Below are positions 1 through 64,000 of a DNA stretch of 64,000 nt, piece by piece. The first letter of the stretch is position 1. Each line of letters opens with the position of its first letter. A program made the position numbers and the translations under genes. The stretch lies in assembly GCA_016930935.1 (NCBI GenBank), contig JAFGFT010000049.1:2184-66183 (forward strand). The letters are read 5' to 3'. The notes beneath the pieces were generated by a model. That model searched no databases and was not told the origin of the DNA. It worked only from the letters and a program-made list of their open reading frames with translations. Source of the DNA: Dehalococcoidia bacterium (GTDB lineage: Bacteria; Chloroflexota; Dehalococcoidia; GIF9; AB-539-J10).

Positions 1-1
1 G

Positions 2-784
2 GGATACGACGGTGCGTTCAGCGACCACGTTAACCACTATGATGAGGTGGGTTCGGTGCTCCAGATGCGGTCTGCCGCCGAGCAATTGAGGGATGTGGAT
101 GTGCGTGGAAAGTCTGTTCTTGATATCGGCGGCGGTACCGGCGTTGCTTCCTTCCTCATGCTGCGACATGGCGCTTCGAAGGTTGTCTGTGGCGACATCT
201 CGGAGAAGATGCTCGTCCAGGCGCGGCTGAATGCCGAGCGTGAGGGCTATGGTCCGAACCTCATTGAGTTTTGTCGGCTTGATGCTGAAGTCCTTCCTTA
301 TGACGAGGGTAGTTTCGACGTTGTCTCCATGAGTATGACGATGGGCCTGCTCCCGAATCAGGAGAAGTCGGTGGCGGAGATGGCTCGTGTGGCGCGTCCC
401 GGTGGATTGGTCAGTATCGGAGCGCACGGACCAGACCACTACTGGGAACCGATAGACGCGACTGTGAGGGGGATGAGCAAGCGCTACATCTTCGGTTACC
501 GGCTGGAGTTCTGGCCTGAGAAAGAAAAGGAAGTGCGCGCACATATGGCGCGCGCCGGGCTAGTGGATATCATGACACGCCGCGTTACATGGAAGAACGA
601 TTTTGGAAGTGGCGGCAAGGCGTTCGATTTCTTTGCGGCCATCTCGGCGTCGTGGTGGTACGGCAAGCTTCCGCCAGAGAGAGTGCAGGAAGAGGCCGAC
701 CGCACCCGCGCGTATTTCGAGCGGGAAAACGTACGCATCGTTACGGACGACATCATCGTTGCCAGCGGTAGAAAGCCGGGATAG
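2..784 (+). CDS. class I SAM-dependent methyltransferase, 5' end probably outside the window
   Basis: The frame of ORF 47..784 stays open back to base 2 (GYDGAFSDHVNHYDEV...), so the GTG at 47 may be internal. SAM motif I VLDIGGGTG; FDVVSMSMTMGLL post-II region. Confidence 0.8.
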   Translation, partial: GYDGAFSDHVNHYDEVGSVLQMRSAAEQLRDVDVRGKSVLDIGGGTGVASFLMLRHGASKVVCGDISEKMLVQARLNAEREGYGPNLIEFCRLDAEVLPYDEGSFDVVSMSMTMGLLPNQEKSVAEMARVARPGGLVSIGAHGPDHYWEPIDATVRGMSKRYIFGYRLEFWPEKEKEVRAHMARAGLVDIMTRRVTWKNDFGSGGKAFDFFAAISASWWYGKLPPERVQEEADRTRAYFERENVRIVTDDIIVASGRKPG

Positions 785-911
785 CGCACTGGTCCAGAAA
801 TCACCCGTCGCGGAGAGGAGTGTCTATCCTGTCGGGTTGCTCAGCGGTAGGAATGGGTGCCGTGGACCTGTCCGGACGGGCGCACCCCGCGCCCATACAG
901 TCCCGTCACGC

Positions 912-1709
912 CTACGCGGGCTTGCGCCCTGCACAGATGAAGTAGCCCACATAATCCATCATGTCCGATGGCTTCATGAGAGACCTCTTCAGGGTGCCCC
1001 TCAATGCCGGCTTCGTCACGTAGGCATGCACCATCTTGTTTAGAGTGCCCAGGGTCTCCCTGAGGCCCATCGACTGCATGCCGGCACTCATCTCGTTCAA
1101 CATGCTGGTCTTTTCGGACGGGAACAACGTCAGGTTGTCCAGTCCCGCCCCTTCCATCAGTGCCCGTGCCTCTGATGCGAGAAGGAATTGCGCGCCGGCC
1201 ATGGTATCCTCCACGAACGCGAGTACGGCTGGAGAGGGTGGTCTGGATATCCACGTGGTCTCGTTGAGGCCGACATACCTGCCGGGCATTGTGACCCGCA
1301 CCATCTCGCGGAGAGCTGCCTCCCTGTCCGGGACGTAGGCGAGGACTGCCTCACATATGGTTGCGTCGAAGATGTTGGACTCAAGCGGCAGGTTCTGTAC
1401 GTTGGCAACCTTGAACTCCACGCGGTTCTGCAGCCCCATTTTGTATGCGCGGCGACGGGCCTCTTCCACAAGCTCCTCGTTGAGGTCCACTCCCATCACA
1501 CGGCAGTCGAAGTTCTTCGCGAGGTAGCAGGCGGTCCTGCCGATGCCGCAGCCGACATCGAGGACAAGGTGCCCCTTTGCCATATGGCATGCCTCAATGA
1601 GTTGCTGTGTCGAGCGAAGCTGCCCCGGGTGCATCATGGTGTAGCTCAGGACGGTGGCCGCCTTGCCGGTATATGGATTGCTGGATTCGGGATTGTTGTG
1701 TAATGCCAT
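912..1709 (-). CDS. class I SAM-dependent methyltransferase
   Basis: ATG at 1709. Motif I VLDVGCGIGR, acidic loop MGVDLN, ICEAVLAYV. Lies 28 nt downstream of the nitrilase-like gene on the same strand. Confidence 0.85.
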   Translation of the reverse strand: MALHNNPESSNPYTGKAATVLSYTMMHPGQLRSTQQLIEACHMAKGHLVLDVGCGIGRTACYLAKNFDCRVMGVDLNEELVEEARRRAYKMGLQNRVEFKVANVQNLPLESNIFDATICEAVLAYVPDREAALREMVRVTMPGRYVGLNETTWISRPPSPAVLAFVEDTMAGAQFLLASEARALMEGAGLDNLTLFPSEKTSMLNEMSAGMQSMGLRETLGTLNKMVHAYVTKPALRGTLKRSLMKPSDMMDYVGYFICAGRKPA

Positions 1710-1737
1710 GTGCTTCGTCAGTCCTTCGTATGGTTCT

Positions 1738-2589
1738 CTATGGAGACTTCTGCGTTGGCTGCGTGATGATTCCGTACAACTCAGGACGGCGGTCTGCCAT
1801 GCGGTCTATCTCCCACTCTCCTGCGGAGTGGGTGATGCGCTTGGTGCGGGCGTTCCCGGGGTCTATGTCGGCGTAGATGATTTCCTCACAATCGGTGGAT
1901 GCCTCGGCCATGGTGACTCCCATAGGGTCGACTATCTTGCTCCGGCCACAGAAAGGATAGCCCCGTTCCTCTCCCACGCGGTTGCAGCAGAGAACGTACA
2001 CCTTGTTCTCTATGGCGCGCGTGTTGATGATGAAGCCCGCGCGTTCAACCACGCCCATCGTGGCGAAGTTCGTCGGCAGCGTGATGATGTCGGCACCCAG
2101 CAGAGAATGAACGCGGGAACTCTCCGGGAAGAAGATGTCGTAGCATATCTGCAGCCCGATGTGGAGGTCTCCGGCATCACACAGTTGGAAGGGAAGGTCG
2201 CCTCTGTCCACATAGCGGTCGACCCCCTGGAACGGGATGTGGTTCTTGTGGTACTTGAAGGCGAATCCGTCAGGCCCGATGAGCACCGCGGTGTTGTAGA
2301 GGTTGGCTCCCTGCAGTTCTAGCATGCCGAATATGGCGTGGGTGCCGAGTTCGGCGCAGACAGAAGAGAGAGCGTCCGTAGCCGGTCCGGGCACGGATTG
2401 TGCCGCCTTGAGCGCTTCCTCTCTCGAACCGAACTGGTAGCCGGTGAGGGCACACTCGGGGAACACCACGAGGTCGGCTCCATTGGCGCCCGCGTCGGCA
2501 GTGCGGGCGAGTATCTTCGCCAGATTCGTGTCGACCCTGCCAAGCCTGCTGTCTATCTGAGCCGCCGCGATGCGTGTGGTCGTGGGCAT
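1738..2589 (-). CDS. carbon-nitrogen hydrolase (nitrilase superfamily)
   Basis: Start moved to ATG 2589 (MPTTTRIAAAQID) behind AGGAGAG. Glu-Lys-Cys triad contexts VVFPECALTGY, KYHKNHI, LQICYDIFFPE. Confidence 0.85.
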   Translation of the reverse strand: MPTTTRIAAAQIDSRLGRVDTNLAKILARTADAGANGADLVVFPECALTGYQFGSREEALKAAQSVPGPATDALSSVCAELGTHAIFGMLELQGANLYNTAVLIGPDGFAFKYHKNHIPFQGVDRYVDRGDLPFQLCDAGDLHIGLQICYDIFFPESSRVHSLLGADIITLPTNFATMGVVERAGFIINTRAIENKVYVLCCNRVGEERGYPFCGRSKIVDPMGVTMAEASTDCEEIIYADIDPGNARTKRITHSAGEWEIDRMADRRPELYGIITQPTQKSP

Positions 2590-2773
2590 GCGTCTCTCCT
2601 GTGAGGATGTGGTGTGTCTATGCTGGCACATCCGTGTGCATGGGGCAATGGGAGATTCCTGCAATGAGAGCGTCATGGTACAATCGCATGCGACCACTGT
2701 AGCGAGTCCTGCCGACAGGGTTCTCTGTTGGCTCAGGTCGAGCCTGGCGGACTTGGAAGGGAGGTGAGGAACG

Positions 2774-3268
2774 GTGACGATCTCTGAGTTGGGTACGGCA
2801 ATCTGTCGCTGGCTGCGTGGCATGTGTCCTGATGAGGATGGCGTGTCCCCGCCGCCGCCGACCCCACAGGACTACAAGATGTCCTGGCAGGCATTGAGAC
2901 TCCTGTTCGAGACTACGTTCCCCGGAGCACGTCTCTACATCTGGGACAACTGGTACTACTACCTGGACCATGAGGATTGGGGGCCGGTTCTGGAAGACGT
3001 ATTGCTCGGCATGCCCGACTACACATCGTCACGCTTCGACTGTGAGAACTTCGCAACCCTGTGCACGTGCCGGGTGTCTTCCAAGTACCTCATCAACACA
3101 ATGGGCATCGCAGTGGGCACGCACAACGGCCAGGCCCACGGCTTCAACGTGTTTGTGAGCCATGTGGATGGAGCACCGCAGTTGTTTCTTCTTGAGCCGC
3201 AGACCGGCATGGTGATGCCGCCGTCGGAGCCTGAAGGCTACGAGATTGACTATGCGATAGTCGGATAG
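2774..3268 (+). CDS. hypothetical protein, possible transglutaminase/papain-like Cys-His fold
   Basis: GTG 2774 preceded by GGGAGGTGAGG. FDCENFATL ... AHGFNVFV ... LLEPQT resembles the transglutaminase-core C / H / D(E) pattern by eye only. Confidence 0.5.
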   Translation: MTISELGTAICRWLRGMCPDEDGVSPPPPTPQDYKMSWQALRLLFETTFPGARLYIWDNWYYYLDHEDWGPVLEDVLLGMPDYTSSRFDCENFATLCTCRVSSKYLINTMGIAVGTHNGQAHGFNVFVSHVDGAPQLFLLEPQTGMVMPPSEPEGYEIDYAIVG

Positions 3269-3407
3269 TGCGTTCGTCCCGGGAGGCATATGGCTTTCCG
3301 TCTATCGGCTATGAGCAACGGGAGGGGGAAGACACCTTGAAGATGTATGTGATACGTTGGCCCGCAGCAATCAGCCGTCAGGCAGCATTATCTAGGAGGG
3401 CGAGCGT

Positions 3408-4661
3408 ATGAGCGACAGTAGAACGGAACACATCTTCGGCATGACTGCCGAGAAGGGGCGATGGATATTTATCGCCGCGGGATTCCTCATCAACATCTGC
3501 CTCGGCAGCGTGTACGCGTATAGCGTGTTCCGCAACCCGGTGCAGACTCTATTCGGGAGCAGCACCTTTGAAAGCGGGTTGCCCTTCATGGTCTTTCTGG
3601 CGAGCTTTGCCATCCTGATGTTCTTCGGTGGCCGTCTCATGGGTCCCCTCGGACCGAAGAAGGTCGGAATGATTGGCGGCATTCTGGTCGGCAGTGGATG
3701 GATTCTGTCCGGGATTCTGCCAGTAGCCGTACCCAGCATCTGGACGCTGGTGTTCACCTACGGGATTATCGGCGGTTCCGGCGTAGGCCTCGCTTATGGC
3801 GGGCCTATTGCGGTTGCCACCAGGTGGTTCCCTGACAGGAAAGGCCTTGCTGTCGGTCTCACAATCGCGGGATTCGGCGCATCGCCGTTTGTCACCGCCA
3901 ACCTGGCTCGACCTCTGATTGAGAGCAACGGGCCACTCAATACTTTCATGGTCATGGGAATAGTCTTCCTGGTCGTGGTGATTGCCCTCTCCACACTCAT
4001 GCGGTTCCCATCTGCAGACTGGAAGCCCGCGGGCTTCAGTGCCGCCAGGGCGTCAGGCGTTGCCGGACCCGAGATAGAGTCCGCGCGGATGGTCAAGACC
4101 TCCACATTCTGGGGACTGTTCCTTGTCTACACCATCGGCTGCCTCGCAGGCCTGATGGCCATCGGTATCTCGAGCCCGGTGGGCACCGAAATCATTCAGC
4201 TTGATAAGACGATGGCGGCGGCCATGGTTGGCGTGTTTGCGCTGTTCAACGGAGCAGGGCGGCCACTGTTCGGATGGCTTACCGACAGGCTCACGCCGAG
4301 ACTGGCTGCGACAGTGTCGATGGGCGTCATCCTTGTGGCATCGCTGGTCATGCTCAAGGCCGCCTCGGGCGCCGTTGCTCTCTACACCGTGTGTTTCTCA
4401 GCACTGTGGCTGTGTCTCGGTGGTTGGCTGGCAATCGGCCCCACCTCGACCACCACGTTCTTCGGGGCGAAGAACTATGCCCGGAACTACAGCTATGTGT
4501 TCTTCGGCTACGGCATCGCGGCCATACTGGCCAACATCATCTCGGGACAGTCAAAAGACTTGTTTGGCAGCTATGATGTGGCGTTCATGATTGTGGCCGG
4601 TCTTGCGGTGGTGGGTGCGGTTCTGTCACTCACGCTGCTCAAACCAGTGAAGAAGGCGTAG
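3408..4661 (+). CDS. MFS transporter, oxalate/formate antiporter (OFA)-like
   Basis: ATG behind TAGGAGGG. About 12 hydrophobic helices. N-terminal GRWIFIAAGFLINICLGSVYAYSVF is typical of the OFA family. Confidence 0.85.
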   Translation: MSDSRTEHIFGMTAEKGRWIFIAAGFLINICLGSVYAYSVFRNPVQTLFGSSTFESGLPFMVFLASFAILMFFGGRLMGPLGPKKVGMIGGILVGSGWILSGILPVAVPSIWTLVFTYGIIGGSGVGLAYGGPIAVATRWFPDRKGLAVGLTIAGFGASPFVTANLARPLIESNGPLNTFMVMGIVFLVVVIALSTLMRFPSADWKPAGFSAARASGVAGPEIESARMVKTSTFWGLFLVYTIGCLAGLMAIGISSPVGTEIIQLDKTMAAAMVGVFALFNGAGRPLFGWLTDRLTPRLAATVSMGVILVASLVMLKAASGAVALYTVCFSALWLCLGGWLAIGPTSTTTFFGAKNYARNYSYVFFGYGIAAILANIISGQSKDLFGSYDVAFMIVAGLAVVGAVLSLTLLKPVKKA

Positions 4662-4687
4662 GGACAACATATAGAGCGAATAGATGG

Positions 4688-4720
4688 ATGAAGTCCCCCG
4701 TGAGGGGGACTTCATCTTTG
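4688..4720 (+). terminator. intrinsic terminator of the MFS gene
   Basis: Perfect 12-bp stem ATGAAGTCCCCC / GGGGGACTTCAT with loop GTGA (4688-4715), followed by CTTTG. Confidence 0.7.
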
Positions 4721-4735
4721 TCAGGAGGCGCGGAT

Positions 4736-5128
4736 TTGCAGCAGCACGGTAGTTTCGCTAGCACTATCAACTGCATGGATGGCAGAGTGCAGTTGCCGGT
4801 CATCCAATGGATGATGAGGGAGTACGGGGTCAACTACATTGACTCTGTCACGGAGCCGGGCCCCATCAAGATACTGGACGAGAACGAGGATGCGGCCACG
4901 GTCGCATCAATCAAGCGAAGGCTCGACATCTCCGCAGGGCTGCACGGTTCGTGCGCCATCAGTATCGTGGCCCACTACGACTGCGGCGGCAATCCCGTGG
5001 ATAAGGATGCACAGATGGTCCAGCTCGCCTCTTCCATAGAGCGTGTCAGAGGCTGGGGCTATGGTCTGCCAATCGTCGGCCTGTGGGTTGACGAGGAGTG
5101 GGTTGTGCACGTGGTGGAGGGGGAGTAG
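4736..5128 (+). CDS. small beta-carbonic-anhydrase-like zinc-motif protein (about 130 aa)
   Basis: In-frame TTG 4736 lies 8 nt after AGGAGG (4722-4727), whereas the track ATG 4688 sits inside the terminator stem. Motifs C-M-D-G-R and H-Y-D-C-G-G match the beta-CA Zn ligand pattern CxDxR ... HxxC. Confidence 0.6.
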   Translation: MQQHGSFASTINCMDGRVQLPVIQWMMREYGVNYIDSVTEPGPIKILDENEDAATVASIKRRLDISAGLHGSCAISIVAHYDCGGNPVDKDAQMVQLASSIERVRGWGYGLPIVGLWVDEEWVVHVVEGE

Positions 5129-5184
5129 TTGAGTGAACGTGCCTGTGCAACCAGTTCTGCCTGGGTGTAGGGATTTGAAACCCA

Positions 5185-5220
5185 TGGACGAAGTGGACAC
5201 AGTGGACGACATAGACGAAG
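5185..5220. repeat. four degenerate tandem 9-nt units
   Basis: TGGACGAAG TGGACACAG TGGACGACA TAGACGAAG, in the intergenic space upstream of the four-helix-bundle gene. Confidence 0.6.
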
Positions 5221-5323
5221 AGAAGCAATGACCATTGTACTGACCTCTTGACACTGCACGCGGGCCAAGTTCACCATGCGTGGATAGGAACGAGGCACGC
5301 TGGGACAGAAAACAGAACACTGC

Positions 5324-5971
5324 ATGTCAGACAAAGAGCCATTGATTCCCAGGCACGGCGGCTACCGCAACCTGAAGAGTTTCCAGATAGCGCAGCTTGC
5401 CTATGACGTGACCGTGCTGTTCTGTGACAGCCACATCGATACGCGCAGCCGGACTCACGACCAGATGGTACAGGCTGCGCGCAGTGGAGTGCAGAACATC
5501 GCGGAAGGCAGTCAGGCCAGTGGCACGTCGAAGAAGGTGGAGATGAAGCTGACCAGCGTGGCGAGGGCAAGCCTCGAAGAACTGCGCCTGGACTATGAGG
5601 ACTTTCTGCGGCATCGGCGACTGCCCTGTTGGAACTGGAAGGACCCGCGCCGTGCAGGGTTGATAGCGATGCGCCCGGACTGCGCGGATGACGTTGTGAG
5701 GTGGGTGAACACTGTCCAGGAACAGGACAAGGGACACGCGTCCGGCGGACATGCCTCCGAATCGGAAACGACGTCCATTCCGTCCACATCGTCCATTTCT
5801 CTCGGAGCGTGTGGTGATGCCGAGGTCATGGCTAACGGAGTCCTGGCTCTCATCACTGTGGCGGCTTCTCTGCTTGACCGGCAGCTTGCCGCCCAGGCTG
5901 TGGCCTTTGAGCGGGAGGGCGGGTTCACAGAGCGACTGTACGGAAGACGCCGTGCCGAGAGGAACGGCTGA
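5324..5971 (+). CDS. four-helix-bundle protein (23S rRNA intervening-sequence protein / S23p family) with C-terminal extension
   Basis: SFQIAQLAYDV..., AARSGVQNIAEGS, ARASLEEL match the family signature by eye. A Ser/Thr/Gly-rich linker is followed by a further helical region. Confidence 0.7.
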   Translation: MSDKEPLIPRHGGYRNLKSFQIAQLAYDVTVLFCDSHIDTRSRTHDQMVQAARSGVQNIAEGSQASGTSKKVEMKLTSVARASLEELRLDYEDFLRHRRLPCWNWKDPRRAGLIAMRPDCADDVVRWVNTVQEQDKGHASGGHASESETTSIPSTSSISLGACGDAEVMANGVLALITVAASLLDRQLAAQAVAFEREGGFTERLYGRRRAERNG

Positions 5972-5984
5972 CCTGCCACTTGCG

Positions 5985-6872
5985 CTACCGCACCACCGCC
6001 GTCACGATGCAGTGGGAGCCGTTGACGCGGTGGAGGACGGTGCCGTCTGTAGCGGTGAAGTACATCCGTTCCATATCCGCAGCGGTGTAGTGCGAGCACA
6101 TCTCGAAGCCGTGCTCTAACAACAGTTGTCCGACCGCGCCTTCCTCAATGCCGAACGTCCAGGACTCTCCGGCTTTCGCAACTGTCCCTGCAGCCTGTCT
6201 GTCTCCGTGTAGTTGGCCCCCTCCGCGAAGCACTGACGCCAGTACGTAGTCGAAGACCAGCATGCTTGCCTTCGCGGCGCTGTTGCTGATGAAGTCCAGT
6301 GTGCCCAGGACGGCGTCCTCCGTTAGATACATTGCAACGCCCTCCCACAGGAACAGCGTCTTCACTCCATCGTTGTAGCCGGCGGCACGCAGTGTCCGGC
6401 CGATGTCCTGGGTATCGAAGTCTATCGGCACGAAAACGAGATTATCCGGCAGGGAGGCGTGCTTGCGCTGATAGATGCCGAGTTTGGCCTCCTGCGTGGT
6501 GGCGATATCCAGTTCGAATACCCTTGCACCCCGGCTACGCTCGGCGAAGCGCAGTGCGCGCGTGTCAAAGCCGGCACCGGGCAGGACGACCTGGGAGAAG
6601 CCGCCCTCCAGTGCTTCCACGAAGGCAGAATCGAAGATGCGCGTACGGGCGAGTACGTATTCTGGAATCCCGGGTGGTGCGAGGTGCTTGAGAAAGAGCT
6701 TCCTGAGCGGGGGAACTCCGATGAGTACGCGCGCCGCCATCGGCAGGAAGACCTGTGACACGTCGTCAGGACAGTGAAGGACGGGGTCTTGTTGACGGTT
6801 CAATGCAGCGCGGCTGACGCAGGTGTAGGCTGCGGTGCGTGACGACCTCTTCTCTATGGGGCGTGCTGTCAT
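5985..6872 (-). CDS. class I SAM-dependent methyltransferase (leucine carboxyl / O-methyltransferase-like family)
   Basis: Start moved to ATG 6872 (MTARPIEKRSSRTAAY). Motifs VVLPGAGFDTRALRF and WEGVAMYL. Confidence 0.85.
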   Translation of the reverse strand: MTARPIEKRSSRTAAYTCVSRAALNRQQDPVLHCPDDVSQVFLPMAARVLIGVPPLRKLFLKHLAPPGIPEYVLARTRIFDSAFVEALEGGFSQVVLPGAGFDTRALRFAERSRGARVFELDIATTQEAKLGIYQRKHASLPDNLVFVPIDFDTQDIGRTLRAAGYNDGVKTLFLWEGVAMYLTEDAVLGTLDFISNSAAKASMLVFDYVLASVLRGGGQLHGDRQAAGTVAKAGESWTFGIEEGAVGQLLLEHGFEMCSHYTAADMERMYFTATDGTVLHRVNGSHCIVTAVVR

Positions 6873-7047
6873 GTGTGAAAAGGATGGACCGTTGAAGATG
6901 GAGTGGTCAAGAGGGAGACAGACTCGTGATGGTGGGTGTGCTGACGTGGAAGGACGAAGCCACAACGCGCGTCCTACGTATTGAGCACGAAGGCCAGTTG
7001 TGGCATGATATTGCGATTGCGCCCCTGGCGACACGATGGAGGAATGA

Positions 7048-7974
7048 ATGATTACGGTCTCGAAACGACTCAGCGTGGGGCTCAGCCTTGCGGTACTTCT
7101 TTCTCTGATTGCAGCAGTAGTCCCTGCTGCTGCAAGGAGTTATCCCGTTGTTGACTTCACCGCTGAACCCACGTCGGGATACGCACCGTTGGTGGTTCAG
7201 TTCGATGATGTGTCGAGCCAACCCGAGCCGGCAAGCTTCTTCAGCATCGATTCCTTCGTGGGATTGCTGAATACCACAGAAGAATGCTATTTGGACCAGA
7301 CCTGGGATTTCGGCGATGGTACCACTGCTTCGAACACGACGCCTATGGAGTATCACTTTGACCAGTTCGATGTGGCGCACACGTATACGGAGCCTGGTAC
7401 GTACACAGTCAGCCTGACGTATGAAGGGGTGTGCCCCAGTCTTGACAGCTTTGTGTCTGTGCCATGGTGGAATCCCAACGCCAGTCAGGACCAGACCAAC
7501 GATCAAACAATGACCAAGGAACTCTACATAAGGGTGCTTGAGCCGAAGAAGGAATATGAGAAACGGCTCGAGCCTGCGAAGATGTCGGTTGCCTATCTGA
7601 ACATCGACCCGATGCAGGTATTGCCCAACCAGGAGGTTATAGTCTCCGCGAATGTCTGCAATCAGGGTGAGGAAGATGGGACAAAGACTGCGACCCTCAT
7701 GGTGAATGGCAATGCCGAGCAGAGCCAGTCCGTTGGCGTATCCGGAGGTGCCTGCAAGCAGGTTGTCTTCAGGACCTTTCAACCCATCCCCGGCACGTAC
7801 CAGGTGTCCATCGATGGCATGACGGGGCAGTTCAGTGTCCTTGCCCCCAGAACCGTGACCAACAACGTGCCATCGCAGCAGGCAACAGGACTTGGGACTG
7901 CAGGTATCCTTGCGATTGTGGTAGTGGGCATCGTCCTTATCATCGCTTTGGTGGTGATTCTCAAGAAGGAATAG
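7048..7974 (+). CDS. cell-surface protein: signal peptide, PKD-like domain, CARDB-like domain, C-terminal TM anchor
   Basis: GGAGG 5 nt upstream. N-terminal hydrophobic segment, WDFGDGT PKD motif, NQEVIVSANVCNQGEEDG, terminal GILAIVVVGIVLIIALVVIL-KKE. Confidence 0.8.
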   Translation: MITVSKRLSVGLSLAVLLSLIAAVVPAAARSYPVVDFTAEPTSGYAPLVVQFDDVSSQPEPASFFSIDSFVGLLNTTEECYLDQTWDFGDGTTASNTTPMEYHFDQFDVAHTYTEPGTYTVSLTYEGVCPSLDSFVSVPWWNPNASQDQTNDQTMTKELYIRVLEPKKEYEKRLEPAKMSVAYLNIDPMQVLPNQEVIVSANVCNQGEEDGTKTATLMVNGNAEQSQSVGVSGGACKQVVFRTFQPIPGTYQVSIDGMTGQFSVLAPRTVTNNVPSQQATGLGTAGILAIVVVGIVLIIALVVILKKE

Positions 7975-8003
7975 CAGTCTTCTGCTGGTAGAAGAAAACA
8001 CAC

Positions 8004-8040
8004 AGGGGGTGGCCTTGGGGCCTCCCCCCTGTTCTTTGTT
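8004..8040 (+). terminator. intrinsic terminator
   Basis: AGGGGG-T-GGCC TTGG GGCC-T-CCCCC stem followed by TGTTCTTTGTT. Confidence 0.7.
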
Positions 8041-8235
8041 GTGGCAAGGGTGGAGTGTTGATGTTCCGTGGGACAGAGACATGCGCAACGTGTTGCGAAG
8101 ATTCTGACACTACTCTGGATACGGGTGTGGCTCTGCCGTTACGCGTTGGTGGTGTGAGGATACGGTCATGGGCGAGGCATGCCATCGTCCCTGCGAAGAC
8201 CACCCCGTATCGTCCTCTGCGGGCAGGGTTAGACC

Positions 8236-9459
8236 CTACTTCAACACGGCTGCTATGGGGAGCGGCTGTGGGTTGTAGGCGCGACTACCATATTTCTCGG
8301 TATGCTCCCTGAGGATGTCTCTCATCACCGCAGGATTTCCCTTCATGGCGTCAGTCTTTTCGGGGTCCACTCCCTGGGTGAAGGGGCAGGAGGAGATGCA
8401 GATGGCGCAATCCGTGCTCGTCTTTGTCCACATGCGCATGCATTTGACCTCATTGTGCTCCCAGACAAGGCTGCCATTGACGAGTTGCGGTTCCGTAGAG
8501 GAAAGGGCCCTTACGGGGCAGTTCGCTGCACACTTGCCGCACAGCATGCAGAACTGCTTCAAGCCGAAATCGACCGGTTGGTCTGCCACGAGCGGCAGGT
8601 TCGTCATCACCGCCCCGAGCCTGACACGGTTGCCGTACTCCTTCGTCACGATGACGTTGCATCTGCCTATCTGTCCTATCCCTGCCCGCTCAGCGAGCAG
8701 CACAAGCGGCGCATCGTATGACACCATGCAACTCAGCGACGTGTCATAGCCGATTGACTTGATGTAACCGGACAGCCTCGCACCAATCTGTGCCGCCTGC
8801 ACGTAGCCATTGCACGTCGCGAGAAGGGTCTCCCTGTGTGGTGCCCGGTTTATCATCTCTGTCGGCATCTCTACCGCGAAGACGATGGCGTACTTGAATC
8901 CATGGTGAATGGGCTCTCCGGTGTTGCGGTGTGTGTAGTAATGGCAGTCCTGCAGTTCGACTATGCCTGCCAGCGAGGCGCCATAGAAGCTGGCGACCTC
9001 CTTCACAAGACTGGTCATCCTTTCTGGCGGAACGTTCACCTTCTTCGTGGCAGGTTTCTTACGCCTGTCCGCCTCGAAGCACGCGGCGACGGCGGGCGAC
9101 GAATCGTCGATGAGAGCCAGTATCCTCTCCTCGTCAGGAAGGTGGTCCGGGATGTGCGATACCTGCTCCTTCATCTTGCTTGTGACTGAATGGCGAAGGG
9201 GAGGGCAGATGTGCATCAGTGCCTCAACGAACCTGTTGGGCCAGCGTGGCATCAGTTCCTGAATCTGGCTGCCGTTGAATCCTCCTGCAGTGGCGAGTCG
9301 CATCAGTCCGCCGCATTCCCGCAGGTCATTGTCCGCCTCGCGGCGCTCAGGATACCGTCGGTAATACTCCCGGTACGCGGGACTACCCTTGATGAGCCGG
9401 ACGCGGGTGAACATCGAATCTCGTTCGTCGAAGTACTTCGTCGTGTGGTCCTGTTCCAA
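8236..9459 (-). CDS. reductive dehalogenase (RdhA) family protein without TAT signal
   Basis: Two ferredoxin-type clusters CMLCGKCAANCP and CAICISSCPFTQG, FYGASLAGIV, NRVRLGAVMTNLPL; architecture like PceA-type RdhA. Start uncertain: TTG 9459 has AGGAG 9 nt upstream; alternatives are ATG 9414 and TTG 9642. No RRxFLK motif with any start. Confidence 0.8.
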   Translation of the reverse strand: MEQDHTTKYFDERDSMFTRVRLIKGSPAYREYYRRYPERREADNDLRECGGLMRLATAGGFNGSQIQELMPRWPNRFVEALMHICPPLRHSVTSKMKEQVSHIPDHLPDEERILALIDDSSPAVAACFEADRRKKPATKKVNVPPERMTSLVKEVASFYGASLAGIVELQDCHYYTHRNTGEPIHHGFKYAIVFAVEMPTEMINRAPHRETLLATCNGYVQAAQIGARLSGYIKSIGYDTSLSCMVSYDAPLVLLAERAGIGQIGRCNVIVTKEYGNRVRLGAVMTNLPLVADQPVDFGLKQFCMLCGKCAANCPVRALSSTEPQLVNGSLVWEHNEVKCMRMWTKTSTDCAICISSCPFTQGVDPEKTDAMKGNPAVMRDILREHTEKYGSRAYNPQPLPIAAVLK

Positions 9460-9777
9460 GTGTGTGAACTCCTGTAGCGCGGCATTCCGCCTATGGGGAT
9501 GGCGCCCGGGTAATCGGAATACTGTAGCAGTCTCCGTTGAGGGAGTGAAAGAAGATGAGGGGGTGACCGGGATTGTGAGGAGTCTGAGATGCCTCGCAGG
9601 TGTGATGACATAGCAGTGTGAGAAGAATGCCTCATTACGCAAGTACGGTCCTACAGTCGTCCGCTGGGCACGGAGAAATTAACCTGCCCACACGTCTGAC
9701 CTGGAACCCATAGATGGCGGGCACAGATACCTGTACCCGCCATCACCATGAATCGAGCTTGATGGGAAAGGTGGAGT

Positions 9778-9960
9778 CTACTGCGTGCCGCGTCCGCGCT
9801 TGTCCTTGTGCGCCTTCGCCTTCTTGTGTTTGCCTTCCATTGCTGCGGGTTCAGCACCGTACTTGCCTTTGGCTACCGGAGTTCCGGTGGCGGCGACCTG
9901 TCCCTTCACCGGTTTCTTCTCAGCGGAGTTGCCCTTGTCTTTACCTGGCATCTTGTTCAC
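9778..9960 (-). CDS. possible small Lys-rich basic protein (57-60 aa)
   Basis: GTG 9960 or ATG 9951 behind GGAAGGGGGCAAGGGAAG. Low-complexity K/G/A-rich sequence with no family motif. Confidence 0.3.
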   Translation of the reverse strand: MNKMPGKDKGNSAEKKPVKGQVAATGTPVAKGKYGAEPAAMEGKHKKAKAHKDKRGRGTQ

Positions 9961-10219
9961 TTCCCTTGCCCCCTTCCTGCCCCCATGGCAAGACTCTGGT
10001 GGCTATTCTCTACAATCAATAGTCGTCTTCGACTGCCTGCTTGTCAAATCGAACGGGTGAGCACTCGCAGACTGATTGGAGGGCAGTTCGCAAGAGGTGG
10101 AATTCGTAGCGGCCGGTTCATGGCCACGCGCATGGCGGGCCTTTTGAGGGGCTGGGCGCAACAGAGAGACGGTCCGTTCAACGGGGCCGCCTCTCCGGAT
10201 TCCTGCTGAATTCTGCAGC

Positions 10220-10717
10220 CTAGTCTATCTTCTTGAACATCCTGCCGGGGGTGCCGCAGACGGGGCAGGTTGAAGGTGCATCCATCTCTGAGGTGTAGCC
10301 GCACACCGGGCAGACATAATACGGGTATTCCTCTGACGTATCGTCGATGCCAGCCAGCGCAGCTTCGTAGAGTTTCGCGTGGACCTTCTCGACGTCATTG
10401 GCGTAATTGAAGGTGCGCAGTGCGTCCTTGTTGCCCTCTGCCTCGGCGGCCTTGATCATCTCAGGGTACATAGTGGTGAACTCATGTGTCTCCCCGTCGA
10501 TGGCTTCCTCAAGGTTCTCTTTCGTGCTCCTGATGCCCTTCAAGGCTCTCAGGTGGTTGTGTGCGTGAACGGTCTCTGCCTCGGCGGCGGCCCTGAACAG
10601 GCGGGCAACCTGGGGAAAACCCTCTTTGTCAGCAGCCTGTGCGAACGCGAGGTACTTGCGGTTTGCCTGTGATTCACCTGCGAATGCTTCCTGCATGTAC
10701 TCTTCTGATTTCGACAT
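10220..10717 (-). CDS. rbr: rubrerythrin
   Basis: GGAGGAAG SD. Diiron ferritin-like ExxH repeats (ESQANRKY, EAETVHAH, ETHEF) plus C-terminal rubredoxin CPVCG...CPVCG. Confidence 0.9.
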   Translation of the reverse strand: MSKSEEYMQEAFAGESQANRKYLAFAQAADKEGFPQVARLFRAAAEAETVHAHNHLRALKGIRSTKENLEEAIDGETHEFTTMYPEMIKAAEAEGNKDALRTFNYANDVEKVHAKLYEAALAGIDDTSEEYPYYVCPVCGYTSEMDAPSTCPVCGTPGRMFKKID

Positions 10718-10896
10718 TGTCTTCTTCCTCCAATCTTCGTCACACTCGCGCCCTGATGCGCGGAGCCACAGTGTAGCGTGTTGGACCGTGTTGTGCGAAA
10801 CGCCCTGTCTGTCTGGTCTGCATGCGGCGCATAAAGGCGGTGCAAAATGCGCTGTGGTATATTCCCCAGAATACTGAATACGGAGGTGACCGCATA

Positions 10897-11823
10897 GTGA
10901 GAATCGCAGTTGTCGGTATCGGTGGGATTGGTGGCTACCTTGGCGGAAGACTCGCGAATGCCTATCCTCCAGGCGGAGAGCACGAGATACTCTTCGTCGA
11001 AAAGAACCAGTCGCACCTTGATGCCATCAAGAAAGATGGACTGAAGTTGTTTGCGAAGGACGGCGATGCCACGGTACGACCAACGTTGGCCACTTCTGAC
11101 CCAGGGGAAGTTGGCACGGTCGATGTGGCCCTCATCTGCACGAAAGGCTATGACCTTGTGGAGGCGGCGAGGATGATGAAAGTGGCCGTTGACAGCCACA
11201 CCGTGGTCATTCCTCCCGGCAATGGTATCGGCAACGCCGAGATGGTGCGGGAAGGGCTGGGAATCGGTGATGTACTCAGCGCCTGCATCTACATCTCCAC
11301 ACATGTTCAGTCAACTGGCGTCGTTGAACAGATGGCGGGACCCAGGAAGTTCTTCTTCGGCAATCCGAATGGAGAAGTCGAGCCCTACCGCGCCATCGAA
11401 ACCGTGTTCAAAGGCGCAGGTCTCAATGTCGAACTCACTCCCAACGTCCTGCGCGAAGTGTGGTCCAAGTGGCTCTTCGTGGAGCCTCTGTCGGTTCTCA
11501 CGTCGCTCTACGCGGTGCCCCAGGGTGGTTTGCTGACGGACACCGTCAGAAGGAAGCAACTGCAGGAAATGATGGAAGAGCTTCAGTCGGTTGCTCGGAA
11601 AGTTGGTGTTGACTTGCCCGAGGACATCGTTACACAGTCGATGGCCAAGGCCGACGGATTCCCGGGTGAGACCAAGACGTCGATGCAGCTTGATTTTGAG
11701 CATGGCCGGAAGACGGAACTCGATACGATGATGGGCATCGGCATGCGCAAGGGCAAAGAGGTTGGCGTATCCATGCCCCAGCACGACGCAGTGTACGCAG
11801 CGCTCTTGCCCAGGGCCGGATAG
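10897..11823 (+). CDS. 2-dehydropantoate 2-reductase family (ApbA/PanE) oxidoreductase
   Basis: Start moved to GTG 10897, 10 nt after GGAGG. Rossmann motif IAVVGIGGIGGYLGGRL; C-terminal ApbA-like region. Confidence 0.8.
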   Translation: MRIAVVGIGGIGGYLGGRLANAYPPGGEHEILFVEKNQSHLDAIKKDGLKLFAKDGDATVRPTLATSDPGEVGTVDVALICTKGYDLVEAARMMKVAVDSHTVVIPPGNGIGNAEMVREGLGIGDVLSACIYISTHVQSTGVVEQMAGPRKFFFGNPNGEVEPYRAIETVFKGAGLNVELTPNVLREVWSKWLFVEPLSVLTSLYAVPQGGLLTDTVRRKQLQEMMEELQSVARKVGVDLPEDIVTQSMAKADGFPGETKTSMQLDFEHGRKTELDTMMGIGMRKGKEVGVSMPQHDAVYAALLPRAG

Positions 11824-11909
11824 CAGGCAACGCGCTATCTCACCACTGGAAAGAGCGGCACGCTACCCGCTGTATGAGATTGCGGCAGCAGGCAATGAAG
11901 GAGGGACAC

Positions 11910-12665
11910 ATGTCCAGCACACCTCACTACACCATCAGGCCAGTCAGCGTTGGCGCGCTGACAATCGGCAAGTCGCACCTCGTCTTCGGTGTGGGGTACG
12001 GGGAGATGATTGATAGCGTTGTACTGATGTACTACGTGGAAGGTGCAGGGCGGCGTGTCCTGGTGGATACGGGTTGCTGCGACGTTGAGTCGTCTACCAG
12101 GAACCACTATCCACTGAGAAGAAGTCCGGAAGAGGAGCCTGTGAAGGCGCTGGCCAACATAGGCGTGGCCCCGGCCGATATCGATACCGTCATCTGCACA
12201 CACCTGCATTGGGACCACTGTTACAACCACGAGTTGTTCACGAACGCGAAGTTCTATGTCCAGAGAACGGAATTGCAGTATGCTGCCGCCCCTCATCCCA
12301 TGAACTGCAAGGCATATGAATCCACCACCATCGGCATGACGCCGCCGTTCAGCAAGACGAGGTTCGAAGTGCTCGACGGTGACGCAGAGATAGCTCCCGG
12401 TCTGACTGCTGTGTTCGCACCGGGTCACACTCCCGGTATGCAGGGTGCGGCGGTGAACACGACGGACGGTGTCTACTTCATCGCGGGAGACAACCTCCCT
12501 CTGTACGCCAACTGGGAAGGCAACCAGCTCCAGAAGCACATCCCGGGCATCAACTTCGTGAACGTGGATGATTACTACCGCACGTTCCAGCTTATTGAGC
12601 GCATGGCAGACCATATCCTGCCCGGCCATGACCCGAAGGTGCTGGAGAAGGCAGTCTATCCGTAA
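11910..12665 (+). CDS. metallo-beta-lactamase-fold hydrolase (N-acyl-homoserine-lactonase-like)
   Basis: Start moved to ATG 11910 behind GAAGGAGGG. HxHxDH motif ICTHLHWDHCYN; later PGHTPG. Confidence 0.8.
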   Translation: MSSTPHYTIRPVSVGALTIGKSHLVFGVGYGEMIDSVVLMYYVEGAGRRVLVDTGCCDVESSTRNHYPLRRSPEEEPVKALANIGVAPADIDTVICTHLHWDHCYNHELFTNAKFYVQRTELQYAAAPHPMNCKAYESTTIGMTPPFSKTRFEVLDGDAEIAPGLTAVFAPGHTPGMQGAAVNTTDGVYFIAGDNLPLYANWEGNQLQKHIPGINFVNVDDYYRTFQLIERMADHILPGHDPKVLEKAVYP

Positions 12666-12768
12666 GACAATCGCCAGAGTTGATGCCTGTTTCGCTCTGA
12701 CTCGCACGGGTAGACTGAGCACGGTGTCCTGATTGCAGACGCACCACTTCGTTGGAAGGGGGCATGCC

Positions 12769-13764
12769 ATGGCAAGACAGCTTCGACTGTTGAGTGCGAG
12801 CGACCTGAACGGAACGTTGCGCATGCAGGACGTGCTTCAGCACGTCGAGAGGGCGTTTGGAGAGAGAGGCCTCGGCAGGTCTGAGATGCCCGCCAAGACG
12901 TACCTGCATTTTCCGCAGCATGATGGAGTGCTTCTCGTCATGCCCGGCTCTCTGCCACAGATGGAGCAGGCTGGAGTGAAGCTCATCAGTGTGCATACGC
13001 GCAATCCGGTCGTCCATGGTCTCCCCACACTCCTCTCCACTATTGTGCTCATCAGCCCTGATACCGGCGAACCGGTGTGCATCATGGACGGCTCGTACGT
13101 CACGGGCATGCGGACTGGCGCTGCGACGGGCGTGGCAACAAAGCTACTGGCGCGCAAGGATTCTCGAGTGCTGGGAATAATCGGAGCCGGTTTCGAGGGC
13201 CCCTTTCAACTTGAGGCTGTGAGACACGTCCTTCAACTTGAGAAGGTGCTGGTCAACGACCTCATCGCAGAGAAAGCGAAGAACCTGGCCGCCCTTGCCC
13301 GGGGATTTGGACTCAGTGCGAGGGCGTGCGAGACTGCAGAAGAAGTCGTGCGTAGCTGCGACGTGCTGGTGACCGCAACGCCGAGTGACCGTCCCATCGT
13401 GAAGGACGAATGGATGCACGAGGGTATGCATCTCAACTGCGTTGGCTCCTATGCGGCGGGCAAACAGGAGATTGAATCTGCGATTCTCAGGCGTGCGATG
13501 GTGGTTGTTGACGACTGGGAGCAGGCGAGCCACGCAGGAGAGATAAACGTACCGGTCAGCAATGGAGAATTCGACCGGTCAGGCGTGTACGCGGAACTGC
13601 CGGAGATAGCGGCAGGACTGAAACCCGGCCGCATGGATGATGCGGCCATCACCGTATTCGATACAACCGGCCTTGCGGTGCAGGATGTGGTCACGGCATG
13701 GGCAGCGTTCAGAGTTGCTGAAGAAAGAGGTCTGGGCACAGTAATCGACGCGCTGTTCAGATGA
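12769..13764 (+). CDS. ornithine cyclodeaminase / mu-crystallin family protein
   Basis: Start moved to ATG 12769 behind GGAAGGGGG. Motifs LGIIGAGFEGPFQLEAV, VTATPS, NCVGSY. Confidence 0.85.
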   Translation: MARQLRLLSASDLNGTLRMQDVLQHVERAFGERGLGRSEMPAKTYLHFPQHDGVLLVMPGSLPQMEQAGVKLISVHTRNPVVHGLPTLLSTIVLISPDTGEPVCIMDGSYVTGMRTGAATGVATKLLARKDSRVLGIIGAGFEGPFQLEAVRHVLQLEKVLVNDLIAEKAKNLAALARGFGLSARACETAEEVVRSCDVLVTATPSDRPIVKDEWMHEGMHLNCVGSYAAGKQEIESAILRRAMVVVDDWEQASHAGEINVPVSNGEFDRSGVYAELPEIAAGLKPGRMDDAAITVFDTTGLAVQDVVTAWAAFRVAEERGLGTVIDALFR

Positions 13765-14001
13765 CGACGCCTGTGGTTGTGTCAGGTACTGCCGGCTCAC
13801 GCCCGCATACCTCTCTCTGGTCAAGGCTATCGTCTTCGCCGCCCCTCCCATTATCAGGTCCCCTCTTTCCACATGGTTCTGTATCCGTAGTCGGCGCTTC
13901 TCCTTCCGGTTCGATGTCAGCATCTCCTGCATGCGGACATGTTCGCGAAGACCCTGGGGGAAGGACAGGATAGCAAACAGCTAGAAGGGGGTTCACTTTC
14001 A

Positions 14002-14030
14002 TTGACAAAGAATGGGTGTTCCTGTAAACA
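14002..14030 (+). promoter_or_regulatory. candidate sigma70-type promoter for the TRAP operon
   Basis: TTGACA (14002-14007), 17-nt spacer, TAAACA (14025-14030), about 55 nt upstream of the dctP ATG. The -10 element is imperfect. Confidence 0.3.
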
Positions 14031-14084
14031 AACGAGAAGACAGCGACGACAATTGCTTGCGAACCAACTGTGAAGGAGGGCGAG

Positions 14085-15188
14085 ATGAAACACAAGTTTA
14101 TCATGTCGGTACTAGCAGTAGCAGTCATTGCGAGCGTGCTGGCTGCTGGATGTGCGCCTGAAGCAGCGCCATCTACACCCACACCAGAAGAAGGAGAGGC
14201 AGTGACACCTTCACCTGCAGCACCAGAGGGAGAGGTAATCGAGTGGTTGGGGCAACATCATGATGCTGCGGGAGGTTCCAAGAACAAGCGCTTCCAGGAG
14301 TTCTGCGATCGAGTCAACCTGGCGAGCAATGGGAGGATGAAGCTCACGTTGCAGGCGGGTGGCGGCATCGTACCGGCAACTGAAGAGTTCGATGCTACAC
14401 ATAAGGGTCTCATAGACTTCTGTGAAGCTTACTCCCCCTATGTCCTCGATGTGTTTCCCAACGCAGGCCTGTTTGCCTACACCGTTGGCGGCCTCTCGGC
14501 TCTGGAGTACGTGTATTGGATGAGGAACGGAGGTGGTGCAGCTCTATACGACGAGATGCTTGATGGCTATGGTGTGACTCTCATTCACGGCAAACTCTTC
14601 CCTCCAGAGACGTTCATCTGGACAACGAAACCCCTGGAGACTGTGGCCGACATGAAAGGGTTGAAGTTCCGGACTGCCGGCGACGACGGGGAGATGTTCA
14701 AGGAAATGGGTGTGTCGGTCGTCTTCATGGCAGGTGGCGAGGTGTATGAAGCGACACAACGTGGAGTTATCGACGCCTTCCAGTTGGCTGACCCCGCAAT
14801 CGACATAGAGTTGGCCGCTCATGAGGTCGCCGACTATTGCTATCTGTCGCCAGTGCGCCAACCTACTGACTACTCCTGCCTTGGTATCAACACCGAATCG
14901 TGGGAGGCACTACCTGCTGATCTCAAACAGGTGGTTGACGACGCCTACCTGGCGAACTCACTTGCCGTCTACGGTGAACTCATGGCCTCGAATATTGAGG
15001 CACTCAAGTTCCTCAAGGACTATGGCACGACAGTCGGGCCAATTCCCAAGGAAATTGAAGACGAGTTGATCAGGCAAGCGAACCTGTTCTACGACAAGAA
15101 GGCTGCTGAGGACCCGTTCTATGAGGAAATACTCACGTCTATGCGCGAATTCAAAGCTGCGTACGGCGAGGCTTATGCCCGCTACTAG
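14085..15188 (+). CDS. dctP: TRAP transporter substrate-binding protein (DctP family), lipoprotein
   Basis: Start moved to ATG 14085 behind GAAGGAGGG. Lipobox LAAGC followed by a Pro/Glu-rich linker. Adjacent to DctQ/DctM. Confidence 0.85.
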   Translation: MKHKFIMSVLAVAVIASVLAAGCAPEAAPSTPTPEEGEAVTPSPAAPEGEVIEWLGQHHDAAGGSKNKRFQEFCDRVNLASNGRMKLTLQAGGGIVPATEEFDATHKGLIDFCEAYSPYVLDVFPNAGLFAYTVGGLSALEYVYWMRNGGGAALYDEMLDGYGVTLIHGKLFPPETFIWTTKPLETVADMKGLKFRTAGDDGEMFKEMGVSVVFMAGGEVYEATQRGVIDAFQLADPAIDIELAAHEVADYCYLSPVRQPTDYSCLGINTESWEALPADLKQVVDDAYLANSLAVYGELMASNIEALKFLKDYGTTVGPIPKEIEDELIRQANLFYDKKAAEDPFYEEILTSMREFKAAYGEAYARY

Positions 15189-15206
15189 CCTTTAGACTGG
15201 CTGTTT

Positions 15207-15236
15207 CCCCGGTTTGAGGCCGACCTCAAACCGGGG
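15207..15236 (+). other. intercistronic 13-bp perfect stem-loop between dctP and dctQ
   Basis: CCCCGGTTTGAGG CCGA CCTCAAACCGGGG. No T-tract follows, so it is more likely an mRNA-stability or attenuation element than a full terminator. Confidence 0.7.
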
Positions 15237-15263
15237 ATTCTATGAAAGGCGCTAGCAACACTT

Positions 15264-15773
15264 ATGAAAGCTATTCTTAGAACAATTGATTCATTGAGTC
15301 AGTGGTCAGGAAAGAGCGCTCGATGGCTGGCCCTGGCATTGGTCCTGGTGATGGCAAACGAGACCATCATGCGCTATGTGTTCAATAAGCCGACGGTGTG
15401 GGGGTTTGAGACAGCCGTTATGATGGGTGCTTCCCTGTACGCCCTGGGTGCTTCTTATGCACATTGGACTCACTCCCATATCAGGATTGATGTCTTCTAC
15501 TCCCGCCTTTCCGTGAGGAAGAGGACAATCATTGACGTACTTGGCACCATATTTGTGTGTTTCCCCCTGATGGTCGTATTGGTGAGCGCATCCGTCAGTA
15601 ACGCATGGGCAGCCTGGGTAGGGCACGAGACCCTGAAGTTGACCTTCTGGTATCCACCGTCGGGACCGCTGCGGACAGTGGTGGCAGTGGGATTCGTTCT
15701 GCTCAGCCTTCAGGTCATAGCCCAGTTCTTCCGAGACGTATATCTGCTGATAAGGAATACGCCCTATGATTGA
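15264..15773 (+). CDS. dctQ: TRAP transporter small permease (DctQ family)
   Basis: 169 aa with 4 TM helices. Overlaps dctM by 8 nt. Confidence 0.85.
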   Translation: MKAILRTIDSLSQWSGKSARWLALALVLVMANETIMRYVFNKPTVWGFETAVMMGASLYALGASYAHWTHSHIRIDVFYSRLSVRKRTIIDVLGTIFVCFPLMVVLVSASVSNAWAAWVGHETLKLTFWYPPSGPLRTVVAVGFVLLSLQVIAQFFRDVYLLIRNTPYD

Positions 15774-17100
15774 GTTAAGCCCGGCAGTGGTTACATTGTT
15801 GATGCTCGCTGCGGTCTTTATAGGCCTGCTGAGTGGTTTCCCCGTGGCCTTCGTTCTGGGGGCGGCGGCGATAGCCTTTGGATACCCCATATTCGGAAAC
15901 CTGGTCGCTGAGCTCATCTATGACCGTGTGTGGGGTTTCTATACAAACTACATCATTCTGGCAGTGCCCCTCTTTGTCTTCATGGGGCTCATGCTGGAAC
16001 GCTCCGGAGTGACTGAGAGACTGTACGATGCGTTGTACCTATGGTTGGGTGGGTTCAGGGGTGGACTTGCCGTAGTCACCGTGCTGGTCGGTACTATACT
16101 GGCTGCCTGCATAGGCGTGATTACCGCTTCAGTCACTCTGCTGACGCTTATTGCACTGCCCTCAATGGTAAGGCGAGGCTACAGCAAGAGCCTGGCAACC
16201 GGCGCAGTCGCCGCTGGCGGCTGTCTGGGTATTCTCATCCCACCGAGCGTCATGCTTGTTGTGTACGGCCCCATGGCTGCGATTTCCGTGGGGAAGCTGT
16301 TCTTTGGAGCCTTCGGGCCCGGTCTTCTGCTTTCGGCTTCGTACATCACCTACATCATTATTCGGAGTCTGCTTCAGCCCAACGTGGCACCTCCGGTGCC
16401 TGCCGCAGAAAGGGCAGTTCCCTTCCGTGAGAAGACAATCAGACTTCTCACCGTGCTGGTTCCGCCCATGGTGCTCATCTTCTCCGTGCTGGGAGTCATC
16501 TTCTTCGGCATCGCTGCGGTCACCGAGGCTGCCGGTATCGGCGCTCTTGCCGCAGTTGCACTCGCCATAGCCTACCGCAAGTTCACCTGGCAGGTGCTGA
16601 AAGACGTCACATTGCTGACAATGCAACTCAGTGGTTGGGTGATGCTCATGGCAGGGATGGCCTTCGCCTTCACGGGTGTCTTTATAGGAGCTGGAGGCGG
16701 TCTCATCGTCAAGGACCTCATTCTTGCCACCCCCGGTGGCTCATGGGGTGCCTTCGCTGTAATCATGCTTATTACCTTCATCCTCGGCTTCTTCATTGAC
16801 TGGTGGGGCATCGTCTTCATCATGGTTCCGATAATCACTCCCATTGTTCCTGCCCTGGGATTCGACCCTGTCTGGTTTGCGATTATGGTGTGTGTTAACC
16901 TCCAGATGGCTTTCATGACTCCGCCCATGGCTGCGGCCATATTTCTTGTGAAGGGCGCCGCTGAGCCAAGTCTGGGCATAACCACCCCTGACATCATACG
17001 AGGTGTGGTGCCATTCGTGGGGATGATAGTCATCACCCTAGGCTTGTGTGTGGCCTTCCCCCAGATAATTACCTGGTTGCCCAATATGATGATCAAGTAG
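15766..17100 (+). CDS. dctM: TRAP transporter large permease (DctM family)
   Basis: 444 aa, about 12 TM helices. ATG overlaps the dctQ stop. Confidence 0.9.
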   Translation: MIELSPAVVTLLMLAAVFIGLLSGFPVAFVLGAAAIAFGYPIFGNLVAELIYDRVWGFYTNYIILAVPLFVFMGLMLERSGVTERLYDALYLWLGGFRGGLAVVTVLVGTILAACIGVITASVTLLTLIALPSMVRRGYSKSLATGAVAAGGCLGILIPPSVMLVVYGPMAAISVGKLFFGAFGPGLLLSASYITYIIIRSLLQPNVAPPVPAAERAVPFREKTIRLLTVLVPPMVLIFSVLGVIFFGIAAVTEAAGIGALAAVALAIAYRKFTWQVLKDVTLLTMQLSGWVMLMAGMAFAFTGVFIGAGGGLIVKDLILATPGGSWGAFAVIMLITFILGFFIDWWGIVFIMVPIITPIVPALGFDPVWFAIMVCVNLQMAFMTPPMAAAIFLVKGAAEPSLGITTPDIIRGVVPFVGMIVITLGLCVAFPQIITWLPNMMIK

Positions 17101-17378
17101 CGAGCTCTAGATTTACTGAGACCTTGTTTCAGTAAGTGCTGTGACTGATGCACTGCGACATCATGTAAGGGAAGGATGGATGCCATGGGACGGGGCGTGG
17201 GTGCCCCGTCCGTGGTTCCTTGAGGGCGGTGAGCTGGTCTCGGAAGACAATAGGAGGCCGGGCAACGTCCACAGACAAAGCAGTCTGCGTCAACCACGCG
17301 AGGAGAGTCACATGACGTTCGGGCATCCAGTTGATACGGATGCTGTCTGTCGGTGCGTGCCGCCGGATTCCAAGTTCG

Positions 17379-18563
17379 TCAGACACTTGGTCCAGTGGCG
17401 TACATGTCGAGCACCTCTCGATAGCGCGAGTATTCCTGTTTGGTGAGTTTGCCTGCCGCGACCTCGCGAATCTCGGTCATCAACTTCTCGCCAACTTCGT
17501 CCTTCTCCTCGGTACCCTCAATTATGGTGCCCGCGTAGAGGTCGAAATACTCCAGTTCGCTCTTCAGGCCGGGGTCGCCTGTTACTTTGACTACGGGGAC
17601 AATGGGTACTCGTCCTGCTCCCGGCTGGCTACGAGACATGGCAGGTAAACCGCCTCCCACGGAGAAAATGAACACCTGCGCGCCTGCGGCTGCCATGCCG
17701 AGCATCAACTGGGAAGTCCACGCGGTACTATCCATGAGGTAGAGGCCTGGGGTCGACGGGTGCTCTGCGTACTCCAACACTCCGTTGAGGGGGCTGGTCC
17801 CGGTCTTGTACATTGCTCCGAGTGATTTTTCTTCAAGTGTGGAGAGTCCGCTCTTGATGTTTCCAGGGCTGGGCTGTGCGCCCCTGATGTCGACGCCATA
17901 GTCGGCAATCATCTTCTCGAAGCGGCCGACCACCTCCAGCAGTCGTTCTTCGACCGCGGGGCTCGCTGCGCGTTTTGCCATGATGTGCTCTGCCCCGATA
18001 ACCTCCGCAGTCTCAGTGAAGATGGCGGTTCCGCCCTGACGAATCAGCTCATCAAGCACGTAACCGGTGGCCGGATGTCCGGCGAGGGAGGATATGGTGG
18101 CAGACCCACCACATTTCACGCCGATGGTGAGTTCGCTGATGGGGTGCGGCTCACGTGCCATACGGCACGCATGTGCCATCATTGAGCGTGCTGCGGCCTG
18201 ACCTTTGTCGACGGCTTTCTGGAAACTGCCCTCTTTGTCGATTGTGACAACCTCGACGGGTTTGCCTGTCTCAGCGATGGCCTCCCCAATCTCTTCCGCG
18301 GTGATGTTCTCACAGCCGATACCAGCCATGATGATGCCCGCTACGTTTGGATTCCTGCCCAGACCGACCAGTGTCTTCTTTGCTCGCGTGTTGTCAGGTC
18401 CGAGCCTGGCGCATGAGTGGTTGTGCAGGATGGGAACGACTCCGTTGACTCCCTCAGCTATTGTCCATGCGAGTTCATTGGAACACCTCACGGGTGGAAT
18501 AACCACGACGTAGTTCCGAATGCCTGCCGGACCTGAAGGCCGGGTGTAGCCGAGGAACTCCAT
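17379..18563 (-). CDS. UxaA/GarD-family dehydratase, large (C-terminal) domain only
   Basis: Motifs GVKCGGSAT and GNIKSGLSTLEEKSLGAMYKTG are typical of altronate/galactarate dehydratase C-domains. No SAF N-domain or separate SAF ORF is seen nearby. Confidence 0.75.
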   Translation of the reverse strand: MEFLGYTRPSGPAGIRNYVVVIPPVRCSNELAWTIAEGVNGVVPILHNHSCARLGPDNTRAKKTLVGLGRNPNVAGIIMAGIGCENITAEEIGEAIAETGKPVEVVTIDKEGSFQKAVDKGQAAARSMMAHACRMAREPHPISELTIGVKCGGSATISSLAGHPATGYVLDELIRQGGTAIFTETAEVIGAEHIMAKRAASPAVEERLLEVVGRFEKMIADYGVDIRGAQPSPGNIKSGLSTLEEKSLGAMYKTGTSPLNGVLEYAEHPSTPGLYLMDSTAWTSQLMLGMAAAGAQVFIFSVGGGLPAMSRSQPGAGRVPIVPVVKVTGDPGLKSELEYFDLYAGTIIEGTEEKDEVGEKLMTEIREVAAGKLTKQEYSRYREVLDMYATGPSV

Positions 18564-18742
18564 AGTGCTGCCCCCTTCTTTCTTGCGATTGTCGGCATGG
18601 TATTCTGCGCGCTTGGCCGTGTCAATGGGGTTTCGCCGGAAATCGTTGTTGTGTGGTCAAGGGGTACGAGGAGCATTCTATGGCTTGTCGGGAAGTGTGC
18701 GGGCGACTGTCTGCATTCGCGGCGGAGGACCCCGCGTTTGCG

Positions 18743-18771
18743 TTGACATGTGCCAGATGGCTTTGTAGCAT
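18743..18771 (+). promoter_or_regulatory. candidate sigma70-type promoter of the corrinoid operon
   Basis: TTGACA (18743-18748), 17-nt spacer, TAGCAT (18766-18771), 38 nt upstream of ATG 18809. Confidence 0.45.
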
Positions 18772-18808
18772 ACAGAACGGAACGCGCACGTCAGGAGGAT
18801 TGCGGCCA

Positions 18809-19456
18809 ATGTCAGACGCCGAACATCTGCAGGCACTGAAAGAAGCGATACTTACCATGGACCTTGAAGGCATCACGGCAGTTGCCCAGGCGGCGATGGA
18901 TGCGGGTGTTGACCCACAGGCTGCCATCACCGACGGCATGGTACCGGGCATGGTTGAGGTTGGTGAGAAGTTCGAGGAGGGAGAGTACTTCCTCTCAGAA
19001 CTTGTCGTGGCAGGAGAGGTCATGAAGGACGGCCTCAAGGTGATTGAGCCGTATATCAGCGCGGGTGCGACAGCAAGCACCAAGTCCAGGGCGGTCATTG
19101 CCACGGTTGAGGGCGATTCACACGATATCGGAAAGAACATCGTCGTCACTCTCCTGGGAGTCCAGGGTTTCGATGTTGAGGACCTTGGCATTGATGTACG
19201 TGCCGACGACATCGTGGAGAAAGTACGTGAACATAAGCCCGCAGTTGTGGCACTATCTGCGTTGCTGAGCACAACGATGCCGCATATGGGTGACGTTATC
19301 GAGGCTTTGAAGGCGGCCGGATTGCGTTCATCGGTCAAGGTGATTGTGGGAGGCTCTCCGGTCACGCCGGCATTTGCAGCCAGCATAGGTGCCGACCATT
19401 GTGCGGCGAACGCCATTGAAGGCGTGAACAAATGCGCGGAATGGGTCAAGAAGTAG
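18809..19456 (+). CDS. corrinoid (cobalamin-binding) methyl-carrier protein, MtaC/MtbC-like
   Basis: Start moved to ATG 18809 behind AGGAGGA. B12-binding signature DSHDIG (DxHxxG) ... SALLSTT (SxL) ... VIVGG, preceded by a helical cap domain. Confidence 0.85.
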   Translation: MSDAEHLQALKEAILTMDLEGITAVAQAAMDAGVDPQAAITDGMVPGMVEVGEKFEEGEYFLSELVVAGEVMKDGLKVIEPYISAGATASTKSRAVIATVEGDSHDIGKNIVVTLLGVQGFDVEDLGIDVRADDIVEKVREHKPAVVALSALLSTTMPHMGDVIEALKAAGLRSSVKVIVGGSPVTPAFAASIGADHCAANAIEGVNKCAEWVKK

Positions 19457-19470
19457 GAAGGGGGAAAACG

Positions 19471-20610
19471 ATGGCAGAGATGACGAGACGCGAACGCATA
19501 CTGACGGCAAGCCGCAAGGGGACTGCCGACCGGATTCCCTTCTTTCACAACTGGCGGCACTGTCAGCAGGGATGGGCCGAACGTGACTGCCGCAATCGAG
19601 GCATGGGGTTGAGCTGGGCCCGACCAAGCTACACATTCACGTGGCATGGTACCGAAGTGAGCGAAGTCGAGAAGACCTGGCATACCGGAACCCAGGAGAT
19701 ACGCCGCACCTATACGACGCCCGTGGGGAGCATTTCTCTTGTTGAGAAGCGGGACCCGGGTGTCTACCAGTGGCATGCCAACCGAAGCTGGCGTGATGTG
19801 ACTCCGTGGCAGACGGAACGCGCCATCAAGGCACCTGAGGACTACAAGGTCCTGAAGTACATGTATGAGAACCTGGAGATCAAGGCGGACTACTTTGCTC
19901 TCGAACAGGCGAAGGACTGGCTCGGCGAGGATGGCATGGTGTGGGACTGGGTGCCGCATGCAGGACTGCAACTGCTGATGATTGACTGGATAGGCAGCGA
20001 GGGTGGGCGCTTCTTCGTCCACCACGCCCGGTATCCAGAACTGGTTGATGAACTGTATGAGGTCATTTCGAAAGCCTACGAGCCATTGTGGCAGATTGCC
20101 GCAGGTTCTCCTGCGGACTTCTTCCTGTTGGCAGACAACATCGACGCCGTCCTGGTCAATCCACGGTTGTTCGAGAAGTACTTCATTCCAGAGTGGGCCA
20201 AGTGTTGCGACGCGCTTCATGCCGGTGGAAAGCTGGTTGGAGTCCACTGTGACGGGCGGCTTGCGCCCCTGAAAGACCTGATACCGCGGACGTCCATCGA
20301 CGTCATCGAAGCACTGCACGTGCCGCCGATGGGCGACCTGACCATCGGAGAGGCGCTCAAGTTGTGGCCGGACAAGGTTATCTGGACGGGCTTCCCCGGC
20401 TCCGTCTATACACTGGGACCGGAAGAGACGAAGAAGCAGGCGTTGAGTATGCTCAGGGATATAGGGACGGGCGAGCGAGTGTGCTTCGAGGTGTCCACGG
20501 AGAACCAGGTCTCCAACGAGAACATGGTAGCGCTGACGTCCGTCCTGGAGAATGCGGTACTGCCGCTCACGCCGGATGCGATTGATGCAATTGAGCGGGC
20601 CGTTCTCTAG
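19471..20610 (+). CDS. uroporphyrinogen-decarboxylase-family (URO-D/MtaA-like) methyltransferase
   Basis: Start moved to ATG 19471, 15 nt after the corrinoid gene stop. Length and C-terminal TIM-barrel-like pattern (ADNIDAVLVNPRLFEKYFIPEW, GVHCDG, IDVIEALH) fit the URO-D family. Judged by eye only. Confidence 0.55.
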   Translation: MAEMTRRERILTASRKGTADRIPFFHNWRHCQQGWAERDCRNRGMGLSWARPSYTFTWHGTEVSEVEKTWHTGTQEIRRTYTTPVGSISLVEKRDPGVYQWHANRSWRDVTPWQTERAIKAPEDYKVLKYMYENLEIKADYFALEQAKDWLGEDGMVWDWVPHAGLQLLMIDWIGSEGGRFFVHHARYPELVDELYEVISKAYEPLWQIAAGSPADFFLLADNIDAVLVNPRLFEKYFIPEWAKCCDALHAGGKLVGVHCDGRLAPLKDLIPRTSIDVIEALHVPPMGDLTIGEALKLWPDKVIWTGFPGSVYTLGPEETKKQALSMLRDIGTGERVCFEVSTENQVSNENMVALTSVLENAVLPLTPDAIDAIERAVL

Positions 20611-20635
20611 GAAGTGAACACGATCTGACCCGGTG

Positions 20636-20670
20636 ACGGGGTGGCTGCTGGCAGCCACCCCGTTTTCTTT
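20636..20670 (+). terminator. intrinsic terminator
   Basis: 13-bp stem ACGGGGTGGCTGC / GCAGCCACCCCGT followed by TTTTCTTT. Confidence 0.85.
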
Positions 20671-20927
20671 GTGAGACGCGGGGACTTCTTGCTTCGTGTT
20701 CCTATTCGCAGTGTCCCGACGTTGTTCGTCCGTTGTGCTACGCTGCATCCGAGGTTGCCTGCTCACGTACTGTGGAGTGCGGCATGGTTCGGTGCGTTTG
20801 GCGTTCGTAGTATTGTCAAATGTAAACTGCACTGAAATCGGGGTGGTGGTTTGTTGTTTTCAGCCCTTGGGGGGCGTGAACTGGCCATTGACCATAGCGC
20901 TGGACGCGCGGAGATGAAGGCACACAA

Positions 20928-21332
20928 ATGATGTCAGGATTTGGCGTTCTCATGTTTGCAGTGATGCTGATTCCCGGCATCGTTGTCATTGCGATCGGGG
21001 TGGTCGGGCTGCGTCGCGCACGCAACGTTATGAGGCGTGGTCTTTCCTGGCTGGCGATTGCAGCGGGCCTCTGGATGGAGGTGATTCAGGTAGTGGGGGT
21101 TCTCCCCTATGAACTGCCGGACAGCACGCTTCCTCTTCTCGCCGTGATTGGCTTTGGTGTGGCAGGGTTCATCTTCTGGGTAACGGTGCTTGTCGACTGC
21201 CTGAAGAATGAGACGCGGAAGGGCAGCACTCGACGTGCCTGGGCAACTGCAATCGTGTTTACACTGGTAGTTGGCGCGCTGTTGTACTGCCTGGTGCGGC
21301 GCCCAAAGAGGCTGGTGGAACTGGGTCAATGA
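20928..21332 (+). CDS. small 4-TM membrane protein with PLD-nuclease-N-terminal-like (PLDc_N) motif
   Basis: FWVTVLVDCLKNE...RRAWATAIVFTLVVGALLYCLVRRPKR. Paralogue of 21657..22058. Confidence 0.7.
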   Translation: MMSGFGVLMFAVMLIPGIVVIAIGVVGLRRARNVMRRGLSWLAIAAGLWMEVIQVVGVLPYELPDSTLPLLAVIGFGVAGFIFWVTVLVDCLKNETRKGSTRRAWATAIVFTLVVGALLYCLVRRPKRLVELGQ

Positions 21333-21656
21333 AGTACGGATTGTGTCCTTCGTCGAAGGATGCGTGAGAAAGATGTCGCCGCAGAAGACATCATGCTTGT
21401 GGCACAGGGCGTACTTGTGATAGTGTGCGCGCGGACCGTACGTATCGGCACGGTTCCGCAGAGTCATGGCGGGCTGAGTTTCCAACTGCAGGTTGTTTCG
21501 CCGCGCAATCGCGCCACCTGACTTGCTTTTGGCTGTGTTGGGGGACCGGTACTGCCTGTTCGTGCGTTTAATCGCATGTGCTCCGGTGAGCTTTATGAGG
21601 GGGAAATTCGCTGCCACGAAGGAGTTCACTCGCACGTGTGGAGACGGAGGTAACTG

Positions 21657-22058
21657 ATGGCTGCACTGGGAGTGCTGATATTCACCGGGTTGCTCGCACC
21701 TGGCATTGTACTTATTGTGGGTGGAGTGCTTGGCGTGCGTCGCTCACGTGACGTCATGAAGCGATTGCTGTCGTGGATTGCGATAGTCCTTGGGGTAGCC
21801 ATAGAGATAGTCCTCGTCATCGATTTGGCCACTCACAGGGCACCGTGGAATGTACTGGGTGTTGTGGCAGCGGTGGGTCTCGCTCTTGCCGCTTTCATCT
21901 TCTGGGTGATGGTACTTGCCGACTGCCTGATGAACGAGACCCGTGAGGGGAATGAGCGGCTTGTCTGGGCACTCGTTATCGTGTTCACATCGGTGGTCGG
22001 TGCCGGACTGTACTACGGCCTTCGTCGGCCGAAGAGAGTGGCCGAACTGACCGCGTAG
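21657..22058 (+). CDS. small 4-TM membrane protein with PLDc_N-like motif (paralogue)
   Basis: GGAGACGGAGG SD. FWVMVLADCLMNE...LVWALVIVFTSVVGAGLYYGLRRPKR. Same length and topology as 20928..21332. Confidence 0.7.
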   Translation: MAALGVLIFTGLLAPGIVLIVGGVLGVRRSRDVMKRLLSWIAIVLGVAIEIVLVIDLATHRAPWNVLGVVAAVGLALAAFIFWVMVLADCLMNETREGNERLVWALVIVFTSVVGAGLYYGLRRPKRVAELTA

Positions 22059-22203
22059 GGGCGTGATTGCCGTGTGCAATCGTCCGAAGGTGGATGGGGC
22101 ATGCCATCATTGCCTTAAGGCCAGCATGGCCGCAATGCAGAAGCAGGCGTATCGCGAATACGGCCAGACAACTGCGGACATTTCAGGGCGGAGACCTTAT
22201 GCG

Positions 22204-24267
22204 TCAATCCAGTAGTATCCGTGCGTCCACCGCGTACAGGTCAGAGCCTGTTCCCTTCACCGGGTTGAGATCCATCTCCCGTATCTGCGGGAAGTCAGTG
22301 ACCAGTAATCCCACGCGTATGAGCCAGTCCTCCAGTACGTCAGTGTCCATGCCTTTCTGTCCTCGGACGCCCTTGATGAGTTTCAGGGACTTCGTTGAGA
22401 TGAGCATGTTCGTTGCTTCTTCCCGTGAAAGCGGAGCAAGGCAGAAATTGACGTCCTTGAGGGCCTCCGTGTAGATGCCGCCAAGGCCGAATGCAACCAG
22501 GTGGCCGTATCCTTCCTCCCTGTTGGCGCCGATGAGAACCTCTGTGCCCTGCACCATCTGCTGTATCAGCACCCCTGTCGCGCCCTCTATCCGCATGAGT
22601 GCGTCTCTTGTGGTGTGTGCCTGCTCCAGCGTCTCGATGCCGAGTTTCACGCCGCCGACGTCGCTCTTGTGCAGCGGACCCACCACTTTCATCACCCACG
22701 GGAAGGGGATGTTCAGCGCCTTCATGTCTGTCTGTGGACCTGTCTCTGCCGAAGCAGGTGTCTTGATGCCGGCGGCGGACAGAATGGCCACAGCCCTATC
22801 CGGCGTCAGCGTGCCTGCGGCTCCGGAGAACAGAGACTTCAGGCGGGCACGGTCGTAGCCCGGGAGATTGACAACAGGCTCGGTCACTCTCGGTCTGTTT
22901 ACCACTCGGCCAAGGGCGCGGGCCATGTCGACCTCGTCATCGAAATAACAGCGCCCCGTCTCCCGAAGCCTGGCGAGGGGCTCCTGTGCCGATGTGGGGG
23001 AGAGAAAGCACTGCAGGATGGGCATGCCGCCTTCATCCTGCGCCTTCATGATGGTCTGGAGCAGCGCCCATGTGTCGGAAAGACCGGATTCACCATCGAT
23101 GAGCAGGACGTAGTCGACATTGGCTGCTTCTTCCTCGGCAATGATGTTGAGCACCGCGCCGATGCTTTCCGCGTTTCTTGTCGGGAGGCAGTCCACGGGG
23201 TTACCCACCCCCGCGCCTGCGGGGAGCGCCTCTGCGAGCCGCATCTTCGTACGTTCCGTGAACGCCGGTACCTCGAAGCCCTGCCTGTTCAACTCATCCG
23301 AGAGCATGACACCGGGTCCCCCTGCGTCACTGACGACGGCGACACGGTGTCCGTCGAGCTTGTTGCCCATGCTGATGAGGGCTGTGGCAACGTCTATGAG
23401 TTCCATCCTGGAATGCACCCTGATGATGCCCGCTTTGTCGAACAACGCCTGCACAGCGGTGTCGCTTGTGGCCATGGCGCCGGTGTGGCTGGCAGCCGCC
23501 CTGCGGCCCGCTTCCGTGGAGCCTGACTTGATGCCGGTCAGCAGACAGCCCTTGTTGCTTAGGCTGCGCGCGTGTGCAAGGAACTCCTGAGGCCTGTTCA
23601 GAACTTCGATGTACAGGAGTTTGATGTGCGAACTATCAGGTCCGTGCTCTTCGTCATATAGCCGGAGCAGGTCGGTCACGCCGGTCTGTGCGGAGTTGCC
23701 GACGTTGAGGAGCGAATCAAATGGCAGGCCACGGGCAGTTGCGTTTTCGTACACGAAATCCACCGTTGCCCCCGAGCCACTGAGGAAATCCACGCCGCCC
23801 CTCCTGCTCCTTGGCGGCAGGCCGCTGAACTTGCTTGCGTGGGTGTGTGACACGATGCCGGAGCAGTTCGGTCCGATGAGCAGCATGCCATGCTCGTTCG
23901 CTATCTCGACCAGGCGGCGCTCCTCCTCCCTTCCCTCTTCGCTTACCTCGCCGAAGCCGTTGCTGAGCACCACGACGGCTTTCGCACCCTTCTCTGCGAG
24001 TGCTTCCAGTGACTTCTTCACCAGTCTGGCGGGTATGGCGATGAAGGATAGCTCCGGACCCACTGGCAGGTCGTTGATGGATGAGTAGGTCTTGACGCCC
24101 TGCACGGAGTCGCTCTTCGGATTCACGAGCAGCAGTTGACCTTCATAGCCGCGCAGGAGGATATTCCGGACCAGGAGGCCGCCGGGCTTCGAAAGGTCCT
24201 CGCTGGCGCCAATGACGGCGATGCTCTTCGGCTCAAGCAGCGTATGCAGTGTTGCTTCAGTTCTCAT
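22204..24267 (-). CDS. ADP-forming acetyl/acyl-CoA synthetase (fused alpha-beta, NDP-forming family)
   Basis: 687 aa. CoA-binding N-terminus SIAVIGASEDLSKPGG, succinyl-CoA-synthetase-like middle region, C-terminal ATG-grasp region VMKVVGPLHKSDVGGV. Confidence 0.85.
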   Translation of the reverse strand: MRTEATLHTLLEPKSIAVIGASEDLSKPGGLLVRNILLRGYEGQLLLVNPKSDSVQGVKTYSSINDLPVGPELSFIAIPARLVKKSLEALAEKGAKAVVVLSNGFGEVSEEGREEERRLVEIANEHGMLLIGPNCSGIVSHTHASKFSGLPPRSRRGGVDFLSGSGATVDFVYENATARGLPFDSLLNVGNSAQTGVTDLLRLYDEEHGPDSSHIKLLYIEVLNRPQEFLAHARSLSNKGCLLTGIKSGSTEAGRRAAASHTGAMATSDTAVQALFDKAGIIRVHSRMELIDVATALISMGNKLDGHRVAVVSDAGGPGVMLSDELNRQGFEVPAFTERTKMRLAEALPAGAGVGNPVDCLPTRNAESIGAVLNIIAEEEAANVDYVLLIDGESGLSDTWALLQTIMKAQDEGGMPILQCFLSPTSAQEPLARLRETGRCYFDDEVDMARALGRVVNRPRVTEPVVNLPGYDRARLKSLFSGAAGTLTPDRAVAILSAAGIKTPASAETGPQTDMKALNIPFPWVMKVVGPLHKSDVGGVKLGIETLEQAHTTRDALMRIEGATGVLIQQMVQGTEVLIGANREEGYGHLVAFGLGGIYTEALKDVNFCLAPLSREEATNMLISTKSLKLIKGVRGQKGMDTDVLEDWLIRVGLLVTDFPQIREMDLNPVKGTGSDLYAVDARILLD

Positions 24268-24284
24268 GTCTTCTCTCCGCGGAC

Positions 24285-24311
24285 ATGGGGAGGATATCAG
24301 ACCCTCCCCAT
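24285..24311 (-). other. intercistronic 9-bp stem-loop between the ior and acd genes
   Basis: ATGGGGAGG (9-nt loop) CCTCCCCAT in the 77-nt spacer. Confidence 0.5.
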
Positions 24312-24344
24312 GCCTCCTCTCCTTTCGGGGATACTGAAGGGCGT

Positions 24345-26855
24345 CTAGAGCCCTGCAGGCTGCGCCATGCTTCTGCCGGCATTGAACGCAGCATAGTTTG
24401 CTGCCCAGATTTCAGGCCTGGAGTTTGCTCTCCTTAATGCCTCGTGCCACAACTCTGTGGGGAAGACGTCGAAGGGGCCGATTGTGCTCAGGAGCCCCAG
24501 CATCACCACGTTGGCCATGCGGCCTGTCGGGTCGCCGAGCTTGAGCGCTGTCGCCAGGACGTCCAGTCGCTTGACAGTGTAGCCGCTGAGAGCGCTGTCC
24601 ATCTGCTTGTTGGTGGGATACTTGTCTGCAGCAAATCCCACCGGGAGTATCCTGGTGTTCGCCATGAGTATCGTCCCGCCCGGCTTCAGCATCTCCAGGA
24701 ATCCTTCACGCAGGACGGCAGCCTGCTCAAGCGCGATGAGTACGTCGGCGGTGCCTGGCATAAGGATAGGACTGACCACATTGCCACAGGCGAATGTGCT
24801 TATGACGGGGCCTCCCATCTGTGCCATGCCGTGAGTCTCACCCTTTACTATATTGGACTGGCCGTAGCCTGCCAGGAAGGCGAGACCTGTGAGAATGCGC
24901 CCGAAGAAGATGTTGCCCTGACCTCCAACACCGCGTATCGCGAGTGAGAGCTTGTCGGGAAGCGATGATACAGGCATCTCAGGCAGTGCCACTCCTGTAG
25001 GAGGGGTTGGGAATTGTGGTGCAGTCGGGCGGTCGAGTTCAGTGATATCCACCGCCTTCAAGGCCCCGAAGGGGCACATCTGGACGCACGACGGCGTGTG
25101 GCCGCCGCAGCCGGAGCAGAGCTGGTTGATTACCGGAACGCCGTCAGGGCCTTTCTCTATCCCGGAGCAGATAAGGCAGAGGCCACATTGCTTGCAGAGT
25201 TCGGGGTCCGCAACGACTCGCTGCGTACTGGTGGCACTCTGTCTGAGACACTGTCCCTCTTGAATTACGATAGTGGAGAATGTGCCGGTCTCGGCGTCCG
25301 CCAGCGCTGATGTGAGCGCCTCATGTATTGCCTTGCGGTCGTATGCCGCAACCAGTGTCACTTTGGCGCCGTGGGCTGCAAGGCTTCCCGGCAGGTCAAA
25401 GCGCATCTTCTCTCCGGCCAGGTTGACCGGAGATGTGGGTGATGGCTGGCCGCCGGTCATGGCTGTGTATGCGTTGTCAAGAATCACCTTTACGCCGGGA
25501 ATGTTTCGGTAGATTGCATTCCGGGTAGCGGCCATGCCGGTGTGACACTCAGTACTGTCTCCCACTATAGCGAGGGAGCGGGATGCTTCCTCAGGGCGGG
25601 AAAGCGTCAGCCCCTGGCGCATCCCCTCGCTGGCGCCCATGGCCAGGCTGGTGTCAGTGACGTTGAGGAAGTACAGGAGGGCGTTGCACCCGATGTCGCC
25701 GAAGACTGCGTCGATGAGTCCCTTCTTGCGCATCGCCGCGGCTTCCTGTGCGAAGAGCCGGTATGGACAGCCCGCGCAGATGGCGGGAGGGCGGGGTATG
25801 GCCGGGACGTCATGTCTCGCGTGTTTGAGTTCGAAGCCGAGTCGTGCTGCAACGAGGGCCGGTGACCACTCGGTCAGCGGGTCATTGGGTTCCTTCCCCT
25901 CCACCTTCAGGCCATTCTGCAGGATTGCCTCCTGCACGTAACGGTAGCCGTCCTCGATGACGATGACCGGGCCGTCTATGGATTCGCAGAATCGGCGGAT
26001 GAGGTTCATCGGTAGTGGATTCGTGAATGCGAGTGAGAGCACGTCGATATCGGGTGCGAGCGATTCCTTCACCTCCCTCACGTACATGTCGCATATGCTG
26101 TACGTGATGACTCCCATCTTTCCTGCGCCCTTCTCCCATCTGTTCAAGGGACTGTTCTCCACCATCTTGGTGAGTGCGGGAGTGCGTGTGGTGACAGCCC
26201 TGTCATAGTCGGCGCGGGCAACGTTGGGCATCACGGCGAACGCCTTGAGGTTTGTGGGCATCTCCATCGGTGCGCGTGACTGCGGCTCCATCATGTGCAC
26301 AAGTCCTTCACTGTGGCAAAGCACACCGCTTGGCATGACGACGATCTGAGTTCTGTATTTTCGTGCAATCTCCACCGCGAGGGCGGCTGACTCGTGAAGT
26401 TCCTGGTGATTGCGCGGCTCGAGCACGGGCAGAAAACAGCTCTTATAGAGATAGCGGGGGTCGATGACATGCTGGGTGGCACTCGGGATGAAGTCGGTCG
26501 CGATATAGTACACGAGACCGGCCCTGTCGCCCGAGTAGAACGAACCACTCGTGAAGACATCGGCAGCCTGAAACAGCCCCGGTGTCTTCATGGTGACCAC
26601 GCAATCGTGGCCTGCGATGGTGTGTCCTTGCCCGACGGCCGCAGCGACGGCCTCGTTGACTGACCAACCGACCGTGATGAGGTCCTGCACCTGGGAGAGT
26701 CCACGGTGGATTACCTCCGTGCTGGGCGTACCGGGGTAGCCATCGGCCGCGTGGATTCCCCCTCGGACGCAGCCCACGGCAAATGCGATGTTGCCTTGCA
26801 GTACTTCGGTCTGTCCTGTGGGAGCAAGACAGAGTTCCCTTATCTGATTAGCCAT
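24345..26855 (-). CDS. indolepyruvate:ferredoxin oxidoreductase, IorA-IorB fusion
   Basis: Start moved to ATG 26855 (MANQIRELC) behind GGAAGGAGAC. Motifs GYPGTPSTE, TPP motif GDSTECHTG, and ferredoxin insert CKQCGLCLIC...CSGCGG...CVQMCP. The C-terminal 200 aa LAIRGVGGQGNIFFG...GETHGMAQMGGPV is the IorB/gamma-type domain. Confidence 0.85.
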   Translation of the reverse strand: MANQIRELCLAPTGQTEVLQGNIAFAVGCVRGGIHAADGYPGTPSTEVIHRGLSQVQDLITVGWSVNEAVAAAVGQGHTIAGHDCVVTMKTPGLFQAADVFTSGSFYSGDRAGLVYYIATDFIPSATQHVIDPRYLYKSCFLPVLEPRNHQELHESAALAVEIARKYRTQIVVMPSGVLCHSEGLVHMMEPQSRAPMEMPTNLKAFAVMPNVARADYDRAVTTRTPALTKMVENSPLNRWEKGAGKMGVITYSICDMYVREVKESLAPDIDVLSLAFTNPLPMNLIRRFCESIDGPVIVIEDGYRYVQEAILQNGLKVEGKEPNDPLTEWSPALVAARLGFELKHARHDVPAIPRPPAICAGCPYRLFAQEAAAMRKKGLIDAVFGDIGCNALLYFLNVTDTSLAMGASEGMRQGLTLSRPEEASRSLAIVGDSTECHTGMAATRNAIYRNIPGVKVILDNAYTAMTGGQPSPTSPVNLAGEKMRFDLPGSLAAHGAKVTLVAAYDRKAIHEALTSALADAETGTFSTIVIQEGQCLRQSATSTQRVVADPELCKQCGLCLICSGIEKGPDGVPVINQLCSGCGGHTPSCVQMCPFGALKAVDITELDRPTAPQFPTPPTGVALPEMPVSSLPDKLSLAIRGVGGQGNIFFGRILTGLAFLAGYGQSNIVKGETHGMAQMGGPVISTFACGNVVSPILMPGTADVLIALEQAAVLREGFLEMLKPGGTILMANTRILPVGFAADKYPTNKQMDSALSGYTVKRLDVLATALKLGDPTGRMANVVMLGLLSTIGPFDVFPTELWHEALRRANSRPEIWAANYAAFNAGRSMAQPAGL

Positions 26856-27783
26856 GCGGAGTCTCCTTCCTATCTGAATATCTGAGGTGGCGCGCGTGGT
26901 CCCCAGGTGAAGATAGCGAATCCTGAGGCGACACAACAGGGGAATGGGAGCAAGGTTCTGAACGCGCCGATATGGTTGCTGAGGTCCGTGCGACTGGCGG
27001 TGACGTGGTGGCGGTATTCGGGTTGTGGCCGGTTTCACCGCCTTCTTGAACTGACGCCTCGGATGACGATGGAGCGTCATATTGCGGGGAGGTATCATCC
27101 TTACCGGCTTCAGTGATTTGAGCGGATGTTCGGCCCAGGAGCCCGTCTCTTCTTCTGCGGATGTGTTCCGCCATGCGCTGCTCGGCAGTTGTGCCATCCT
27201 GTCGGGAGATGGCATCGTATATCTGCCCGTGTTCCTTGAGTGCGAGGGCAGATGTCCTTGTGTGTGCCTTCTGGATGGATGCGACCCTGGCAATTGCGAT
27301 GCAATTGTCCAGCCGCTCTCGTGCCTGCGCGAGCATACGGTTTCCTGCAATGGAGGCAATTATCTCGTGGAACTGACTGTCTAGTTCCATCAGGGAGTCA
27401 TAGTCATTGGCCTTCAGGGCTGCCTCGAAAGAACTCAGGCTGTCCTTGAGAGCGTGGACATCGCTCCCGGCGGCTCTTTCGGCTGCCAGTCGTGCCAACT
27501 GCGGTTCGATGATCTCCCGTGCTTCGTAGAGGTCGATAATCTCGTCATGGGAGAGGCGTGTCACGTACATCCCTGTTCTGCCGCTCGTGGCTGCAAGTCC
27601 ATCGCTGACAAGCCGGCCGAGTGCCTCTCTGACCGGTGTCTTGCTGGTGCCGAGTTGAAGCGCCAACTCTGCTTCCTGCAGACGTGTGCCGGGTGGGATG
27701 TGTCCCATTCGAATGCCCGTGCGGATGGCGGAATAGGCCGCATCCGCGAACTTGCCGTGGGTTCGTATCGGGTCCAGACTCAT
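26848..27783 (-). CDS. GntR-family (FadR/FCD subfamily) transcriptional regulator with about 95-aa low-complexity tail
   Basis: wHTH LGTSKTPVREALGRLVSDGL and FCD region FHEIIASIAGNRML. The stop overlaps the ior ATG by 8 nt (ATGGCTAA). Confidence 0.85.
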   Translation of the reverse strand: MSLDPIRTHGKFADAAYSAIRTGIRMGHIPPGTRLQEAELALQLGTSKTPVREALGRLVSDGLAATSGRTGMYVTRLSHDEIIDLYEAREIIEPQLARLAAERAAGSDVHALKDSLSSFEAALKANDYDSLMELDSQFHEIIASIAGNRMLAQARERLDNCIAIARVASIQKAHTRTSALALKEHGQIYDAISRQDGTTAEQRMAEHIRRRRDGLLGRTSAQITEAGKDDTSPQYDAPSSSEASVQEGGETGHNPNTATTSPPVARTSATISARSEPCSHSPVVSPQDSLSSPGDHARHLRYSDRKETPHG

Positions 27784-27808
27784 TGTAGTGCCCCTCTTGG
27801 GTGCTCCC

Positions 27809-27831
27809 TGCCCTGAGGGGGCATCAGGGCA
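27809..27831. promoter_or_regulatory. perfect 8-bp inverted repeat, candidate operator
   Basis: TGCCCTGA N7 TCAGGGCA, 26-48 nt upstream of the GntR start codon. Confidence 0.35.
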
Positions 27832-27999
27832 AGGAGCGGGAAATATATTTATATCTATTTTTAGCCCTCATGCGCCGTCTTGTCAATAGGTTGTGCGGGT
27901 TGCTTCGTACCCGGGCTGGTCCTGTGTTCGCGATGATTGGAAGGGGCTCTCGTTTGGGTCTGGCAGTAGGTATCATGGTTGCAGTCGTGGCTTGAGTAG

Positions 28000-28028
28000 T
28001 TGACATGTCTGCCCTGATGGTACATTTT
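28000..28028 (+). promoter_or_regulatory. possible promoter of the membrane-protein / cyclase-like pair
   Basis: TTGACA at 28000-28005. The best -10 candidate, TACATT (28021-28026), gives only a 15-nt spacer. The spacer contains a third copy of TGCCCTGA (28010-28017). Confidence 0.25.
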
Positions 28029-28117
28029 TGCAGGGAGTAAATTGCATAACGTAGTGCCTGTGGGCGATTTCCGGCTTGCAGTCAACCGCCGGACGCCGAG
28101 GCAACGTGAGGTGCGAG

Positions 28118-28726
28118 ATGAGCGAACCGTTGGGTGATTCCAGCAGTAGGACGGAAGTGACGGGACTGGAGCGACGGATGGTGCACGAGTCCATGAAGGA
28201 TGGACTTGGCGATCTGTGCCTTGGGGTCTGTGTGCTGGCATGGGGACTAGCCATCAGGTTCGACTTGGCAGCGTTCATCGGCGCTTTCTGCGCGGTTGCG
28301 GTGACAATGGTGTGGCCTCTCAAGAAGTGGCTCACCTACCCGCGTGTGGGCGCCGCGAAACCAGGTACGCAGATGGCGATGAATAAACGATTCATGATGC
28401 TGCTTGCTGGCATGGCATTATTTGGCATTGTCGCATTTTCACTCGTCTCACAGGGGCCTGGAGCCTTCATTCGTGAGTACTTTCCAGTGGTCTTTGGTGT
28501 GGTCTTCGCGATATTCCTGAGCGTTGTTGGCTACTGGCTTGGCGTGGCACGGTTCCATGTCTATGGGCTGCTGCTGGCCCTGGCTGGCGCCGTGCACCAG
28601 TGGGGTGGCGTTGACCTGTGGACCACAGTAGCGACTGCAGGCCTTCTTATTCTCATCCCGGGAGCATGGGTCCTGATCCGCTTCCTTCGCGATAATCCTG
28701 TTCGAGGTGAGACTCCGGATGAATGA
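28118..28726 (+). CDS. polytopic membrane protein (5-6 TM), no recognised domain
   Basis: ATG 28118 behind GTGAGGTG (the track start TTG 28076 is also possible). Hydrophobic helices LCLGVCVLAWGLAI, FIGAFCAVAVTMVW, FMMLLAGMALFGIVAFSLV, VVFGVVFAIFLSVVGYWLGV, LLLALAGAV, VATAGLLILIPGAWVLI. Confidence 0.65.
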   Translation: MSEPLGDSSSRTEVTGLERRMVHESMKDGLGDLCLGVCVLAWGLAIRFDLAAFIGAFCAVAVTMVWPLKKWLTYPRVGAAKPGTQMAMNKRFMMLLAGMALFGIVAFSLVSQGPGAFIREYFPVVFGVVFAIFLSVVGYWLGVARFHVYGLLLALAGAVHQWGGVDLWTTVATAGLLILIPGAWVLIRFLRDNPVRGETPDE

Positions 28727-28785
28727 AGGGCCTGCGTGCGAAGCAATCCAGCGGGCGCGGACTCCAAGTGGCAAGGAGGTTGGTG

Positions 28786-29694
28786 ATGTCGGACGAACAT
28801 GAATCGCTGGGCTATGGAAAAGGGATTGTCGCATTCGTCGACATCCTTGGATTCAGAGAACGGGTGATGCAGACAGAGGGCAACGCAGCGCTCATTCGTG
28901 AAGTCTGGGAGATTCTGCAGTCTTCAAAGAGCTATGTGGAAGACCTGCCAGGAGGAGGTAGTGCGGGAGCAACGGCCTGCCAGCTCTCGAACTCAGTGGT
29001 GCTCTACATGCCGATGTCGGAAAGTGAGTCAGTTCGTGCGTTCTTGAACTGGTTAAGTACGTTTCTGTTGGAATCGGTCAACCGGGGATGGCTATTGCGT
29101 GGTGGTATCGCGGCAGGAGAGATGCTGGTTGACGGTCCTGTGTGGTTTGGCCCTGCGATGGTGCGGGCACGCGACCTTGAAAGGATGGCGGTCTGGCCGC
29201 GACTCATAGTCGACCCGAAGATGCAGGATGGTGATTTCGCGGATGCACTGCTCAACTTCTGCACTGTATCTCCTGACGGGTTTCTGTCACTGGACTACCT
29301 CGGTGTCGTGGCAGCGAGAGCAATCTCACTGACGGCTGCCATTGAGACGCGGGTGGGGAAAGTCCTCGTCGAGGGGGAAACCTCCTGTGACCTGGATTCC
29401 GTGATGGGTATCACTGAATTCATACTCCACGGAGATGTCATTGCGATGGCGCTCGCTGATGATGTGAGCGCGGCGGATTCGCGAGTCCGTGCCAGGTATT
29501 CATGGATGGCAACCTACCACAACGCTACCATTCGCACGATTTGTGACGCGGCCGGTGGTGATGGACAGGCAAGGGATTCTCTGCTGGCCCGGGTGGAATG
29601 GCACGGTGAACGCGAACTGAAGGGTGTTAGCCGCAGTGCAGTGGGCAATGTCCTGAAGAGAATGGCATCAGCGGTTGAAGAACTGCAGGTCTAG
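28786..29694 (+). CDS. divergent class III nucleotidyl-cyclase-like (palm-fold) protein with uncharacterised C-terminal half
   Basis: ATG 28786 is 5 nt after AAGGAGGT (the track ATG 28723 overlaps the upstream stop as ATGA). GIVAFVDILGFRERV ... QLSNSVVLYMP ... LLRGGIAAGEMLVDGPVWFGPAMVRARDLE parallels the cyclase signature by eye. Confidence 0.5.
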   Translation: MSDEHESLGYGKGIVAFVDILGFRERVMQTEGNAALIREVWEILQSSKSYVEDLPGGGSAGATACQLSNSVVLYMPMSESESVRAFLNWLSTFLLESVNRGWLLRGGIAAGEMLVDGPVWFGPAMVRARDLERMAVWPRLIVDPKMQDGDFADALLNFCTVSPDGFLSLDYLGVVAARAISLTAAIETRVGKVLVEGETSCDLDSVMGITEFILHGDVIAMALADDVSAADSRVRARYSWMATYHNATIRTICDAAGGDGQARDSLLARVEWHGERELKGVSRSAVGNVLKRMASAVEELQV

Positions 29695-30050
29695 GTTTCT
29701 CTGGACACGCTGTCATTTGCGGATGCGGACCCACACGACGCCCTTGATTCATGACAGCAGGGCTCTTGTGCGGTTGTCCGATTGAACGCTTCAGAAAGAA
29801 CGGGACGCACAGTGCCGTGCATACAGGCAGAGACTGTGGTTGGTCTCAGTGCGTAGGCATGGTCCACAGAGGTTCTCTACCCTGGTTGCATGACTATCAT
29901 TTTCCCCGATATGCGCATTGACTGCCTCGGTTCGCGATAGTCTTTTCTGATATGATGTCTGGCCAATCAGCGGACTCGGGCCTCGCCTCTAGTGGTGGCA
30001 TTCCTGGCATCAGGTCGTGGTCCCCGCCTGTTATGCACGACCTGACGGTT

Positions 30051-31235
30051 ATGGCAAAGGAGGCCAGACGATTGAACACGGACGTCCGCATCGAGGAAGT
30101 TGCTCTCGGAGATCCCCGCCTCAAGCTCTTTGCAGAATTGCCATGGCGTTTGTATCGCAACGACCCGTGCTGGACTCCGCCTCTCCGCGGTGACCTGCTT
30201 GGCAGTCGCGCGCTTGGCCTGAAAGGGCTGCTGACTCCCGCACATCCGTATCACGGGGATGCTGAAGTGACGCATTTCATGGCGTGGAAGGATGAGGTGC
30301 TGGTTGGCCGTGTCTCTGCGGCGGTGAACCGACTGTTCAATGAGCACTATGGCTCGCAGATTGGGTCCTTTGGTTTCTTTGAAACGATTGAGGACTACGA
30401 CGTTGCTTCAGCGTTGCTGGACGCAGCTCGCGATTGGGTGAAGGCTCGAGGTATGACGGTCCTTCGAGGGCCGGGGGAGTACTCTAACAGTACTCATGAG
30501 CGACAGGGAATTCTCATAGATGGATTTGAGTTTCCGCCGACGGTGGAGTTGACCCACAACTTTCCGTACTACGGAGAGTTCGTGGAGCGCTACGGTTTCA
30601 GCAAAGCGATGGACTACCATGCCTACATAATGGAGCTCCAGACACCGATTCATCCCGCACTCAAGATGCTTGGCGACCGTGCGAAGAGACGACACAACAT
30701 AACGACCCGAAAGGTCAATCTTAAGGAATTACGTTCCGAAGTGCGGCTGATAGCGAAGCTGTTCAATGAAGCGTGGGCTGAGAACTGGGGTTTCATGCCC
30801 CTGCTGGATGAGGAAGCGGACGCCGTCGCGGATACTCTGCGTCCGGTCATTGACCCCGGACTGATGCGCTTCGCCTATGTGGACGGTGAGCCTGCTGCGG
30901 TGCTTGGTGCTCTGCCTGACCCGAATCATGCGCTGCGCCCCCGATGGAAGTGGTATGGAGACTCCGACATTGTTCGTGTGGCGAGGTTGATGCGTATGCG
31001 GCGGCACATCCCGCTTATTCGGCTGATGTTCTTTGGAGTGCCTCCGCGCTTCCGGAGAATCGGCCTCGACGGGTTGCTGTTCAACGAGGTCAAAGGATAC
31101 GCGCAGCAGCATGGGTATCAGCAGTGTGAGGCATCGATGCTGCTGGAGGACAACTACCGCATCATCGGCTCGTCAGAGTTCATGGGGGGTCACCGCTACA
31201 AGACCTGGCGTATCTACGACCTTCCGCTCATGTAG
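30051..31235 (+). CDS. two-lobed GNAT-like acyltransferase-family protein (about 395 aa)
   Basis: Start chosen at ATG 30051 (MAKEARRLNTDVRIEEV). LYRNDPCWTPPL N-terminal motif and C-terminal FFGVPPRFRRIGLDGLLF (GNAT motif-A-like). No clear SD for any candidate start. Confidence 0.55.
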   Translation: MAKEARRLNTDVRIEEVALGDPRLKLFAELPWRLYRNDPCWTPPLRGDLLGSRALGLKGLLTPAHPYHGDAEVTHFMAWKDEVLVGRVSAAVNRLFNEHYGSQIGSFGFFETIEDYDVASALLDAARDWVKARGMTVLRGPGEYSNSTHERQGILIDGFEFPPTVELTHNFPYYGEFVERYGFSKAMDYHAYIMELQTPIHPALKMLGDRAKRRHNITTRKVNLKELRSEVRLIAKLFNEAWAENWGFMPLLDEEADAVADTLRPVIDPGLMRFAYVDGEPAAVLGALPDPNHALRPRWKWYGDSDIVRVARLMRMRRHIPLIRLMFFGVPPRFRRIGLDGLLFNEVKGYAQQHGYQQCEASMLLEDNYRIIGSSEFMGGHRYKTWRIYDLPLM

Positions 31236-31245
31236 CATCGGGCGG

Positions 31246-32850
31246 TCAAGGTTCCTCGTTGCGCTTGACGTGGAGCGGCAGCAGCTTACCCCTTGCTGTG
31301 ATTGAGGGGGGTTCTCTCCTGACGCGGAGCGTGTTCGATTGTGCCCAGACCTGGCTGGCAAAGCTGCCGGGCTGGCTGCGTGATGCCAGATTGTCAATCA
31401 CGGTTTGTATGAGCGCGTCCTCGTCGAGCCTTCCCAGGTTGGGATTGACGACTATCGTGATGCGCGGCAGACCGTCCATGTCTTCTTCTTCCAAGAACTG
31501 GTAGTCCAGGAGGCTACCGCCGAATGCTGCGGGCAACACGGTTTCTGCCAGTTCGAGAAAGGATGAGGCAGTCACGTTCATCCCTGCGCTGGTCAGTTTG
31601 TCAAAACTGCGAATGTGTGAGATGTGTTCTGTGAAACCGAGGCGGCCGAAGTAGCAGTCACAATCTCGCTCTGTCATTGTTCCGCTGTCTCCTGACTCCA
31701 CGTTTATCAGGAGTTTTGGTGCAGTGGGCAGCAGCGTGGTGAACAGGAACGCGTCGACGGTCTCGTTTGCATGCTCTATGTACCGTTTGTGCTGAATGGC
31801 AGCAATGGAATCCTGCAGCAGGTGGACTTCATCCTCAATCTCGGGGTTGAGGCAGCCTATGCCTACATATCCGCCCTCGATGAATACGAAGAGAGGTGAA
31901 CACTCTGCCCCGGACTTCCTGATGATGGAGAGCTTTGGCAGTGTCACAGGCTCTCCACCAATCATGAAGAGCACATGGCTCATATCTGTGGAACGGGCCA
32001 ACGCGTTGCTGCAGACGCGTACTGCGTTGCTGGGGTCTGTTAGAACAATACAGCCGCCATGCTGTGTTCTCACGTCCTGAATACACAGGGCGACCATCTC
32101 GGTCTCAGTTGGAGGTGCATGCACAGGAGATGGCAGTTCGACACCCGCAATTCGGCCTGCCAGAAGAGTGAATCTGTTGATGAAGTGGTTCTTGGTGGAT
32201 GAATATCCCTCTTGCTCTTTCACAGTAGTGAACCATCGGACTGGTGCCTTCCCTGCCTTCGCATGTGCGAGGAGTTCCAATGGCCCGTATCCGGGGGCAA
32301 CAGGAGACCACATCACTACTGGATAGGGAGACATGCCGTGCGCATCGAACGTAAGTAGCTTGTAGGTGGTCCGTGCCAGGGCAAGGTGTGAGAGGTCGTA
32401 TGCGGTTCTCGTTCCCGGACCCGTGCTTCCTCCGCTTCGTGCCTCTATCTGCCCTGCAGCAAGCGGGTTGTCGAAATCATTGGCCGCGAGTTCGTAGCTC
32501 CAGGAACCGCGTACGATTGGCTTTCTTGCCTTGAACTCCTCGAAGCTGAGCCACACTCCGCTCTGTGCCAGCTTCGCCAGCATGGCGTTGAGCCCGTCAT
32601 GCTGCACCATGTGCTCGATGTCCCCGTATTCGCAGCCAGCCATACGCATGAGTGCGAGGTACGGGCTTCCATGATTCTCAAACACGGCATGGCGGATGAT
32701 GCCCAGAAAGCGAAGGGCACTTGTGTGAAGCCGCTGCGACACAATGGCAGCGCTTTCTTCAAGCGTAAGTGGAGAACGCAGAAAGGGGGGCAAACCTGTT
32801 GCGTACCGCGTCAACATGCGGAGCGAGGCTATGATTGAGGTGGGCGACAT
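31246..32850 (-). CDS. adenylate-forming enzyme, PaaK / CapK / F390-synthetase-like
   Basis: 534 aa. The phosphate-loop-like SGGSTGPGTR resembles the SSGTTG A3 motif. Convergent with the GNAT-like gene, with stops 10 nt apart. Confidence 0.45.
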   Translation of the reverse strand: MSPTSIIASLRMLTRYATGLPPFLRSPLTLEESAAIVSQRLHTSALRFLGIIRHAVFENHGSPYLALMRMAGCEYGDIEHMVQHDGLNAMLAKLAQSGVWLSFEEFKARKPIVRGSWSYELAANDFDNPLAAGQIEARSGGSTGPGTRTAYDLSHLALARTTYKLLTFDAHGMSPYPVVMWSPVAPGYGPLELLAHAKAGKAPVRWFTTVKEQEGYSSTKNHFINRFTLLAGRIAGVELPSPVHAPPTETEMVALCIQDVRTQHGGCIVLTDPSNAVRVCSNALARSTDMSHVLFMIGGEPVTLPKLSIIRKSGAECSPLFVFIEGGYVGIGCLNPEIEDEVHLLQDSIAAIQHKRYIEHANETVDAFLFTTLLPTAPKLLINVESGDSGTMTERDCDCYFGRLGFTEHISHIRSFDKLTSAGMNVTASSFLELAETVLPAAFGGSLLDYQFLEEEDMDGLPRITIVVNPNLGRLDEDALIQTVIDNLASRSQPGSFASQVWAQSNTLRVRREPPSITARGKLLPLHVKRNEEP

Positions 32851-32991
32851 GGACCCAGCATATCAAAACCGTAAGGCATGTCTTGGTGGTCAGTCCGAGC
32901 ATTCACGTGGCCGCACTGCGATTGCCTCACTGCACAGTCGGCCCAACCCTGAATGGAGAGACACCATCGTGACAGGAGCCTCTATAGACTG

Positions 32992-33918
32992 CTACAAATC
33001 GTCTTCGTCGAACACCACGTGGCGAGAGTTGCCTCGTCGTGATTCCCCTGTGGGGCGGCTACTCTGTCGCCTTCGAGGTTCATCCCAGGTGCGTTGACCT
33101 CGGGAGCCACTGCGTTGAGAGGGCTTCGCCGTCTTCATTCTTCGGGGTATCTTGCCCTCTTTCTCGTCTATGCCAGGGAAGGCCGGTTTCTCTATTCGCG
33201 GACCGTATTGGGGGGGTCTGGGGGAACCTGTGTAAGAGCTTGGACCCTGTTGCGGAGGTCTGTCACGCCAATTGCCGTTATCTCGTGAATCACCTTGCCA
33301 CTGTCGTGGACCTGAAGGGGAAGGCCGGAAAGGAGGACGCGATTGGGCGTTGTAGCCGTCTCGCGCCGGAGGCGCAGGTCTGCTTCCTGATTCTCCATTG
33401 CCTCTGGAGTCACGAAATGGAGGACGTCCGTCGTGGTCAGCGGGCCTGAATGGAGGACGTCCATCCTGGTTGGCTGGCCGATATGGAGGACGTCCGTCTC
33501 TGTCGGTCGGCCTGAAAGGGGGGCGTGATTGACTATTGTAGCCGTCTCGCGACGGTCGAGTAGGGCTGCTACCGGAGTCGCCGTTGCCCCTGGAATCGCG
33601 ATACGGAGGACGCCCATCTTGATTGGCAGGTCGGAATGGAGGGCGTCCGTCTCTGTCTTTGGGACGGAACGGAGGACGTCCATCTTGATTGGCAGGCCGA
33701 TACGGAGGGCGCGCATCTCGCCCTGCTGGTTGGGAAGCAGGCGCACCATTGTGGTTGGTTGGCACCCTGGGAGTGCTTCGCGAAGGTGCATTCTCTGCTG
33801 AATCAGCGCGTGCGGGCGGGTCAGGCCTGATGTCTTTGGAAGCGGGACGATGCTGGCTGTTCTCATCGCCGGCCTGGGCCGGCATCGTGGCTGGTGTTGT
33901 TGCGTCGCTATCTGTCAC
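32992..33918 (-). CDS. Pro/Arg/Gly/Asp-rich intrinsically disordered repeat protein
   Basis: GTG 33918. Eight copies of the 11-aa unit DGRPP(F/Y)RPxxx nested in two 62-aa units. Repeat copies differ mainly at third codon positions of this frame. Acidic C-terminus VVFDEDDL. Confidence 0.6.
   Translation of the reverse strand: MTDSDATTPATMPAQAGDENSQHRPASKDIRPDPPARADSAENAPSRSTPRVPTNHNGAPASQPAGRDARPPYRPANQDGRPPFRPKDRDGRPPFRPANQDGRPPYRDSRGNGDSGSSPTRPSRDGYNSQSRPPFRPTDRDGRPPYRPANQDGRPPFRPADHDGRPPFRDSRGNGESGSRPAPPARDGYNAQSRPPFRPSPSGPRQWQGDSRDNGNWRDRPPQQGPSSYTGSPRPPQYGPRIEKPAFPGIDEKEGKIPRRMKTAKPSQRSGSRGQRTWDEPRRRQSSRPTGESRRGNSRHVVFDEDDL
33319..33711 (-). repeat. nested coding tandem repeat (33-nt unit inside a 186-nt unit)
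   Basis: Core GGAGGACGTCC or a one- to three-mismatch variant at 33419, 33452, 33485 and at 33605, 33638, 33671, 33704. The 33-nt spacing and the 186-nt offset between the two sets were read directly. Confidence 0.85.
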
Positions 33919-34012
33919 GCCGCGCAGGATACATGCTCAGGCGAAACGATGCAAGTTCTCAGTGGCAAAGAGTCGATATCAGGGCAAATTCTCTCATCTG
34001 CAGGTCAGGATT

Positions 34013-35188
34013 TCAGCCGAGGTTGCCGGACATTCCGAGTATGACGAGTATTCCGAGGATGATGATGAGGCCAATGGCAGCGGCGAGCAGGACATAGTCG
34101 CCCGTGGTCTTCTCTTTTCGCTTGCGCGTTCCAGATCCGGCAGTGTGGGAATAGTCCCAGACAGGGGGTTGCTGTCGACGCGGAGCGCTGCCTTTCCTCT
34201 TCCTTGGCGCCCGTTCCGGTATCGGAGCGTCCGAAGGAGCTGCACGGCCAATCTGGTCCGGCGTGAAGAAATTCCTGCACACCACACAGCACCAGAGTTC
34301 CTGCTGGTCGCTGTAGACGAGTCCCGCACCACAGTGCGGACAACCAGGTTGAGATGGGCGTCGCTTTCTGCTGCTGCGACGCGGAGCAGGTGAAGACTGA
34401 ACCGTGGTATTCCAGGTATCCGTAGTCCTATCGAAGTCGAAGCGGCGTCCGTTGCACTGTGAATTGGCACAGCGCCATGTGCCCTGCTCGATGTCATAGA
34501 GCATCATTGGCAGTCCGCAGTGCGGGCATTCATCGCGCAGCGGCTTGTGGCATTTCCAGCAGGGTTCGTTCATGCGTGAAACGTTCGGGTTGAGCGCGCC
34601 ACAGTAGGTGCATTTCTTGATGAGGCCACGCTCCGCAGAGGGTCTGAGCCATTCATCCACAAGTGCAGGCCACGCAGGGTTGCTCAACTTTGCCTTGCGG
34701 TCACTCTCTGTCAGGGGTGAGAACGCATCGCAATTCGTTTGTGGCGTACTGTACGGGCACAGGAATGGCTCGCGGTCGTAGAATCGCGCACACCATGAGC
34801 ATTGTGTGGCTTGAAAGGCACGAAATCGTATTCTTCGGAGAGGTGGTGCCTGTGGGGCGTCTATAGCCTGCAATTCAGGGGAGCCGGCGACGTCGAAGCG
34901 GCAGCCGCAGTGCTTGCACTGCCAGCGGTTGTAGTTCATTGCGATGACTTCGTGTGTCCCGCAGGTCGGGCACTCGACCGGACAACGGTCGTACTCAGCC
35001 CGGGACTTCTCGTCTACAAGGACCTGGTAGGCCGTGTTGATGCGACGAAACGTCGCCTCGGCCTCAGGTTTGCCGGGGTTGCGGTCGGGATGCCACAGAC
35101 GGGCGAGCCTGCGGAAGGACGCGTTGATGTCCTCTTGTGTGGCCTCTCTGCTGAGTTCGAGAACCTCGTAGTAGTGGTATTTCCTCAT
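34013..35188 (-). CDS. J-domain (DnaJ-like) protein with multiple zinc ribbons and C-terminal TM anchor
   Basis: YYEVLEL...LARLWHPDRNP (HPD motif). At least five CxxC...CxxC ribbons (CPTCG/CKHCGC, CTYCG/CWKC, CPHCG/CANSQC, CPHCG/CVVC). Terminal LLAAAIGLIIILGILVILGM. Confidence 0.8.
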   Translation of the reverse strand: MRKYHYYEVLELSREATQEDINASFRRLARLWHPDRNPGKPEAEATFRRINTAYQVLVDEKSRAEYDRCPVECPTCGTHEVIAMNYNRWQCKHCGCRFDVAGSPELQAIDAPQAPPLRRIRFRAFQATQCSWCARFYDREPFLCPYSTPQTNCDAFSPLTESDRKAKLSNPAWPALVDEWLRPSAERGLIKKCTYCGALNPNVSRMNEPCWKCHKPLRDECPHCGLPMMLYDIEQGTWRCANSQCNGRRFDFDRTTDTWNTTVQSSPAPRRSSRKRRPSQPGCPHCGAGLVYSDQQELWCCVVCRNFFTPDQIGRAAPSDAPIPERAPRKRKGSAPRRQQPPVWDYSHTAGSGTRKRKEKTTGDYVLLAAAIGLIIILGILVILGMSGNLG

Positions 35189-35296
35189 GCTGCTGTAGTG
35201 GGGCCGGAGTGGGGCCGAATCCCTCGTACGTCAAGACACAGTGTCACGTGCACGACGATTCATAACACGATACCACAGACGGCGGCAGATTGCCTA

Positions 35297-35824
35297 TCAG
35301 AAATGCGATGTGTCGCGTGGCTCATTCAATAGCATTTCAAGGACCTGCACATCGACCGGCTTTCCGAACTTGTGGCCGACTTCTCGCATCGTTCCGACGT
35401 CCTCAAACCCCACGTTGCGCACCAGTTTGAGGCTGGTTTCGTTGCTTGTCGCGATTCTGGCCAGCAGAACGTGAAATCCGGCTGTGCGTGCGCGGTCGAC
35501 AAGTTCCACAAGGAGTGTCCCGCCGATACCCTGTCTCTGCCATTGATGACTGACATAGACGGACGCCTCTGCGGTGTATCGATAACCGCCTTTGGGTGAC
35601 CACGCGCTGAGCGAGGCCCAGCCGACGACCCGTCCCTCCAATTCAGCTACGAGAATGGGGTGGCAGGTTTCATGGTGATAGAACCAGTCTGTTTGTGTCG
35701 CGAGTGTCGGCTCCTCCGTGTCCATTGTCGCCGCAGTGTTGGTCACTGCGTGGGCGTAGATCAACCTGATGGCAGGAATATCCATAGGATTGGCATGGCG
35801 AATCGACAGGTCGGGCGCCGACAT
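35297..35824 (-). CDS. GNAT N-acetyltransferase (phosphinothricin/YncA-like)
   Basis: GAAGGA SD. IRHANPMDIPAIRLIY and QRQGIGGTLL (motif A Q/RxxGxG). Confidence 0.8.
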   Translation of the reverse strand: MSAPDLSIRHANPMDIPAIRLIYAHAVTNTAATMDTEEPTLATQTDWFYHHETCHPILVAELEGRVVGWASLSAWSPKGGYRYTAEASVYVSHQWQRQGIGGTLLVELVDRARTAGFHVLLARIATSNETSLKLVRNVGFEDVGTMREVGHKFGKPVDVQVLEMLLNEPRDTSHF

Positions 35825-36197
35825 AGTCCTTCAGCGATTGTAGTATGAGGTTTGCTACTGCGCAATGGATAGGCGAGTCAACGCTGATTTGATGTTCCTC
35901 AGTCTTGTCATTTGCTGACAATTGCCGCAGTCCTGTCAGCCCGAATACAATCGCTTTCGACCGGTGGCCCGTCCAGAGACGGTTGAGCTGCCGCACGTGA
36001 GAAGGGTGGAGATGTGACTGCACAGCGCCTTGCCTGTGTAGCTGAAATTGCCCCGTGCCTTCAGGTGTGCAGATTATGTACCAAAACACCCCCGACCAAA
36101 GTGTCCATGTAGTGGTATCAGGGAGATTGCTTTGTGTGTTCCTGAGTACTACTCTCATTCTTCACTATCGAGATGACTTGATTCTGAGAATATTGCG

Positions 36198-36491
36198 ATG
36201 CCAACGTCAAGGCGTGATGAGGGAATGAACGCGTACGCGTACGCGATTGTGTGCACTCTGGTGCTCGTAGTTGGTTGGGTCGTCTCGCTTCGGTACGTTC
36301 CGACCAGTTGGCCCATAGTGGCTGTGGATGGGGTGGGATACATGCTGTCAGTGGTGATAATGGCAGGGGGTTACTCTCAACTCAAGCGAGCTGTGCGGAC
36401 GCCTGTCGCGGTCTTGATTACCGTTGCAACGTGGCTCGTTATCGTCTTGCTGGTTCGAACGGCGCTGCTGGCGCTGTTCGGGTACGTGTGA
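36198..36491 (+). CDS. possible small 3-TM membrane protein
   Basis: Three hydrophobic helices. An alternative ATG at 36225 follows GAGGGA. No family motif. Confidence 0.35.
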   Translation: MPTSRRDEGMNAYAYAIVCTLVLVVGWVVSLRYVPTSWPIVAVDGVGYMLSVVIMAGGYSQLKRAVRTPVAVLITVATWLVIVLLVRTALLALFGYV

Positions 36492-36622
36492 AAGCCGCGC
36501 ACGACCTTTCCACAGGGGACGAGGTGTTCTCTCGCGAGCTGGTGTCCATAGTGGCAGTAACTTGCCGTACACCTCGGTTCGAAGAGTCTTCATATCCGAA
36601 GCCTGTGCGGTGAAGGACAGGC

Positions 36623-37909
36623 CTAGTCCGTCGCGTCACGGACCATGCGGACGTAGTTGTAGATTCGTATGGCGTCGCCCTGCGGGCCGCGGCCCTCAGG
36701 GAAATCTGATGGATCTCCGATCTTGGGGTCGCTGCGCTGGCAGCCTGCGCCGTGGACATCTGTCCACTCGCCATCCATGTAGCCCAGCGCGCGTCCGAAT
36801 GCTACGTACACGGCGCTGCTGCCGGGAAGCTGAGTGAAGTTTGCGTGCGTCGTGCTGCTCCAGTACCACGGATAGTCTATCTGTCCTGCCTCGTTGGTGA
36901 TGACTGATGTGGTGAACATTGGGTCAGCGGCTCCAAAGTTGGCGGTGTCTGGCGAGCGCGTGTAGTCAACGATGCTCTGTAGCTCCTTGGCGTTGGGCAA
37001 TCTCCAATCGGCGTGGCCATGGTACGATTCCTCGTTCTTCTGTTGCACGAAATCCAGCGCCTCCCGCCAGTTCAGTCCGGCCCCGCTGTCGTCCTGTGAC
37101 CACATCAGATTTGTTGCGTGGTCCGTGATGGTGCCATTTCCATTGTTTTCGAAGTCATTCTCTCCGTAGCCAGGCGTACCTCGCACTGCGATGACAAAGA
37201 AAGTCTTGTCAGCCCCATGAAGCGTCATCCCGTAGCCCTTGATGCGGCCATCGGCAAAGTTCACACCAAACAGGAGCTGCTCTTCGCTGCTCACCGGATC
37301 GGGTGCGTAGAACGTGCTCGACGCGTACTGTGAGTCGATGATGCGCTCGTTGGCGCCTGTATCGCCGTACGCGAAGTCGAAGTGGTCCGTGTCGATGAAG
37401 GGTACGAGATTCGATGTGTCGCTTTCCTCGTAGCCGCTCGGATCGGTGCCGCTGAACTGAATCAGCGAATACATTTCCTTGATAGTGGGAAGTCTCCAGT
37501 CATGCTGTCCCGCCAGCGTCAACCCGCTGCAATACGTCTCTGCTTCGTCAATCGTGAGCTTGTCTGTGGCGTCAATGGTGCCATCTCCATTGGTGTCCGG
37601 GCTGCGTTGCCATATGAGCCCTGTGACGTTGTCGGTGGTCGTGCCATCGCCATTATCGGTGTAGGAAGGTTCGTTGCCGGCGTACTGCGCATCCTGGCCG
37701 TAGAAAGCTGCTCCGGGAGAGGGACAGGATATCTCAGTTCCTTCGTCGTAGCATGCGGTCTGACCTGTGTCCACCACGGGATAACCTGAATCAGTCACTC
37801 TTGAAGAACTGCCACTGTCGCAGCCAAAGGCGAGCACAGAAGCAAGGATCATGGCAGTTGTCAGCATTCGTGCTGTACACGAAGATGAAGACTTGTGCGT
37901 GTTCGTCAT
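36623..37909 (-). CDS. lipoprotein with DUF1566 (Lcl C-terminal)-like domains
   Basis: Start moved to ATG 37909. Lipobox LAFGC. GLIWQR, WRLPTIKEM, WRLPNAKEL motifs; Asp-rich DxDGDG stretches. Confidence 0.7.
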   Translation of the reverse strand: MTNTHKSSSSCTARMLTTAMILASVLAFGCDSGSSSRVTDSGYPVVDTGQTACYDEGTEISCPSPGAAFYGQDAQYAGNEPSYTDNGDGTTTDNVTGLIWQRSPDTNGDGTIDATDKLTIDEAETYCSGLTLAGQHDWRLPTIKEMYSLIQFSGTDPSGYEESDTSNLVPFIDTDHFDFAYGDTGANERIIDSQYASSTFYAPDPVSSEEQLLFGVNFADGRIKGYGMTLHGADKTFFVIAVRGTPGYGENDFENNGNGTITDHATNLMWSQDDSGAGLNWREALDFVQQKNEESYHGHADWRLPNAKELQSIVDYTRSPDTANFGAADPMFTTSVITNEAGQIDYPWYWSSTTHANFTQLPGSSAVYVAFGRALGYMDGEWTDVHGAGCQRSDPKIGDPSDFPEGRGPQGDAIRIYNYVRMVRDATD

Positions 37910-37929
37910 GGAAAGCGTCACATGACTGT

Positions 37930-38157
37930 CTACTCGGGTGACTCTGGAGTTTTCAGGTATCTTCTGACAAGGAATACTGCGAGGCCGATGAGTGCCACGC
38001 CTTCGATGACGAGAAGCGCGAAGATTGATTGTGAAGGATTGGTCATCCTTGCTGCCACCACCATACATACAATGCCGGCAATAGCCGGTGAGCACCGCAC
38101 CGCGATGTCCTTTCGAAAGCTGCTAGCCGTGTTTGTCACGGGAACCTCCGCACTCAT
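37930..38157 (-). CDS. possible small 2-TM membrane protein
   Basis: 75 aa, two hydrophobic segments. Lies 20 nt upstream of the DUF1566 lipoprotein gene on the same strand. No clear SD. Confidence 0.3.
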   Translation of the reverse strand: MSAEVPVTNTASSFRKDIAVRCSPAIAGIVCMVVAARMTNPSQSIFALLVIEGVALIGLAVFLVRRYLKTPESPE

Positions 38158-38242
38158 TTTGCAGCGAGTCTACGTCGGAAAACGGTGCGACGCAAATGAC
38201 AGCCGTGGAACCGTGCAGGCACCGATGGCTGTGATAGATTTC

Positions 38243-38812
38243 TCAGTCATCCTGTATTTCCACGTCTTCCTGTTCTCTCATCTTCTCATGCTCTTCGCGC
38301 GTCATTCTGAACATCCTGCCGTGTACGGCCCACACCGGGTACGGCCCGATTCCCATGTCGGTCATTCCAGCGCGGCGGGCTACACCCGGACTGTGTGGAT
38401 TGTCAGGACTCATATAGGCGCGAATCTCCGACACGGAAGAGCGCTGGAAACAATGCCGGATGAGCAGCGTTGTGGCTTCCGTGGCGTATCCATGTTTCCA
38501 GAAGCGCGGTAGCAGGCTGTAGTAGCATTCCCAGATGCCGCCCGCGGATACCTCCGAGACGCCGCAGGAACCTATCCACGGGCCGTCTCTGAGGGTGATT
38601 GCGTACGAATGAATGGGATGGTTACCGGCGTACGAGTCGATCACTGCCTGCAGCAGCATGCGCGCGCCATCCGCAGTTTTCTGCTCGTCGGTGAACATCA
38701 GGTAGCGAACAGCGTCTTCGCTCTGCATGAAGTCGACGAACGCCGCTTCATCCTGTGATGTGAAGGGGCGAATGACGAGTCGAGGTGTCTCTATTCCCTG
38801 AATCAGTTTCAA
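38243..38812 (-). CDS. GNAT N-acetyltransferase (RimJ/RimL-like)
   Basis: TTG start 7 nt after AAGGAG. TPRLVIRPF N-terminal motif; WKHGYATEA motif A region. Confidence 0.8.
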   Translation of the reverse strand: MKLIQGIETPRLVIRPFTSQDEAAFVDFMQSEDAVRYLMFTDEQKTADGARMLLQAVIDSYAGNHPIHSYAITLRDGPWIGSCGVSEVSAGGIWECYYSLLPRFWKHGYATEATTLLIRHCFQRSSVSEIRAYMSPDNPHSPGVARRAGMTDMGIGPYPVWAVHGRMFRMTREEHEKMREQEDVEIQDD

Positions 38813-38965
38813 CGCTCTTCTCCTTCATCTTCAGTTGCACACTATCGATTGAAGCAGAAATCGGAACACAATGAAAACGACTCATGTTGTGCGTGAGAGA
38901 GACTGCCTGTGTACAATCGCCATTGGGCTGGAAACAAGGCAGCGATTCTTCCCTGGAGGATTGAC

Positions 38966-39505
38966 ATGAAGGTACTGGGAATCTGCGGTTCACCGCGGAA
39001 AGGAAACACGGAGTGGATGCTTGGCAGGGTTCTTGAGTCCGCAAAGGCCGAGGGGGCAGATGTGGAGCTTCTGTTGCTGCGGAACAAGGATATCGAGCTG
39101 TGCAAGGGGTGTATGACATGTGAAGCAGCGGGATCCGGCAATCCGGGTGTGTGTGTAATAAAAGACGACATGGAACCGATTCTGCGCGACATGCTTGCGG
39201 CAGATGCGTTCGTGTTTGGTACTCCCGTCTATTTCTACATGCTCTCCGGCCTTCTGAAGAACTTCATGGATCGAACGATACCGGTCTGGCCAATGCTCAA
39301 GGGAAAGAGGGCGGCAGGTGTGGCAGTTGCCGCGGACACTCTCGCGCTCGCTATCGACAACATTCGAACATACTCAGACCTGCTCCAGTTGGAATGGGTT
39401 GGAGAGGTGGCAGCCATTGCCCGTGACCCTGGGGAAGTGGCGAAGAACGATGAAGTGGCAGCGATGCTGACGGCACTTGGCCGCGACCTCGCTGCGTGCA
39501 GATAG
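38966..39505 (+). CDS. NADPH-dependent FMN reductase / iron-sulfur flavoprotein-like
   Basis: Start moved to ATG 38966 behind GGAGGA. Motifs MKVLGICGSPRKGNT and CKGCMTCE. Confidence 0.8.
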   Translation: MKVLGICGSPRKGNTEWMLGRVLESAKAEGADVELLLLRNKDIELCKGCMTCEAAGSGNPGVCVIKDDMEPILRDMLAADAFVFGTPVYFYMLSGLLKNFMDRTIPVWPMLKGKRAAGVAVAADTLALAIDNIRTYSDLLQLEWVGEVAAIARDPGEVAKNDEVAAMLTALGRDLAACR

Positions 39506-39636
39506 CGAACTTCTTGGCTGTTACCCTGCGGGAGTCCACGGTAGAGGCTCCAGGCCCGCCGAGGTGCGTGAAGCTGTACCGCGCAATGACGATTCTGTTG
39601 AATTCAGCGTGCTGAAGAAAGAAGGAGTGGAAGGCT

Positions 39637-40428
39637 GTGGCCATTACGATAGAGACCATCAACCGCATCTCCGGCGAACTCATTCAGGCGGAACAGGTGC
39701 GGAAACCCCTGACATCTTCCGCGTCGTCACGATATCCTGAATTGACACAGGACGATGGGTATGCAATCCAGTTTGCCACCCTTGAGACAAGGCTTGCGGC
39801 CGGTGCCAGGGTAATTGGCGCGAAGGCAGCTTTCACAAGCAAGGCGACACAGCAGCCCTATGGCGTCCATGAGCCCGTTGCGGGACTATTGCTGGACACC
39901 ATCTTTCTTGCGGATGGTGCTGACATAGAGTTCAGTGCATTGATTGCGCCGCGAATCGAGGCGGAAATCGCGTTTGTACTTGATGAAGAATTGCGGGGAC
40001 CCTGTGTGAATGCAAGTCGTGCACTTGCAGCTGTCGCAGGCGTGAGACCTGCCCTGGAGATTGTTGACTGCCGCTTCGAGGGCTGGAAGGTCAAGGCAAC
40101 CGACGTGGCGGCAGACAGTGCGTGCGGAAGCAGAGTGGTGGTGGGAGGTGATATTACGCCCATCGGGGATATGAATCTCAGGCTGCTGGGCGTCATCATA
40201 GAGAAGAACGGCGAACTGGTGTCAACAGGTGCGGGTGCCGCGGCACTGGGGAATCCCGTGGATGTGCTTGTGTGGCTTGCGAACAAGCTTGCCGAATTCG
40301 GCAGAAGCCTTCAGAAGGGTGACACGGTGATTACCGGTTGCCTTGTGCCGGCAGAGCCGTTCATGCGTGGTGACTCATTCACCGCATCTTTCGACCGCCT
40401 GGGCTCCGTCTCGGCCAGGATTGTCTGA
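39637..40428 (+). CDS. 2-keto-4-pentenoate hydratase family (MhpD/HpcG-like)
   Basis: GTG start behind GAAGGAG. GAKAAFTSKATQ, PRIEAEIAFVL, and GDTVITG at the C-terminus. Confidence 0.8.
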   Translation: MAITIETINRISGELIQAEQVRKPLTSSASSRYPELTQDDGYAIQFATLETRLAAGARVIGAKAAFTSKATQQPYGVHEPVAGLLLDTIFLADGADIEFSALIAPRIEAEIAFVLDEELRGPCVNASRALAAVAGVRPALEIVDCRFEGWKVKATDVAADSACGSRVVVGGDITPIGDMNLRLLGVIIEKNGELVSTGAGAAALGNPVDVLVWLANKLAEFGRSLQKGDTVITGCLVPAEPFMRGDSFTASFDRLGSVSARIV

Positions 40429-40657
40429 GGACTGCATTGTGAGGATGTCCCACAGTGTGCGTGCTTCGTATATGGCCCCCTTCTTGGCGCAAGGCGTTGC
40501 TGACTTTCAGTCCTTTGTGTACGCACAACCTGCGGTCACGGCCTGCTAGAATGTAGCTGGCACCTTGTGACCGCGCTCCCGCGTGTTCGCTGTCTGCTTC
40601 GGGCGAAGAATCGAGAGTGTGACAGCAGGGGATTGAACTGGGAAAGGGGAAACAGAA

Positions 40658-41419
40658 GTGAAGATTGCACACGTTTCAGACCTGCATTTCGGCAGCTTGA
40701 ACCACATTCCGGAGTGGGCGGACACCGTCCGCGAGATGCTCGACGAGATGTCGCCCGACATCCTGGTCATCACGGGGGACCTGACGATGGACGGCTACGA
40801 GCATGAGTTCAAGGAAGCTTCTGCGTACATGGCGCGGTTGAAGTGTGGGAAGATGCTGGTGGTGCCGGGCAACCACGATGCGAGGAACGAAGGGTTTACG
40901 ATGTTCGAGGAACTCTTTGGCACCAGATTCCCGTTGGTGGAAACCGATGAGGTTGTGATACAGGGAATCGATTCAACCGAGCCTGACCTCGATGCAGGGC
41001 ACATCGGGCGAGAGAACTACAAGCTCATCAGTGATGCAGGTGCTGTCAAGAACAAAGTACGTATTCTTGCCATCCATCACCACCTCATTCCTATTCCCGG
41101 CACGGGTAGAGAGCGGCACATACCCGTCGATGCGGGAGATGCACTGTTCACTGTTGTCTCATCCGGCATCAATTTTGTGTTGTCAGGGCACAAGCACCTG
41201 CCGTGGGCATGGCGCCTCCAGGATACGTATTTCGTGACGGCAGGAACGGCAACATCACGCAGACTCAGGGGCAAGAGGTATCCTTCGTTCAATGTACTTG
41301 ATATTCAAGGGGATGTTGCGACACTGAGCCAGGTGAATGTGTCTGACCGCAGCACGAAGGCACACATGGTTGTGAGCAATCTTCTGAGCCGGACGGCAAC
41401 TGACTTCTCGTTTGTGTAG
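40658..41419 (+). CDS. metallophosphoesterase
   Basis: GTG start. Motifs HVSDLHFG, ITGDLT, GNHD, IHHH, GHKH. Confidence 0.85.
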   Translation: MKIAHVSDLHFGSLNHIPEWADTVREMLDEMSPDILVITGDLTMDGYEHEFKEASAYMARLKCGKMLVVPGNHDARNEGFTMFEELFGTRFPLVETDEVVIQGIDSTEPDLDAGHIGRENYKLISDAGAVKNKVRILAIHHHLIPIPGTGRERHIPVDAGDALFTVVSSGINFVLSGHKHLPWAWRLQDTYFVTAGTATSRRLRGKRYPSFNVLDIQGDVATLSQVNVSDRSTKAHMVVSNLLSRTATDFSFV

Positions 41420-41481
41420 TGCGGCAAGACGGCCCCCCGACTGGAAGTGCTGAGCGTGTCCGCAGACGTGAGGCAGGAGCA

Positions 41482-42813
41482 CTACGCGAGCCATCCGAGA
41501 AGCAGTATGGCCAGCACTGCCAGTGGTAGATAGCGGCCCACTCCTATCATCCATCCTGCCGAGCAGAGGGCCGGTCCGAAACGGCGCACAGGCGCGTTCA
41601 TGGCATCGAACAGTTCATTTCGCGGTAGTAGCCACGCGATGAGCGCAGTTCCGGCCACTCCTGCGACGATGACTATCCCTGACCCAGTGGCGAGGTCGAT
41701 GAAGTCAAGGAATGGTATGCCGTTCACCAGCAGACCGCAGCCGCAGAAACTGAGTGCTGACGGAATTCCCAGCACCACCGTCACGGCAACGGCGATGAAG
41801 GCGGCTTTCTTCTGAGGCAAATGCAGTTCATCGCGTATCGGCGCAAGAATGACGACCAGACCTCCCACGCAAGAACTGAAGGCTGCTGCGAACAGTAGCA
41901 GGTAGAATGATATGCCGATTATCACTCCTCCGCCGATTGAACTGAATACCTGTGGAAAGGCGGTGAAAGAGAGCGCGCTGCCGACGTCAGGGGCGATACC
42001 GAACGTGAACACGATTGGGAATATCATCAAACCTGCGATGATTGATATCGTGGAATTGGTGAGGGCTACGGCAGTGGAAGACGTGACCACGTTCACATTC
42101 TTCGGTACGTAGCTTCCGTAGGTGATGAGCATGCCCTGGCCTATGGCGAGGGAGTAGAACGCCTGAGACGCGGCCATACGCCACAGATGCGGTTGAAGCA
42201 GCGCCCCCGGTTCGAATTGCAGGTAGAATTCCCTTGCCTCCTGTGTACCCGGCAAAGTCTGCGCATAGACGGCTAATCCTCCTACGATGACTACCAGCAT
42301 TGGTAGCAGCACTCTGCCGGTCGTCTCCAACCCGCGAATCCCGCGCAATAGCACGAGGAGACACATCGCTCCGATAGCGAGCAGGTACCAGAGTGAGTTG
42401 TATCCGGACGTGAACTCATCAAAAGCCTGTAGTTGTCCTCTGACCGCGTCTAACGCATAGCCCAACGTCCAGCCACTTATCACGAGGTAGTAGCTCATGA
42501 TGGCGACGAGCATCGCGACAAGAAACCATCCTGCCAATCCGCCCCAACGCGAGTTTATGTAGCGGAACAGGCCGACGGGGCCACGGTCTACGAGGTTTCC
42601 AGCGCTTGCCTCAAGAACGCTCATCGGGATGCCGACAGCGAGTATGCAGATGATGTAGGCGAGGACAAAACTGCCTCCGCCGTTCTGTCCGGCCATGTAG
42701 GGGAACCGCCAGATGTTGCCCAGGCCGACTACTCCGGCGACAGAGGCAAGGATGTAGCTTCGCTGTGATTTCCAGAAAGGACGTGTGGGAGCACCTGCGG
42801 CAACATGTGCCAT
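41482..42813 (-). CDS. sodium:neurotransmitter symporter (SNF) family transporter
   Basis: GLGNIWRFPY signature, about 11-12 TM. Start set at ATG 42813; GTG 42885 is also possible. Confidence 0.85.
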   Translation of the reverse strand: MAHVAAGAPTRPFWKSQRSYILASVAGVVGLGNIWRFPYMAGQNGGGSFVLAYIICILAVGIPMSVLEASAGNLVDRGPVGLFRYINSRWGGLAGWFLVAMLVAIMSYYLVISGWTLGYALDAVRGQLQAFDEFTSGYNSLWYLLAIGAMCLLVLLRGIRGLETTGRVLLPMLVVIVGGLAVYAQTLPGTQEAREFYLQFEPGALLQPHLWRMAASQAFYSLAIGQGMLITYGSYVPKNVNVVTSSTAVALTNSTISIIAGLMIFPIVFTFGIAPDVGSALSFTAFPQVFSSIGGGVIIGISFYLLLFAAAFSSCVGGLVVILAPIRDELHLPQKKAAFIAVAVTVVLGIPSALSFCGCGLLVNGIPFLDFIDLATGSGIVIVAGVAGTALIAWLLPRNELFDAMNAPVRRFGPALCSAGWMIGVGRYLPLAVLAILLLGWLA

Positions 42814-42999
42814 CTCTGAGGTGCCATGAGGACTCACTGTGGCCGGGGGTTCAGTATGGTTTGCCACGAGCGGAAACCTTATCACACAAGCCTGTGCGCA
42901 GGGAACTACGCGTGTGATTTTCCTGCACGCAGGGTGACTGAATCATCGATATTTTCAAGGAAATACTGTCAGAAAATAGTTTGTGCGAACAAAGTAAAC

Positions 43000-43028
43000 T
43001 TGACATGGAATGTGAGATTCCATACAAT
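43000..43028 (+). promoter_or_regulatory. consensus sigma70-type promoter with operator-like dyad in the spacer
   Basis: TTGACA (43000-43005), exactly 17 nt, TACAAT (43023-43028). The spacer is TGGAAT-GTGAG-ATTCCA, a perfect 6-bp inverted repeat (7 bp if ATGGAAT/ATTCCAT is counted). Confidence 0.65.
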
Positions 43029-43095
43029 CCTCTCAGAAGGATTTGAGAAGCTCGTCGGGCAGAAGAGAGAGGTTGCGCGTGGAGGGAATGAGAAG

Positions 43096-43416
43096 ATGCG
43101 GGAGCCTGAGAGCAGGTTGCGGACGGAGGATGAAGGCAGAGGTGAGGATAGGGGCAAGTATGTGATGTCGGTTGCGGTTGGGATGACCGGTGTGGAGGCA
43201 TACAGGATTCGGAGGTATGAGGAGGCAGGGCTGTTAAGGCCTGCCAGGAGCAGCGGTGGAAGGAGACTGTTGTCGGATGAGGACATCTGCCTCGTTCGCG
43301 ATGCTGCGAAGCTCGAAAGTGAGGGTGTGAATCTGACGGGAATCAAGGTGATTCTCAGGATGAGGAGAGTGGACGGAGTGGTGCCCGACGAGCCTCGCGA
43401 GAATGGTGGTGGATGA
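43096..43416 (+). CDS. MerR-family heat-shock regulator, HspR-like
   Basis: Start moved to ATG 43096, 9 nt after GGAGGG. YRIRRYEEAGLLRPARSSGGRRLLSDEDI is a MerR HTH. Directly precedes the hsp20 genes. Confidence 0.7.
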   Translation: MREPESRLRTEDEGRGEDRGKYVMSVAVGMTGVEAYRIRRYEEAGLLRPARSSGGRRLLSDEDICLVRDAAKLESEGVNLTGIKVILRMRRVDGVVPDEPRENGGG

Positions 43417-43492
43417 GGATGTGTTGTTCCAAGTACAGATGAAGTCTCTTGAAGACAGTCGAACGGAAGGAATTGGAAAGAGGAGGCAGCAA

Positions 43493-43954
43493 ATGGCAAA
43501 TCGATTCTGGGATTCTTACGCGGATAGTCTGAGTTTAAGGGATGCAATGGATAGGTTGCTCGAGCACAGCGTGGTTCGTCCACAGGCACTTGCTTCAGGT
43601 TCGACCGGTGGTAGTGCGAAAGTGATGCCCATAGATGTGTTCGAGAAGGATTCTGACTACATGATCAGGGCCTATCTTCCCGGCGTGAAAGCGGAAGATG
43701 TGGATATCAGTGCTGAGCGAGAGGTTGTGACCATCAAGGCTCACATTCCGGGAGAAGCAGAGAGGGAAGAGTCCGGGAACTACAGGTGGATTGTGGGCGA
43801 ATTGGGCTATGGTGATGTGGTGAGGACGGTGAGGTTGCCCGTGCCGGTGAACGGCAGCGCTATCGAGGCGGGTATGGCGGAGGGTGTATTGACGCTCACG
43901 GTGCCCAAGACCGAGGAGGCAAAGCCTCGAAAGATTGCCGTCGTGGCGAAGTAG
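43493..43954 (+). CDS. Hsp20/alpha-crystallin small heat-shock protein
   Basis: Start moved to ATG 43493 behind AGGAGG. Alpha-crystallin domain with AEGVLTLTVPK. Confidence 0.9.
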   Translation: MANRFWDSYADSLSLRDAMDRLLEHSVVRPQALASGSTGGSAKVMPIDVFEKDSDYMIRAYLPGVKAEDVDISAEREVVTIKAHIPGEAEREESGNYRWIVGELGYGDVVRTVRLPVPVNGSAIEAGMAEGVLTLTVPKTEEAKPRKIAVVAK

Positions 43955-44146
43955 GGTGAATGCGGCGGCTTTCCCCCGATTCCAATTGTACCGAACGAAG
44001 CGGCCCGTTCCTGAGCAGAGTTCCAGAGAAGAGGGGATATCCGGGATGCAGGGCCGCAGGATTCGGGGTAGGAGCAGAACAAGAGGAATACCTGCAGATG
44101 TGAACGTGGTGGTATCAGGTAGTGTGGAGATAGGAGGTGCGAGACA

Positions 44147-44686
44147 ATGGCAAATCTGATCAGGTGGGAACCGATGGGAATTACGAGTCTGAGACAGGCG
44201 ATGGACGGGTTGCTGGAGGATGCAGTTGTCAGGCCTTCTCGTGCATGGCAGGCCATGAAGCTGGATGAGTTTGCCGTGGACATGTATCAGACCGAAAATG
44301 AAGTGGTTGTGAAGGCACAGTTGCCTGGCATCAAGGCGGAAGATGTGGACATCTCCGTATTGGGCGACATTCTCAGCATCAAGGGAGAATCGTGCGAGGA
44401 GGAGCAGGTCAAGGAGGAGAGTTACTTCAGGAAGGAGATGCGTTGCGGCTCTTTCAGCAGGTCACTGCAGATACCGGTCCCTGTAAGTGTTGACGGTGCC
44501 GAGGCTGTCTTCCAGAATGGGGTGCTCACGTTGACACTGCCCAAGACAGAGGTTGTGAAGCCGAAGCAAGTCCAGGTGAAAACAGCCAAGGAAGCCCCTG
44601 CTGCTGCGAAGCCAGTAACGGAGAAATCCGCCGCGAAGCCGAAGAAGGCAAAGCCGAAGCAGTCAAGCAGTGAGAAGAAGGCATAG
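44147..44686 (+). CDS. Hsp20/alpha-crystallin small heat-shock protein with Lys/Ala/Pro-rich tail
   Basis: TAGGAGGTG SD. Motifs DMYQTENEVVVKAQLPG and QNGVLTLTLPK. Confidence 0.9.
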   Translation: MANLIRWEPMGITSLRQAMDGLLEDAVVRPSRAWQAMKLDEFAVDMYQTENEVVVKAQLPGIKAEDVDISVLGDILSIKGESCEEEQVKEESYFRKEMRCGSFSRSLQIPVPVSVDGAEAVFQNGVLTLTLPKTEVVKPKQVQVKTAKEAPAAAKPVTEKSAAKPKKAKPKQSSSEKKA

Positions 44687-44754
44687 ACAGGACTACAGAC
44701 CTTCGGCCCTTGTGGGTATTCCCGCGTGAATAATGCACGCACACCATAGAGAGG

Positions 44755-44793
44755 CGTCCCTTCCGATAGGAGGGACGACTTCTTTTTTCTTTG
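44755..44793 (+). terminator. intrinsic terminator of the hsp operon
   Basis: CGTCCCT ... AGGGACG stem followed by ACTTCTTTTTTCTTTG. Confidence 0.8.
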
Positions 44794-44838
44794 ATTTGTG
44801 GTGGACGACGGAACGTGTCGTGACTCCGGGGTGGAGGG

Positions 44839-47800
44839 TCAGGGTTTCTCTCCACGTCTCGCGAGCGGGACATGAACGGCAGCAACTGTTCCCTTGTGCC
44901 GTTTTCCGGAGATAGTGAACCTCCCGTTGATAGGCCTGAGACGCTCCCGGATGCCCAGGATTCCGAACGAATGAGGAGTCTCTACACCGCCTGAACTGAT
45001 ACCGACGCCATTGTCTGCTATCTCAAGCGTGACAGAGTCTTCGTTCATGGAAAGACTTGCACGAGCCGCGGTTGCCTTTGAGTGGCGGGCGATGTTGGTG
45101 AGCAACTCCTGTAGCACGCGGTAAAGAACGATGGCGATATTCGGCGGGATTTGTTCGTCGTTCTCGGGTAGACTCAGTCCACATTGGATGCCGGTGCGCT
45201 CGACAAAGCTGCCGACCTGCCACTCTATTGCTGCACACAGTCCAAGGTCGTCCAGCATACCCGGCCTGAGTTCAGTCGACAGGTGTCGCACGTCGAGCGC
45301 AAGGCTATCAACCATTGCCGCGACATTGTCGACCTTGCTGATTGCATCCTCCCTGTCCGCCTCCTGTCGCAGTTGCTTCTTGAGGGACATCAGGTCGAAC
45401 TTGAGAGCAGTCAGGCCCTGACCGATGTTGTCATGCAGGTCTCGCGCAAGCGCCGTGCGCTCCTGTTCGCGGGCATCCTGCAGGTGTCCCGAAAGCTCTC
45501 TCAGTCGTTCTCCTGCCAGTCTGAGTTTCTCCTGGGTCTGGCGAAGGTCGGTGATATCGTGCAGGTGCATGAGCACGGTCTGTATCACCCCGTCGTCGTC
45601 GCGCTCAGGAGACATGTGCCAGTCGATGGACCTCTGTCCACCGTGTGTTTGTACGTCCATAGAACCTGACAGCGGCCGGCCTGAGGCGAATACGTGCATG
45701 ATGGCGTCCCGGGTAGCGTTGAGTGTCTCCTGTGACAATCCCGAGAAATCGGACAGGCATCGCCCGACCATGTCCTGGTGTGGCACTCCTGAGAGTCTGT
45801 CGAGTGCAGGATTGACGTACAGCATTCGGCAATCACGGTCCAACCGCGCGACTGTATCATCAAGGTTCTCACTCAAAGTGCGGAACCGTGCCTCACTCTC
45901 TCTTAAGGCCCGCTCTGCGCGCCTCTGTTCCGTGACGTCTCTGGTGGCTCCCTGGATGGCTACTACCTGGCCATCTTCGACCTGGTGCAGGACCATGTCA
46001 CAGATGCACTCCATAGTCGTGCCGTCCCTCTTGAGAAGGCGCACGTCCGCTCCTGTCACCATGCCTCGATTCTCCAACTCTGCGAAAATCGGAGCACCAG
46101 CCTCAGTTCCATCGGCGAAGAGGTTGAACAGGTTCAACTGGTTGACGTCATCACGCGTGTAGCCAAAGAGGTCGAGCCATGCCTGGTTGACCTCAGTAAG
46201 GCGTCCATCAGGTGACATGAGGTAGGTGGCGTCCCTGGAAAGATTGAACAGGGTGTGGAATCGTTTGGCGCTCTCGATGCGTTGTCGCTCCGCCTTCTTC
46301 TGCTCTGAGATATCGCGCATGACAGTCTGGAATCCGAGGATACTCCCGTCAGCGTGATAGCGAACGCTTATCGACCTCACGATATCAATAAGCCTGCCGT
46401 CCTTGGTCTTCACAGGTGACTCATAGTTGTCCAATGACCCGTTGCGGAGGAGGAGTTGTACGAAATCCGGACGCATCTCCGGTGATGGAAAGAGGTTGGC
46501 AGCGTTGAATGAGGCCGTGTCCTCACGCGAGTAGCCAAGGAGATTGAACCAGGCGTCGTTTGCCTCAATGAGATTGCCATCCACTGTGATGAGGCAGATA
46601 GGGGCTATTGATTGGTCGAAGAGCTGTCGATACTGCTGTTCGCGCTCGCGAAGCGCTCGCTCCGCCGCCTTGCTCTCAGTGATGTCGTGAAAGACCGTCT
46701 GGAATCCGATGATGCCGCCATCCGGTGACCTACGCACTGTGACGATTCGGTGACAGTCGAATATGGTACCGTCTTTTCGCCTGAACTTTGATTCGTCCTC
46801 GACGTGGTCCTGGCTCGCGATTGCCTGCAGGAACCTGGCTCTACCATCCGGCTCCACATATGCGTCGCTTGCGGTGTATGACGATATGTCCTCAGGTGTG
46901 TATCCGAACAATCTGAACCATGCGGGGTTTGCCTCGAGCAGGCGGCCGTCCGGCGTGACAAGATTGACGGCATCGACGGATTGCTCAAACAGCTCCCTGT
47001 ACTTCTCTTCGCTCTCCCGCAATGCCTGTTCCGCCGCCTTGCTGTGCGTAATATCACGGAAGACTGTCTGGTAGCCGATGATCTCGCCGTCCGGCGCATG
47101 GCGCGCAATTACCGAGCGAAGAATATGAAGACTCCTGCCGTCTTTCGTCTTCATGGGCACCTCATCGTCCTTGAGGTAGCCCTGCATGGAGATATTGGAG
47201 AGAAAGGTATCCCTGTCCGTCGGGACGGCGTACATGTCTCTTGCATTCAGATGTGCGATGTCCTCCGGCGCATAGCCGAATAGTCTGAACCACGCCGGAT
47301 TGGCCTCAATAACGCGTCCGTCAGGCGCTGCGAGGCTCACTGCATCGAGCGACTGCTCGAACAACTCACGATACTTTCGCTCACTGTTTTGAAGGGACTG
47401 CTCCGCTTCCACGCGGGCGGTTATCTCGACAAGTGAACAGGTGGCTCCCATGAACACACCGTTCTCGAAGAGAGGTCTACTTGATGAGCGGACATGCCGT
47501 ACTCTTCCTTCGGCGTCGGATACCCGAAAATCGGACGGCTCCATAATGCCCAGGACGAGGCGCTCCCATGACTGTGCAATGGAGGGAAGGTCCTCGGGAT
47601 GTACGAATTCGGTGAAGCGTCTTCCTACTATGTCTTCAGCTCGTATGCCGGAGAGCGCTTCGACTTGTGGGCTGATGAAGGTGACTACGCCGTCCGCATC
47701 AAGTGCATACACCACGTCGTTGATGGAGTTGACGAGAGCGCGGTACTTCTCTTCTGACGCCCTCAGTTCCAGCTCCATACGTTTTGTGTCGGTGATATCC

Positions 47801-49251
47801 CGCACCACGCTGACGAAGAGTGGCCCGCCATCACTTTCAAAGGTCTTTGCCCTTACCGCTACGTCTATTGGCGAACCGTCACTGCGGCGGTGGCGCGTCT
47901 CAAAGGAGAACTCTCCATGCTCGATCATGGCGCTGATGCGAGCAGGAACCTGGTCCGCGAAGTCGGGCGCGTTGAGGTCCTTCACTGTCATGGAGAGCAG
48001 CGCGTCTCTTGAGAAGCCTGTCATAGCGGATGCGGCTTCGTTGGCGTACAGGATTTGACCTTCATCATTAATGAGGTAGATTGCGTCGTTCGCGTTGTCG
48101 AGCAGCATGCCTCGTAAACGCAACTCTTCATCGCTATGCTTGCGCTCGGTGATATCTCTTGCCACACCCACCATACCGACAAGGGTGCCGGTGTTGTCGC
48201 GCAACCCTTTGACGATGTTCTCGGTCCATACGGTGGAGCCATTCTTGTGGTAGTACTCGACCTCGACTGTGAGTGCCCTGGCAGGGTCGGCATCGCCGAG
48301 TGTCTCGCGATGCAGTTCCTGTTTCAGTGCGTCCATTATGGTTGCAGCGGATTCAGGCGTTACCATGTCCTGCAACCCCTGTCGCATACGCTCTTCGAGT
48401 GAGAACCCGAGCACCCGTTCCATTGAAGGGCTCACGTACGTCGTGTTGAAGTTGAGGTCCATCGTCCAGAAGATGTCGGCGATATTGTCTGTGACGAGTC
48501 GTAGTCGTTGTTCAGACTGGCGCAACTCCTGTTCAGACTTCACACGCTCTGAGATATCACGGGCCACGGAGAGAATCAGAGGTCGGTTGTCGAGCATCAT
48601 CCGTGTTGCCCTGACCTCGATGGGGAACTGCGAACCATCCTTGCGGAATGTAAGGAGTTCAAATCTGGCGTGTCCGTCGCGCCGGAGCGTGGTGCCGATC
48701 TCTTCCCAGCGTTGTGCCTGGTCTGGAGCTTCAAGGTCGTGCAGAGTCGCATGGGCAAGCTCATCTCGTGTATAGCCTCTTGATATGGCTGTCGCCTCGT
48801 TGAAATAGAGGATGTTCCCCTGAGGGTCATGGACGATGATGCAGTCCGTGGCGAGGTCGAGCAGCCTGTCCCTGATGACCAGGTCATTCTGTTCATGTTT
48901 CTGAGAGGTGATGTCGATCGACGTGCCTATGAGTCCGACGGCCTTGCCGTGATCGTCCAGAATCGGTGCTTTGTCGGTGAGCACGAAGCGAAGTCCATCA
49001 GGCCCATTATAGGTCTCCGTGATTCCGAGTCTTGGCGAGCTAGAGTTGATGACCTCTCGGTCGACTCGGGCTGATTCAGGGCCGAGTTCTCCCAGTAGTT
49101 CCTCTGATGACGTTCCGATGACTTGGTCCAGTGTGACGCCGAAATTGTCACAGAAGGCCTTGTTGGCGCTCACTATATTGAGATTGCGGTCCTTGACGTA
49201 GACCATCGTAGGGAGGGCGTCAAGAGCCGGGTGTAGCTCAAATAACTCCAT
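44839..49251 (-). CDS. sensor histidine kinase with ten PAS domains, HisKA_3 + HATPase_c
   Basis: 1470 aa, no TM segment. Phospho-acceptor context ARDLHDNIGQGLTAL (NarX/DegS-type dimerisation domain). ATPase N-box LQELLTNIARHS and G-box DNGVGI. Confidence 0.9.
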   Translation of the reverse strand: MELFELHPALDALPTMVYVKDRNLNIVSANKAFCDNFGVTLDQVIGTSSEELLGELGPESARVDREVINSSSPRLGITETYNGPDGLRFVLTDKAPILDDHGKAVGLIGTSIDITSQKHEQNDLVIRDRLLDLATDCIIVHDPQGNILYFNEATAISRGYTRDELAHATLHDLEAPDQAQRWEEIGTTLRRDGHARFELLTFRKDGSQFPIEVRATRMMLDNRPLILSVARDISERVKSEQELRQSEQRLRLVTDNIADIFWTMDLNFNTTYVSPSMERVLGFSLEERMRQGLQDMVTPESAATIMDALKQELHRETLGDADPARALTVEVEYYHKNGSTVWTENIVKGLRDNTGTLVGMVGVARDITERKHSDEELRLRGMLLDNANDAIYLINDEGQILYANEAASAMTGFSRDALLSMTVKDLNAPDFADQVPARISAMIEHGEFSFETRHRRSDGSPIDVAVRAKTFESDGGPLFVSVVRDITDTKRMELELRASEEKYRALVNSINDVVYALDADGVVTFISPQVEALSGIRAEDIVGRRFTEFVHPEDLPSIAQSWERLVLGIMEPSDFRVSDAEGRVRHVRSSSRPLFENGVFMGATCSLVEITARVEAEQSLQNSERKYRELFEQSLDAVSLAAPDGRVIEANPAWFRLFGYAPEDIAHLNARDMYAVPTDRDTFLSNISMQGYLKDDEVPMKTKDGRSLHILRSVIARHAPDGEIIGYQTVFRDITHSKAAEQALRESEEKYRELFEQSVDAVNLVTPDGRLLEANPAWFRLFGYTPEDISSYTASDAYVEPDGRARFLQAIASQDHVEDESKFRRKDGTIFDCHRIVTVRRSPDGGIIGFQTVFHDITESKAAERALREREQQYRQLFDQSIAPICLITVDGNLIEANDAWFNLLGYSREDTASFNAANLFPSPEMRPDFVQLLLRNGSLDNYESPVKTKDGRLIDIVRSISVRYHADGSILGFQTVMRDISEQKKAERQRIESAKRFHTLFNLSRDATYLMSPDGRLTEVNQAWLDLFGYTRDDVNQLNLFNLFADGTEAGAPIFAELENRGMVTGADVRLLKRDGTTMECICDMVLHQVEDGQVVAIQGATRDVTEQRRAERALRESEARFRTLSENLDDTVARLDRDCRMLYVNPALDRLSGVPHQDMVGRCLSDFSGLSQETLNATRDAIMHVFASGRPLSGSMDVQTHGGQRSIDWHMSPERDDDGVIQTVLMHLHDITDLRQTQEKLRLAGERLRELSGHLQDAREQERTALARDLHDNIGQGLTALKFDLMSLKKQLRQEADREDAISKVDNVAAMVDSLALDVRHLSTELRPGMLDDLGLCAAIEWQVGSFVERTGIQCGLSLPENDEQIPPNIAIVLYRVLQELLTNIARHSKATAARASLSMNEDSVTLEIADNGVGISSGGVETPHSFGILGIRERLRPINGRFTISGKRHKGTVAAVHVPLARRGEKP
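45532..47382 (-). repeat. five tandem 123-125-aa PAS modules (aa 624-1240) inside the kinase
   Basis: Module heads are ERKYRELFEQSLDAV, EEKYRELFEQSVDAV, EQQYRQLFDQSIAPI, AKRFHTLFNLSRDAT, EARFRTLSENLDDTV. The first two also share ANPAWFRLFGY(A/T)PEDI. Confidence 0.8.
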
Positions 49252-49458
49252 TGGTCCAGATGTGGGCTTGCCAACGGGGGCAAGCGATGGGTCCAGTTGG
49301 TCCAGCTGAGGTGTCTCCGGTTGGGTGTGACAGTCGTATCCGAGCGGTCAGTCTACCATATTCCGAGAAGTATCGATAGACGTGTCTTCGGCCACATGGT
49401 TGGACGAGTTGAGACGGACCTGTGAGCAAACCATACACCTGGAAGATGTTCTTAGGAG

Positions 49459-50142
49459 CTACGTATCCGAGGGTAGAGTCTCTTTCCTGCGCAGCTTGCG
49501 GTAGTAGGAGTGCGAGAGGTACAAGCCAGCCGCCGGATTGTGGCCGAAAACCCTGTCTTTGGCGATGAGTACCGTGGTGGGCGCCTCTGCGTACTTGAAG
49601 AACAGTGAATCGTGTCCCACACAAAGGCCGACCAGTACATTGAACTCAGTATGTGACTCGTTCAGAATCTTCGCCTGGGCGATGGGGTTACACATGGTCT
49701 CCCATTTGCCTGACCCCTTGATCTTCTGTTCTTCCGTAATCCCGATGGTCTCCTTGGGCATGCCGCCGACCTGGCAGCACACGGACACGACTTCAAATCC
49801 CCTGCGCGTCAGGATTTCATCCAGTATGCCCGCTTCTTTCCTCAGACCGGCACAGAATGCGACACCGAGCCTCTTGTAGCCCATCTTCTTTGCGAACTGC
49901 GCTGTCTCCTCAACCCGTGGGTTTCGTGGCGTCAGTCCTTCGGGCAGGCGCATGTAGCACTCGAACTCCTGAATCGATGCCTGCCTGGCAAACTCCGCCA
50001 CATCCGGCTTCGCGTACTCTGTTCTCACTTCTTCGAGTGTCGAGTGCATCGTTTTCGTAGGGCAGTTGTCGGGTCCCTGGTCGGAGAATTCTGACTCGCA
50101 GACGCGTTTGTCGCAATTCGCGCAGGTGCTGTACTGTTCCAA
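49459..50142 (-). CDS. DUF1847-family metal-binding protein
   Basis: TTG start 5 nt after AGGAGGA. Cys-rich N-terminus CANCDKRVC...CP and later CCQVGG, LCVGHD. Confidence 0.7.
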   Translation of the reverse strand: MEQYSTCANCDKRVCESEFSDQGPDNCPTKTMHSTLEEVRTEYAKPDVAEFARQASIQEFECYMRLPEGLTPRNPRVEETAQFAKKMGYKRLGVAFCAGLRKEAGILDEILTRRGFEVVSVCCQVGGMPKETIGITEEQKIKGSGKWETMCNPIAQAKILNESHTEFNVLVGLCVGHDSLFFKYAEAPTTVLIAKDRVFGHNPAAGLYLSHSYYRKLRRKETLPSDT

Positions 50143-50228
50143 GATTGTCCTCCTGATTGCTCACACGGGGCGCTCGTGGCCAGGCGTGAGTGATATGGCG
50201 CGTCGTCGGTGTCGGGAACCGTTGGAAG

Positions 50229-51200
50229 TCAATCGAGGGTGAGCCTTCGCACAAAGAAGCGCTGCTCCCCGTATATGACTTCGCGTAGCTTCCCCTGCCC
50301 CACCATCCACTCGGCGAGGTCCGGTTCAGCGCCTGACTTCTGCAGAAATGCTGCCACCTGGTCGGAGCGCATGGGGTGGACGGACGTGATGGCGAGCAGG
50401 TCATCTTCGGTGTTGCCCTTCGAATCGAAGGTTGTGCCCTCGTAGCCGGTCAGCAGTTCGACCCGTTCGACTGCAGCGCTGAATATCTGGTGCGCACGAA
50501 CAAGGGCGTCCTCTGCCGGTATCTCAACGCCATGGACTGCAGGCGGGCGGATGGGCACTGACAGATATGCAGTGTGTGGCTGTAGCCACTTGAGGAAAGC
50601 TGACAGGGGCAAGAGGTCGTCGGCGGAATCGTTCAGGTCTTTCACGAGCATGGTCTCGGTGTCGAGTTCGCCTTTGTACTCATGGGCAAACTGCAGTACG
50701 CCGTCGAGCACTGTTTCAAGTCTCAGGTCGCCGTGAGGCCGGTCGATGCGACGCCACGTGTCATGCCGTACTGCATCCACCTTGACGCTCACCCTGTCGG
50801 CACCCATGAGCGCACGTCGTACGTCAGGGTCGTGAAGCAACGACGCGTTCGTGATGACTGCAACCGGTATGCCGAACTGGCTGAGAAGTTGTACTTGGTC
50901 GCCGAGGTGCGCTTCGAGCGTTGGCTCTCCATCGGGAACGAAGGCCAGGTAGTCAATTGGTGTGCCATTCTTGCGCAGTTTCTCCAGTGTCCACTTCACA
51001 TCGGCATGCAGTTCGCCGGGGTCACAGTGAGGCGTGCGGCGTATCGTCAAGTGGTCGGTGGTGCCGAGCTGACAGTACACACAGGAATAAGTGCAGGTCT
51101 TTGGAGCGATGGCGTTGATGCCGAGGCTACGCCCGAATCGTCTCGACGGCACGGGGCCGAATGTCCGTGCGGGTTCTGCAGAGAATGACTGATTGTTCAT
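50229..51200 (-). CDS. radical SAM protein (COG0731/Tyw1-related type)
   Basis: FGPVPSRRFGRSLGIN followed by CTYSCVYC (CxxxCxxC). Confidence 0.8.
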   Translation of the reverse strand: MNNQSFSAEPARTFGPVPSRRFGRSLGINAIAPKTCTYSCVYCQLGTTDHLTIRRTPHCDPGELHADVKWTLEKLRKNGTPIDYLAFVPDGEPTLEAHLGDQVQLLSQFGIPVAVITNASLLHDPDVRRALMGADRVSVKVDAVRHDTWRRIDRPHGDLRLETVLDGVLQFAHEYKGELDTETMLVKDLNDSADDLLPLSAFLKWLQPHTAYLSVPIRPPAVHGVEIPAEDALVRAHQIFSAAVERVELLTGYEGTTFDSKGNTEDDLLAITSVHPMRSDQVAAFLQKSGAEPDLAEWMVGQGKLREVIYGEQRFFVRRLTLD

Positions 51201-51276
51201 GCTTCACCTGGCAATGGCCGGGCGAAGTCTAGCACGTGAATGCAGCGGAGACCATGGTTGCCGTGGATGTGCGCGT

Positions 51277-51531
51277 TCACTTCGGGGGTATGAACGGGTC
51301 CTTGCACTTTGGCCAGGGTATCCCATACTTCGCCCCGCGGTACTGGTACAGAACACACCGGTCGAGCATGCCACCCCTGCGGCGCTTCTGTTCGTTGAAC
51401 AGCGCTTCAGGGTCGGCCTCGAACATCTGTTCGGGAGTCTCGATGCCGAGGGCGAGCAACTCCCGGGCCGTCTTCTCTCCTACGTTCGGCAACAACTGAA
51501 GCTTCTTCAGCGTCTCCTGCTCGGAATGCAC
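51277..51531 (-). CDS. helix-hairpin-helix protein (Cdd1 / mitomycin-resistance-like family)
   Basis: GTG start 2 nt after the IscU-DUF59 stop (TAATCGTG). LLPNVGEKTARELLALGI is an HhH motif. Confidence 0.65.
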   Translation of the reverse strand: MHSEQETLKKLQLLPNVGEKTARELLALGIETPEQMFEADPEALFNEQKRRRGGMLDRCVLYQYRGAKYGIPWPKCKDPFIPPK

Positions 51532-51533
51532 GA

Positions 51534-52169
51534 TTATTCTGTGAACCTCACCTCAACTTCATTCACGTCCCACAGGGGCGATATCTTCTCCATGACTTCC
51601 TCATGAATGTTGTGTGCGAACTGGTTCGTGGCGGGAAGGTCTATGGCGACGGTCACCTTGCCCTTCTCAATCATGATGCCCGTCACGAGTTCGGTCTTGA
51701 CAAGGTCGAGTCCCACAAGCGGGTTCATGACCTTCTTGAGTCTGCGTCGGACCTCTTCCACGGTGGTTGGCTTCCTCTCCTTGACCATGCCGTGGGTTTC
51801 CTCGTAGTTCTCGATTGCGGCGCGCAGACCGTCAACGGCGAGAACAGAGCAATGGGCCTTGATGGCGGGCAATCCACCCAGTTCTTCGGATGCCTGTTTC
51901 CAGGAAATGTCCTTTGCCTCATCGAGGGTCTTGCCTTTGGCGAGTTCCGTGATGATAGAGCCGGTTGCGATATTTGAGGCACAACCGTACGATTCGAACT
52001 TGATATCCTCAATCTTTTTCGTCTCGTCGTTCACCTTCAGGTAGACACTCACCATGTCACCGCAGGCAGGGCTGCCCTCGGTTGCTTTTGCGTTGGAGTC
52101 ATCCAATTTGCCCACATTTCTGGGGTTCTTGAAGTGGTCGAGTACTCTCTCAGTGTACGGAAACGTCAT
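51534..52169 (-). CDS. IscU/NifU-type Fe-S scaffold fused to a DUF59 (MIP18/SufT-like) domain
   Basis: Start moved to ATG 52169 behind AGGAGG. IscU cysteines are in SPACGDM, SYGCASN, KAHCSV. The C-terminal 95 aa VRRRLKKVMNPLVGLDLV...VTVAIDL are DUF59-like. Confidence 0.8.
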   Translation of the reverse strand: MTFPYTERVLDHFKNPRNVGKLDDSNAKATEGSPACGDMVSVYLKVNDETKKIEDIKFESYGCASNIATGSIITELAKGKTLDEAKDISWKQASEELGGLPAIKAHCSVLAVDGLRAAIENYEETHGMVKERKPTTVEEVRRRLKKVMNPLVGLDLVKTELVTGIMIEKGKVTVAIDLPATNQFAHNIHEEVMEKISPLWDVNEVEVRFTE

Positions 52170-52257
52170 CTGGCGTCCTCCTTCTTCCGCTGAAGTGGCA
52201 CGAAGCGCCACCTGTTCTGCGGCGTCGATTGCTTCGCTCCGGCATAGCGGCCACAAC

Positions 52258-52920
52258 CTATTTTAGCGCAGCCAGAACCTCCGCTGCGTGCTGCACGCCC
52301 AATGGGGGGCTCATGAGTACGGGAACCGGTGTCTCTCCGAGGTCGGGCTTGAGCGCAAGCATACTTCCCTGTGCGCAGACTACCACATCAACTTTCTGCG
52401 CGAGCTTACGGATGGAGGCGATGACCATTTCGTTGTGCTTCTTGCGGTCACCGGCGATGAGTCTTTCGAATGCGCCGCTGGTGATTTCCTCCGTCACAGA
52501 GACGGTCTTGCCAAGTCTTTCAGCGGTGCTCTTGATGAGACGGACAGTCGGACCCATCGTGGTGGCAAGGGTGGCGACGACACCGATGCGGGGCCCTGTC
52601 TGGCAGGAGATTTCGGCCATTCGTTCATCCACTTTGACGACAGGCACCTTGACCATCTTCGCTGCCATCGTCGCGACTTCTCCGACGGATGAACACTGGT
52701 TGAAGATGAGGTCGGCTCCGGATGCCTCTGCCTGCATGTAGTATTCGCACATTCTCCGTGTGACGCCCGGCGTGACGCCGCCATTCGCGAGTACCTCGGG
52801 CAGAAGGCTGTCATCCACGATGTTTCGTACGGTGACGTCCGGCGCATACTCCTGGAAGAGCGTGTTCAAATCGTTCAACGACACACCGCTGGTGTGGACT
52901 ATGAAGACTGTCTTTCCCAT
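52258..52920 (-). CDS. Asp/Glu/hydantoin racemase-family protein (paralogue A)
   Basis: 220 aa. Two conserved Cys at positions 76 (NQCSS) and 182 (VCAQGS), as in two-thiol racemases. Confidence 0.7.
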   Translation of the reverse strand: MGKTVFIVHTSGVSLNDLNTLFQEYAPDVTVRNIVDDSLLPEVLANGGVTPGVTRRMCEYYMQAEASGADLIFNQCSSVGEVATMAAKMVKVPVVKVDERMAEISCQTGPRIGVVATLATTMGPTVRLIKSTAERLGKTVSVTEEITSGAFERLIAGDRKKHNEMVIASIRKLAQKVDVVVCAQGSMLALKPDLGETPVPVLMSPPLGVQHAAEVLAALK

Positions 52921-53017
52921 GTTCCTTCCTCCTCAATCCGAAAGTCTGCGTATATCTGCGCCGCGGCTGTCCTGAGCGAGCCCGTCGTTGTGAGGGGTGC
53001 CCCGGATTTCTTTCTGC

Positions 53018-53680
53018 CTACTTCAACGTGGCCAGAACGTCGGCGGCGTGCTTGATTCCAAGTGGTGGACTCATCAGGACGGGGACGGGAGTCTCTCCAA
53101 GCTCCGGCTGCAATGCCAGCATACTGCCCTGGGCGCAGACGACGACATCGACAGTGTTCATCAACTCTCGAATCGCAGCGAGGACAATCCTGTTGTGGCC
53201 CTCCTTGTCGCCGACGATGATGCGCTCAAATGCGTCTGCACAGAGAACCTCTGTGACAGTTGCCTCCGTGCCAAGCCGTGCTGCTGTTCTCATGATGAGG
53301 CGAACGGTTGGCCCCATCGTTGAGGATGCGGTGGCGACCACGCCGATACGGCTGCCGGTGTGGCAGGCAACCTCTGCCATGCGCTCATCTATTTTCACGA
53401 GAGGAATCGTTACCATGCTTCGTGCGATGTCTGCTGCTTCGCCCACAGAGGAGCACTGGTTGAGGATGAGGTCTGCGCCTGCCATCTGTGCCTGCACTGC
53501 GTACGTGCAGTAGCGTCGCAGTACCCCCGGAGTGACACCTCCATTGGCCAGTACCTCGGGCAGCATGCTGTCGTCGATGATATTTCTGACCGTGACGTCG
53601 GGGGCAATCTCCCCGAACAAGCGCATGAGGTCTTCTCCGGCAAGCCTGTTGGTGTGGATGATGAATACTGTCCTGGACAT
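53018..53680 (-). CDS. Asp/Glu/hydantoin racemase-family protein (paralogue B)
   Basis: Start moved to ATG 53680 (MSRTVFIIHTN). Collinear with paralogue A at roughly two-thirds identity by eye. Same NQCSS and VCAQGS motifs. Confidence 0.7.
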   Translation of the reverse strand: MSRTVFIIHTNRLAGEDLMRLFGEIAPDVTVRNIIDDSMLPEVLANGGVTPGVLRRYCTYAVQAQMAGADLILNQCSSVGEAADIARSMVTIPLVKIDERMAEVACHTGSRIGVVATASSTMGPTVRLIMRTAARLGTEATVTEVLCADAFERIIVGDKEGHNRIVLAAIRELMNTVDVVVCAQGSMLALQPELGETPVPVLMSPPLGIKHAADVLATLK

Positions 53681-53769
53681 CGTCTTCTCCCTTGTCCTGT
53701 TCTGTTTTGCACTCCTGCACAGGGCTCTATGTACGTCCATATTGCGCTGAGCCGCAGAGGGATACCATC

Positions 53770-54945
53770 CTACGCTTTGTCCTCACGAGGAACGAGAGGA
53801 CTGATCTTGCGCAGGTCACTGACAACCTGGGAAACCGCATCGACAATACCGTCGACTTCCTCCGTTGTGTTGAATCTGCCGAAAGTGAATCGTATCGAAC
53901 CGTGCGCCCGTTCATGGTCGCCGCCGATGCCGAAAATGACGTGGCTTCCTTCAAGGGAGCGAGAGAAGCACGCGGAGCCGGTGCTGACCGCGAAGCCCCG
54001 CATGTCGAGATGCAGGGTGATGGACTCTCCCTCCACATAGTGGAACGTGACATTCGCGTTCTGAGGTGTGCGGTTGGTGGGGTGCCCGTTGAGCGTGGAA
54101 TGAGGCACCTCGGCAAGCAGCCGTTGTATCGTACGGTCTCTCAAGGCCGCCAACGCCTCGTTTTCCTCAGGAGTGACAAGCGCCGCTGCCTTCGCGAATC
54201 CTACCGCCGAGGGTATGTTCTCCAGACCTGCACGAAGGTCGTATTCCTGGAAGCCGCCGTCCATCCACTTCGCGATAGGGGTCTTCTTTCTTATGAACAG
54301 TCCACCTATTCCACGTGGACCGTGAATGGTGTGGGCTGCGACGCTCATCAGGTCAATCGGCACAGTGTTCATGTCCACCGGCACACGGGTGAAGGAATGC
54401 GTGGCGTCTGTGTGGAAGAGCGTACCTTTCTCTTTGCAGATCTTCGCGATTGTCGAGATGTCCTGTATCGTGCCTATCTCCTGGTTGGCGTGCTGTATGG
54501 ACACGAGTATGGTTTCCTTCGTGATGGCCTTCTGGAGTGCCTCAAGGTCCACTAATCCGTCACCGTCGACAGGCAGATAGGTGACCTTGAAACCCTGCCG
54601 TTCAAGCGCCTGTGCGCTGTGGAGCACGGGGAAATCCTCTATCTTCGAGACGATGATGTGTGTGCCCTTCTTCTGGCCGAGCGCGAGCGCCACTCCTTTC
54701 AGTGCCATGTTGCTCGATTCGGTGCTGCCCGAGGTGAAGATGAACTCCTCAGGTGACGCTCCTATCCGCGCTGCAAGTGAACCTCGAGCACTGTCAAGCG
54801 CTTCGCGGGATTCGATTCCGAGCGAGTATCCGAACTCTGAGGTGGCAACGGCGTAGGTTTCGAAGAAGTAGGGAGTCATGGCCTCGAGGACACGCTCATC
54901 AAGCCGTGTTGCTGCCGCGTTATCCAGGTAGGTGCACTTCTGCAT
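53770..54945 (-). CDS. IscS/NifS-type class V aminotransferase-fold protein lacking the PLP-binding lysine
   Basis: YLDNAAATRLDERV, QHANQEIG, FHTDATH, and active-site loop STGSAC all align with IscS. The SGHK motif reads SVAAHT (Thr206, codon ACC at 54330-54328). Confidence 0.85.
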   Translation of the reverse strand: MQKCTYLDNAAATRLDERVLEAMTPYFFETYAVATSEFGYSLGIESREALDSARGSLAARIGASPEEFIFTSGSTESSNMALKGVALALGQKKGTHIIVSKIEDFPVLHSAQALERQGFKVTYLPVDGDGLVDLEALQKAITKETILVSIQHANQEIGTIQDISTIAKICKEKGTLFHTDATHSFTRVPVDMNTVPIDLMSVAAHTIHGPRGIGGLFIRKKTPIAKWMDGGFQEYDLRAGLENIPSAVGFAKAAALVTPEENEALAALRDRTIQRLLAEVPHSTLNGHPTNRTPQNANVTFHYVEGESITLHLDMRGFAVSTGSACFSRSLEGSHVIFGIGGDHERAHGSIRFTFGRFNTTEEVDGIVDAVSQVVSDLRKISPLVPREDKA

Positions 54946-54969
54946 ATTGTCCTCCCTCTCGATTGCCGG

Positions 54970-55404
54970 CTAGATAAATAGAGTAATACTGGATTCCCGT
55001 GCTTCCTGGATGTATGAACCCACGGCGCAGTAATCTGTGATGATGTCGTCGCGCAGGTCTTCCTTCTTGATGCCCATGAGTTCCATCGTCATGTCGCAGG
55101 CCATCAGCTTTCCGCCCAGCTCAATAAAATCGTCGAGCATCCTGTTCATGCTCGCCACGTTGGCTCGCTTCATACGTTGCTTTATCATCCATTTGCCAAG
55201 GCCGAGCATGTGCATCCTGGACAGGGGGCCTTTGTCGAGTTGGCCCTTCTTGAGGCACTGCAGGCCCCAGAAAGTGAAGAACATGGACGCTTCCATTCCC
55301 ATGGCAAGCGCTCCGTTGGCGATGATGAGTGCGCTGAAGACCTTGTCGAATTCGCCGCTCTGGACGACTATCGTCGCTTTCTCTTCCATTCTCCCTCCCC
55401 TCAT
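54970..55404 (-). CDS. DsrE/DsrF-like (DrsE_2-type) sulfur-relay family protein
   Basis: ATG 55404 overlaps the TusA-like stop (ATGA); an alternative ATG at 55389 follows GGAGGGAGA. About 140 aa, with IVVQSGEFDKVFSALIIANGA and KLMACDMTMELMG. Confidence 0.65.
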   Translation of the reverse strand: MRGGRMEEKATIVVQSGEFDKVFSALIIANGALAMGMEASMFFTFWGLQCLKKGQLDKGPLSRMHMLGLGKWMIKQRMKRANVASMNRMLDDFIELGGKLMACDMTMELMGIKKEDLRDDIITDYCAVGSYIQEARESSITLFI

Positions 55405-55622
55405 CTCCGAATGCGGATAGTCCAGCGTTCTCCATCTTCCTTGACGTCGAGGACTTCCAGCCCCATGGCTCTCGCCGCCATGGGAATCTCTTTCTTTGAG
55501 GAAGGATGGGTGCCCACAACCTCCACCACATCGCCGATGGCGGCCTTTCTCAGCGCCTTCCGGGTTTCCACCAGCGGTACGGGGCAGTTCTGCCCAGCGC
55601 AGTCAACCTTGATCTCTGCCAT
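55401..55622 (-). CDS. TusA/SirA-like sulfurtransferase
   Basis: ATG 55622 is 7 nt after GGAGG (the track start GTG 55628 abuts the SD). Active-site motif DCAGQNCPVPL (CPxP). Confidence 0.8.
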   Translation of the reverse strand: MAEIKVDCAGQNCPVPLVETRKALRKAAIGDVVEVVGTHPSSKKEIPMAARAMGLEVLDVKEDGERWTIRIRR

Positions 55623-55917
55623 TGACACACCTCCGTCCCATCAATGATACCCCAGCACGCAGGGATATGCATTGCCACAAGGATGATTGTGTTCCCTTCC
55701 CGCAGGCGAACTGTCACTCCATTCGAAGTTCGTCACTGGCTTCGGACTGCGCTGCAAAGGAGATATGCACACGTGTCGTACGGGAAACCGTCACGCCTCG
55801 CCACTGCACGAGAGCTTTACAGCGCAACAGGCGATATCCACTACCGAGGGCCTGCCTCCGGCCGATGTCTCCTTTGGCAGCCCCTCGCTTCAGTCAAGAT
55901 GTGTGCTCCAGGTTCTT

Positions 55918-56892
55918 CTACTTGTCGTAGACCTGGCGGTTGATGCAGTTCGGTATGCGTTCTCCCCGCATGCCGATAATTAGTTGTTCTATGGCCATGG
56001 TCCACATCTTTCTACGAGTCTCTATGACTGCGCTGCCGATATGGGGCATGATGAGGATGTTGTCCAGTGTGAAGAGCGGGCTGTCGAGAGGGAGTGGCTC
56101 TGTGCTGGTGACATCGATTGCGGCGCGCAATATCTTGCCTGTCTTCAGCGCGTCGTAGAGTGCTTTATCGTTCACGACGGGTCCGCGCGCCACGTTCACG
56201 AGGATGCTGGTGGGTTTCATCACCGCGAACTCGTCCTTGCCCATCAGGTTTCGGGTCTGGTCCGTCAGGGGAACGGTCAGGATGACGAAATCGGACTCCG
56301 CGAGGAGACCGTGAAGCGTGTCGCGGTATTCAGCACCAAGAAGCGATTCGGCGGTCAGGTCTCGATTACGGTTGTGATAGAGCACGCGCATGTTGAATCC
56401 GTTCGCACGTTTGGCGACGTGGGAGCCTATATGGCCCATCCCGACGATACCGAGCGTCTTGTTATTGACATCGACCCCCGGGAGATCGAGGTGTGCGTGT
56501 GCTTTCCAGCGTCCATCGCGAGCGAACTGCTGTCCTTCCACGACCCTGCGTGCAGCGGCCAGAAGCAGCGCAAAGCCGAGGTCGGCGGTGGTCTCCGTGA
56601 GCACGTATGGCGTATGACCGACCGGGATGCCACGTCGTGTAGCCTCGGCAAGGTCAATATGGTCGCAGCCGTCTCCCATGTTGCTGATGCATTTCAGGTC
56701 AGGCATAGCGTCGAAGACCTCGGCATTGATGCGATTGGCAACGGTCATGATTCCCTGAAGTCCCGGCGCCTCGCGCAACATGGCCTCTACCGGCATCTCT
56801 TCCACACCTTCCCATACCTTGTAGTCATGGATGCCGTCGAGACGCTTCGTGATGTCCCTGAAGAAGTTCTTGCAGATGTAGACGTTGGCCAT
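55918..56892 (-). CDS. D-isomer-specific 2-hydroxyacid dehydrogenase (glyoxylate/hydroxypyruvate reductase-like)
   Basis: Start moved to ATG 56892 behind AGGAGGA. NAD motif GIVGMGHIGSHVA; catalytic region ARGPVV ... MPHIGSA. Confidence 0.85.
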   Translation of the reverse strand: MANVYICKNFFRDITKRLDGIHDYKVWEGVEEMPVEAMLREAPGLQGIMTVANRINAEVFDAMPDLKCISNMGDGCDHIDLAEATRRGIPVGHTPYVLTETTADLGFALLLAAARRVVEGQQFARDGRWKAHAHLDLPGVDVNNKTLGIVGMGHIGSHVAKRANGFNMRVLYHNRNRDLTAESLLGAEYRDTLHGLLAESDFVILTVPLTDQTRNLMGKDEFAVMKPTSILVNVARGPVVNDKALYDALKTGKILRAAIDVTSTEPLPLDSPLFTLDNILIMPHIGSAVIETRRKMWTMAIEQLIIGMRGERIPNCINRQVYDK

Positions 56893-57096
56893 CATTCCTC
56901 CTTGCTGTGCGCGCACGTCCCGCAGGTGAGACGCCTGCCACGTGGAAGTTACCCGTGCGTACTTGCCATGTCAATGGGTTTCAAGTGGCTGGACGGGGTG
57001 ACCAAAGCTGAGGGCAATTCGTCCAAATGTAATGAAAGGAGGAAGCCAAAGCCTCCTCCTTTCACTACCGTCACTCTTGACATCGCGGGGATATCT

Positions 57097-57657
57097 TCAG
57101 GCCTTTGCCTGCTGCTCACGCAACTCGTTCAACTCGTCGAGCAGTCCCTGTTCGAAGATGACCTCCACGGTCCACTTGCATGCCCTGCCGACCACCTCTG
57201 GACTGACCCATGCATGAGCGCCCAGTTCATCCGCCTTCCCGTAGTCGTCTTTGTCAGAAAGGAAGAACGGACGTCCCATAATCTTCGTCTCGATGTCGCG
57301 GCAGATGACCGTGCCGTACTCGTCGATGAACTTCTTGTGTAGAGCGCGGCCAGCCTCGAAGCATTTGAACCTGTTCGTCTCTTCTGTCACGAAGTTGTCC
57401 AGCGCGCGTCCCTTCAGCATTCCGAGAATCATCAGCCCGCCGTCGTAGGCGCCGCAACCGGCATCGCCAAACAGCGCACCGCCACCTGCGAGTCCTGTGG
57501 CAGCTTTGAAGATTTCCGGTGACGATATATCGAGGGCCTCGAAAAGTCCTGCCAGAGACGTCTGGCTGCAGCATCTCTTCTCAAGCTGGGCCTTGTGCCC
57601 TGAGTCGTATGCTTTCTGTGCAATCTCTTCTTTCTGGTCAGGGGTTATCTTCTTCAT
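57097..57657 (-). CDS. C_GCAxxG_C_C-family protein
   Basis: Start moved to ATG 57657 behind GAGGAGGG. Motifs RCCSQTSL and GDAGCGAYDGG. Confidence 0.75.
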   Translation of the reverse strand: MKKITPDQKEEIAQKAYDSGHKAQLEKRCCSQTSLAGLFEALDISSPEIFKAATGLAGGGALFGDAGCGAYDGGLMILGMLKGRALDNFVTEETNRFKCFEAGRALHKKFIDEYGTVICRDIETKIMGRPFFLSDKDDYGKADELGAHAWVSPEVVGRACKWTVEVIFEQGLLDELNELREQQAKA

Positions 57658-58298
57658 GGTGTCCCTCCTCATTGAAGCTGCTTTGCGGCGGATGGCGGCT
57701 GTACAGGGGCTACGTGGAATCAGTCTTGTGGAGCGCACCTGCCATTGTGGTGAGAGTGTAGTCTGAGCGACGTACAGGGTCAATGGATGTGAGTAACCCT
57801 CTGCTGGCTGTATGGTGATGTTGGCAGTCAGTTGGGAGTGCTGTGTCTTGCAGCGCCTCATGGGTAGCTATTGACAAAGGCACTGTCCCCTCCTACTCTG
57901 ACCCAGCGACGCCTCGGGCGTGGCCTTCAATAACACCGCATTCCGCGTGACGTGATAGCCGATAGGAGAGGAGCAGTCGCAGGATGGCGCGGTACCACGA
58001 GGAATCCTCCTCAATCCTGCTGATACTGGCCCATGTTGACCATGCGTGCGGCGATGTCATTGCATCCGTCATTCAACGTCTGTGTGGCCTCGCGGTGCAG
58101 AACGTGAATCTGGTCCCCTCATTCATCAAGAAAGGTCATCCTTGCTTCCGCGTTCTCCGCAGTCATGGCCACAGAGCCGGGACGTGCTGCACCGACTGAA
58201 ACAGCAGAATGTGGAGTGTGCGGTGGCCGCAGGCAGCCAGGTAGGCGTGTTGACAATGTAGTGACCGTGAAGGGCTTCAGGTACATGGAGGAAAGGTA

Positions 58299-59519
58299 AT
58301 GAAAGAATACGGAGACTTCATCAGCGAAGAAGACCGGATGACAATTGCGGCTATCCGGGACTTCGTCAAGGAAGAGATAGTACCAATCAGACAGCAACTC
58401 GATGAGGATGAGGACAGGAAGCTGGTGCACCTGGTACTGGATGGACTTGCGGAGATGGGTTTGCACAAGCGCGGTCTACCGGAGTCGCTCGGAGGGCTTC
58501 GGACTAACGCGGTGTCTCTGACTGTTGGCTATGAGGAAGTGGCGCGTGGTGATTGCGGTATCGCGATGACAATGAGTGTACCGGCCTGGGTCTTTGGACC
58601 CGCGATGCGGGCGCATAACGAGCGCGTGGTGAATGACCTGTGCCCGCCCTACTGCGGCGACGAGTTTGTCGAAGCGTGCCAGGGGATGACGGAGCCAGCG
58701 GGTGGCTGCAACATCGAGAGTGCCGAGTATCGCGGCAAGACAATCCAGACCAGGGCGCGCCTGGAAGGAAGCGAGTGGGTCATCAACGGTGCGAAGCAGT
58801 TTCCCAGTGGCGCCAGCGTGTCAGATGTGTATCTCATCACCTGCACCACGGACCCCGAGTTGATGGAAGAAGGCATCGCACTTATCTACGTGCCGGCGGA
58901 CACGCCGGGACTCTCGTTCAGCAAGCCCGAGAACAAGATGGGCATGCGATTCACGGATGTGAACGCCTCCATCTACCTGGATGATGTGAGGGTTCCTATG
59001 GAGTATCGTGCCTCGAAGGAGCCCATGAAGGACTTTCAGAGCTTCCGCAACTTCCTCTCATGGGGCAGACTCTCCTCCGCAGCCTTCGCCGTTGGTGCGG
59101 CGCAGGCTGCGCTGGATATCGCGCTCGAATTCACGGGACAGCGGTACTATGATGGGAAGCTGGTGAGGCAACACGGACTGCAGGCCAACATGCTTGCTGA
59201 CATGATTATCGGTGTTGAGAGTGCGCGTTTCTACTATCTCACGGTGGCCAGCATGTTCGACAATCGTAAGGTCTATGGTTCGCCATACACTGACGAACAG
59301 ATTGCCCGTGCCACCGGAGCGAAATTGTACGCAGCCGACATGGCCGTGAAGGTCTGCAACATGGCCATGGAATTGACCGGCTCGTACGGCTACATGAAGG
59401 ACTACAACATCGAGAAGTATCTGCGTGACTGCAAGATTATTCAGCTATGGGAAGGTGGAGGCCAGCTTGGCCGCATTGACGTGGCGCGTGGTCACTACGA
59501 GATGATGCCGTTCGTGTAG
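58299..59519 (+). CDS. acyl-CoA dehydrogenase family protein
   Basis: GGAGGAAAGG SD. ACQGMTEPAGGCN and a C-terminal catalytic-Glu region IIQLWEGGGQ. Confidence 0.85.
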   Translation: MKEYGDFISEEDRMTIAAIRDFVKEEIVPIRQQLDEDEDRKLVHLVLDGLAEMGLHKRGLPESLGGLRTNAVSLTVGYEEVARGDCGIAMTMSVPAWVFGPAMRAHNERVVNDLCPPYCGDEFVEACQGMTEPAGGCNIESAEYRGKTIQTRARLEGSEWVINGAKQFPSGASVSDVYLITCTTDPELMEEGIALIYVPADTPGLSFSKPENKMGMRFTDVNASIYLDDVRVPMEYRASKEPMKDFQSFRNFLSWGRLSSAAFAVGAAQAALDIALEFTGQRYYDGKLVRQHGLQANMLADMIIGVESARFYYLTVASMFDNRKVYGSPYTDEQIARATGAKLYAADMAVKVCNMAMELTGSYGYMKDYNIEKYLRDCKIIQLWEGGGQLGRIDVARGHYEMMPFV

Positions 59520-59547
59520 CGTACCTGCTGTCAGTAATTGACATAAG

Positions 59548-59600
59548 AAGAGGGCGCGTCACTATTCGTGTTGACGATGGTGCCGCGCCCTCTTGTTCTG
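59548..59600 (+). terminator. possible terminator hairpin
   Basis: 11-bp stem AAGAGGGCGCG / CGCGCCCTCTT, but with a 25-nt loop, followed by GTTCTG. Weaker than the other terminators. Confidence 0.4.
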
Positions 59601-60006
59601 TAATGTCGCCAATACCAGAACTTGATCATGTGGTTGTGTGGTTGGTACAGAAAAGCCACCATGCGAGGTGCGACGTCTTGAGGGAAGCGATGTCCCTGCA
59701 GTGGCGGTCAACTCGCGGGATGGTTCACCCTGACTTGTTTCGGCCAGGTGATGTTGGCAATTGTCAAATGGTCAACACGGCAATAGCGCGTCAGGTATGA
59801 CCATAGTCCTGTATTCCACATGGAACAATGGTACTTGGTGTCTATGGCAATTGGTACTGGCATATGTCATCACGAGTCAAGTAGGTCGTAAACGAGGTGA
59901 CATTGATTCGTGTACGAAGACCAATAGTTGGTAGAGTTTGAGACAGGTATCAAAGTTCAAGGGCGATACAGCCTTTCGAATGCAAGCCAAAGGAGTACCA
60001 GAGATC

Positions 60007-60216
60007 ATGCCATTAGCAAGTGGAGGAGCGGAATACTACCGGACGAGTGAGGCGGCGAGAACAGTGGGGATTTCCAGGAGTACGCTACTACGCTGGTTGA
60101 GCCAGGGCCGCGTCTCTGTCTCAGAACGTAGAGACAGGAATGGCTGGCGAGTGTTCACAAAGGAGGACCTTGCTGTCCTTAAAGGTGCCGCCGAACACAT
60201 CGAGGAAGTAGTATAG
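60007..60216 (+). CDS. stand-alone MerR-type HTH protein (truncated MerR / excisionase-like), 69 aa
   Basis: Start moved to ATG 60007 behind AAGGAG. YYRTSEAARTVGISRSTLLRWLSQG...RDRNGWRVFTKEDL. Confidence 0.7.
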   Translation: MPLASGGAEYYRTSEAARTVGISRSTLLRWLSQGRVSVSERRDRNGWRVFTKEDLAVLKGAAEHIEEVV

Positions 60217-60492
60217 GATCCCGTCCCTGAACGGTTGAGGAGGGGTTGTGGGGAGTCTTCGCCATGCGTCTTTGTTGGTGTGGGGCGCATGCCAGTTGAC
60301 TTGAGAGTCGCTCTGGCGTTGTGACGCGTTTCAGCGTCAGGCCTGCCCATCAGGATGTGACTGTGCCGCAGGGCAGGCAAAGTGCCGTCTCTGCAGCAGG
60401 TCGAGCGTGTGTCCTGTTCGGTTCGCTTGACACTCATTACAGAGTCTCCTGCTATCGCAACCAGAGCCCAGAACAAAAGTTGAACTGTTGTC

Positions 60493-60729
60493 TCACTCAA
60501 TCACTCCCTGCCCCGTCACAATGGCCACACGGTCAACCCGCGTTGCCTCATCGACCAGCCTGACGAGGTCGTGTTCAGTGAAGAGCCTCCACCCTCGCCG
60601 GTCGCGCTGTTCGATGTCAGGAAGTTGTCCCTCCCTGGTCCATCGCAGGTAGGTGTTCTTACTGATGCCCGCAATCCGACAGGCCTCGGATGTGCGGTAA
60701 TATGTCTGTCCGTTCATCTCTACTGGCAT
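60493..60729 (-). CDS. stand-alone MerR-type HTH protein, paralogue, 78 aa
   Basis: YYRTSEACRIAGISKNTYLRWTREG...RDRRGWRLFTEHDL. Convergent with 60007..60216. Confidence 0.7.
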   Translation of the reverse strand: MPVEMNGQTYYRTSEACRIAGISKNTYLRWTREGQLPDIEQRDRRGWRLFTEHDLVRLVDEATRVDRVAIVTGQGVIE

Positions 60730-60874
60730 CTGGCATCGCCTCGCTTTCTCTCAATATTCTTTTGTACTATCGTTTCGCCTACCAACTCTTGATTCCAAAG
60801 TCTCCTGTTCTTCAAATGCCCGGTCTACCGGCCGTGTTTCTGCCGCCCAACGCGCCATTTCATTGCCTTGCTCA

Positions 60875-60903
60875 TTGACATACTCCACCTCCTCTTCTAC
60901 CAT
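60875..60903 (+). promoter_or_regulatory. candidate sigma70-type promoter
   Basis: TTGACA (60875-60880), 17 nt, TACCAT (60898-60903), 43 nt upstream of GTG 60947. Confidence 0.35.
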
Positions 60904-60946
60904 GGTCATGGTACTCAGGTACTAGTCCACTCTTGGGAAAGAAGTT

Positions 60947-61273
60947 GTGACAACGGTGACGAGAGTATTCAGATGGGCGGAGCACATCGTGCTCATTGTC
61001 CTTCTCCTGGTATTGCTGTCTGTGATTACGCCATTCGGACGCGCGTCCGGCATTGTGGCGTCGAGCACCCCGTCCGTCTCTGCTGATGTGGTCGAGTTGG
61101 ACGCGTCTGAATTGTCCGATGGCTTGGTGGGGCTGCTTCCCGATATCGGCCAGATATACCGCACCGCGGTTGCCTACCCTCTCCAGAAGGCGCGCGGGGA
61201 CATAACCGACCCCGAACTCCTCGAGTTCTACGACGGCTATCTGCAGGCAATCGGCTTCGCGCCAGAGCCGTGA
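60947..61273 (+). CDS. hypothetical protein with N-terminal TM/signal anchor
   Basis: GTG start. HIVLIVLLLVLLSVITPF hydrophobic segment, then an acidic soluble part. Preferred over the Arg-rich antisense ORF 60872..61336. Confidence 0.4.
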   Translation: MTTVTRVFRWAEHIVLIVLLLVLLSVITPFGRASGIVASSTPSVSADVVELDASELSDGLVGLLPDIGQIYRTAVAYPLQKARGDITDPELLEFYDGYLQAIGFAPEP

Positions 61274-61325
61274 AGCCCGGTCAGCATCCTCGAGTCGTCG
61301 TGCAGCAAGACTAGTACGTGACCTT

Positions 61326-61733
61326 TCAGCACTCATCGTATGCTCCTCCTGTTACTGTATCGTTCAGCGCTGCTTCCGCCTCTATCGTGGCTCTCAGTTC
61401 AACGAAAAGCCTCGAGCGAACAAATCGGCAATAGAGGGCCAATGCGACTCCGATGACCACAAGTGTCGCCGAAAGGAGCAGGAGTCCTGCAACCACGTCG
61501 ATTCCGCCGATTGTGCCTCCCAGGGGGCTGAAAGCAACTGCAGTCTCGGGGCCATACCGTGCCCTGCTCAGCATTGTGGCCATGGGAGACAGTAGCGAGA
61601 GTGTCAGCACCAACAGGGCTGATATGAGGACGGCGCCCCAGCCCAGCACCTCGTTGTGCCGTGTCTCTGCAAGTCTCTCACGGAGGTCCACTACCTCTGC
61701 CCTTCCTATCCCTATCTCCTGTCCTATGTGCAT
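61326..61733 (-). CDS. 2-TM membrane protein
   Basis: 135 aa, two long hydrophobic helices. Downstream of the Ig-repeat surface protein gene on the same strand. Confidence 0.5.
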   Translation of the reverse strand: MHIGQEIGIGRAEVVDLRERLAETRHNEVLGWGAVLISALLVLTLSLLSPMATMLSRARYGPETAVAFSPLGGTIGGIDVVAGLLLLSATLVVIGVALALYCRFVRSRLFVELRATIEAEAALNDTVTGGAYDEC

Positions 61734-61803
61734 TGTCTATCCTCCCGGACTCCTCTCGACTGGTGCGCTGTGGAGGAGTCCTCTCTGTGATGCTTGTTCT
61801 TCG

Positions 61804-63414
61804 CTAGAACCCATCATCCATGCTGAATTCATCGTCCGGTACATCGTCCTCAATACTTCGATGACCGAACGCAGAGCGCAGGAACCACCCGCCGAGAAAT
61901 AGTGCAAGCAGCACTCCTATACCGATGAGGCTGTACAGTGCCCACCTCGGCATTTCAAATACGAACCCGACCTGGAATGAGCGCGGGGTCGACCATGTGC
62001 TCTCGTTTCCCGCGAAATCCACTGCCTTGACACGCCAGAAGTACGCGGCATCCTTGCCGGTGCGCTCCAGAGGATGGTCCTCAGCCAGGAGGAACTCGGA
62101 AGACAGCAGAGCGTTTTCCGTCAGAATTGGTTCTGTGAAACCAGCGTCGGTGGCAATCTGGAACATGTACAAGAGGCCACTCTTGTCAGTCACGTCCTCC
62201 CAGTCAAAGTAGATTTGCTTGCCACTTGTGCTGCCATCCAGCGGGCCAAGCAGGAGTGGGCAGGCAGGGGCGCTACTTTCCATCGTGAACGGCATGGTCT
62301 TTGCATTGACTCCGTCCGAGACAATAACCTCGTGCTCTCCGTGCAGGCTTCTGGGTGCGGAGAACGTCACTGAAAAGCTGCCTGCTGAATCTGTCCTCGT
62401 CGAGGCAACCTGACTGGCGTCGTAGGTGACTACAGTTTCGCAGGTCGGCAGGAATCCGGTGCCGCTCACAGTAATGAGTGCGCCCACGGTGTCACTGCTC
62501 GCGGAGAGGCTGGCGGCGCTCACCAGTGTGAAGTGCGCGTAGTCTCTCGCTTCGCCGTCGTCGGCTTTGACCTCGTATTCACCTGAGGCGCCTCCTGGCA
62601 CCAGCATGACGGCAATGAAGCTGCCGTCTCTCTCCGTGTGAACTACATCCACTTCCTCGTCGCCGAAAGAAATGGATACGTCCGTGTCTGAATTGAAACC
62701 GGAACCGATGAAGGTCACTTCAGTGGACGGAGTTCCTTCCTGTGGTTCGATGCTGACAGACTGCCGGGTAACGAAGTCAACGGTGTCGAACGCGTCTGCG
62801 TCGTCTTCCGCCTTGATGGTGTGCCTCCCATGGCTGCTTGGCGGAATGGTGCACGTCGCAGTGAAAGTGCCGCTGGCATTGGTTACGGAGGTTCCCATTT
62901 CAACATCGTCCAGATAGATCGTGACATCCTCATCATCGGTGAAACCATAGCCTGTCACTTCCACCTCGTCTCCAACGTAACCACTGGTTGCTCCGGCTTC
63001 AATCTGCGGTTCCAGATTGAAATAGACGAACATGTTGTTCGTACCGTCATTCACGAGGACTCTGAACCGTCCGGTGGGATACTCCGGTACTCTGAAGCCG
63101 GTGTGCAAGTAGCCATCTCCGTCGGTCGGCCATGTTTTCACAGGGTCGGTGATGTCTGAGAAGTAGACCTCAACCGTCTGGTCGGCCTCGAAGTTCTCAA
63201 GTGTCACGTAGACCTTGGTGCCGACGGGGCCGCTTTCGGGGGATATCTCCAGAGTCGCTGCGTCCGTGTCTTCTTCCTCGCCTTCATCTTCGGCAGCCTC
63301 GTCTGCTTCTGTAGTGTCTGCCGGGTCTTCGTCCGCGCGTAGAGCGCAGGGGACGGTCCCGAGCAGCAGAAGTACTATCATGCCGATGGCAAACAACCTA
63401 CTTAGATTGCGCAT
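61804..63414 (-). CDS. cell-surface protein: signal peptide, acidic linker, four Ig/IPT-like repeats, FN3-like domain, TM anchor
   Basis: Four modules of the type VxVxGxGF...(D/S)xxGxFxxxxxxP. YFWRVKAVDFAGNESTWS is FN3-like. WALYSLIGIGVLLALFLGGWFL is the anchor, followed by an acidic tail. Confidence 0.75.
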   Translation of the reverse strand: MRNLSRLFAIGMIVLLLLGTVPCALRADEDPADTTEADEAAEDEGEEEDTDAATLEISPESGPVGTKVYVTLENFEADQTVEVYFSDITDPVKTWPTDGDGYLHTGFRVPEYPTGRFRVLVNDGTNNMFVYFNLEPQIEAGATSGYVGDEVEVTGYGFTDDEDVTIYLDDVEMGTSVTNASGTFTATCTIPPSSHGRHTIKAEDDADAFDTVDFVTRQSVSIEPQEGTPSTEVTFIGSGFNSDTDVSISFGDEEVDVVHTERDGSFIAVMLVPGGASGEYEVKADDGEARDYAHFTLVSAASLSASSDTVGALITVSGTGFLPTCETVVTYDASQVASTRTDSAGSFSVTFSAPRSLHGEHEVIVSDGVNAKTMPFTMESSAPACPLLLGPLDGSTSGKQIYFDWEDVTDKSGLLYMFQIATDAGFTEPILTENALLSSEFLLAEDHPLERTGKDAAYFWRVKAVDFAGNESTWSTPRSFQVGFVFEMPRWALYSLIGIGVLLALFLGGWFLRSAFGHRSIEDDVPDDEFSMDDGF

Positions 63415-64000
63415 CGTTGCCTCCCCGGGTCTTCATCGTTGTGGTCAGTTGAAGCGCGTCGCTGAGCAGGTCTGATAGAGCAAATTCTTCGACCTTGTTC
63501 GCGATGGCCCCGGATGTGTTTTCCTCTTCGTCGCCTCCCTGGAACATGGCCAGAAAGGCGTCATTTTCACTGTCATCATCATTCCGCTCATCGGGAGGAG
63601 CAAGCACCTCCTGAACAGTCCCTGGTGCTACAACATTGTCCTCATCCGTGGCCTTGGATTCAGTCTCCTGTTGTTCTGCCTCAGTTGATTCACTGTTGGA
63701 ATCTGACTGCACCTCGACGTTTTCGGAGATTGAGTCCACTGATTCTGAATCGGTTGCCGCTGCCGTCGCTTTCGCTGCTGCAGAAGGAACAGCGGTAGCG
63801 GGCGAAGGCGGTGAGGCCGCGGGTGTCTCCTGCACGTCTGGAGCCTGCTGTTTCGAGGGCTTCACCCTTGGAGCGGCCACGGGAGGAGTGTCTTCGTCTT
63901 CAATCTCGTCGTCTTCGTCGTATCCAGCCGAGCGCCCTTGACTCTTGCCCTGCTTGTTCTTGGGCGCGCGTCTCGGTCCTTTGCCCGAAGTGAGTAGCCG
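63398..64000 (-). CDS. acidic low-complexity protein, 5' end outside the window
   Basis: The frame of ORF 63398..63880 stays open to base 64000 (RLLTSGKGPRRAPKNKQGK...DEDDEIEDED...), so the GTG at 63880 may be internal. Overlaps the next gene by 17 nt. Confidence 0.5.
   Translation of the reverse strand, partial: RLLTSGKGPRRAPKNKQGKSQGRSAGYDEDDEIEDEDTPPVAAPRVKPSKQQAPDVQETPAASPPSPATAVPSAAAKATAAATDSESVDSISENVEVQSDSNSESTEAEQQETESKATDEDNVVAPGTVQEVLAPPDERNDDDSENDAFLAMFQGGDEEENTSGAIANKVEEFALSDLLSDALQLTTTMKTRGGNDAQSK

Follow-up and report, generated by a model that had tools for sequence, protein, structure and literature searches.

What is the function of a row of nine co-directional genes in which sulfur carriers, a cysteine desulfurase homologue without its PLP lysine, two racemase-fold proteins and an Fe-S scaffold stand side by side in a member of the Dehalococcoidia? 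The row lies on the minus strand of the window, by which we mean the whole 64,000-nucleotide stretch of DNA that was analysed, and a preliminary description had suggested that it could be an uncharacterised sulfur or Fe-S module. Our analysis indicates that this is right insofar as a conserved core module is present, namely a four-gene operon consisting of tusA, a dsrE2-like gene, an iscS-like gene and iscU::DUF59, which is conserved across Dehalococcoidia; the nine genes do not form a single unit, and the module is not defined by the racemase genes. This sulfur-trafficking and Fe-S module is conserved and apparently undescribed. The explanation that we favour, with moderate confidence, is that the core is a minimal MIS/ISC-type unit for Fe-S assembly that draws on a persulfide relay or on sulfide, and that the racemase, HhH, radical SAM and DUF1847 genes are additions of the window's sub-lineage.

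Results

All nine minus-strand ORFs are present where they had been placed, and in a Pfam profile search each of the nine families named for them (PF01206, PF13686, PF00266, PF01177, PF01592, PF01883, PF11731, PF04055 and PF08901) lies above its gathering threshold. We corrected three start codons, those of the DsrE-like, racemase A and IscU::DUF59 genes, on the basis of ribosome-binding sites and orthologue lengths, and with these starts the gaps between the nine genes are 11, 24, 89, 97, 88, 2, 76 and 86 nt. The 2-nt gap between the IscU and HhH genes and the 207-nt gap between the train and the PAS kinase gene beyond it agree with the preliminary description. The ATGA overlap that it gave for the DsrE-like gene does exist in the sequence at 55404, but is probably not the real start, since ATG 55389 (139 aa, with an 11-nt gap to tusA) is the most likely one. 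Selection is purifying on all nine genes (dN/dS 0.04-0.25), and because their order survives in other species despite saturated synonymous sites (dS 0.6-2.3), we take it to be beyond chance.

The first two genes of the core encode small carriers. TusA (55401..55622, 73 aa) matches PF01206 with E = 2.2e-22 and has a Cys within a CPVP motif, with C13 conserved in 67 of 67 orthologues. The DsrE2-like protein (54970..55389) matches DrsE_2 (PF13686, E = 6.5e-37), has a Cys within 'ACDMTME', and conserves C98 in 74/74. It scores 70 bits against the NCBIfam DsrE2 model, whose cutoff is 210. Among solved structures, 2qs7 and 3pnx ('putative sulfurtransferase DsrE') come nearest, and the Cys aligns; we regard it as a putative DsrE2/DsrE3-type sulfur carrier.

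The third core gene (53770..54945, 391 aa) encodes the IscS/MisS homologue, an Aminotran_5 protein (PF00266, E = 4.7e-68) with 9wep and Archaeoglobus fulgidus IscS2 (4eb5, 4r5f) as its best solved matches (E ~1e-99). We confirm that it has no PLP lysine: in the alignment to PDB 9wep, 'AAHTIHGP' faces 'SAHKMYGP', placing Thr at the lysine position. This is one of four changes at the PLP site, the others being stacking His to Asp ('IEDFPVLH'), Gln to His, and Thr to Leu/Ile, and all four are fixed in 11 genome orthologues and in loci L083 and L084, these positions being replaced in every orthologue. The mobile Cys loop is retained ('STGSACFS'), with C326 present in 93/93 orthologues, and dN/dS is 0.06-0.09. 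From the four substitutions we infer that the cofactor has been lost and that the protein is a pseudo-desulfurase. The family forms its own 50%-identity cluster, the nearest other clusters being at most 53% identical, and since the lysine is missing in about 21 of the 150 nearest clusters, with various replacement residues, its loss looks independent.

In the fourth core gene (51534..52169 with the corrected start, 211 aa), NifU_N (PF01592, E = 3.5e-43) and FeS_assembly_P (PF01883, E = 1.7e-12) are joined in one protein. The IscU cluster ligands C36, C63, H106 and C107 are conserved in 80/80. DUF59 has a conserved Cys; the DUF59 domain of the fusion has none, and what is presumably the expected place of this residue reads 'DLPATNQFAH'.

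How far does the synteny of these genes extend? Among metagenome loci, TusA and DsrE2 lie directly 5' of the IscS homologue in 54/55 and IscU::DUF59 directly 3' of it in 60/80, with gaps of 5-33 nt within the core; the flanks are heterogeneous, and the four genes stay joined while the flanks change. A lack of synteny beyond the IscS-IscU pair had been named as one observation that would refute a module, and since the synteny reaches well past that pair, the proposal is not refuted on this ground. The complete genome CP070842.1 also carries the four-gene core, adjoined by a divergent Rrf2-CysK-CysE-NIL-IscS-IscU-FdhD operon whose canonical IscS keeps its lysine ('SAHKLYGPKG'), and has HcyBio and Thi4 genes upstream.

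The racemase-fold proteins, both of 220 aa, are encoded between the iscS-like and iscU genes. Paralogue A (53018..53680, with 53680 as its corrected start) and paralogue B (52258..52920) score 49 and 59 bits against PF01177 (Asp_Glu_race, cutoff 31) and are 68% identical. They are indeed tandem two-Cys paralogues, both keeping Cys at the positions aligned with C82 and C194 of Pyrococcus horikoshii aspartate racemase; in B, the alignment partners of the catalytic Cys of Asp racemase are C76 and C182. The AF2 model of B (pLDDT 92) resembles the racemases for hydantoin, Asp, Glu and allantoin, with TM 0.7-0.78. In Fe-S context we found 32 copies, all of which fall in one clade with an A/B split, racemase A sitting in its RacA-type branch; this single clade is consistent with one acquisition and a later duplication in tandem. 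Sister sequences have DUF1537 acid-sugar kinases, DHDPS and transaldolase-like genes as their partners, and about half of the DUF1537-linked branch has Leu in place of the second Cys. The racemase genes descend from an enzyme family otherwise found in acid-sugar catabolic clusters.

Could the racemase paralogues nonetheless be integral to the module? As enzymes with two Cys and no need of a cofactor, they would either reduce persulfide or release sulfur from cysteine or from a mercapto-, sulfo- or oxo-acid. They would then charge TusA/DsrE2 or the Cys of the IscS-like protein and so stand in, within this lineage, for the PLP chemistry that was lost. Throughout the sub-lineage, in genomes and metagenome loci alike, they lie between iscS-like and iscU; every member retains at least one copy (A or B) of this duplicated clade, dN/dS is 0.06-0.19, both catalytic-position Cys are present, and the cysteate racemase CuyB gives a weak match below threshold. 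In addition, T203M is a single clade-specific change in an otherwise invariant motif, and in B it is the sole strongly conserved position that departs from the family consensus. However, the loci that have racemase genes all carry an IscS homologue of 77-93% identity to the one in the window, and the genes are absent both from the 60 loci with IscU::DUF59 directly after the IscS homologue and from CP070842.1, all of which manage without them. Moreover, apart from T203M, the strongly conserved positions match those of homologues, up to 71% identical, that adjoin genes for DUF1537 kinases, DHDPS and aldolases and lack sulfur genes in their surroundings, and no gene fusion or other independent tie to Fe-S proteins was found. 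We consider this explanation unlikely, and the earlier treatment of the racemase genes as a defining part of the module does not hold, confined as they are to loci with an IscS homologue of at least 77% identity. We note separately that their place inside the operon, their duplication and their retention through saturating divergence argue for some selected link.

The remaining three genes are variable add-ons of the window's sub-lineage. The small HhH protein (51277..51531, 84 aa), Cdd1/TfoX_C-like (Cdd1, PF11731, E = 4.4e-16), starts 2 nt past the stop of IscU::DUF59; the gap is exactly 2 nt in 12 of the 15 related loci with HhH, and the gene is absent from loci that lack racemase genes. The radical SAM protein (50229..51200, 323 aa; PF04055, 33.5 bits, cutoff 29.5) has a CTYSCVYC motif, and its NCBIfam matches, to viperin-like and MoaA models, are all sub-threshold; it is of no assigned subfamily and has no relative among solved structures, and the presence of its gene differs among related loci. 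The Cys-rich DUF1847 protein (49459..50142, 227 aa; PF08901, E = 1.4e-60) is a loosely attached neighbour whose TTG start is supported by homologue lengths of 221-232 aa. Homologues at about 70% identity are stand-alone genes in unrelated contexts, and the AF2 model was of low confidence and gave no fold match.

Upstream of tusA we see a promoter-like element on the minus strand (55644..55671), in which a -35-like TGCATA (55666-55671) and a -10-like TATCAT (55644-55649) are spaced 16 nt apart; the latter lies 21 nt ahead of the tusA ATG, and the RBS GGAGG follows at 55630-55634. A generic promoter scan did not flag it, and its promoter-like nature is suggested by the recurrence of a TAYNAT box at equal distance to tusA in 16/18 racemase-bearing loci. 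A possible extended -10 box, TGcTAGACT (51226..51234, minus strand), lies 25 nt before the radical SAM ATG, and similar strings, 'GTGCTAnACT' or 'GTGTTACACT', occur in L086, L092 and L096; it may, as a weak candidate, mark a separate transcription start. Since the racemase-bearing loci also share downstream synteny (PAS kinase, FAH and DnaJ genes), conservation of the long train partly reflects relatedness.

Discussion

Our results suggest a route by which sulfur could reach an Fe-S scaffold without a working cysteine desulfurase. In the favoured reading of the core as a minimal MIS/ISC-type assembly unit, the IscS homologue would no longer be able to form persulfide from cysteine, and TusA and DsrE2 would pass on sulfane sulfur as protein persulfide, to Cys326 in the IscS-like protein and/or straight to IscU, with free sulfide as an alternative source. 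TusA and DsrE2 could in turn receive their sulfur from sulfide, polysulfide or thiosulfate of environmental or metabolic origin, or from a separate desulfurase that is active. By analogy with the proposal for Archaeoglobus fulgidus IscS, the IscS-like dimer would hold IscU and give the fourth cluster ligand, and the DUF59 domain may aid cluster hand-over. The flow inferred here would run opposite to that of the E. coli Tus relay, where IscS hands sulfur to TusA and TusA hands it to a DsrE-type protein.

In the window's sub-lineage, one racemase-fold gene would have entered the operon between iscS-like and iscU, later giving rise to a tandem duplicate, and the HhH, radical SAM and DUF1847 genes would have been appended downstream. 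Judging from purifying selection, the added genes are functional, and they are probably co-expressed with the core; in our view any biochemical tie they may have to Fe-S assembly is less likely to be mechanistic than to be incidental or regulatory.

Might the core instead deliver sulfur for another thio-product (tRNA thiolation, molybdopterin/FdhD, thiamine or homocysteine), or buffer sulfide or persulfide, with the IscU-like and IscS-like proteins as sulfur stations? The classic roles of TusA and DsrE-type proteins in tRNA thiolation, Moco synthesis and dissimilatory sulfur relays (PMC13066941, PMC11094781) would fit such a function, as would the proximity of the operon to HcyBio and Thi4 in L083, L084, L099 and L102 and to FdhD in L083, L084, L102, L103 and L108, and the presence of a canonical IscS-IscU pair in the same genome (CP070842.1). 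We find it doubtful, however, because the IscU domain keeps its full Cys/Cys/His-Cys ligand set in 80/80 orthologues and is fused to the PF01883 Fe-S assembly domain, because these neighbourhoods occur in few loci only, the flanks being otherwise variable, and because the operon has no thiolation enzyme (MnmA, ThiI, MoeB or similar). Finally, that the long train reflects shared ancestry only, as several unrelated co-directional transcription units with no meaning beyond IscS-IscU, would accord with the common downstream synteny, the 76-97-nt gaps around the added genes, the possible internal -10 box and the free-standing DUF1847 genes elsewhere, but is quite improbable given that the tightly spaced core persists amid unrelated flanks in dozens of loci, that HhH follows IscU::DUF59 at 1-2 nt in 13/15 related loci with HhH, that the gaps between the nine genes hold no terminator-like sites, and that the train is common to racemase-bearing loci whose upstream synteny is not.

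The assembly unit that we favour is best judged against known systems. TusA and DsrE-type proteins are established persulfide carriers (PMC11094781, PMC3397948), and the pairing of a CPxP TusA with a conserved-Cys DsrE-superfamily protein recalls both the E. coli IscS-TusA-TusBCD relay and the rhodanese-TusA-DsrE3 relay feeding sHdr. Unlike those relays, the window operon has no active desulfurase, rhodanese, DsrC/TusE, Hdr or tRNA-thiolation enzyme; since the partner is an inactive IscS homologue together with an Fe-S scaffold, sulfur would have to flow towards IscS/IscU. The racemases share the fold and the two Cys at catalytic positions with the Asp/Glu/hydantoin racemase superfamily, but are only 13-19% identical to its solved members and belong to an uncharacterised branch whose other members lie in acid-sugar clusters, often directly after a DUF1537 kinase. 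As for SufT/DUF59 factors, the window's domain differs in being Cys-free and fused to IscU, rather than free-standing or part of an Mrp/NBP35 ATPase fusion; it scores above the Pfam threshold, and its fusion to an Fe-S scaffold is consistent with an auxiliary cluster-handling role.

The closest likeness is to the MIS-type IscS2-IscU pair of A. fulgidus (4eb5, 4hvk, 4r5f), which has a lysine-less IscS fold with the mobile Cys kept and iscU adjoining, and whose IscS2 is among the best solved-structure matches to the window homologue (E = 7.7e-99). A. fulgidus IscS (Asp199) is inactive, binds PMP or PLP even without the lysine, and has been proposed to ligate the cluster through a Cys while sulfide provides the sulfur (PMC8918507). 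A similar lysine-less case is M. acetivorans IscS1, for which the factors directing sulfide to the Fe-S machinery are described as unknown (PMC7585200), and sulfide is usable by MIS systems (PMC13066941). The window pair differs in several respects: A. fulgidus IscS has Asp at the lysine position and keeps the stacking His, whereas the window protein has Thr and three more PLP-site replacements; its IscU has a C-terminal DUF59 domain; its host is bacterial; and it lies in a fixed operon with TusA and a DsrE2-like carrier. The role that we propose for the window's IscS-like protein would be the one put forward for the IscS proteins of A. fulgidus and M. acetivorans, that of a scaffold partner and Cys ligand, with sulfide as a source (PMC8918507, PMC7585200).

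Results

All nine minus-strand open reading frames that the preliminary description placed at 49459-55622 are found, in the order tusA, dsrE2-like, iscS-like, racA, racB, iscU::DUF59, HhH, radical SAM and DUF1847, and every Pfam family that it named for checking scores above its gathering threshold: TusA, DrsE_2, Aminotran_5, two Asp_Glu_race matches, NifU_N together with FeS_assembly_P on a single protein, Cdd1 for the HhH gene, Radical_SAM and DUF1847. On the evidence of ribosome-binding sites and orthologue lengths, three start codons were shifted, to 53680 (minus strand) for racemase A, to 52169 (minus strand) for IscU::DUF59 and to 55389 for the DsrE-like gene, which then encodes 139 aa; the ATGA overlap described before this last gene does exist as a string in the sequence but is probably not its true start. 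For the DUF1847 gene (49459-50142, minus strand) the 227-aa form is likelier, because homologues have 221-232 aa and because the TTG start at 50142 is preceded by GGAGG; the public gene call (P0243) has 196 aa and begins at an internal Met. With the corrected starts, the gaps along the train are 11, 24, 89, 97, 88, 2, 76 and 86 nt. GC is uniform at about 0.55-0.58 over this part of the window, and the best matches are to named Dehalococcoidia or Dehalococcoidales MAGs.

A -10-like TATCAT lies 21 nt 5' of the tusA ATG and is kept in 16 of 18 racemase-bearing loci, and we infer that this conserved box fits tusA as the first gene of the operon. A generic promoter and terminator scan gave counts equal to the shuffled expectation, with no terminator-like site on the coding strand in any gap; an Rfam scan of 44-60 kb gave two sub-threshold chance matches only, and a repeat search found nothing beyond the paralogy of the two racemase genes. 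Upstream of tusA by 295 nt, on the same strand, is a D-2-hydroxyacid dehydrogenase gene (PF02826/PF00389; 55918-56916, minus strand), itself preceded by a gene for a C_GCAxxG_C_C putative redox protein (57097-57861, minus strand), and neither is kept upstream of the operon in related loci. At the other end, 207 nt beyond DUF1847, is the gene of a multi-PAS histidine kinase (44839-49251, minus strand, 1470 aa). A PAS kinase 29-41% identical to it follows the train in several related loci (L005, L006, L008, L015, L016, L019 and L044), as do homologues of the window genes at 44147-44686, 39637-40428 (FAH), 38909-39505 and 34013-35188 (DnaJ), so that this downstream synteny is common to the sub-lineage of racemase-bearing relatives nearest the window.

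How much of the train is conserved as a unit? We used the racemase-fold alignment to scan one genome per GTDB species and compared the nine window proteins by tblastn with the resulting loci. In 11 Dehalococcoidia genomes, with 74-87% identity, we find the order TusA-DsrE2-IscS-like-Rac (one or two copies)-IscU::DUF59; the roughly 66 other loci with a racemase homologue lack it. A scan of metagenome contigs with the IscS-like alignment gave at least 534 relatives, from which 80 loci were kept; six of these contigs end past the IscS-like gene and three are uninformative. Directly 3' of the IscS-like gene stands IscU::DUF59 in 60 of the 80 and a racemase gene in 11; in all of the latter the IscS-like protein shares 77-93% identity with that of the window. 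Of the 55 loci whose sequence is long enough, 54 have TusA and DsrE2 directly upstream. The core genes are 5-33 nt apart, and the genes flanking the racemase-less loci are heterogeneous. In L083 (the complete genome CP070842.1) and L084 the four-gene core is found by itself, its IscS-like gene and IscU::DUF59 separated by 15 nt. Since the core order is kept while the flanks differ, and since the core can stand alone, the stable unit is the four-gene core. Thus the nine-gene sulfur and Fe-S module of the preliminary description survives in part, as a conserved core of fixed order, while its nine-gene composition is largely operon accretion. Two metagenome loci have a variant order, IscS-like then IscU::DUF59 then TusA, with TusA downstream rather than upstream (L095 502-2680; L162 7001-9100), and no DsrE2 match was seen in either.

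In L083 and L084 the core has a divergent neighbour operon, Rrf2-CysK (PALP)-CysE (Hexapep)-NIL-IscS-IscU (137 aa)-FdhD (L083 9848-14888; L084 9837-15345; also L108 3351-8400), whose Lys-bearing IscS in L083 and L084 has all the canonical PLP residues. At least some genomes thus also carry a normal cysteine-dependent IscS-IscU pair. Within the 64-kb window there is no canonical Lys-bearing IscS or IscU. Upstream in L083 and L084 are HcyBio (PF01837) and Thi4 genes; in the complete Dehalococcoidales genome the core, the Rrf2 to FdhD operon, HcyBio and Thi4 together make a local cluster of sulfur-incorporation genes.

The carrier and scaffold proteins of the core keep their carrier cysteines and cluster ligands. 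TusA matches PF01206 at 79 bits against a threshold of 28.6 and has the Cys of the CPxP motif ('NCPVP'), this C13 being present in 67/67 orthologues; the cutoffs of the NCBIfam TusA, YedF and YeeD equivalog models are not reached. A selenium reading of TusA was dropped, since there is no other selenium gene and the best NCBIfam match, to YedF, falls short of its cutoff (47 bits, with 79 required). The next protein matches PF13686 at 127 bits against 25, and its C98 ('ACDMTME'), found in 74/74 sequences, aligns with the Cys of 2qs7 and 3pnx; since it scores 70 bits against a cutoff of 210 for the curated DsrE2 equivalog NF047629, we name it DsrE2-like only. In the scaffold the IscU cluster ligands C36 (with D38 in 'ACGD'), C63, H106 and C107 are present in 80/80 orthologues. 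The fused DUF59 domain (PF01883, 47.9 bits against 23.5) spans residues 167-236 of the 240-aa reading frame. DUF59 domains usually have a conserved Cys; the C-terminal domain of this fusion has no Cys anywhere ('...VTVAIDLPATNQFAHNIHEEV...').

The IscS-like protein (53770-54945) has as its closest solved relatives the cysteine desulfurase 9wep and A. fulgidus IscS2 (4eb5, 4r5f), with E about 1e-99. It was described from the outset as lacking the PLP lysine, and this is borne out: Thr stands in place of the Schiff-base Lys ('AAHTIHGP') and Asp in place of the PLP-stacking His ('IEDFPVLH'), His replaces the Gln of 'HTDAVQ', and the Thr of 'RAGTEN' has become Leu in the window and Leu or Ile among orthologues. 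Four of the residues that mark a PLP-dependent cysteine desulfurase, namely the Schiff-base Lys and PLP contacts, are replaced. These four changes, together with the mobile loop 'STGSACFS', are the same or nearly so in 11 species-level genome orthologues and two further loci. The loop Cys, C326, is present in 93/93 sequences, and dN/dS is 0.06-0.09, so that this is a conserved protein under selection rather than a decaying gene. Taken together, its residues mark it as a fixed, predicted pseudo-desulfurase. In the former PLP pocket an invariant His183, His208 and Asp104 have been gained, and Cys170 is invariant in 93/93; speculatively, these four residues could form a metal-binding site.

Such loss is not confined to this lineage. 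Among the 150 nearest 50%-identity clusters of the IscS family (P0361-P0510), the PLP lysine is kept in 129 and absent in about 21 (about 14%), where T, L, M, S, D, P and other residues replace it; Lys loss is therefore recurrent. The mobile-loop Cys is kept in all rows with a residue at that position (148 of 151 rows). Inactive IscS paralogues hence look common and repeatedly evolved, to judge from these alignments. The pattern 'HASND' among the Lys-less clusters resembles the A. fulgidus type. The Dehalococcoidia-type protein forms its own 50%-identity cluster, whose representative is 67% identical to it, the next cluster reaching at most 53%.

The racemase genes racA (53018-53680) and racB (52258-52920) were noted as lying between the desulfurase-like and scaffold genes. 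This placement is real and conserved, but it is a lineage-specific insertion and not the essence of the module. The AF2 model (pLDDT 92) has the two-domain racemase fold, and Foldseek retrieves hydantoin, Asp, Glu and allantoin racemases at TM 0.7-0.78, with E down to 3.6e-9 and 13-19% identity. C76 and C182 (RacB numbering) align with the catalytic C82 and C194 of the P. horikoshii Asp racemase, and the pair is present in 32/32 copies in Fe-S context. In 36 of the 68 other members of the family Leu takes the place of C182, so the wider family includes single-Cys enzymes. Curated subfamilies are not reached (NCBIfam asp_race, 17 bits against 93; CuyB, 16 bits against 190). In a neighbour-joining tree of 100 family members, drawn with no bootstrap, the 32/32 Fe-S-context copies form one clade with A-type and B-type branches, which is consistent with a single acquisition, tandem duplication and later loss of either copy; single-copy loci keep A in L015 and L044, and B in L007, L010 and L011. 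At L007 9747-10000, RacB lies 248 nt from the IscS-like gene, and the gap includes a remnant like a racemase gene start ('KTVFIINT...'), consistent with an A copy that decayed after duplication.

Sister sequences, at most 71% identical to RacB and slightly closer to it than RacA is, are encoded directly after, or overlapping, a DUF1537-type kinase gene (SBD_N/NBD_C), or else are neighbours of genes for DHDPS, transaldolase-like, enolase-superfamily, FAH, aldehyde dehydrogenase, KDPG-aldolase and HpcH-aldolase proteins; the context is acid-sugar catabolism, without sulfur or Fe-S genes. More widely, a racemase gene follows or overlaps such a kinase gene in 21 of 68 loci (L003-L082; for example L012 8570-10657, L024 3965-6036 and L003 8591-10675). 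The family carries the signature motifs 'NQCSSVGE' and 'AQGSM' and may provide an unassigned step of tetronate-type catabolism. Near the racemase homologues in L003, L018 and L022 are 2-hydroxyacid dehydrogenases 32-37% identical to that at 55918-56916 of the window. The Fe-S-context clade alters only one strongly conserved family position, T203M in 'PVL[T/M]SP'. With a dN/dS of 0.06-0.19 the racemase genes appear functional. Of the variable 19-97-nt spacers around them, only the ribosome-binding sites are conserved, with no conserved promoter or terminator, so the spacers give no evidence of a shared regulatory RNA or internal promoter; these features, with strong ribosome-binding sites, suggest that the genes are probably co-transcribed with the operon.

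HhH, radical SAM and DUF1847 are confined to loci of the racemase-bearing sub-lineage, and their presence there varies. The full set is found in L005, L016, L019, L044, L086, L091 and L092, and also in L093, a locus truncated at the IscS homologue; L010, L011, L015 and L096 have part of the set, L001 and L007 have of the three just a radical SAM gene or a remnant of one, and L006 and L008 lack them all. In 13 of 15 related loci with HhH, this gene starts 1-2 nt past the IscU::DUF59 stop, the gap being exactly 2 nt in 12, and it is therefore tightly coupled to the scaffold gene. The radical SAM protein matches PF04055 at 33.5 bits against 29.5, its CxxxCxxC motif being 'CTYSCVYC', and a possible extended -10 box precedes its gene; it reaches no curated subfamily, and no solved relative was found. 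Homologues of DUF1847 about 70% identical are free-standing genes in unrelated neighbourhoods. Its AF2 model is of low confidence (pLDDT 67.5), a fold search gave no match at E ≤1e-3 but only weak generic Rossmann-like ones, and neither a solved relative nor a mention in the open-access literature was found. We treat these three genes as add-ons to the operon. To judge from the domain types, HhH may act on nucleic acids, perhaps paired with the radical SAM enzyme, as a client that needs a [4Fe-4S] cluster.

Discussion

How could a scaffold be supplied with sulfur by a partner that has lost its PLP site? What we observe are invariant carrier cysteines and IscU ligands, an IscS-fold partner without the PLP-site residues, a fixed gene order and short gaps. 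We propose that TusA and DsrE2 would pass sulfur on as a protein persulfide to C326 and/or IscU, or that it would reach them as sulfide. Thiosulfate, polysulfide or sulfane sulfur derived from sulfide could charge the carriers, as could a distinct, active desulfurase, for which the canonical IscS next to the core in L083 is an example. The IscS-like dimer would hold IscU and supply a ligand, as in A. fulgidus, and the Cys-less DUF59 domain might assist transfer. In the known Tus relay sulfur passes from IscS to TusA, the reverse of the proposed flow; given the loss of the PLP site, we infer that here it would run from the carriers to the IscS-like protein and IscU. However, the A. fulgidus IscS still binds PMP or PLP, which counts against cofactor loss in the IscS-like protein.

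As for the racemases, we read them as a small-carboxylate isomerase or epimerase gene inserted into the operon. That their four conserved cysteines are Fe-S ligands or an Fe-S-specific adaptation can be dismissed, since largely the same cysteines are found in the acid-sugar-context sisters (C76, C106 and C182 in 9/9, C58 in 7/9), while over the wider family C58, C106 and C182 vary. A bolder alternative is that a two-Cys, cofactor-independent racemase-fold enzyme, captured in this Dehalococcoidia sub-lineage from acid-sugar metabolism, mobilises sulfur or processes persulfide for TusA/DsrE2 and the PLP-less IscS-IscU::DUF59; its chemistry could, for example, be the isomerisation or beta-elimination of cysteine or of a mercapto-, sulfo- or oxo-acid. 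If true, this would be a PLP-independent entry of sulfur into Fe-S cluster biogenesis, but we hold it to be quite improbable. Read as an insertion, the racemase genes present a clean natural case of operon growth, and they draw attention to a family of enzymes, so far uncharacterised, that is coupled to DUF1537 kinases.

More generally, the operon unites an inactive IscS homologue and an IscU scaffold with two recognised families of persulfide carriers, in more than 500 candidate metagenome stretches. With function deduced from sequence, the four-protein set makes a desulfurase-independent supply of sulfur to Fe-S scaffolds approachable by experiment; if the core were an ordinary redundant IscS-IscU copy, the finding would be minor. 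Open-access texts yielded nothing relevant on this gene combination, and no mention of its fixed tie to TusA and a PF13686 carrier or of the fusion of IscU with DUF59, though the tie may be described elsewhere.

By its genes and residues the core resembles known Fe-S systems. PF00266 and PF01592 lie in one operon, as in MIS and ISC systems, in the window with two racemase genes between, and both the loop Cys of the IscS-like protein and the three Cys, Asp and His of IscU are in place. The ISC accessory genes HscBA, Fdx, IscA and IscX are absent from the nine genes and the flanking ORFs scanned. Strict anaerobes that lack an active cysteine desulfurase pose the acknowledged open question of how their Fe-S scaffolds obtain sulfur; A. 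fulgidus IscS, M. acetivorans IscS1 and methanogen SMS systems are cases in point (PMC7585200, PMC8918507, PMC13066941). In A. fulgidus, IscS (Asp199) is inactive; the proposal there is that it gives a Cys ligand to the [2Fe-2S] cluster of IscU and that the sulfur comes from sulfide (PMC8918507). The Lys is likewise missing from M. acetivorans IscS1 (PMC7585200). It is the MIS-type IscS-IscU pair of the A. fulgidus kind that our core resembles, its IscS-like protein likewise departing from the active, PLP-dependent desulfurase type.

Follow-up and report, generated by a model that had tools for sequence, protein, structure and literature searches.

A lysine-less IscS1-type paralogue of cysteine desulfurases in a conserved TusA-DsrE-IscS1-IscU cassette of a Dehalococcoidia bacterium

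The DNA analysed here (hereafter the window) is a stretch of 64,000 nucleotides from a Dehalococcoidia bacterium, the reverse strand of which carries genes for a TusA-family sulfur carrier, a DsrE2B-like sulfur transferase, an IscS/NifS homologue called IscS1-type after its counterpart in Methanosarcina acetivorans, two proteins of the Asp/Glu/hydantoin racemase family and an IscU scaffold fused to a DUF59 domain (table 1). A first-pass annotation had placed TusA- and DsrE-like genes upstream of that for IscS, and the Pfam matches bear this out. Start codons were revised for three genes: that for TusA was moved to the ATG at 55622 to fit its homologues, and those for the DsrE2B-like and IscU::DUF59 proteins were moved to Met6 and Met30 of their listed open reading frames (ORFs), respectively. 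The nearest structures to the DsrE2B-like protein are 2qs7 and 3pnx, and that to IscU::DUF59 is the IscU of Archaeoglobus fulgidus (4eb5_C, 1.7e-40). The insertion of racemase-family gene A is lineage-specific, being found only in the nearest Dehalococcoidia subclade, and the racemase-family proteins have neither an NCBIfam match nor a PDB sequence match. Scanning the whole window against Rfam gave no match, promoter and terminator signals between 49000 and 56300 did not rise above shuffled expectation, and nothing recognisable was found in the 290-nt leader upstream of TusA. The best NCBIfam match of TusA is YedF, under its cut-off, which brought to mind a role in selenium metabolism; neither selD nor any other selenium gene occurs among the neighbours examined.

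Table 1. Genes and diagnostic codons of the IscS1 locus, in window coordinates
Feature	Coordinates	Strand	Evidence or detail
TusA-family sulfur carrier, 73 aa	55401..55622	-	Pfam TusA 2.2e-22
DsrE2B-like sulfur transferase, 139 aa	54970..55389	-	Pfam DrsE_2 6.5e-37
IscS1-type lysine-less paralogue of type I cysteine desulfurase	53770..54945	-	391 aa, ATG start
Asp104 codon GAT, in place of PLP-stacking His104; followed by invariant Phe105-Pro106	54634..54636	-	Sequence; D 100% in Thr clade vs H 100% in Lys-bearing relatives
Gln155 codon CAG, in place of Asn155	54481..54483	-	Sequence, alignment
His183 codon CAT, in place of Gln183	54397..54399	-	Sequence, alignment
Thr206 codon ACC, Schiff-base Lys column	54328..54330	-	Sequence, alignments, codon survey, Logan contig
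Cys326 codon TGC, STGSAC loop, equivalent of E. coli Cys328	53968..53970	-	C 100% in clade
Asp/Glu/hydantoin-racemase-family gene A, between IscS1 and IscU	53018..53680	-	Pfam Asp_Glu_race 7.6e-13
Asp/Glu/hydantoin-racemase-family gene B, paralogue of A	52258..52920	-	Pfam 7.5e-16
IscU scaffold with C-terminal DUF59/FeS_assembly_P domain fusion, 211 aa	51534..52169	-	Pfam NifU_N 3.5e-43, FeS_assembly_P 1.7e-12

The IscS1-type gene is real and encodes a lysine-less protein of the IscS/NifS fold, in agreement with what had been read from the letters alone. Its product matches the Pfam model Aminotran_5 practically from end to end (residues 5-365 against model positions 1-369 of 371, E = 4.7e-68), and the class V aminotransferase fold is complete also in the AF2 model (pLDDT 95.6), which Foldseek superposes on NFS1, Escherichia coli IscS and A. 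fulgidus IscS with TM scores of 0.92-0.95. Within that model, the STGSAC loop has reduced pLDDT, as expected of a mobile loop. Databases label the protein as a cysteine desulfurase; its scores lie under every NCBIfam equivalog cut-off for NifS and IscS, namely 436.3 bits versus 530.75 for the NifS model, 375.6 versus 643.2 for the IscS model and 388.2 versus 548 for a third NifS/IscS model. Across 53812-53959, a metatranscriptome contig of the source study has no difference from the window, and RNA contigs from marine sediment are 97-99% alike to the gene, matches that are consistent with its transcription. The 64-kb window contains no canonical desulfurase. The other ORF of 391 aa (34013-35188), considered as a candidate second IscS-like gene, was rejected, for it encodes a DnaJ-domain protein.

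At the column of the Schiff-base lysine, residue 206 of the window protein is threonine. When it is aligned by MAFFT with 93 Lys-bearing relatives and E. coli IscS, it falls in the column of E. coli K206, and the E. coli sequence that was used matches the published numbering of H104, D180, Q183, K206 and C328. Gap-free phmmer alignments set the query 'svaAHTihGPRG' over 'sfsAHKmyGPKG' of the cysteine desulfurase 9wep, and over 'issnDiyGPKG' of A. fulgidus IscS2 (4eb5). The closest lysines, K220 and K221, lie 14 residues downstream, in a segment aligned to the surface Arg patch of the E. coli protein. A loop with Lys226-Trp227, specific to the clade, lies beside this Arg-patch region. The codon is indeed ACC, and two base changes separate it from AAR. 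Each of the 120 nearest homologues in the database has threonine here, as have 81 of the 82 readable relatives from fetched genomes, the remaining one having serine; across 203 distinct members of this Thr clade it is present in about 100%, versus lysine in 100% of the 93 canonical relatives. All four threonine codons are used among the relatives (ACC 40, ACG 16, ACA 10, ACT 10). In a sediment metagenome run unrelated to the source (X2), one Logan contig covers 54230-54379, and thus the codon itself, with zero differences from the window; among the Logan contigs of the source run (X1), in the 56% covered, none lies over the codon. The replacement is not a product of chance or error, because threonine recurs in homologues, all four of its codons are in use and the X2 contig agrees.

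The change extends well beyond the lysine. The contacts of PLP are His104, Asp180, Gln183, Ser203, His205 and Thr243' (PDB 1P3W). Of this set, the window protein has H104D, Q183H, T243L and S203A, with D180 and H205 unchanged; of Asn35, Asn155 and Arg354, which canonical enzymes hold invariant close to the substrate site, it has N35A and N155Q, with R354 unchanged. The N35A change falls where the GNP motif has become V-A-T-S-E, with a one-residue insertion preceding it. Each of K206T, H104D, N155Q, Q183H, N35A and T243L/I is at least 88-100% fixed among the 203 clade members, the canonical residue at the same six positions being 96-100% fixed in the 93 Lys-bearing relatives. On these alignments, at least six positions that contact PLP or the substrate have been replaced together. 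The persulfide Cys loop had been reported as retained, and STGSAC is found in 120 of 120 nearest homologues; D180, H205, R354 and C328 (E. coli numbering) are kept at 99-100% in the clade, and Thr75 is retained as well. The clade has a mean pairwise identity of 76% with 126 of 391 positions invariant, versus 45% and 13 positions in the Lys-bearing set. Since the replacements are conserved in 203 relatives that use all four threonine codons, the pattern is that of a selected alternative pocket, neither error nor decay. With these residues replaced, lysine-Schiff-base chemistry with PLP would be impossible for IscS1-type proteins, and the window protein is predicted to lack both PLP and desulfurase activity. 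Retention of D180, T75, H205 and R352 would leave room for a non-covalent B6 vitamer or another ligand.

We found at least 543 stretches of species-representative genomes that encode an IscS/NifS-like relative of the window protein (E <= 1e-3), and surveyed gene linkage in the best 80 of them, one per species-level genome and 69-83% identical. All four genes of the cassette are present in 74 of these 80 genomes, and the order TusA-DsrE-IscS1-IscU::DUF59 is the same at 73 loci; the other seven comprise one rearranged locus, four truncated at the end of a contig and two without the partners. Anaerobes that share the cassette, bacterial and archaeal, number in the hundreds. The genomes belong to Dehalococcoidia, Syntrophales, Nitrospirota, Actinomycetota, methanogens and other archaea, organisms of sulfidic sediments and sludge. 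Bacterial and archaeal proteins are about 70% identical, and the nearest relatives of the window copy are Dehalococcoidia-like (82-83%). No gene family recurs around the cassette beyond its four genes, and its neighbourhoods are unrelated between genomes, even at 66% identity. Among the partners, the CPxP-motif Cys of TusA is invariant in 74 cassette homologues and the 'ACDMTM' Cys of the DsrE2B-like protein in 79, while the cluster ligands SPACGD, YGCAS and HCS of IscU::DUF59 are conserved in its cassette homologues. Two Anaerolineae loci have an IscS1-type protein without TusA, DsrE or IscU, and at one exceptional locus its neighbours are a ferritin-like protein, a rubrerythrin, a ferredoxin and a DUF59 protein that stands alone. 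IscU::DUF59 fusions also adjoin P0123 and P0194, two Lys-less lineages at a greater distance; lineages were grouped by average-linkage clustering on identity and statements about them are approximate. In Dehalococcoidales genomes, a canonical Rrf2-CysK-CysE-NIL-IscS-IscU operon adjoins the cassette, and its IscS has the K, H, Q, T and C residues all present. Because of this adjoining Lys-bearing operon, the window protein is to be classed as a paralogue, its kind being accompanied by a canonical desulfurase in some related genomes.

In functional terms, these observations raise a question: What does a desulfurase fold do when its cofactor pocket has been replaced by a fixed set of other residues? 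The answer that we favour, with moderate confidence, is that IscS1 acts as a PLP-independent partner of IscU, which would take persulfide sulfur from TusA/DsrE via its Cys loop. The protein would still be a dimer with the IscS fold and a mobile loop, its PLP/cysteine pocket given over to the new residues, and would work with TusA, the DsrE2B-like protein and IscU::DUF59 as one co-inherited unit. The invariant cysteines of TusA and of the DsrE2B-like protein would carry sulfane sulfur and pass it to Cys326 of IscS1, whose loop may then deliver it to the IscU domain, ligate the nascent cluster there, or both, the DUF59 domain helping in onward cluster transfer. The cassette could thus form an ISC-like module that needs no cysteine and suits sulfidic, anoxic habitats, beside the canonical cysteine-dependent pair of IscS and IscU. 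Precedents for it, described below, are the closeness of the IscS and TusA cysteines in E. coli, the ligation of the cluster by A. fulgidus IscS and the sulfur borne by DsrE/TusA proteins; the two Anaerolineae loci without the partners and the opposite direction of sulfur flow in E. coli speak against it. That TusA and DsrE are sulfur suppliers had already been suggested in the first-pass annotation; co-inheritance of the four genes across domains and the invariance of the active cysteines lend this idea support. The direction of sulfur flow and the assembly of Fe-S clusters as its output are inferred.

Alternatively, IscS1 might be a purely structural partner, which only holds IscU and completes, through Cys326 as fourth ligand, a [2Fe-2S] cluster whose sulfur comes from free sulfide. 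We regard this as possible but unlikely. The structure of the A. fulgidus IscS-IscU complex and the proposal derived from it speak in its favour (PMC7585200; PMC8918507), and so do the A. fulgidus IscU as the nearest solved homologue, the sulfidic sediments and sludge of the host organisms and the evidence that minimal Fe-S systems can draw on sulfide (PMC12192291). A corollary would be that TusA and DsrE are not donors and either take onward sulfur, or sulfide that derives from the cluster, or act in a different pathway, a proposition to which we assign similarly little weight. Yet a structural role leaves unexplained why TusA and DsrE are co-inherited with the IscS1-IscU pair in 74 of 80 genomes of two domains, and why the replaced pocket residues are invariant instead of having drifted.

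Those same residues invite another reading, which we consider rather doubtful: the pocket formed by Ala34, Asp104, Gln155, Asp180, His183, His205, Thr206 and Arg352 may have been repurposed to bind some metal, for instance Fe(II), or a different ligand, or to form persulfide from sulfide, polysulfide or thiosulfate independently of PLP, making IscS1 an enzyme or iron donor and no passive shuttle. The replacement residues, 100% conserved, rank with the best-conserved positions of all, and two His and two Asp surround what was the cofactor site; Arg352 and Asp180 persist though their canonical ligands are gone, and the exceptional locus described above associates IscS1 with proteins such as ferritin-like protein and rubrerythrin. 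Such conservation could instead reflect the packing of an empty, collapsed pocket. A desulfurase of cysteine or selenocysteine that still works with non-covalent PLP or PMP is highly improbable, despite the database label and the retention of Asp180, Thr75, His205, Arg352 and the catalytic Cys: other residues stand in place of the Schiff-base Lys, the stacking His104, Gln183, Asn155, Asn35 and Thr243 of the other subunit, the protein scores below all NCBIfam equivalog cut-offs (436 versus 530.75 for NifS), and A. fulgidus IscS, which is without only part of the set, is already inactive, also as the D199K mutant (PMC8918507). The notion of a pseudogene in decay, or of a mistake in sequencing or assembly, has nothing but the missing lysine to recommend it and is refuted by the intact ORF, the same residue with synonymous codon variation in more than 200 relatives, the identical contig from another study, metatranscriptome contigs consistent with transcription and the 126 positions invariant in the clade.

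An extended form of the persulfide-relay reading can be advanced only tentatively. The cassette would constitute a distinct, horizontally spread system of Fe-S biogenesis in which sulfur enters as protein persulfide, not as cysteine, and Asp104, Gln155, Asp180, His183, His205, Thr206 and Arg352 would form a new site for a metal such as Fe(II) or for a sulfane-sulfur substrate, so that IscS1 would be a PLP-independent enzyme mobilising sulfur or iron. How strict anaerobes that do without the chemistry of cysteine desulfurases supply their Fe-S clusters with sulfur, and with iron, is not settled. Studies of Methanococcus, of A. fulgidus IscS and of the SMS system agree in indicating sulfide; we know of no defined route by which sulfide enters such Fe-S assembly. 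A highly conserved cassette of four small genes offers a concrete and testable candidate for this route, and M. acetivorans, with MA0807-MA0810, is a genetically tractable host that carries it. It would also present a clean case of a PLP-enzyme fold in which the cofactor site has been rebuilt, not lost. For annotation, the consequence is that IscS1-type proteins are routinely labelled as cysteine desulfurases.

Various known systems resemble parts of the cassette. The DsrE2B/DsrE3A-TusA proteins of sulfur oxidisers such as Metallosphaera and Hyphomicrobium (2qs7, 3mc3) share the active Cys with the window DsrE, which is most similar to 2qs7, and the CPxP Cys with the window TusA; proteins of these families carry persulfide or thiosulfonate sulfur (PMC11094781). 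They feed the energy metabolism of sHdr/Dsr, whereas the window pair is linked to an Fe-S scaffold in anaerobes that do not oxidise sulfur. The MIS system (MisS-MisU; Garcia et al. 2022) is, as summarised in later papers, an IscS-like plus IscU-like core of anaerobes without chaperones or carriers (PMC13066941; PMC12442378; PMC12192291). Likewise, the cassette pairs IscS-like and IscU-like proteins in an anaerobe and lacks HscAB, Fdx and IscA, only its four genes recurring. However, MisS is described in those papers as a cysteine desulfurase, while the cassette has a Lys-less protein accompanied by TusA, DsrE and the DUF59 fusion; the residues of IscS1 argue against its being an active desulfurase of MisS type.

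The interaction hub of E. coli IscS comprises the same families, IscS, IscU, TusA and DsrE-type proteins. Sulfur flows there from IscS to TusA and then to the DsrEFH-like TusBCD. The E. coli enzyme uses PLP to form, from cysteine, the persulfide that is given to TusA, which the window protein is predicted to be unable to do, so that in the cassette the sulfur probably flows the other way or has another source. Unlike those of the window, the E. coli genes do not form a single operon. The Cys328 loop of E. coli IscS contacts both IscU and Cys19 of TusA, the two cysteines being 4 Å apart in the complex (PMC11302665).

A. fulgidus IscS had been named as a precedent that is Lys-less, inactive and still bound to IscU, and the literature supports this: two papers describe Asp at the Lys position, absence of desulfurase activity and ligation of the [2Fe-2S] cluster by the IscS Cys in the complex with IscU (PMC7585200; PMC8918507; PDB 4eb5), and the protein binds PMP, its D199K mutant being still inactive (PMC8918507). 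The likeness to A. fulgidus IscS2 (4eb5, 4hvk, 4r5f) includes the loss of the Schiff-base Lys, the retained Cys loop, an adjacent IscU and the fold (TM 0.93; E 7.7e-99; 43% identity). It differs from the window protein in having Asp, not Thr, at the Lys column and in keeping Asn35, His104, Asn155 and Asp180, of which only Asp180 survives in the window protein; Gln183, His205 and Thr243 are Ala, Asn and Ser in A. fulgidus. Its IscU is a chain of 153 residues without the DUF59 fusion, and no TusA/DsrE partner is reported in the literature that we found. Average-linkage clustering separates the A. fulgidus type (pocket N-H-N-D-A-N-D-S) from the Thr clade (V/A-D-Q-D-H-H-T-L) at 44% identity, which makes A. 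fulgidus IscS an analogue from a separate lineage, outside the Thr family. The first-pass reading is right on the Lys-to-Thr replacement and the retained Cys loop; it did not take in the other positions replaced, at least six in all, or the separate lineage, and the scaffold-partner or sulfide-handling role that it put forward is a candidate one. Against the favoured role of IscS1, the iscSU pairs of A. fulgidus and Methanothrix, which may not be of the Thr type, failed to rescue an E. coli mutant in Fe-S assembly, also when sulfide was supplied (bioRxiv 10.1101/2024.03.20.586028).

The closest counterpart is the isc1 cluster of M. acetivorans, which comprises MA0810 (SirA/TusA), MA0809 (DrsE), MA0808 (IscS1) and MA0807 (IscU1, 24.2 kDa) in Deere et al. 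(2020; PMC7585200), the only paper retrieved with the locus tags MA0807-MA0810. From its sequence, the window protein is the orthologue of IscS1 (MA0808) and belongs to a known but uncharacterised kind. In the same paper, the missing PLP residues of IscS1 are noted without a functional test and the protein is insoluble if expressed alone; its accessible text does not describe how broad and how invariant the family is. The signature motifs IEDFP, DATHS, AHT(I)HGP, RAG(L/I/V)EN and STGSACFS are all present in the window protein, and the M. acetivorans row of Fig. S2 in that article reads IEDFPV, TATHSF, SAHTIHGPRG, RAGVEN and STGSACFS. Proteins of Methanosarcinales relatives (Methanolobus, Methanomethylovorans) and of Methanothrix are 69-73% identical to the window protein. 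The two clusters have the same four-gene arrangement of TusA(SirA)-DsrE-IscS1-IscU1, with the same enlarged IscU; that of the window differs in being bacterial and in that IscS1 and IscU are separated by the two inserted genes of the racemase family.

Among solved structures, the IscS1-like protein matches type I cysteine desulfurases best: 9wep (3.7e-99), Archaeoglobus fulgidus IscS2 4eb5 (7.7e-99), human NFS1 and Escherichia coli IscS. Its score nevertheless lies below every NCBIfam equivalog cut-off for NifS/IscS. In the alignments to solved structures its AHT-IHGPRG segment falls without gaps over AHK-MYGPKG, and MAFFT places residue 206 in the column of K206 of E. coli IscS, whose sequence as used here agrees with the published numbering of H104, D180, Q183, K206 and C328. 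A sediment metagenome run unrelated to the source run has a contig that spans positions 54230-54379 without differences. The replacement of the Schiff-base lysine by threonine, which the first-pass annotation had read from the sequence, is thus borne out by structure alignments, MAFFT column, codon and independent contig; the persulfide loop that it had described as retained is present as well. The AlphaFold2 model (pLDDT 95.6) superimposes on NFS1, IscS and A. fulgidus IscS with TM scores of 0.92-0.95 and rmsd of 1.2-1.7 Å, the lower confidence of its Cys loop fitting a mobile loop.

Features of the cassette and its surroundings in the window
Feature	Position	Strand	Remarks
TusA	55622-55401	-	
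DsrE2B-like protein	55389-54970	-	
IscS1-like gene	53770-54945	-	ORF, 391 residues; Pfam Aminotran_5 over whole length, E 4.7e-68
Thr206 codon ACC	54330-54328	-	sequence
Cys326 codon TGC, STGSAC loop	53970-53968	-	sequence; loop intact
Asp/Glu/hydantoin-racemase-family gene A	53680-53018	-	between IscS1-like gene and IscU::DUF59
Asp/Glu/hydantoin-racemase-family gene B	52920-52258	-	paralogue of gene A
IscU fused to DUF59/FeS_assembly_P domain	52169-51534	-	
84-aa ORF, helix-hairpin-helix-like motif LPNVGEKTARELLALGI	51277-51531	-	between IscU::DUF59 and radical-SAM gene
Radical-SAM protein	50229-51200	-	downstream of cassette
DUF1847 protein	49459-50142	-	downstream of cassette

The substitution is real but does not stand as a single change, because the pocket has been rebuilt in a coordinated way. 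We compared 203 distinct relatives sharing Thr206 (the Thr clade) with 93 lysine-bearing relatives (the canonical set) for positions fixed within each group and different between them. In E. coli numbering, with fixation in canonical set and clade in brackets, Asn35 of the FGNPSS motif becomes Ala (100% and 100%), the motif reading V-A-T-S-E after a one-residue insertion ahead of it; His104 becomes Asp, followed by an invariant Phe-Pro (100% and 100%); Asn155 becomes Gln (98% and 100%); Gln183 becomes His (96% and 100%); Lys206 becomes Thr (100% and ~100%); and Thr243 becomes Leu, Ile or Met (98% and, combined, 98%). In the E. coli structure 1P3W, His104 stacks on the PLP ring, Gln183 and Asn155 provide the O3' and substrate contacts, and Thr243 of the other subunit binds the phosphate. 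Asp180, His205, Arg354 and Cys328 are retained at 99-100%. These two sets of fixed, differing residues show that the catalytic apparatus has been replaced, not merely lost, with no less invariance among the new residues than among the old. Column 206 uses all four codons for Thr, and both synonymous codons occur for Asp104, His183, Gln155 and Cys326, which marks these residues as being under purifying selection. Overall, the Thr clade is far more constrained than the canonical set (mean pairwise identity 76% versus 45%; 126 versus 13 invariant positions).

The gene belongs to a minus-strand operon in the order TusA, DsrE2B-like, IscS1-like, two racemase-family paralogues and IscU::DUF59. Scanning one genome per species returned at least 599 pattern matches. 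At least 543 of them code for a relative of the query (tblastn E <= 1e-3), a count that includes ordinary IscS/NifS-like genes. Among the best 80 of these relatives, 69-83% identical to the query, the cassette TusA-DsrE-IscS1-IscU::DUF59 occurs in the same order at 73 loci; it is complete but rearranged at one, interrupted by contig ends at four, and its partners are absent at two, both in Anaerolineae. One exceptional locus, L015 (Anaerolineae bin, 3600-9600), which has the IscS1-like gene without TusA, DsrE or IscU, is still an iron/Fe-S context: the neighbouring genes encode a Crp-family regulator, rubrerythrin, a 4Fe-4S ferredoxin, a ferritin-like protein, a DUF59 protein that stands alone and FTR-beta::rubredoxin, a fusion. 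Clustering of all neighbouring ORFs found no other recurring family around the cassette, and its genomic surroundings are unrelated even at 66% identity. The bacterial hosts of these best 80 are Dehalococcoidia (the nearest among the matches listed, 82-83%), Anaerolineae, Syntrophales, Thermodesulfovibrionales/Nitrospirota and Actinomycetota; the archaeal ones are Methanothrix, isolates of Methanolobus vulcani and M. psychrotolerans, Methanomethylovorans, Methanofastidiosum, Methanomassiliicoccaceae, Altiarchaeales and one bin labelled Thermococci. Identity of ~70% between bacteria and archaea indicates that a tightly constrained module has spread horizontally. Within the cassette the CPxP cysteine of TusA, the DsrE cysteine (in the column of the Cys conserved in 2qs7 and 3pnx) and the IscU ligands SPACGD, YGCAS and HCS are invariant. 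Metatranscriptome contigs match the IscS1-like gene, one of them, from the source study, being identical over 53812-53959; this is consistent with transcription, or possibly with DNA carry-over in the RNA runs.

Other neighbours are lineage-specific. The racemase-family genes, in 0, 1 or 2 copies, are confined to the nearest Dehalococcoidia subclade; NCBIfam gives no match to either, a PDB sequence search with gene A returned none, and both keep the Cys motifs NQCSSVGE and VVVCAQGS. The radical-SAM and DUF1847 pair is likewise found only in this subclade, co-conserved with the cassette (L002, L008, L009, L012), the radical-SAM protein matching viperin/MoaA-type NCBIfam models weakly, far under cut-offs. 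In 11 of 81 related loci (for example L029, 6780-9200) the cassette is followed, ~2.6 kb beyond the IscS1-like gene, by a heavy-metal P-type ATPase that carries HMA domains at its N-terminus. At L005-L007, where the relative is 66% identical, a ribonucleotide reductase large subunit with intein and LAGLIDADG endonuclease (10765-13617) comes after the cassette.

In the complete Dehalococcoidales chromosome CP070842 (L001) and several bins, including L003/L004, a canonical Rrf2-CysK(PALP)-CysE(Hexapep)-NIL-IscS-IscU-FdhD operon (L001, 11848-16888) directly adjoins the cassette, divergently on the other strand. Its IscS has His104, Gln183, Lys206, Thr243 and the Cys loop, and the IscS1-like protein is its paralogue. 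The 64-kb window has no canonical desulfurase copy, so coexistence is established for the relatives, not for the window's own genome; a second 391-aa ORF (34013-35188, minus strand), considered as a second desulfurase, is a DnaJ-domain protein. L001 also carries HcyBio and Thi4 genes upstream of the canonical operon and, at its start, another TusA gene accompanied by DsrMK-like ones (Nitrate_red_gam and CCG).

What, then, could such a protein do? It cannot form the internal aldimine, is without most of the PLP and substrate contacts, and keeps the fold and Cys loop. Two families of persulfide carriers and a scaffold for Fe-S clusters are inherited together with it as one unit. Persulfide sulfur from TusA/DsrE, instead of cysteine, may reach Cys326 and be handed to the IscU site, where Cys326 could perhaps also be a transient ligand, with delivery possibly aided by the DUF59 domain. 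Support for this relay comes from the E. coli IscS-TusA complex, with Cys328 4 Å from Cys19 (PMC11302665), from DsrE/TusA proteins as persulfide and thiosulfonate carriers (PMC11094781), and from the A. fulgidus complex, in which a Cys of IscS serves as a ligand of the IscU-bound [2Fe-2S] cluster (PMC7585200, PMC8918507). An invariant, clade-specific Lys226-Trp227 follows the segment aligning with the Arg220/223/225 patch that TusA, CyaY and IscX use on E. coli IscS (PMC11302665), which hints at a co-evolved docking surface. A pure shuttle role does not account for the invariance of the rebuilt pocket; this invariance leaves room for a candidate new ligand- or metal-binding site. Widespread, compact and amenable to testing, the cassette bears on the question of where anaerobes obtain the sulfur for their Fe-S clusters.

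The scaffold-partner or sulfide-handling role suggested by the first-pass annotation pointed in the right direction, for a protein of an already-noted, uncharacterised type and not of a new kind. According to Deere et al. 2020 (PMC7585200), Methanosarcina acetivorans has three iscSU clusters, and its IscS1 (MA0808), in one cluster with an enlarged IscU1 (MA0807, 24.2 kDa), MA0809 ('DrsE superfamily') and MA0810 ('SirA-like'), is missing the 'catalytically essential lysine' as well as 'PLP-binding residues'. The motifs in Fig. S2 of that study (IEDFPV, TATHSF, SAHTIHGPRG, RAGVEN, STGSACFS) are exactly the signature of the query's clade, which makes the window protein an IscS1 orthologue. The study flags IscS1 as present in the proteome. 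Expressed on its own the protein was insoluble, it was left uncharacterised, and it may act like A. fulgidus IscS according to the same authors (PMC7585200); our literature search for the locus tags MA0807-MA0810 found no further mention. Loss of the Schiff-base lysine looks recurrent in the IscS/NifS family, since ~17 of 150 representatives at 50% clustering are full-length and lack it (P0123, P0127, P0136, P0149, P0153, P0159, P0194, P0216, P0219, P0230, P0234, P0243, P0245, P0247, P0248, P0253, P0254), not counting the Thr clade's own (P0121 and three fragments), with L, M, T, D, S, G, Q, A, P or R in its place. Both P0123, the clade's nearest neighbour, where a TusA gene is also present, and P0194, a distant archaeal outlier, have Leu at 206 and adjoin IscU::DUF59 fusions. 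A. fulgidus IscS itself has Asp199 at the lysine position, lacks desulfurase activity (PMC7585200, PMC8918507) and binds PMP (PMC8918507); however, it is a different lineage, which keeps Asn35, His104 and Asn155, all replaced in the Thr clade, and clusters apart from that clade.
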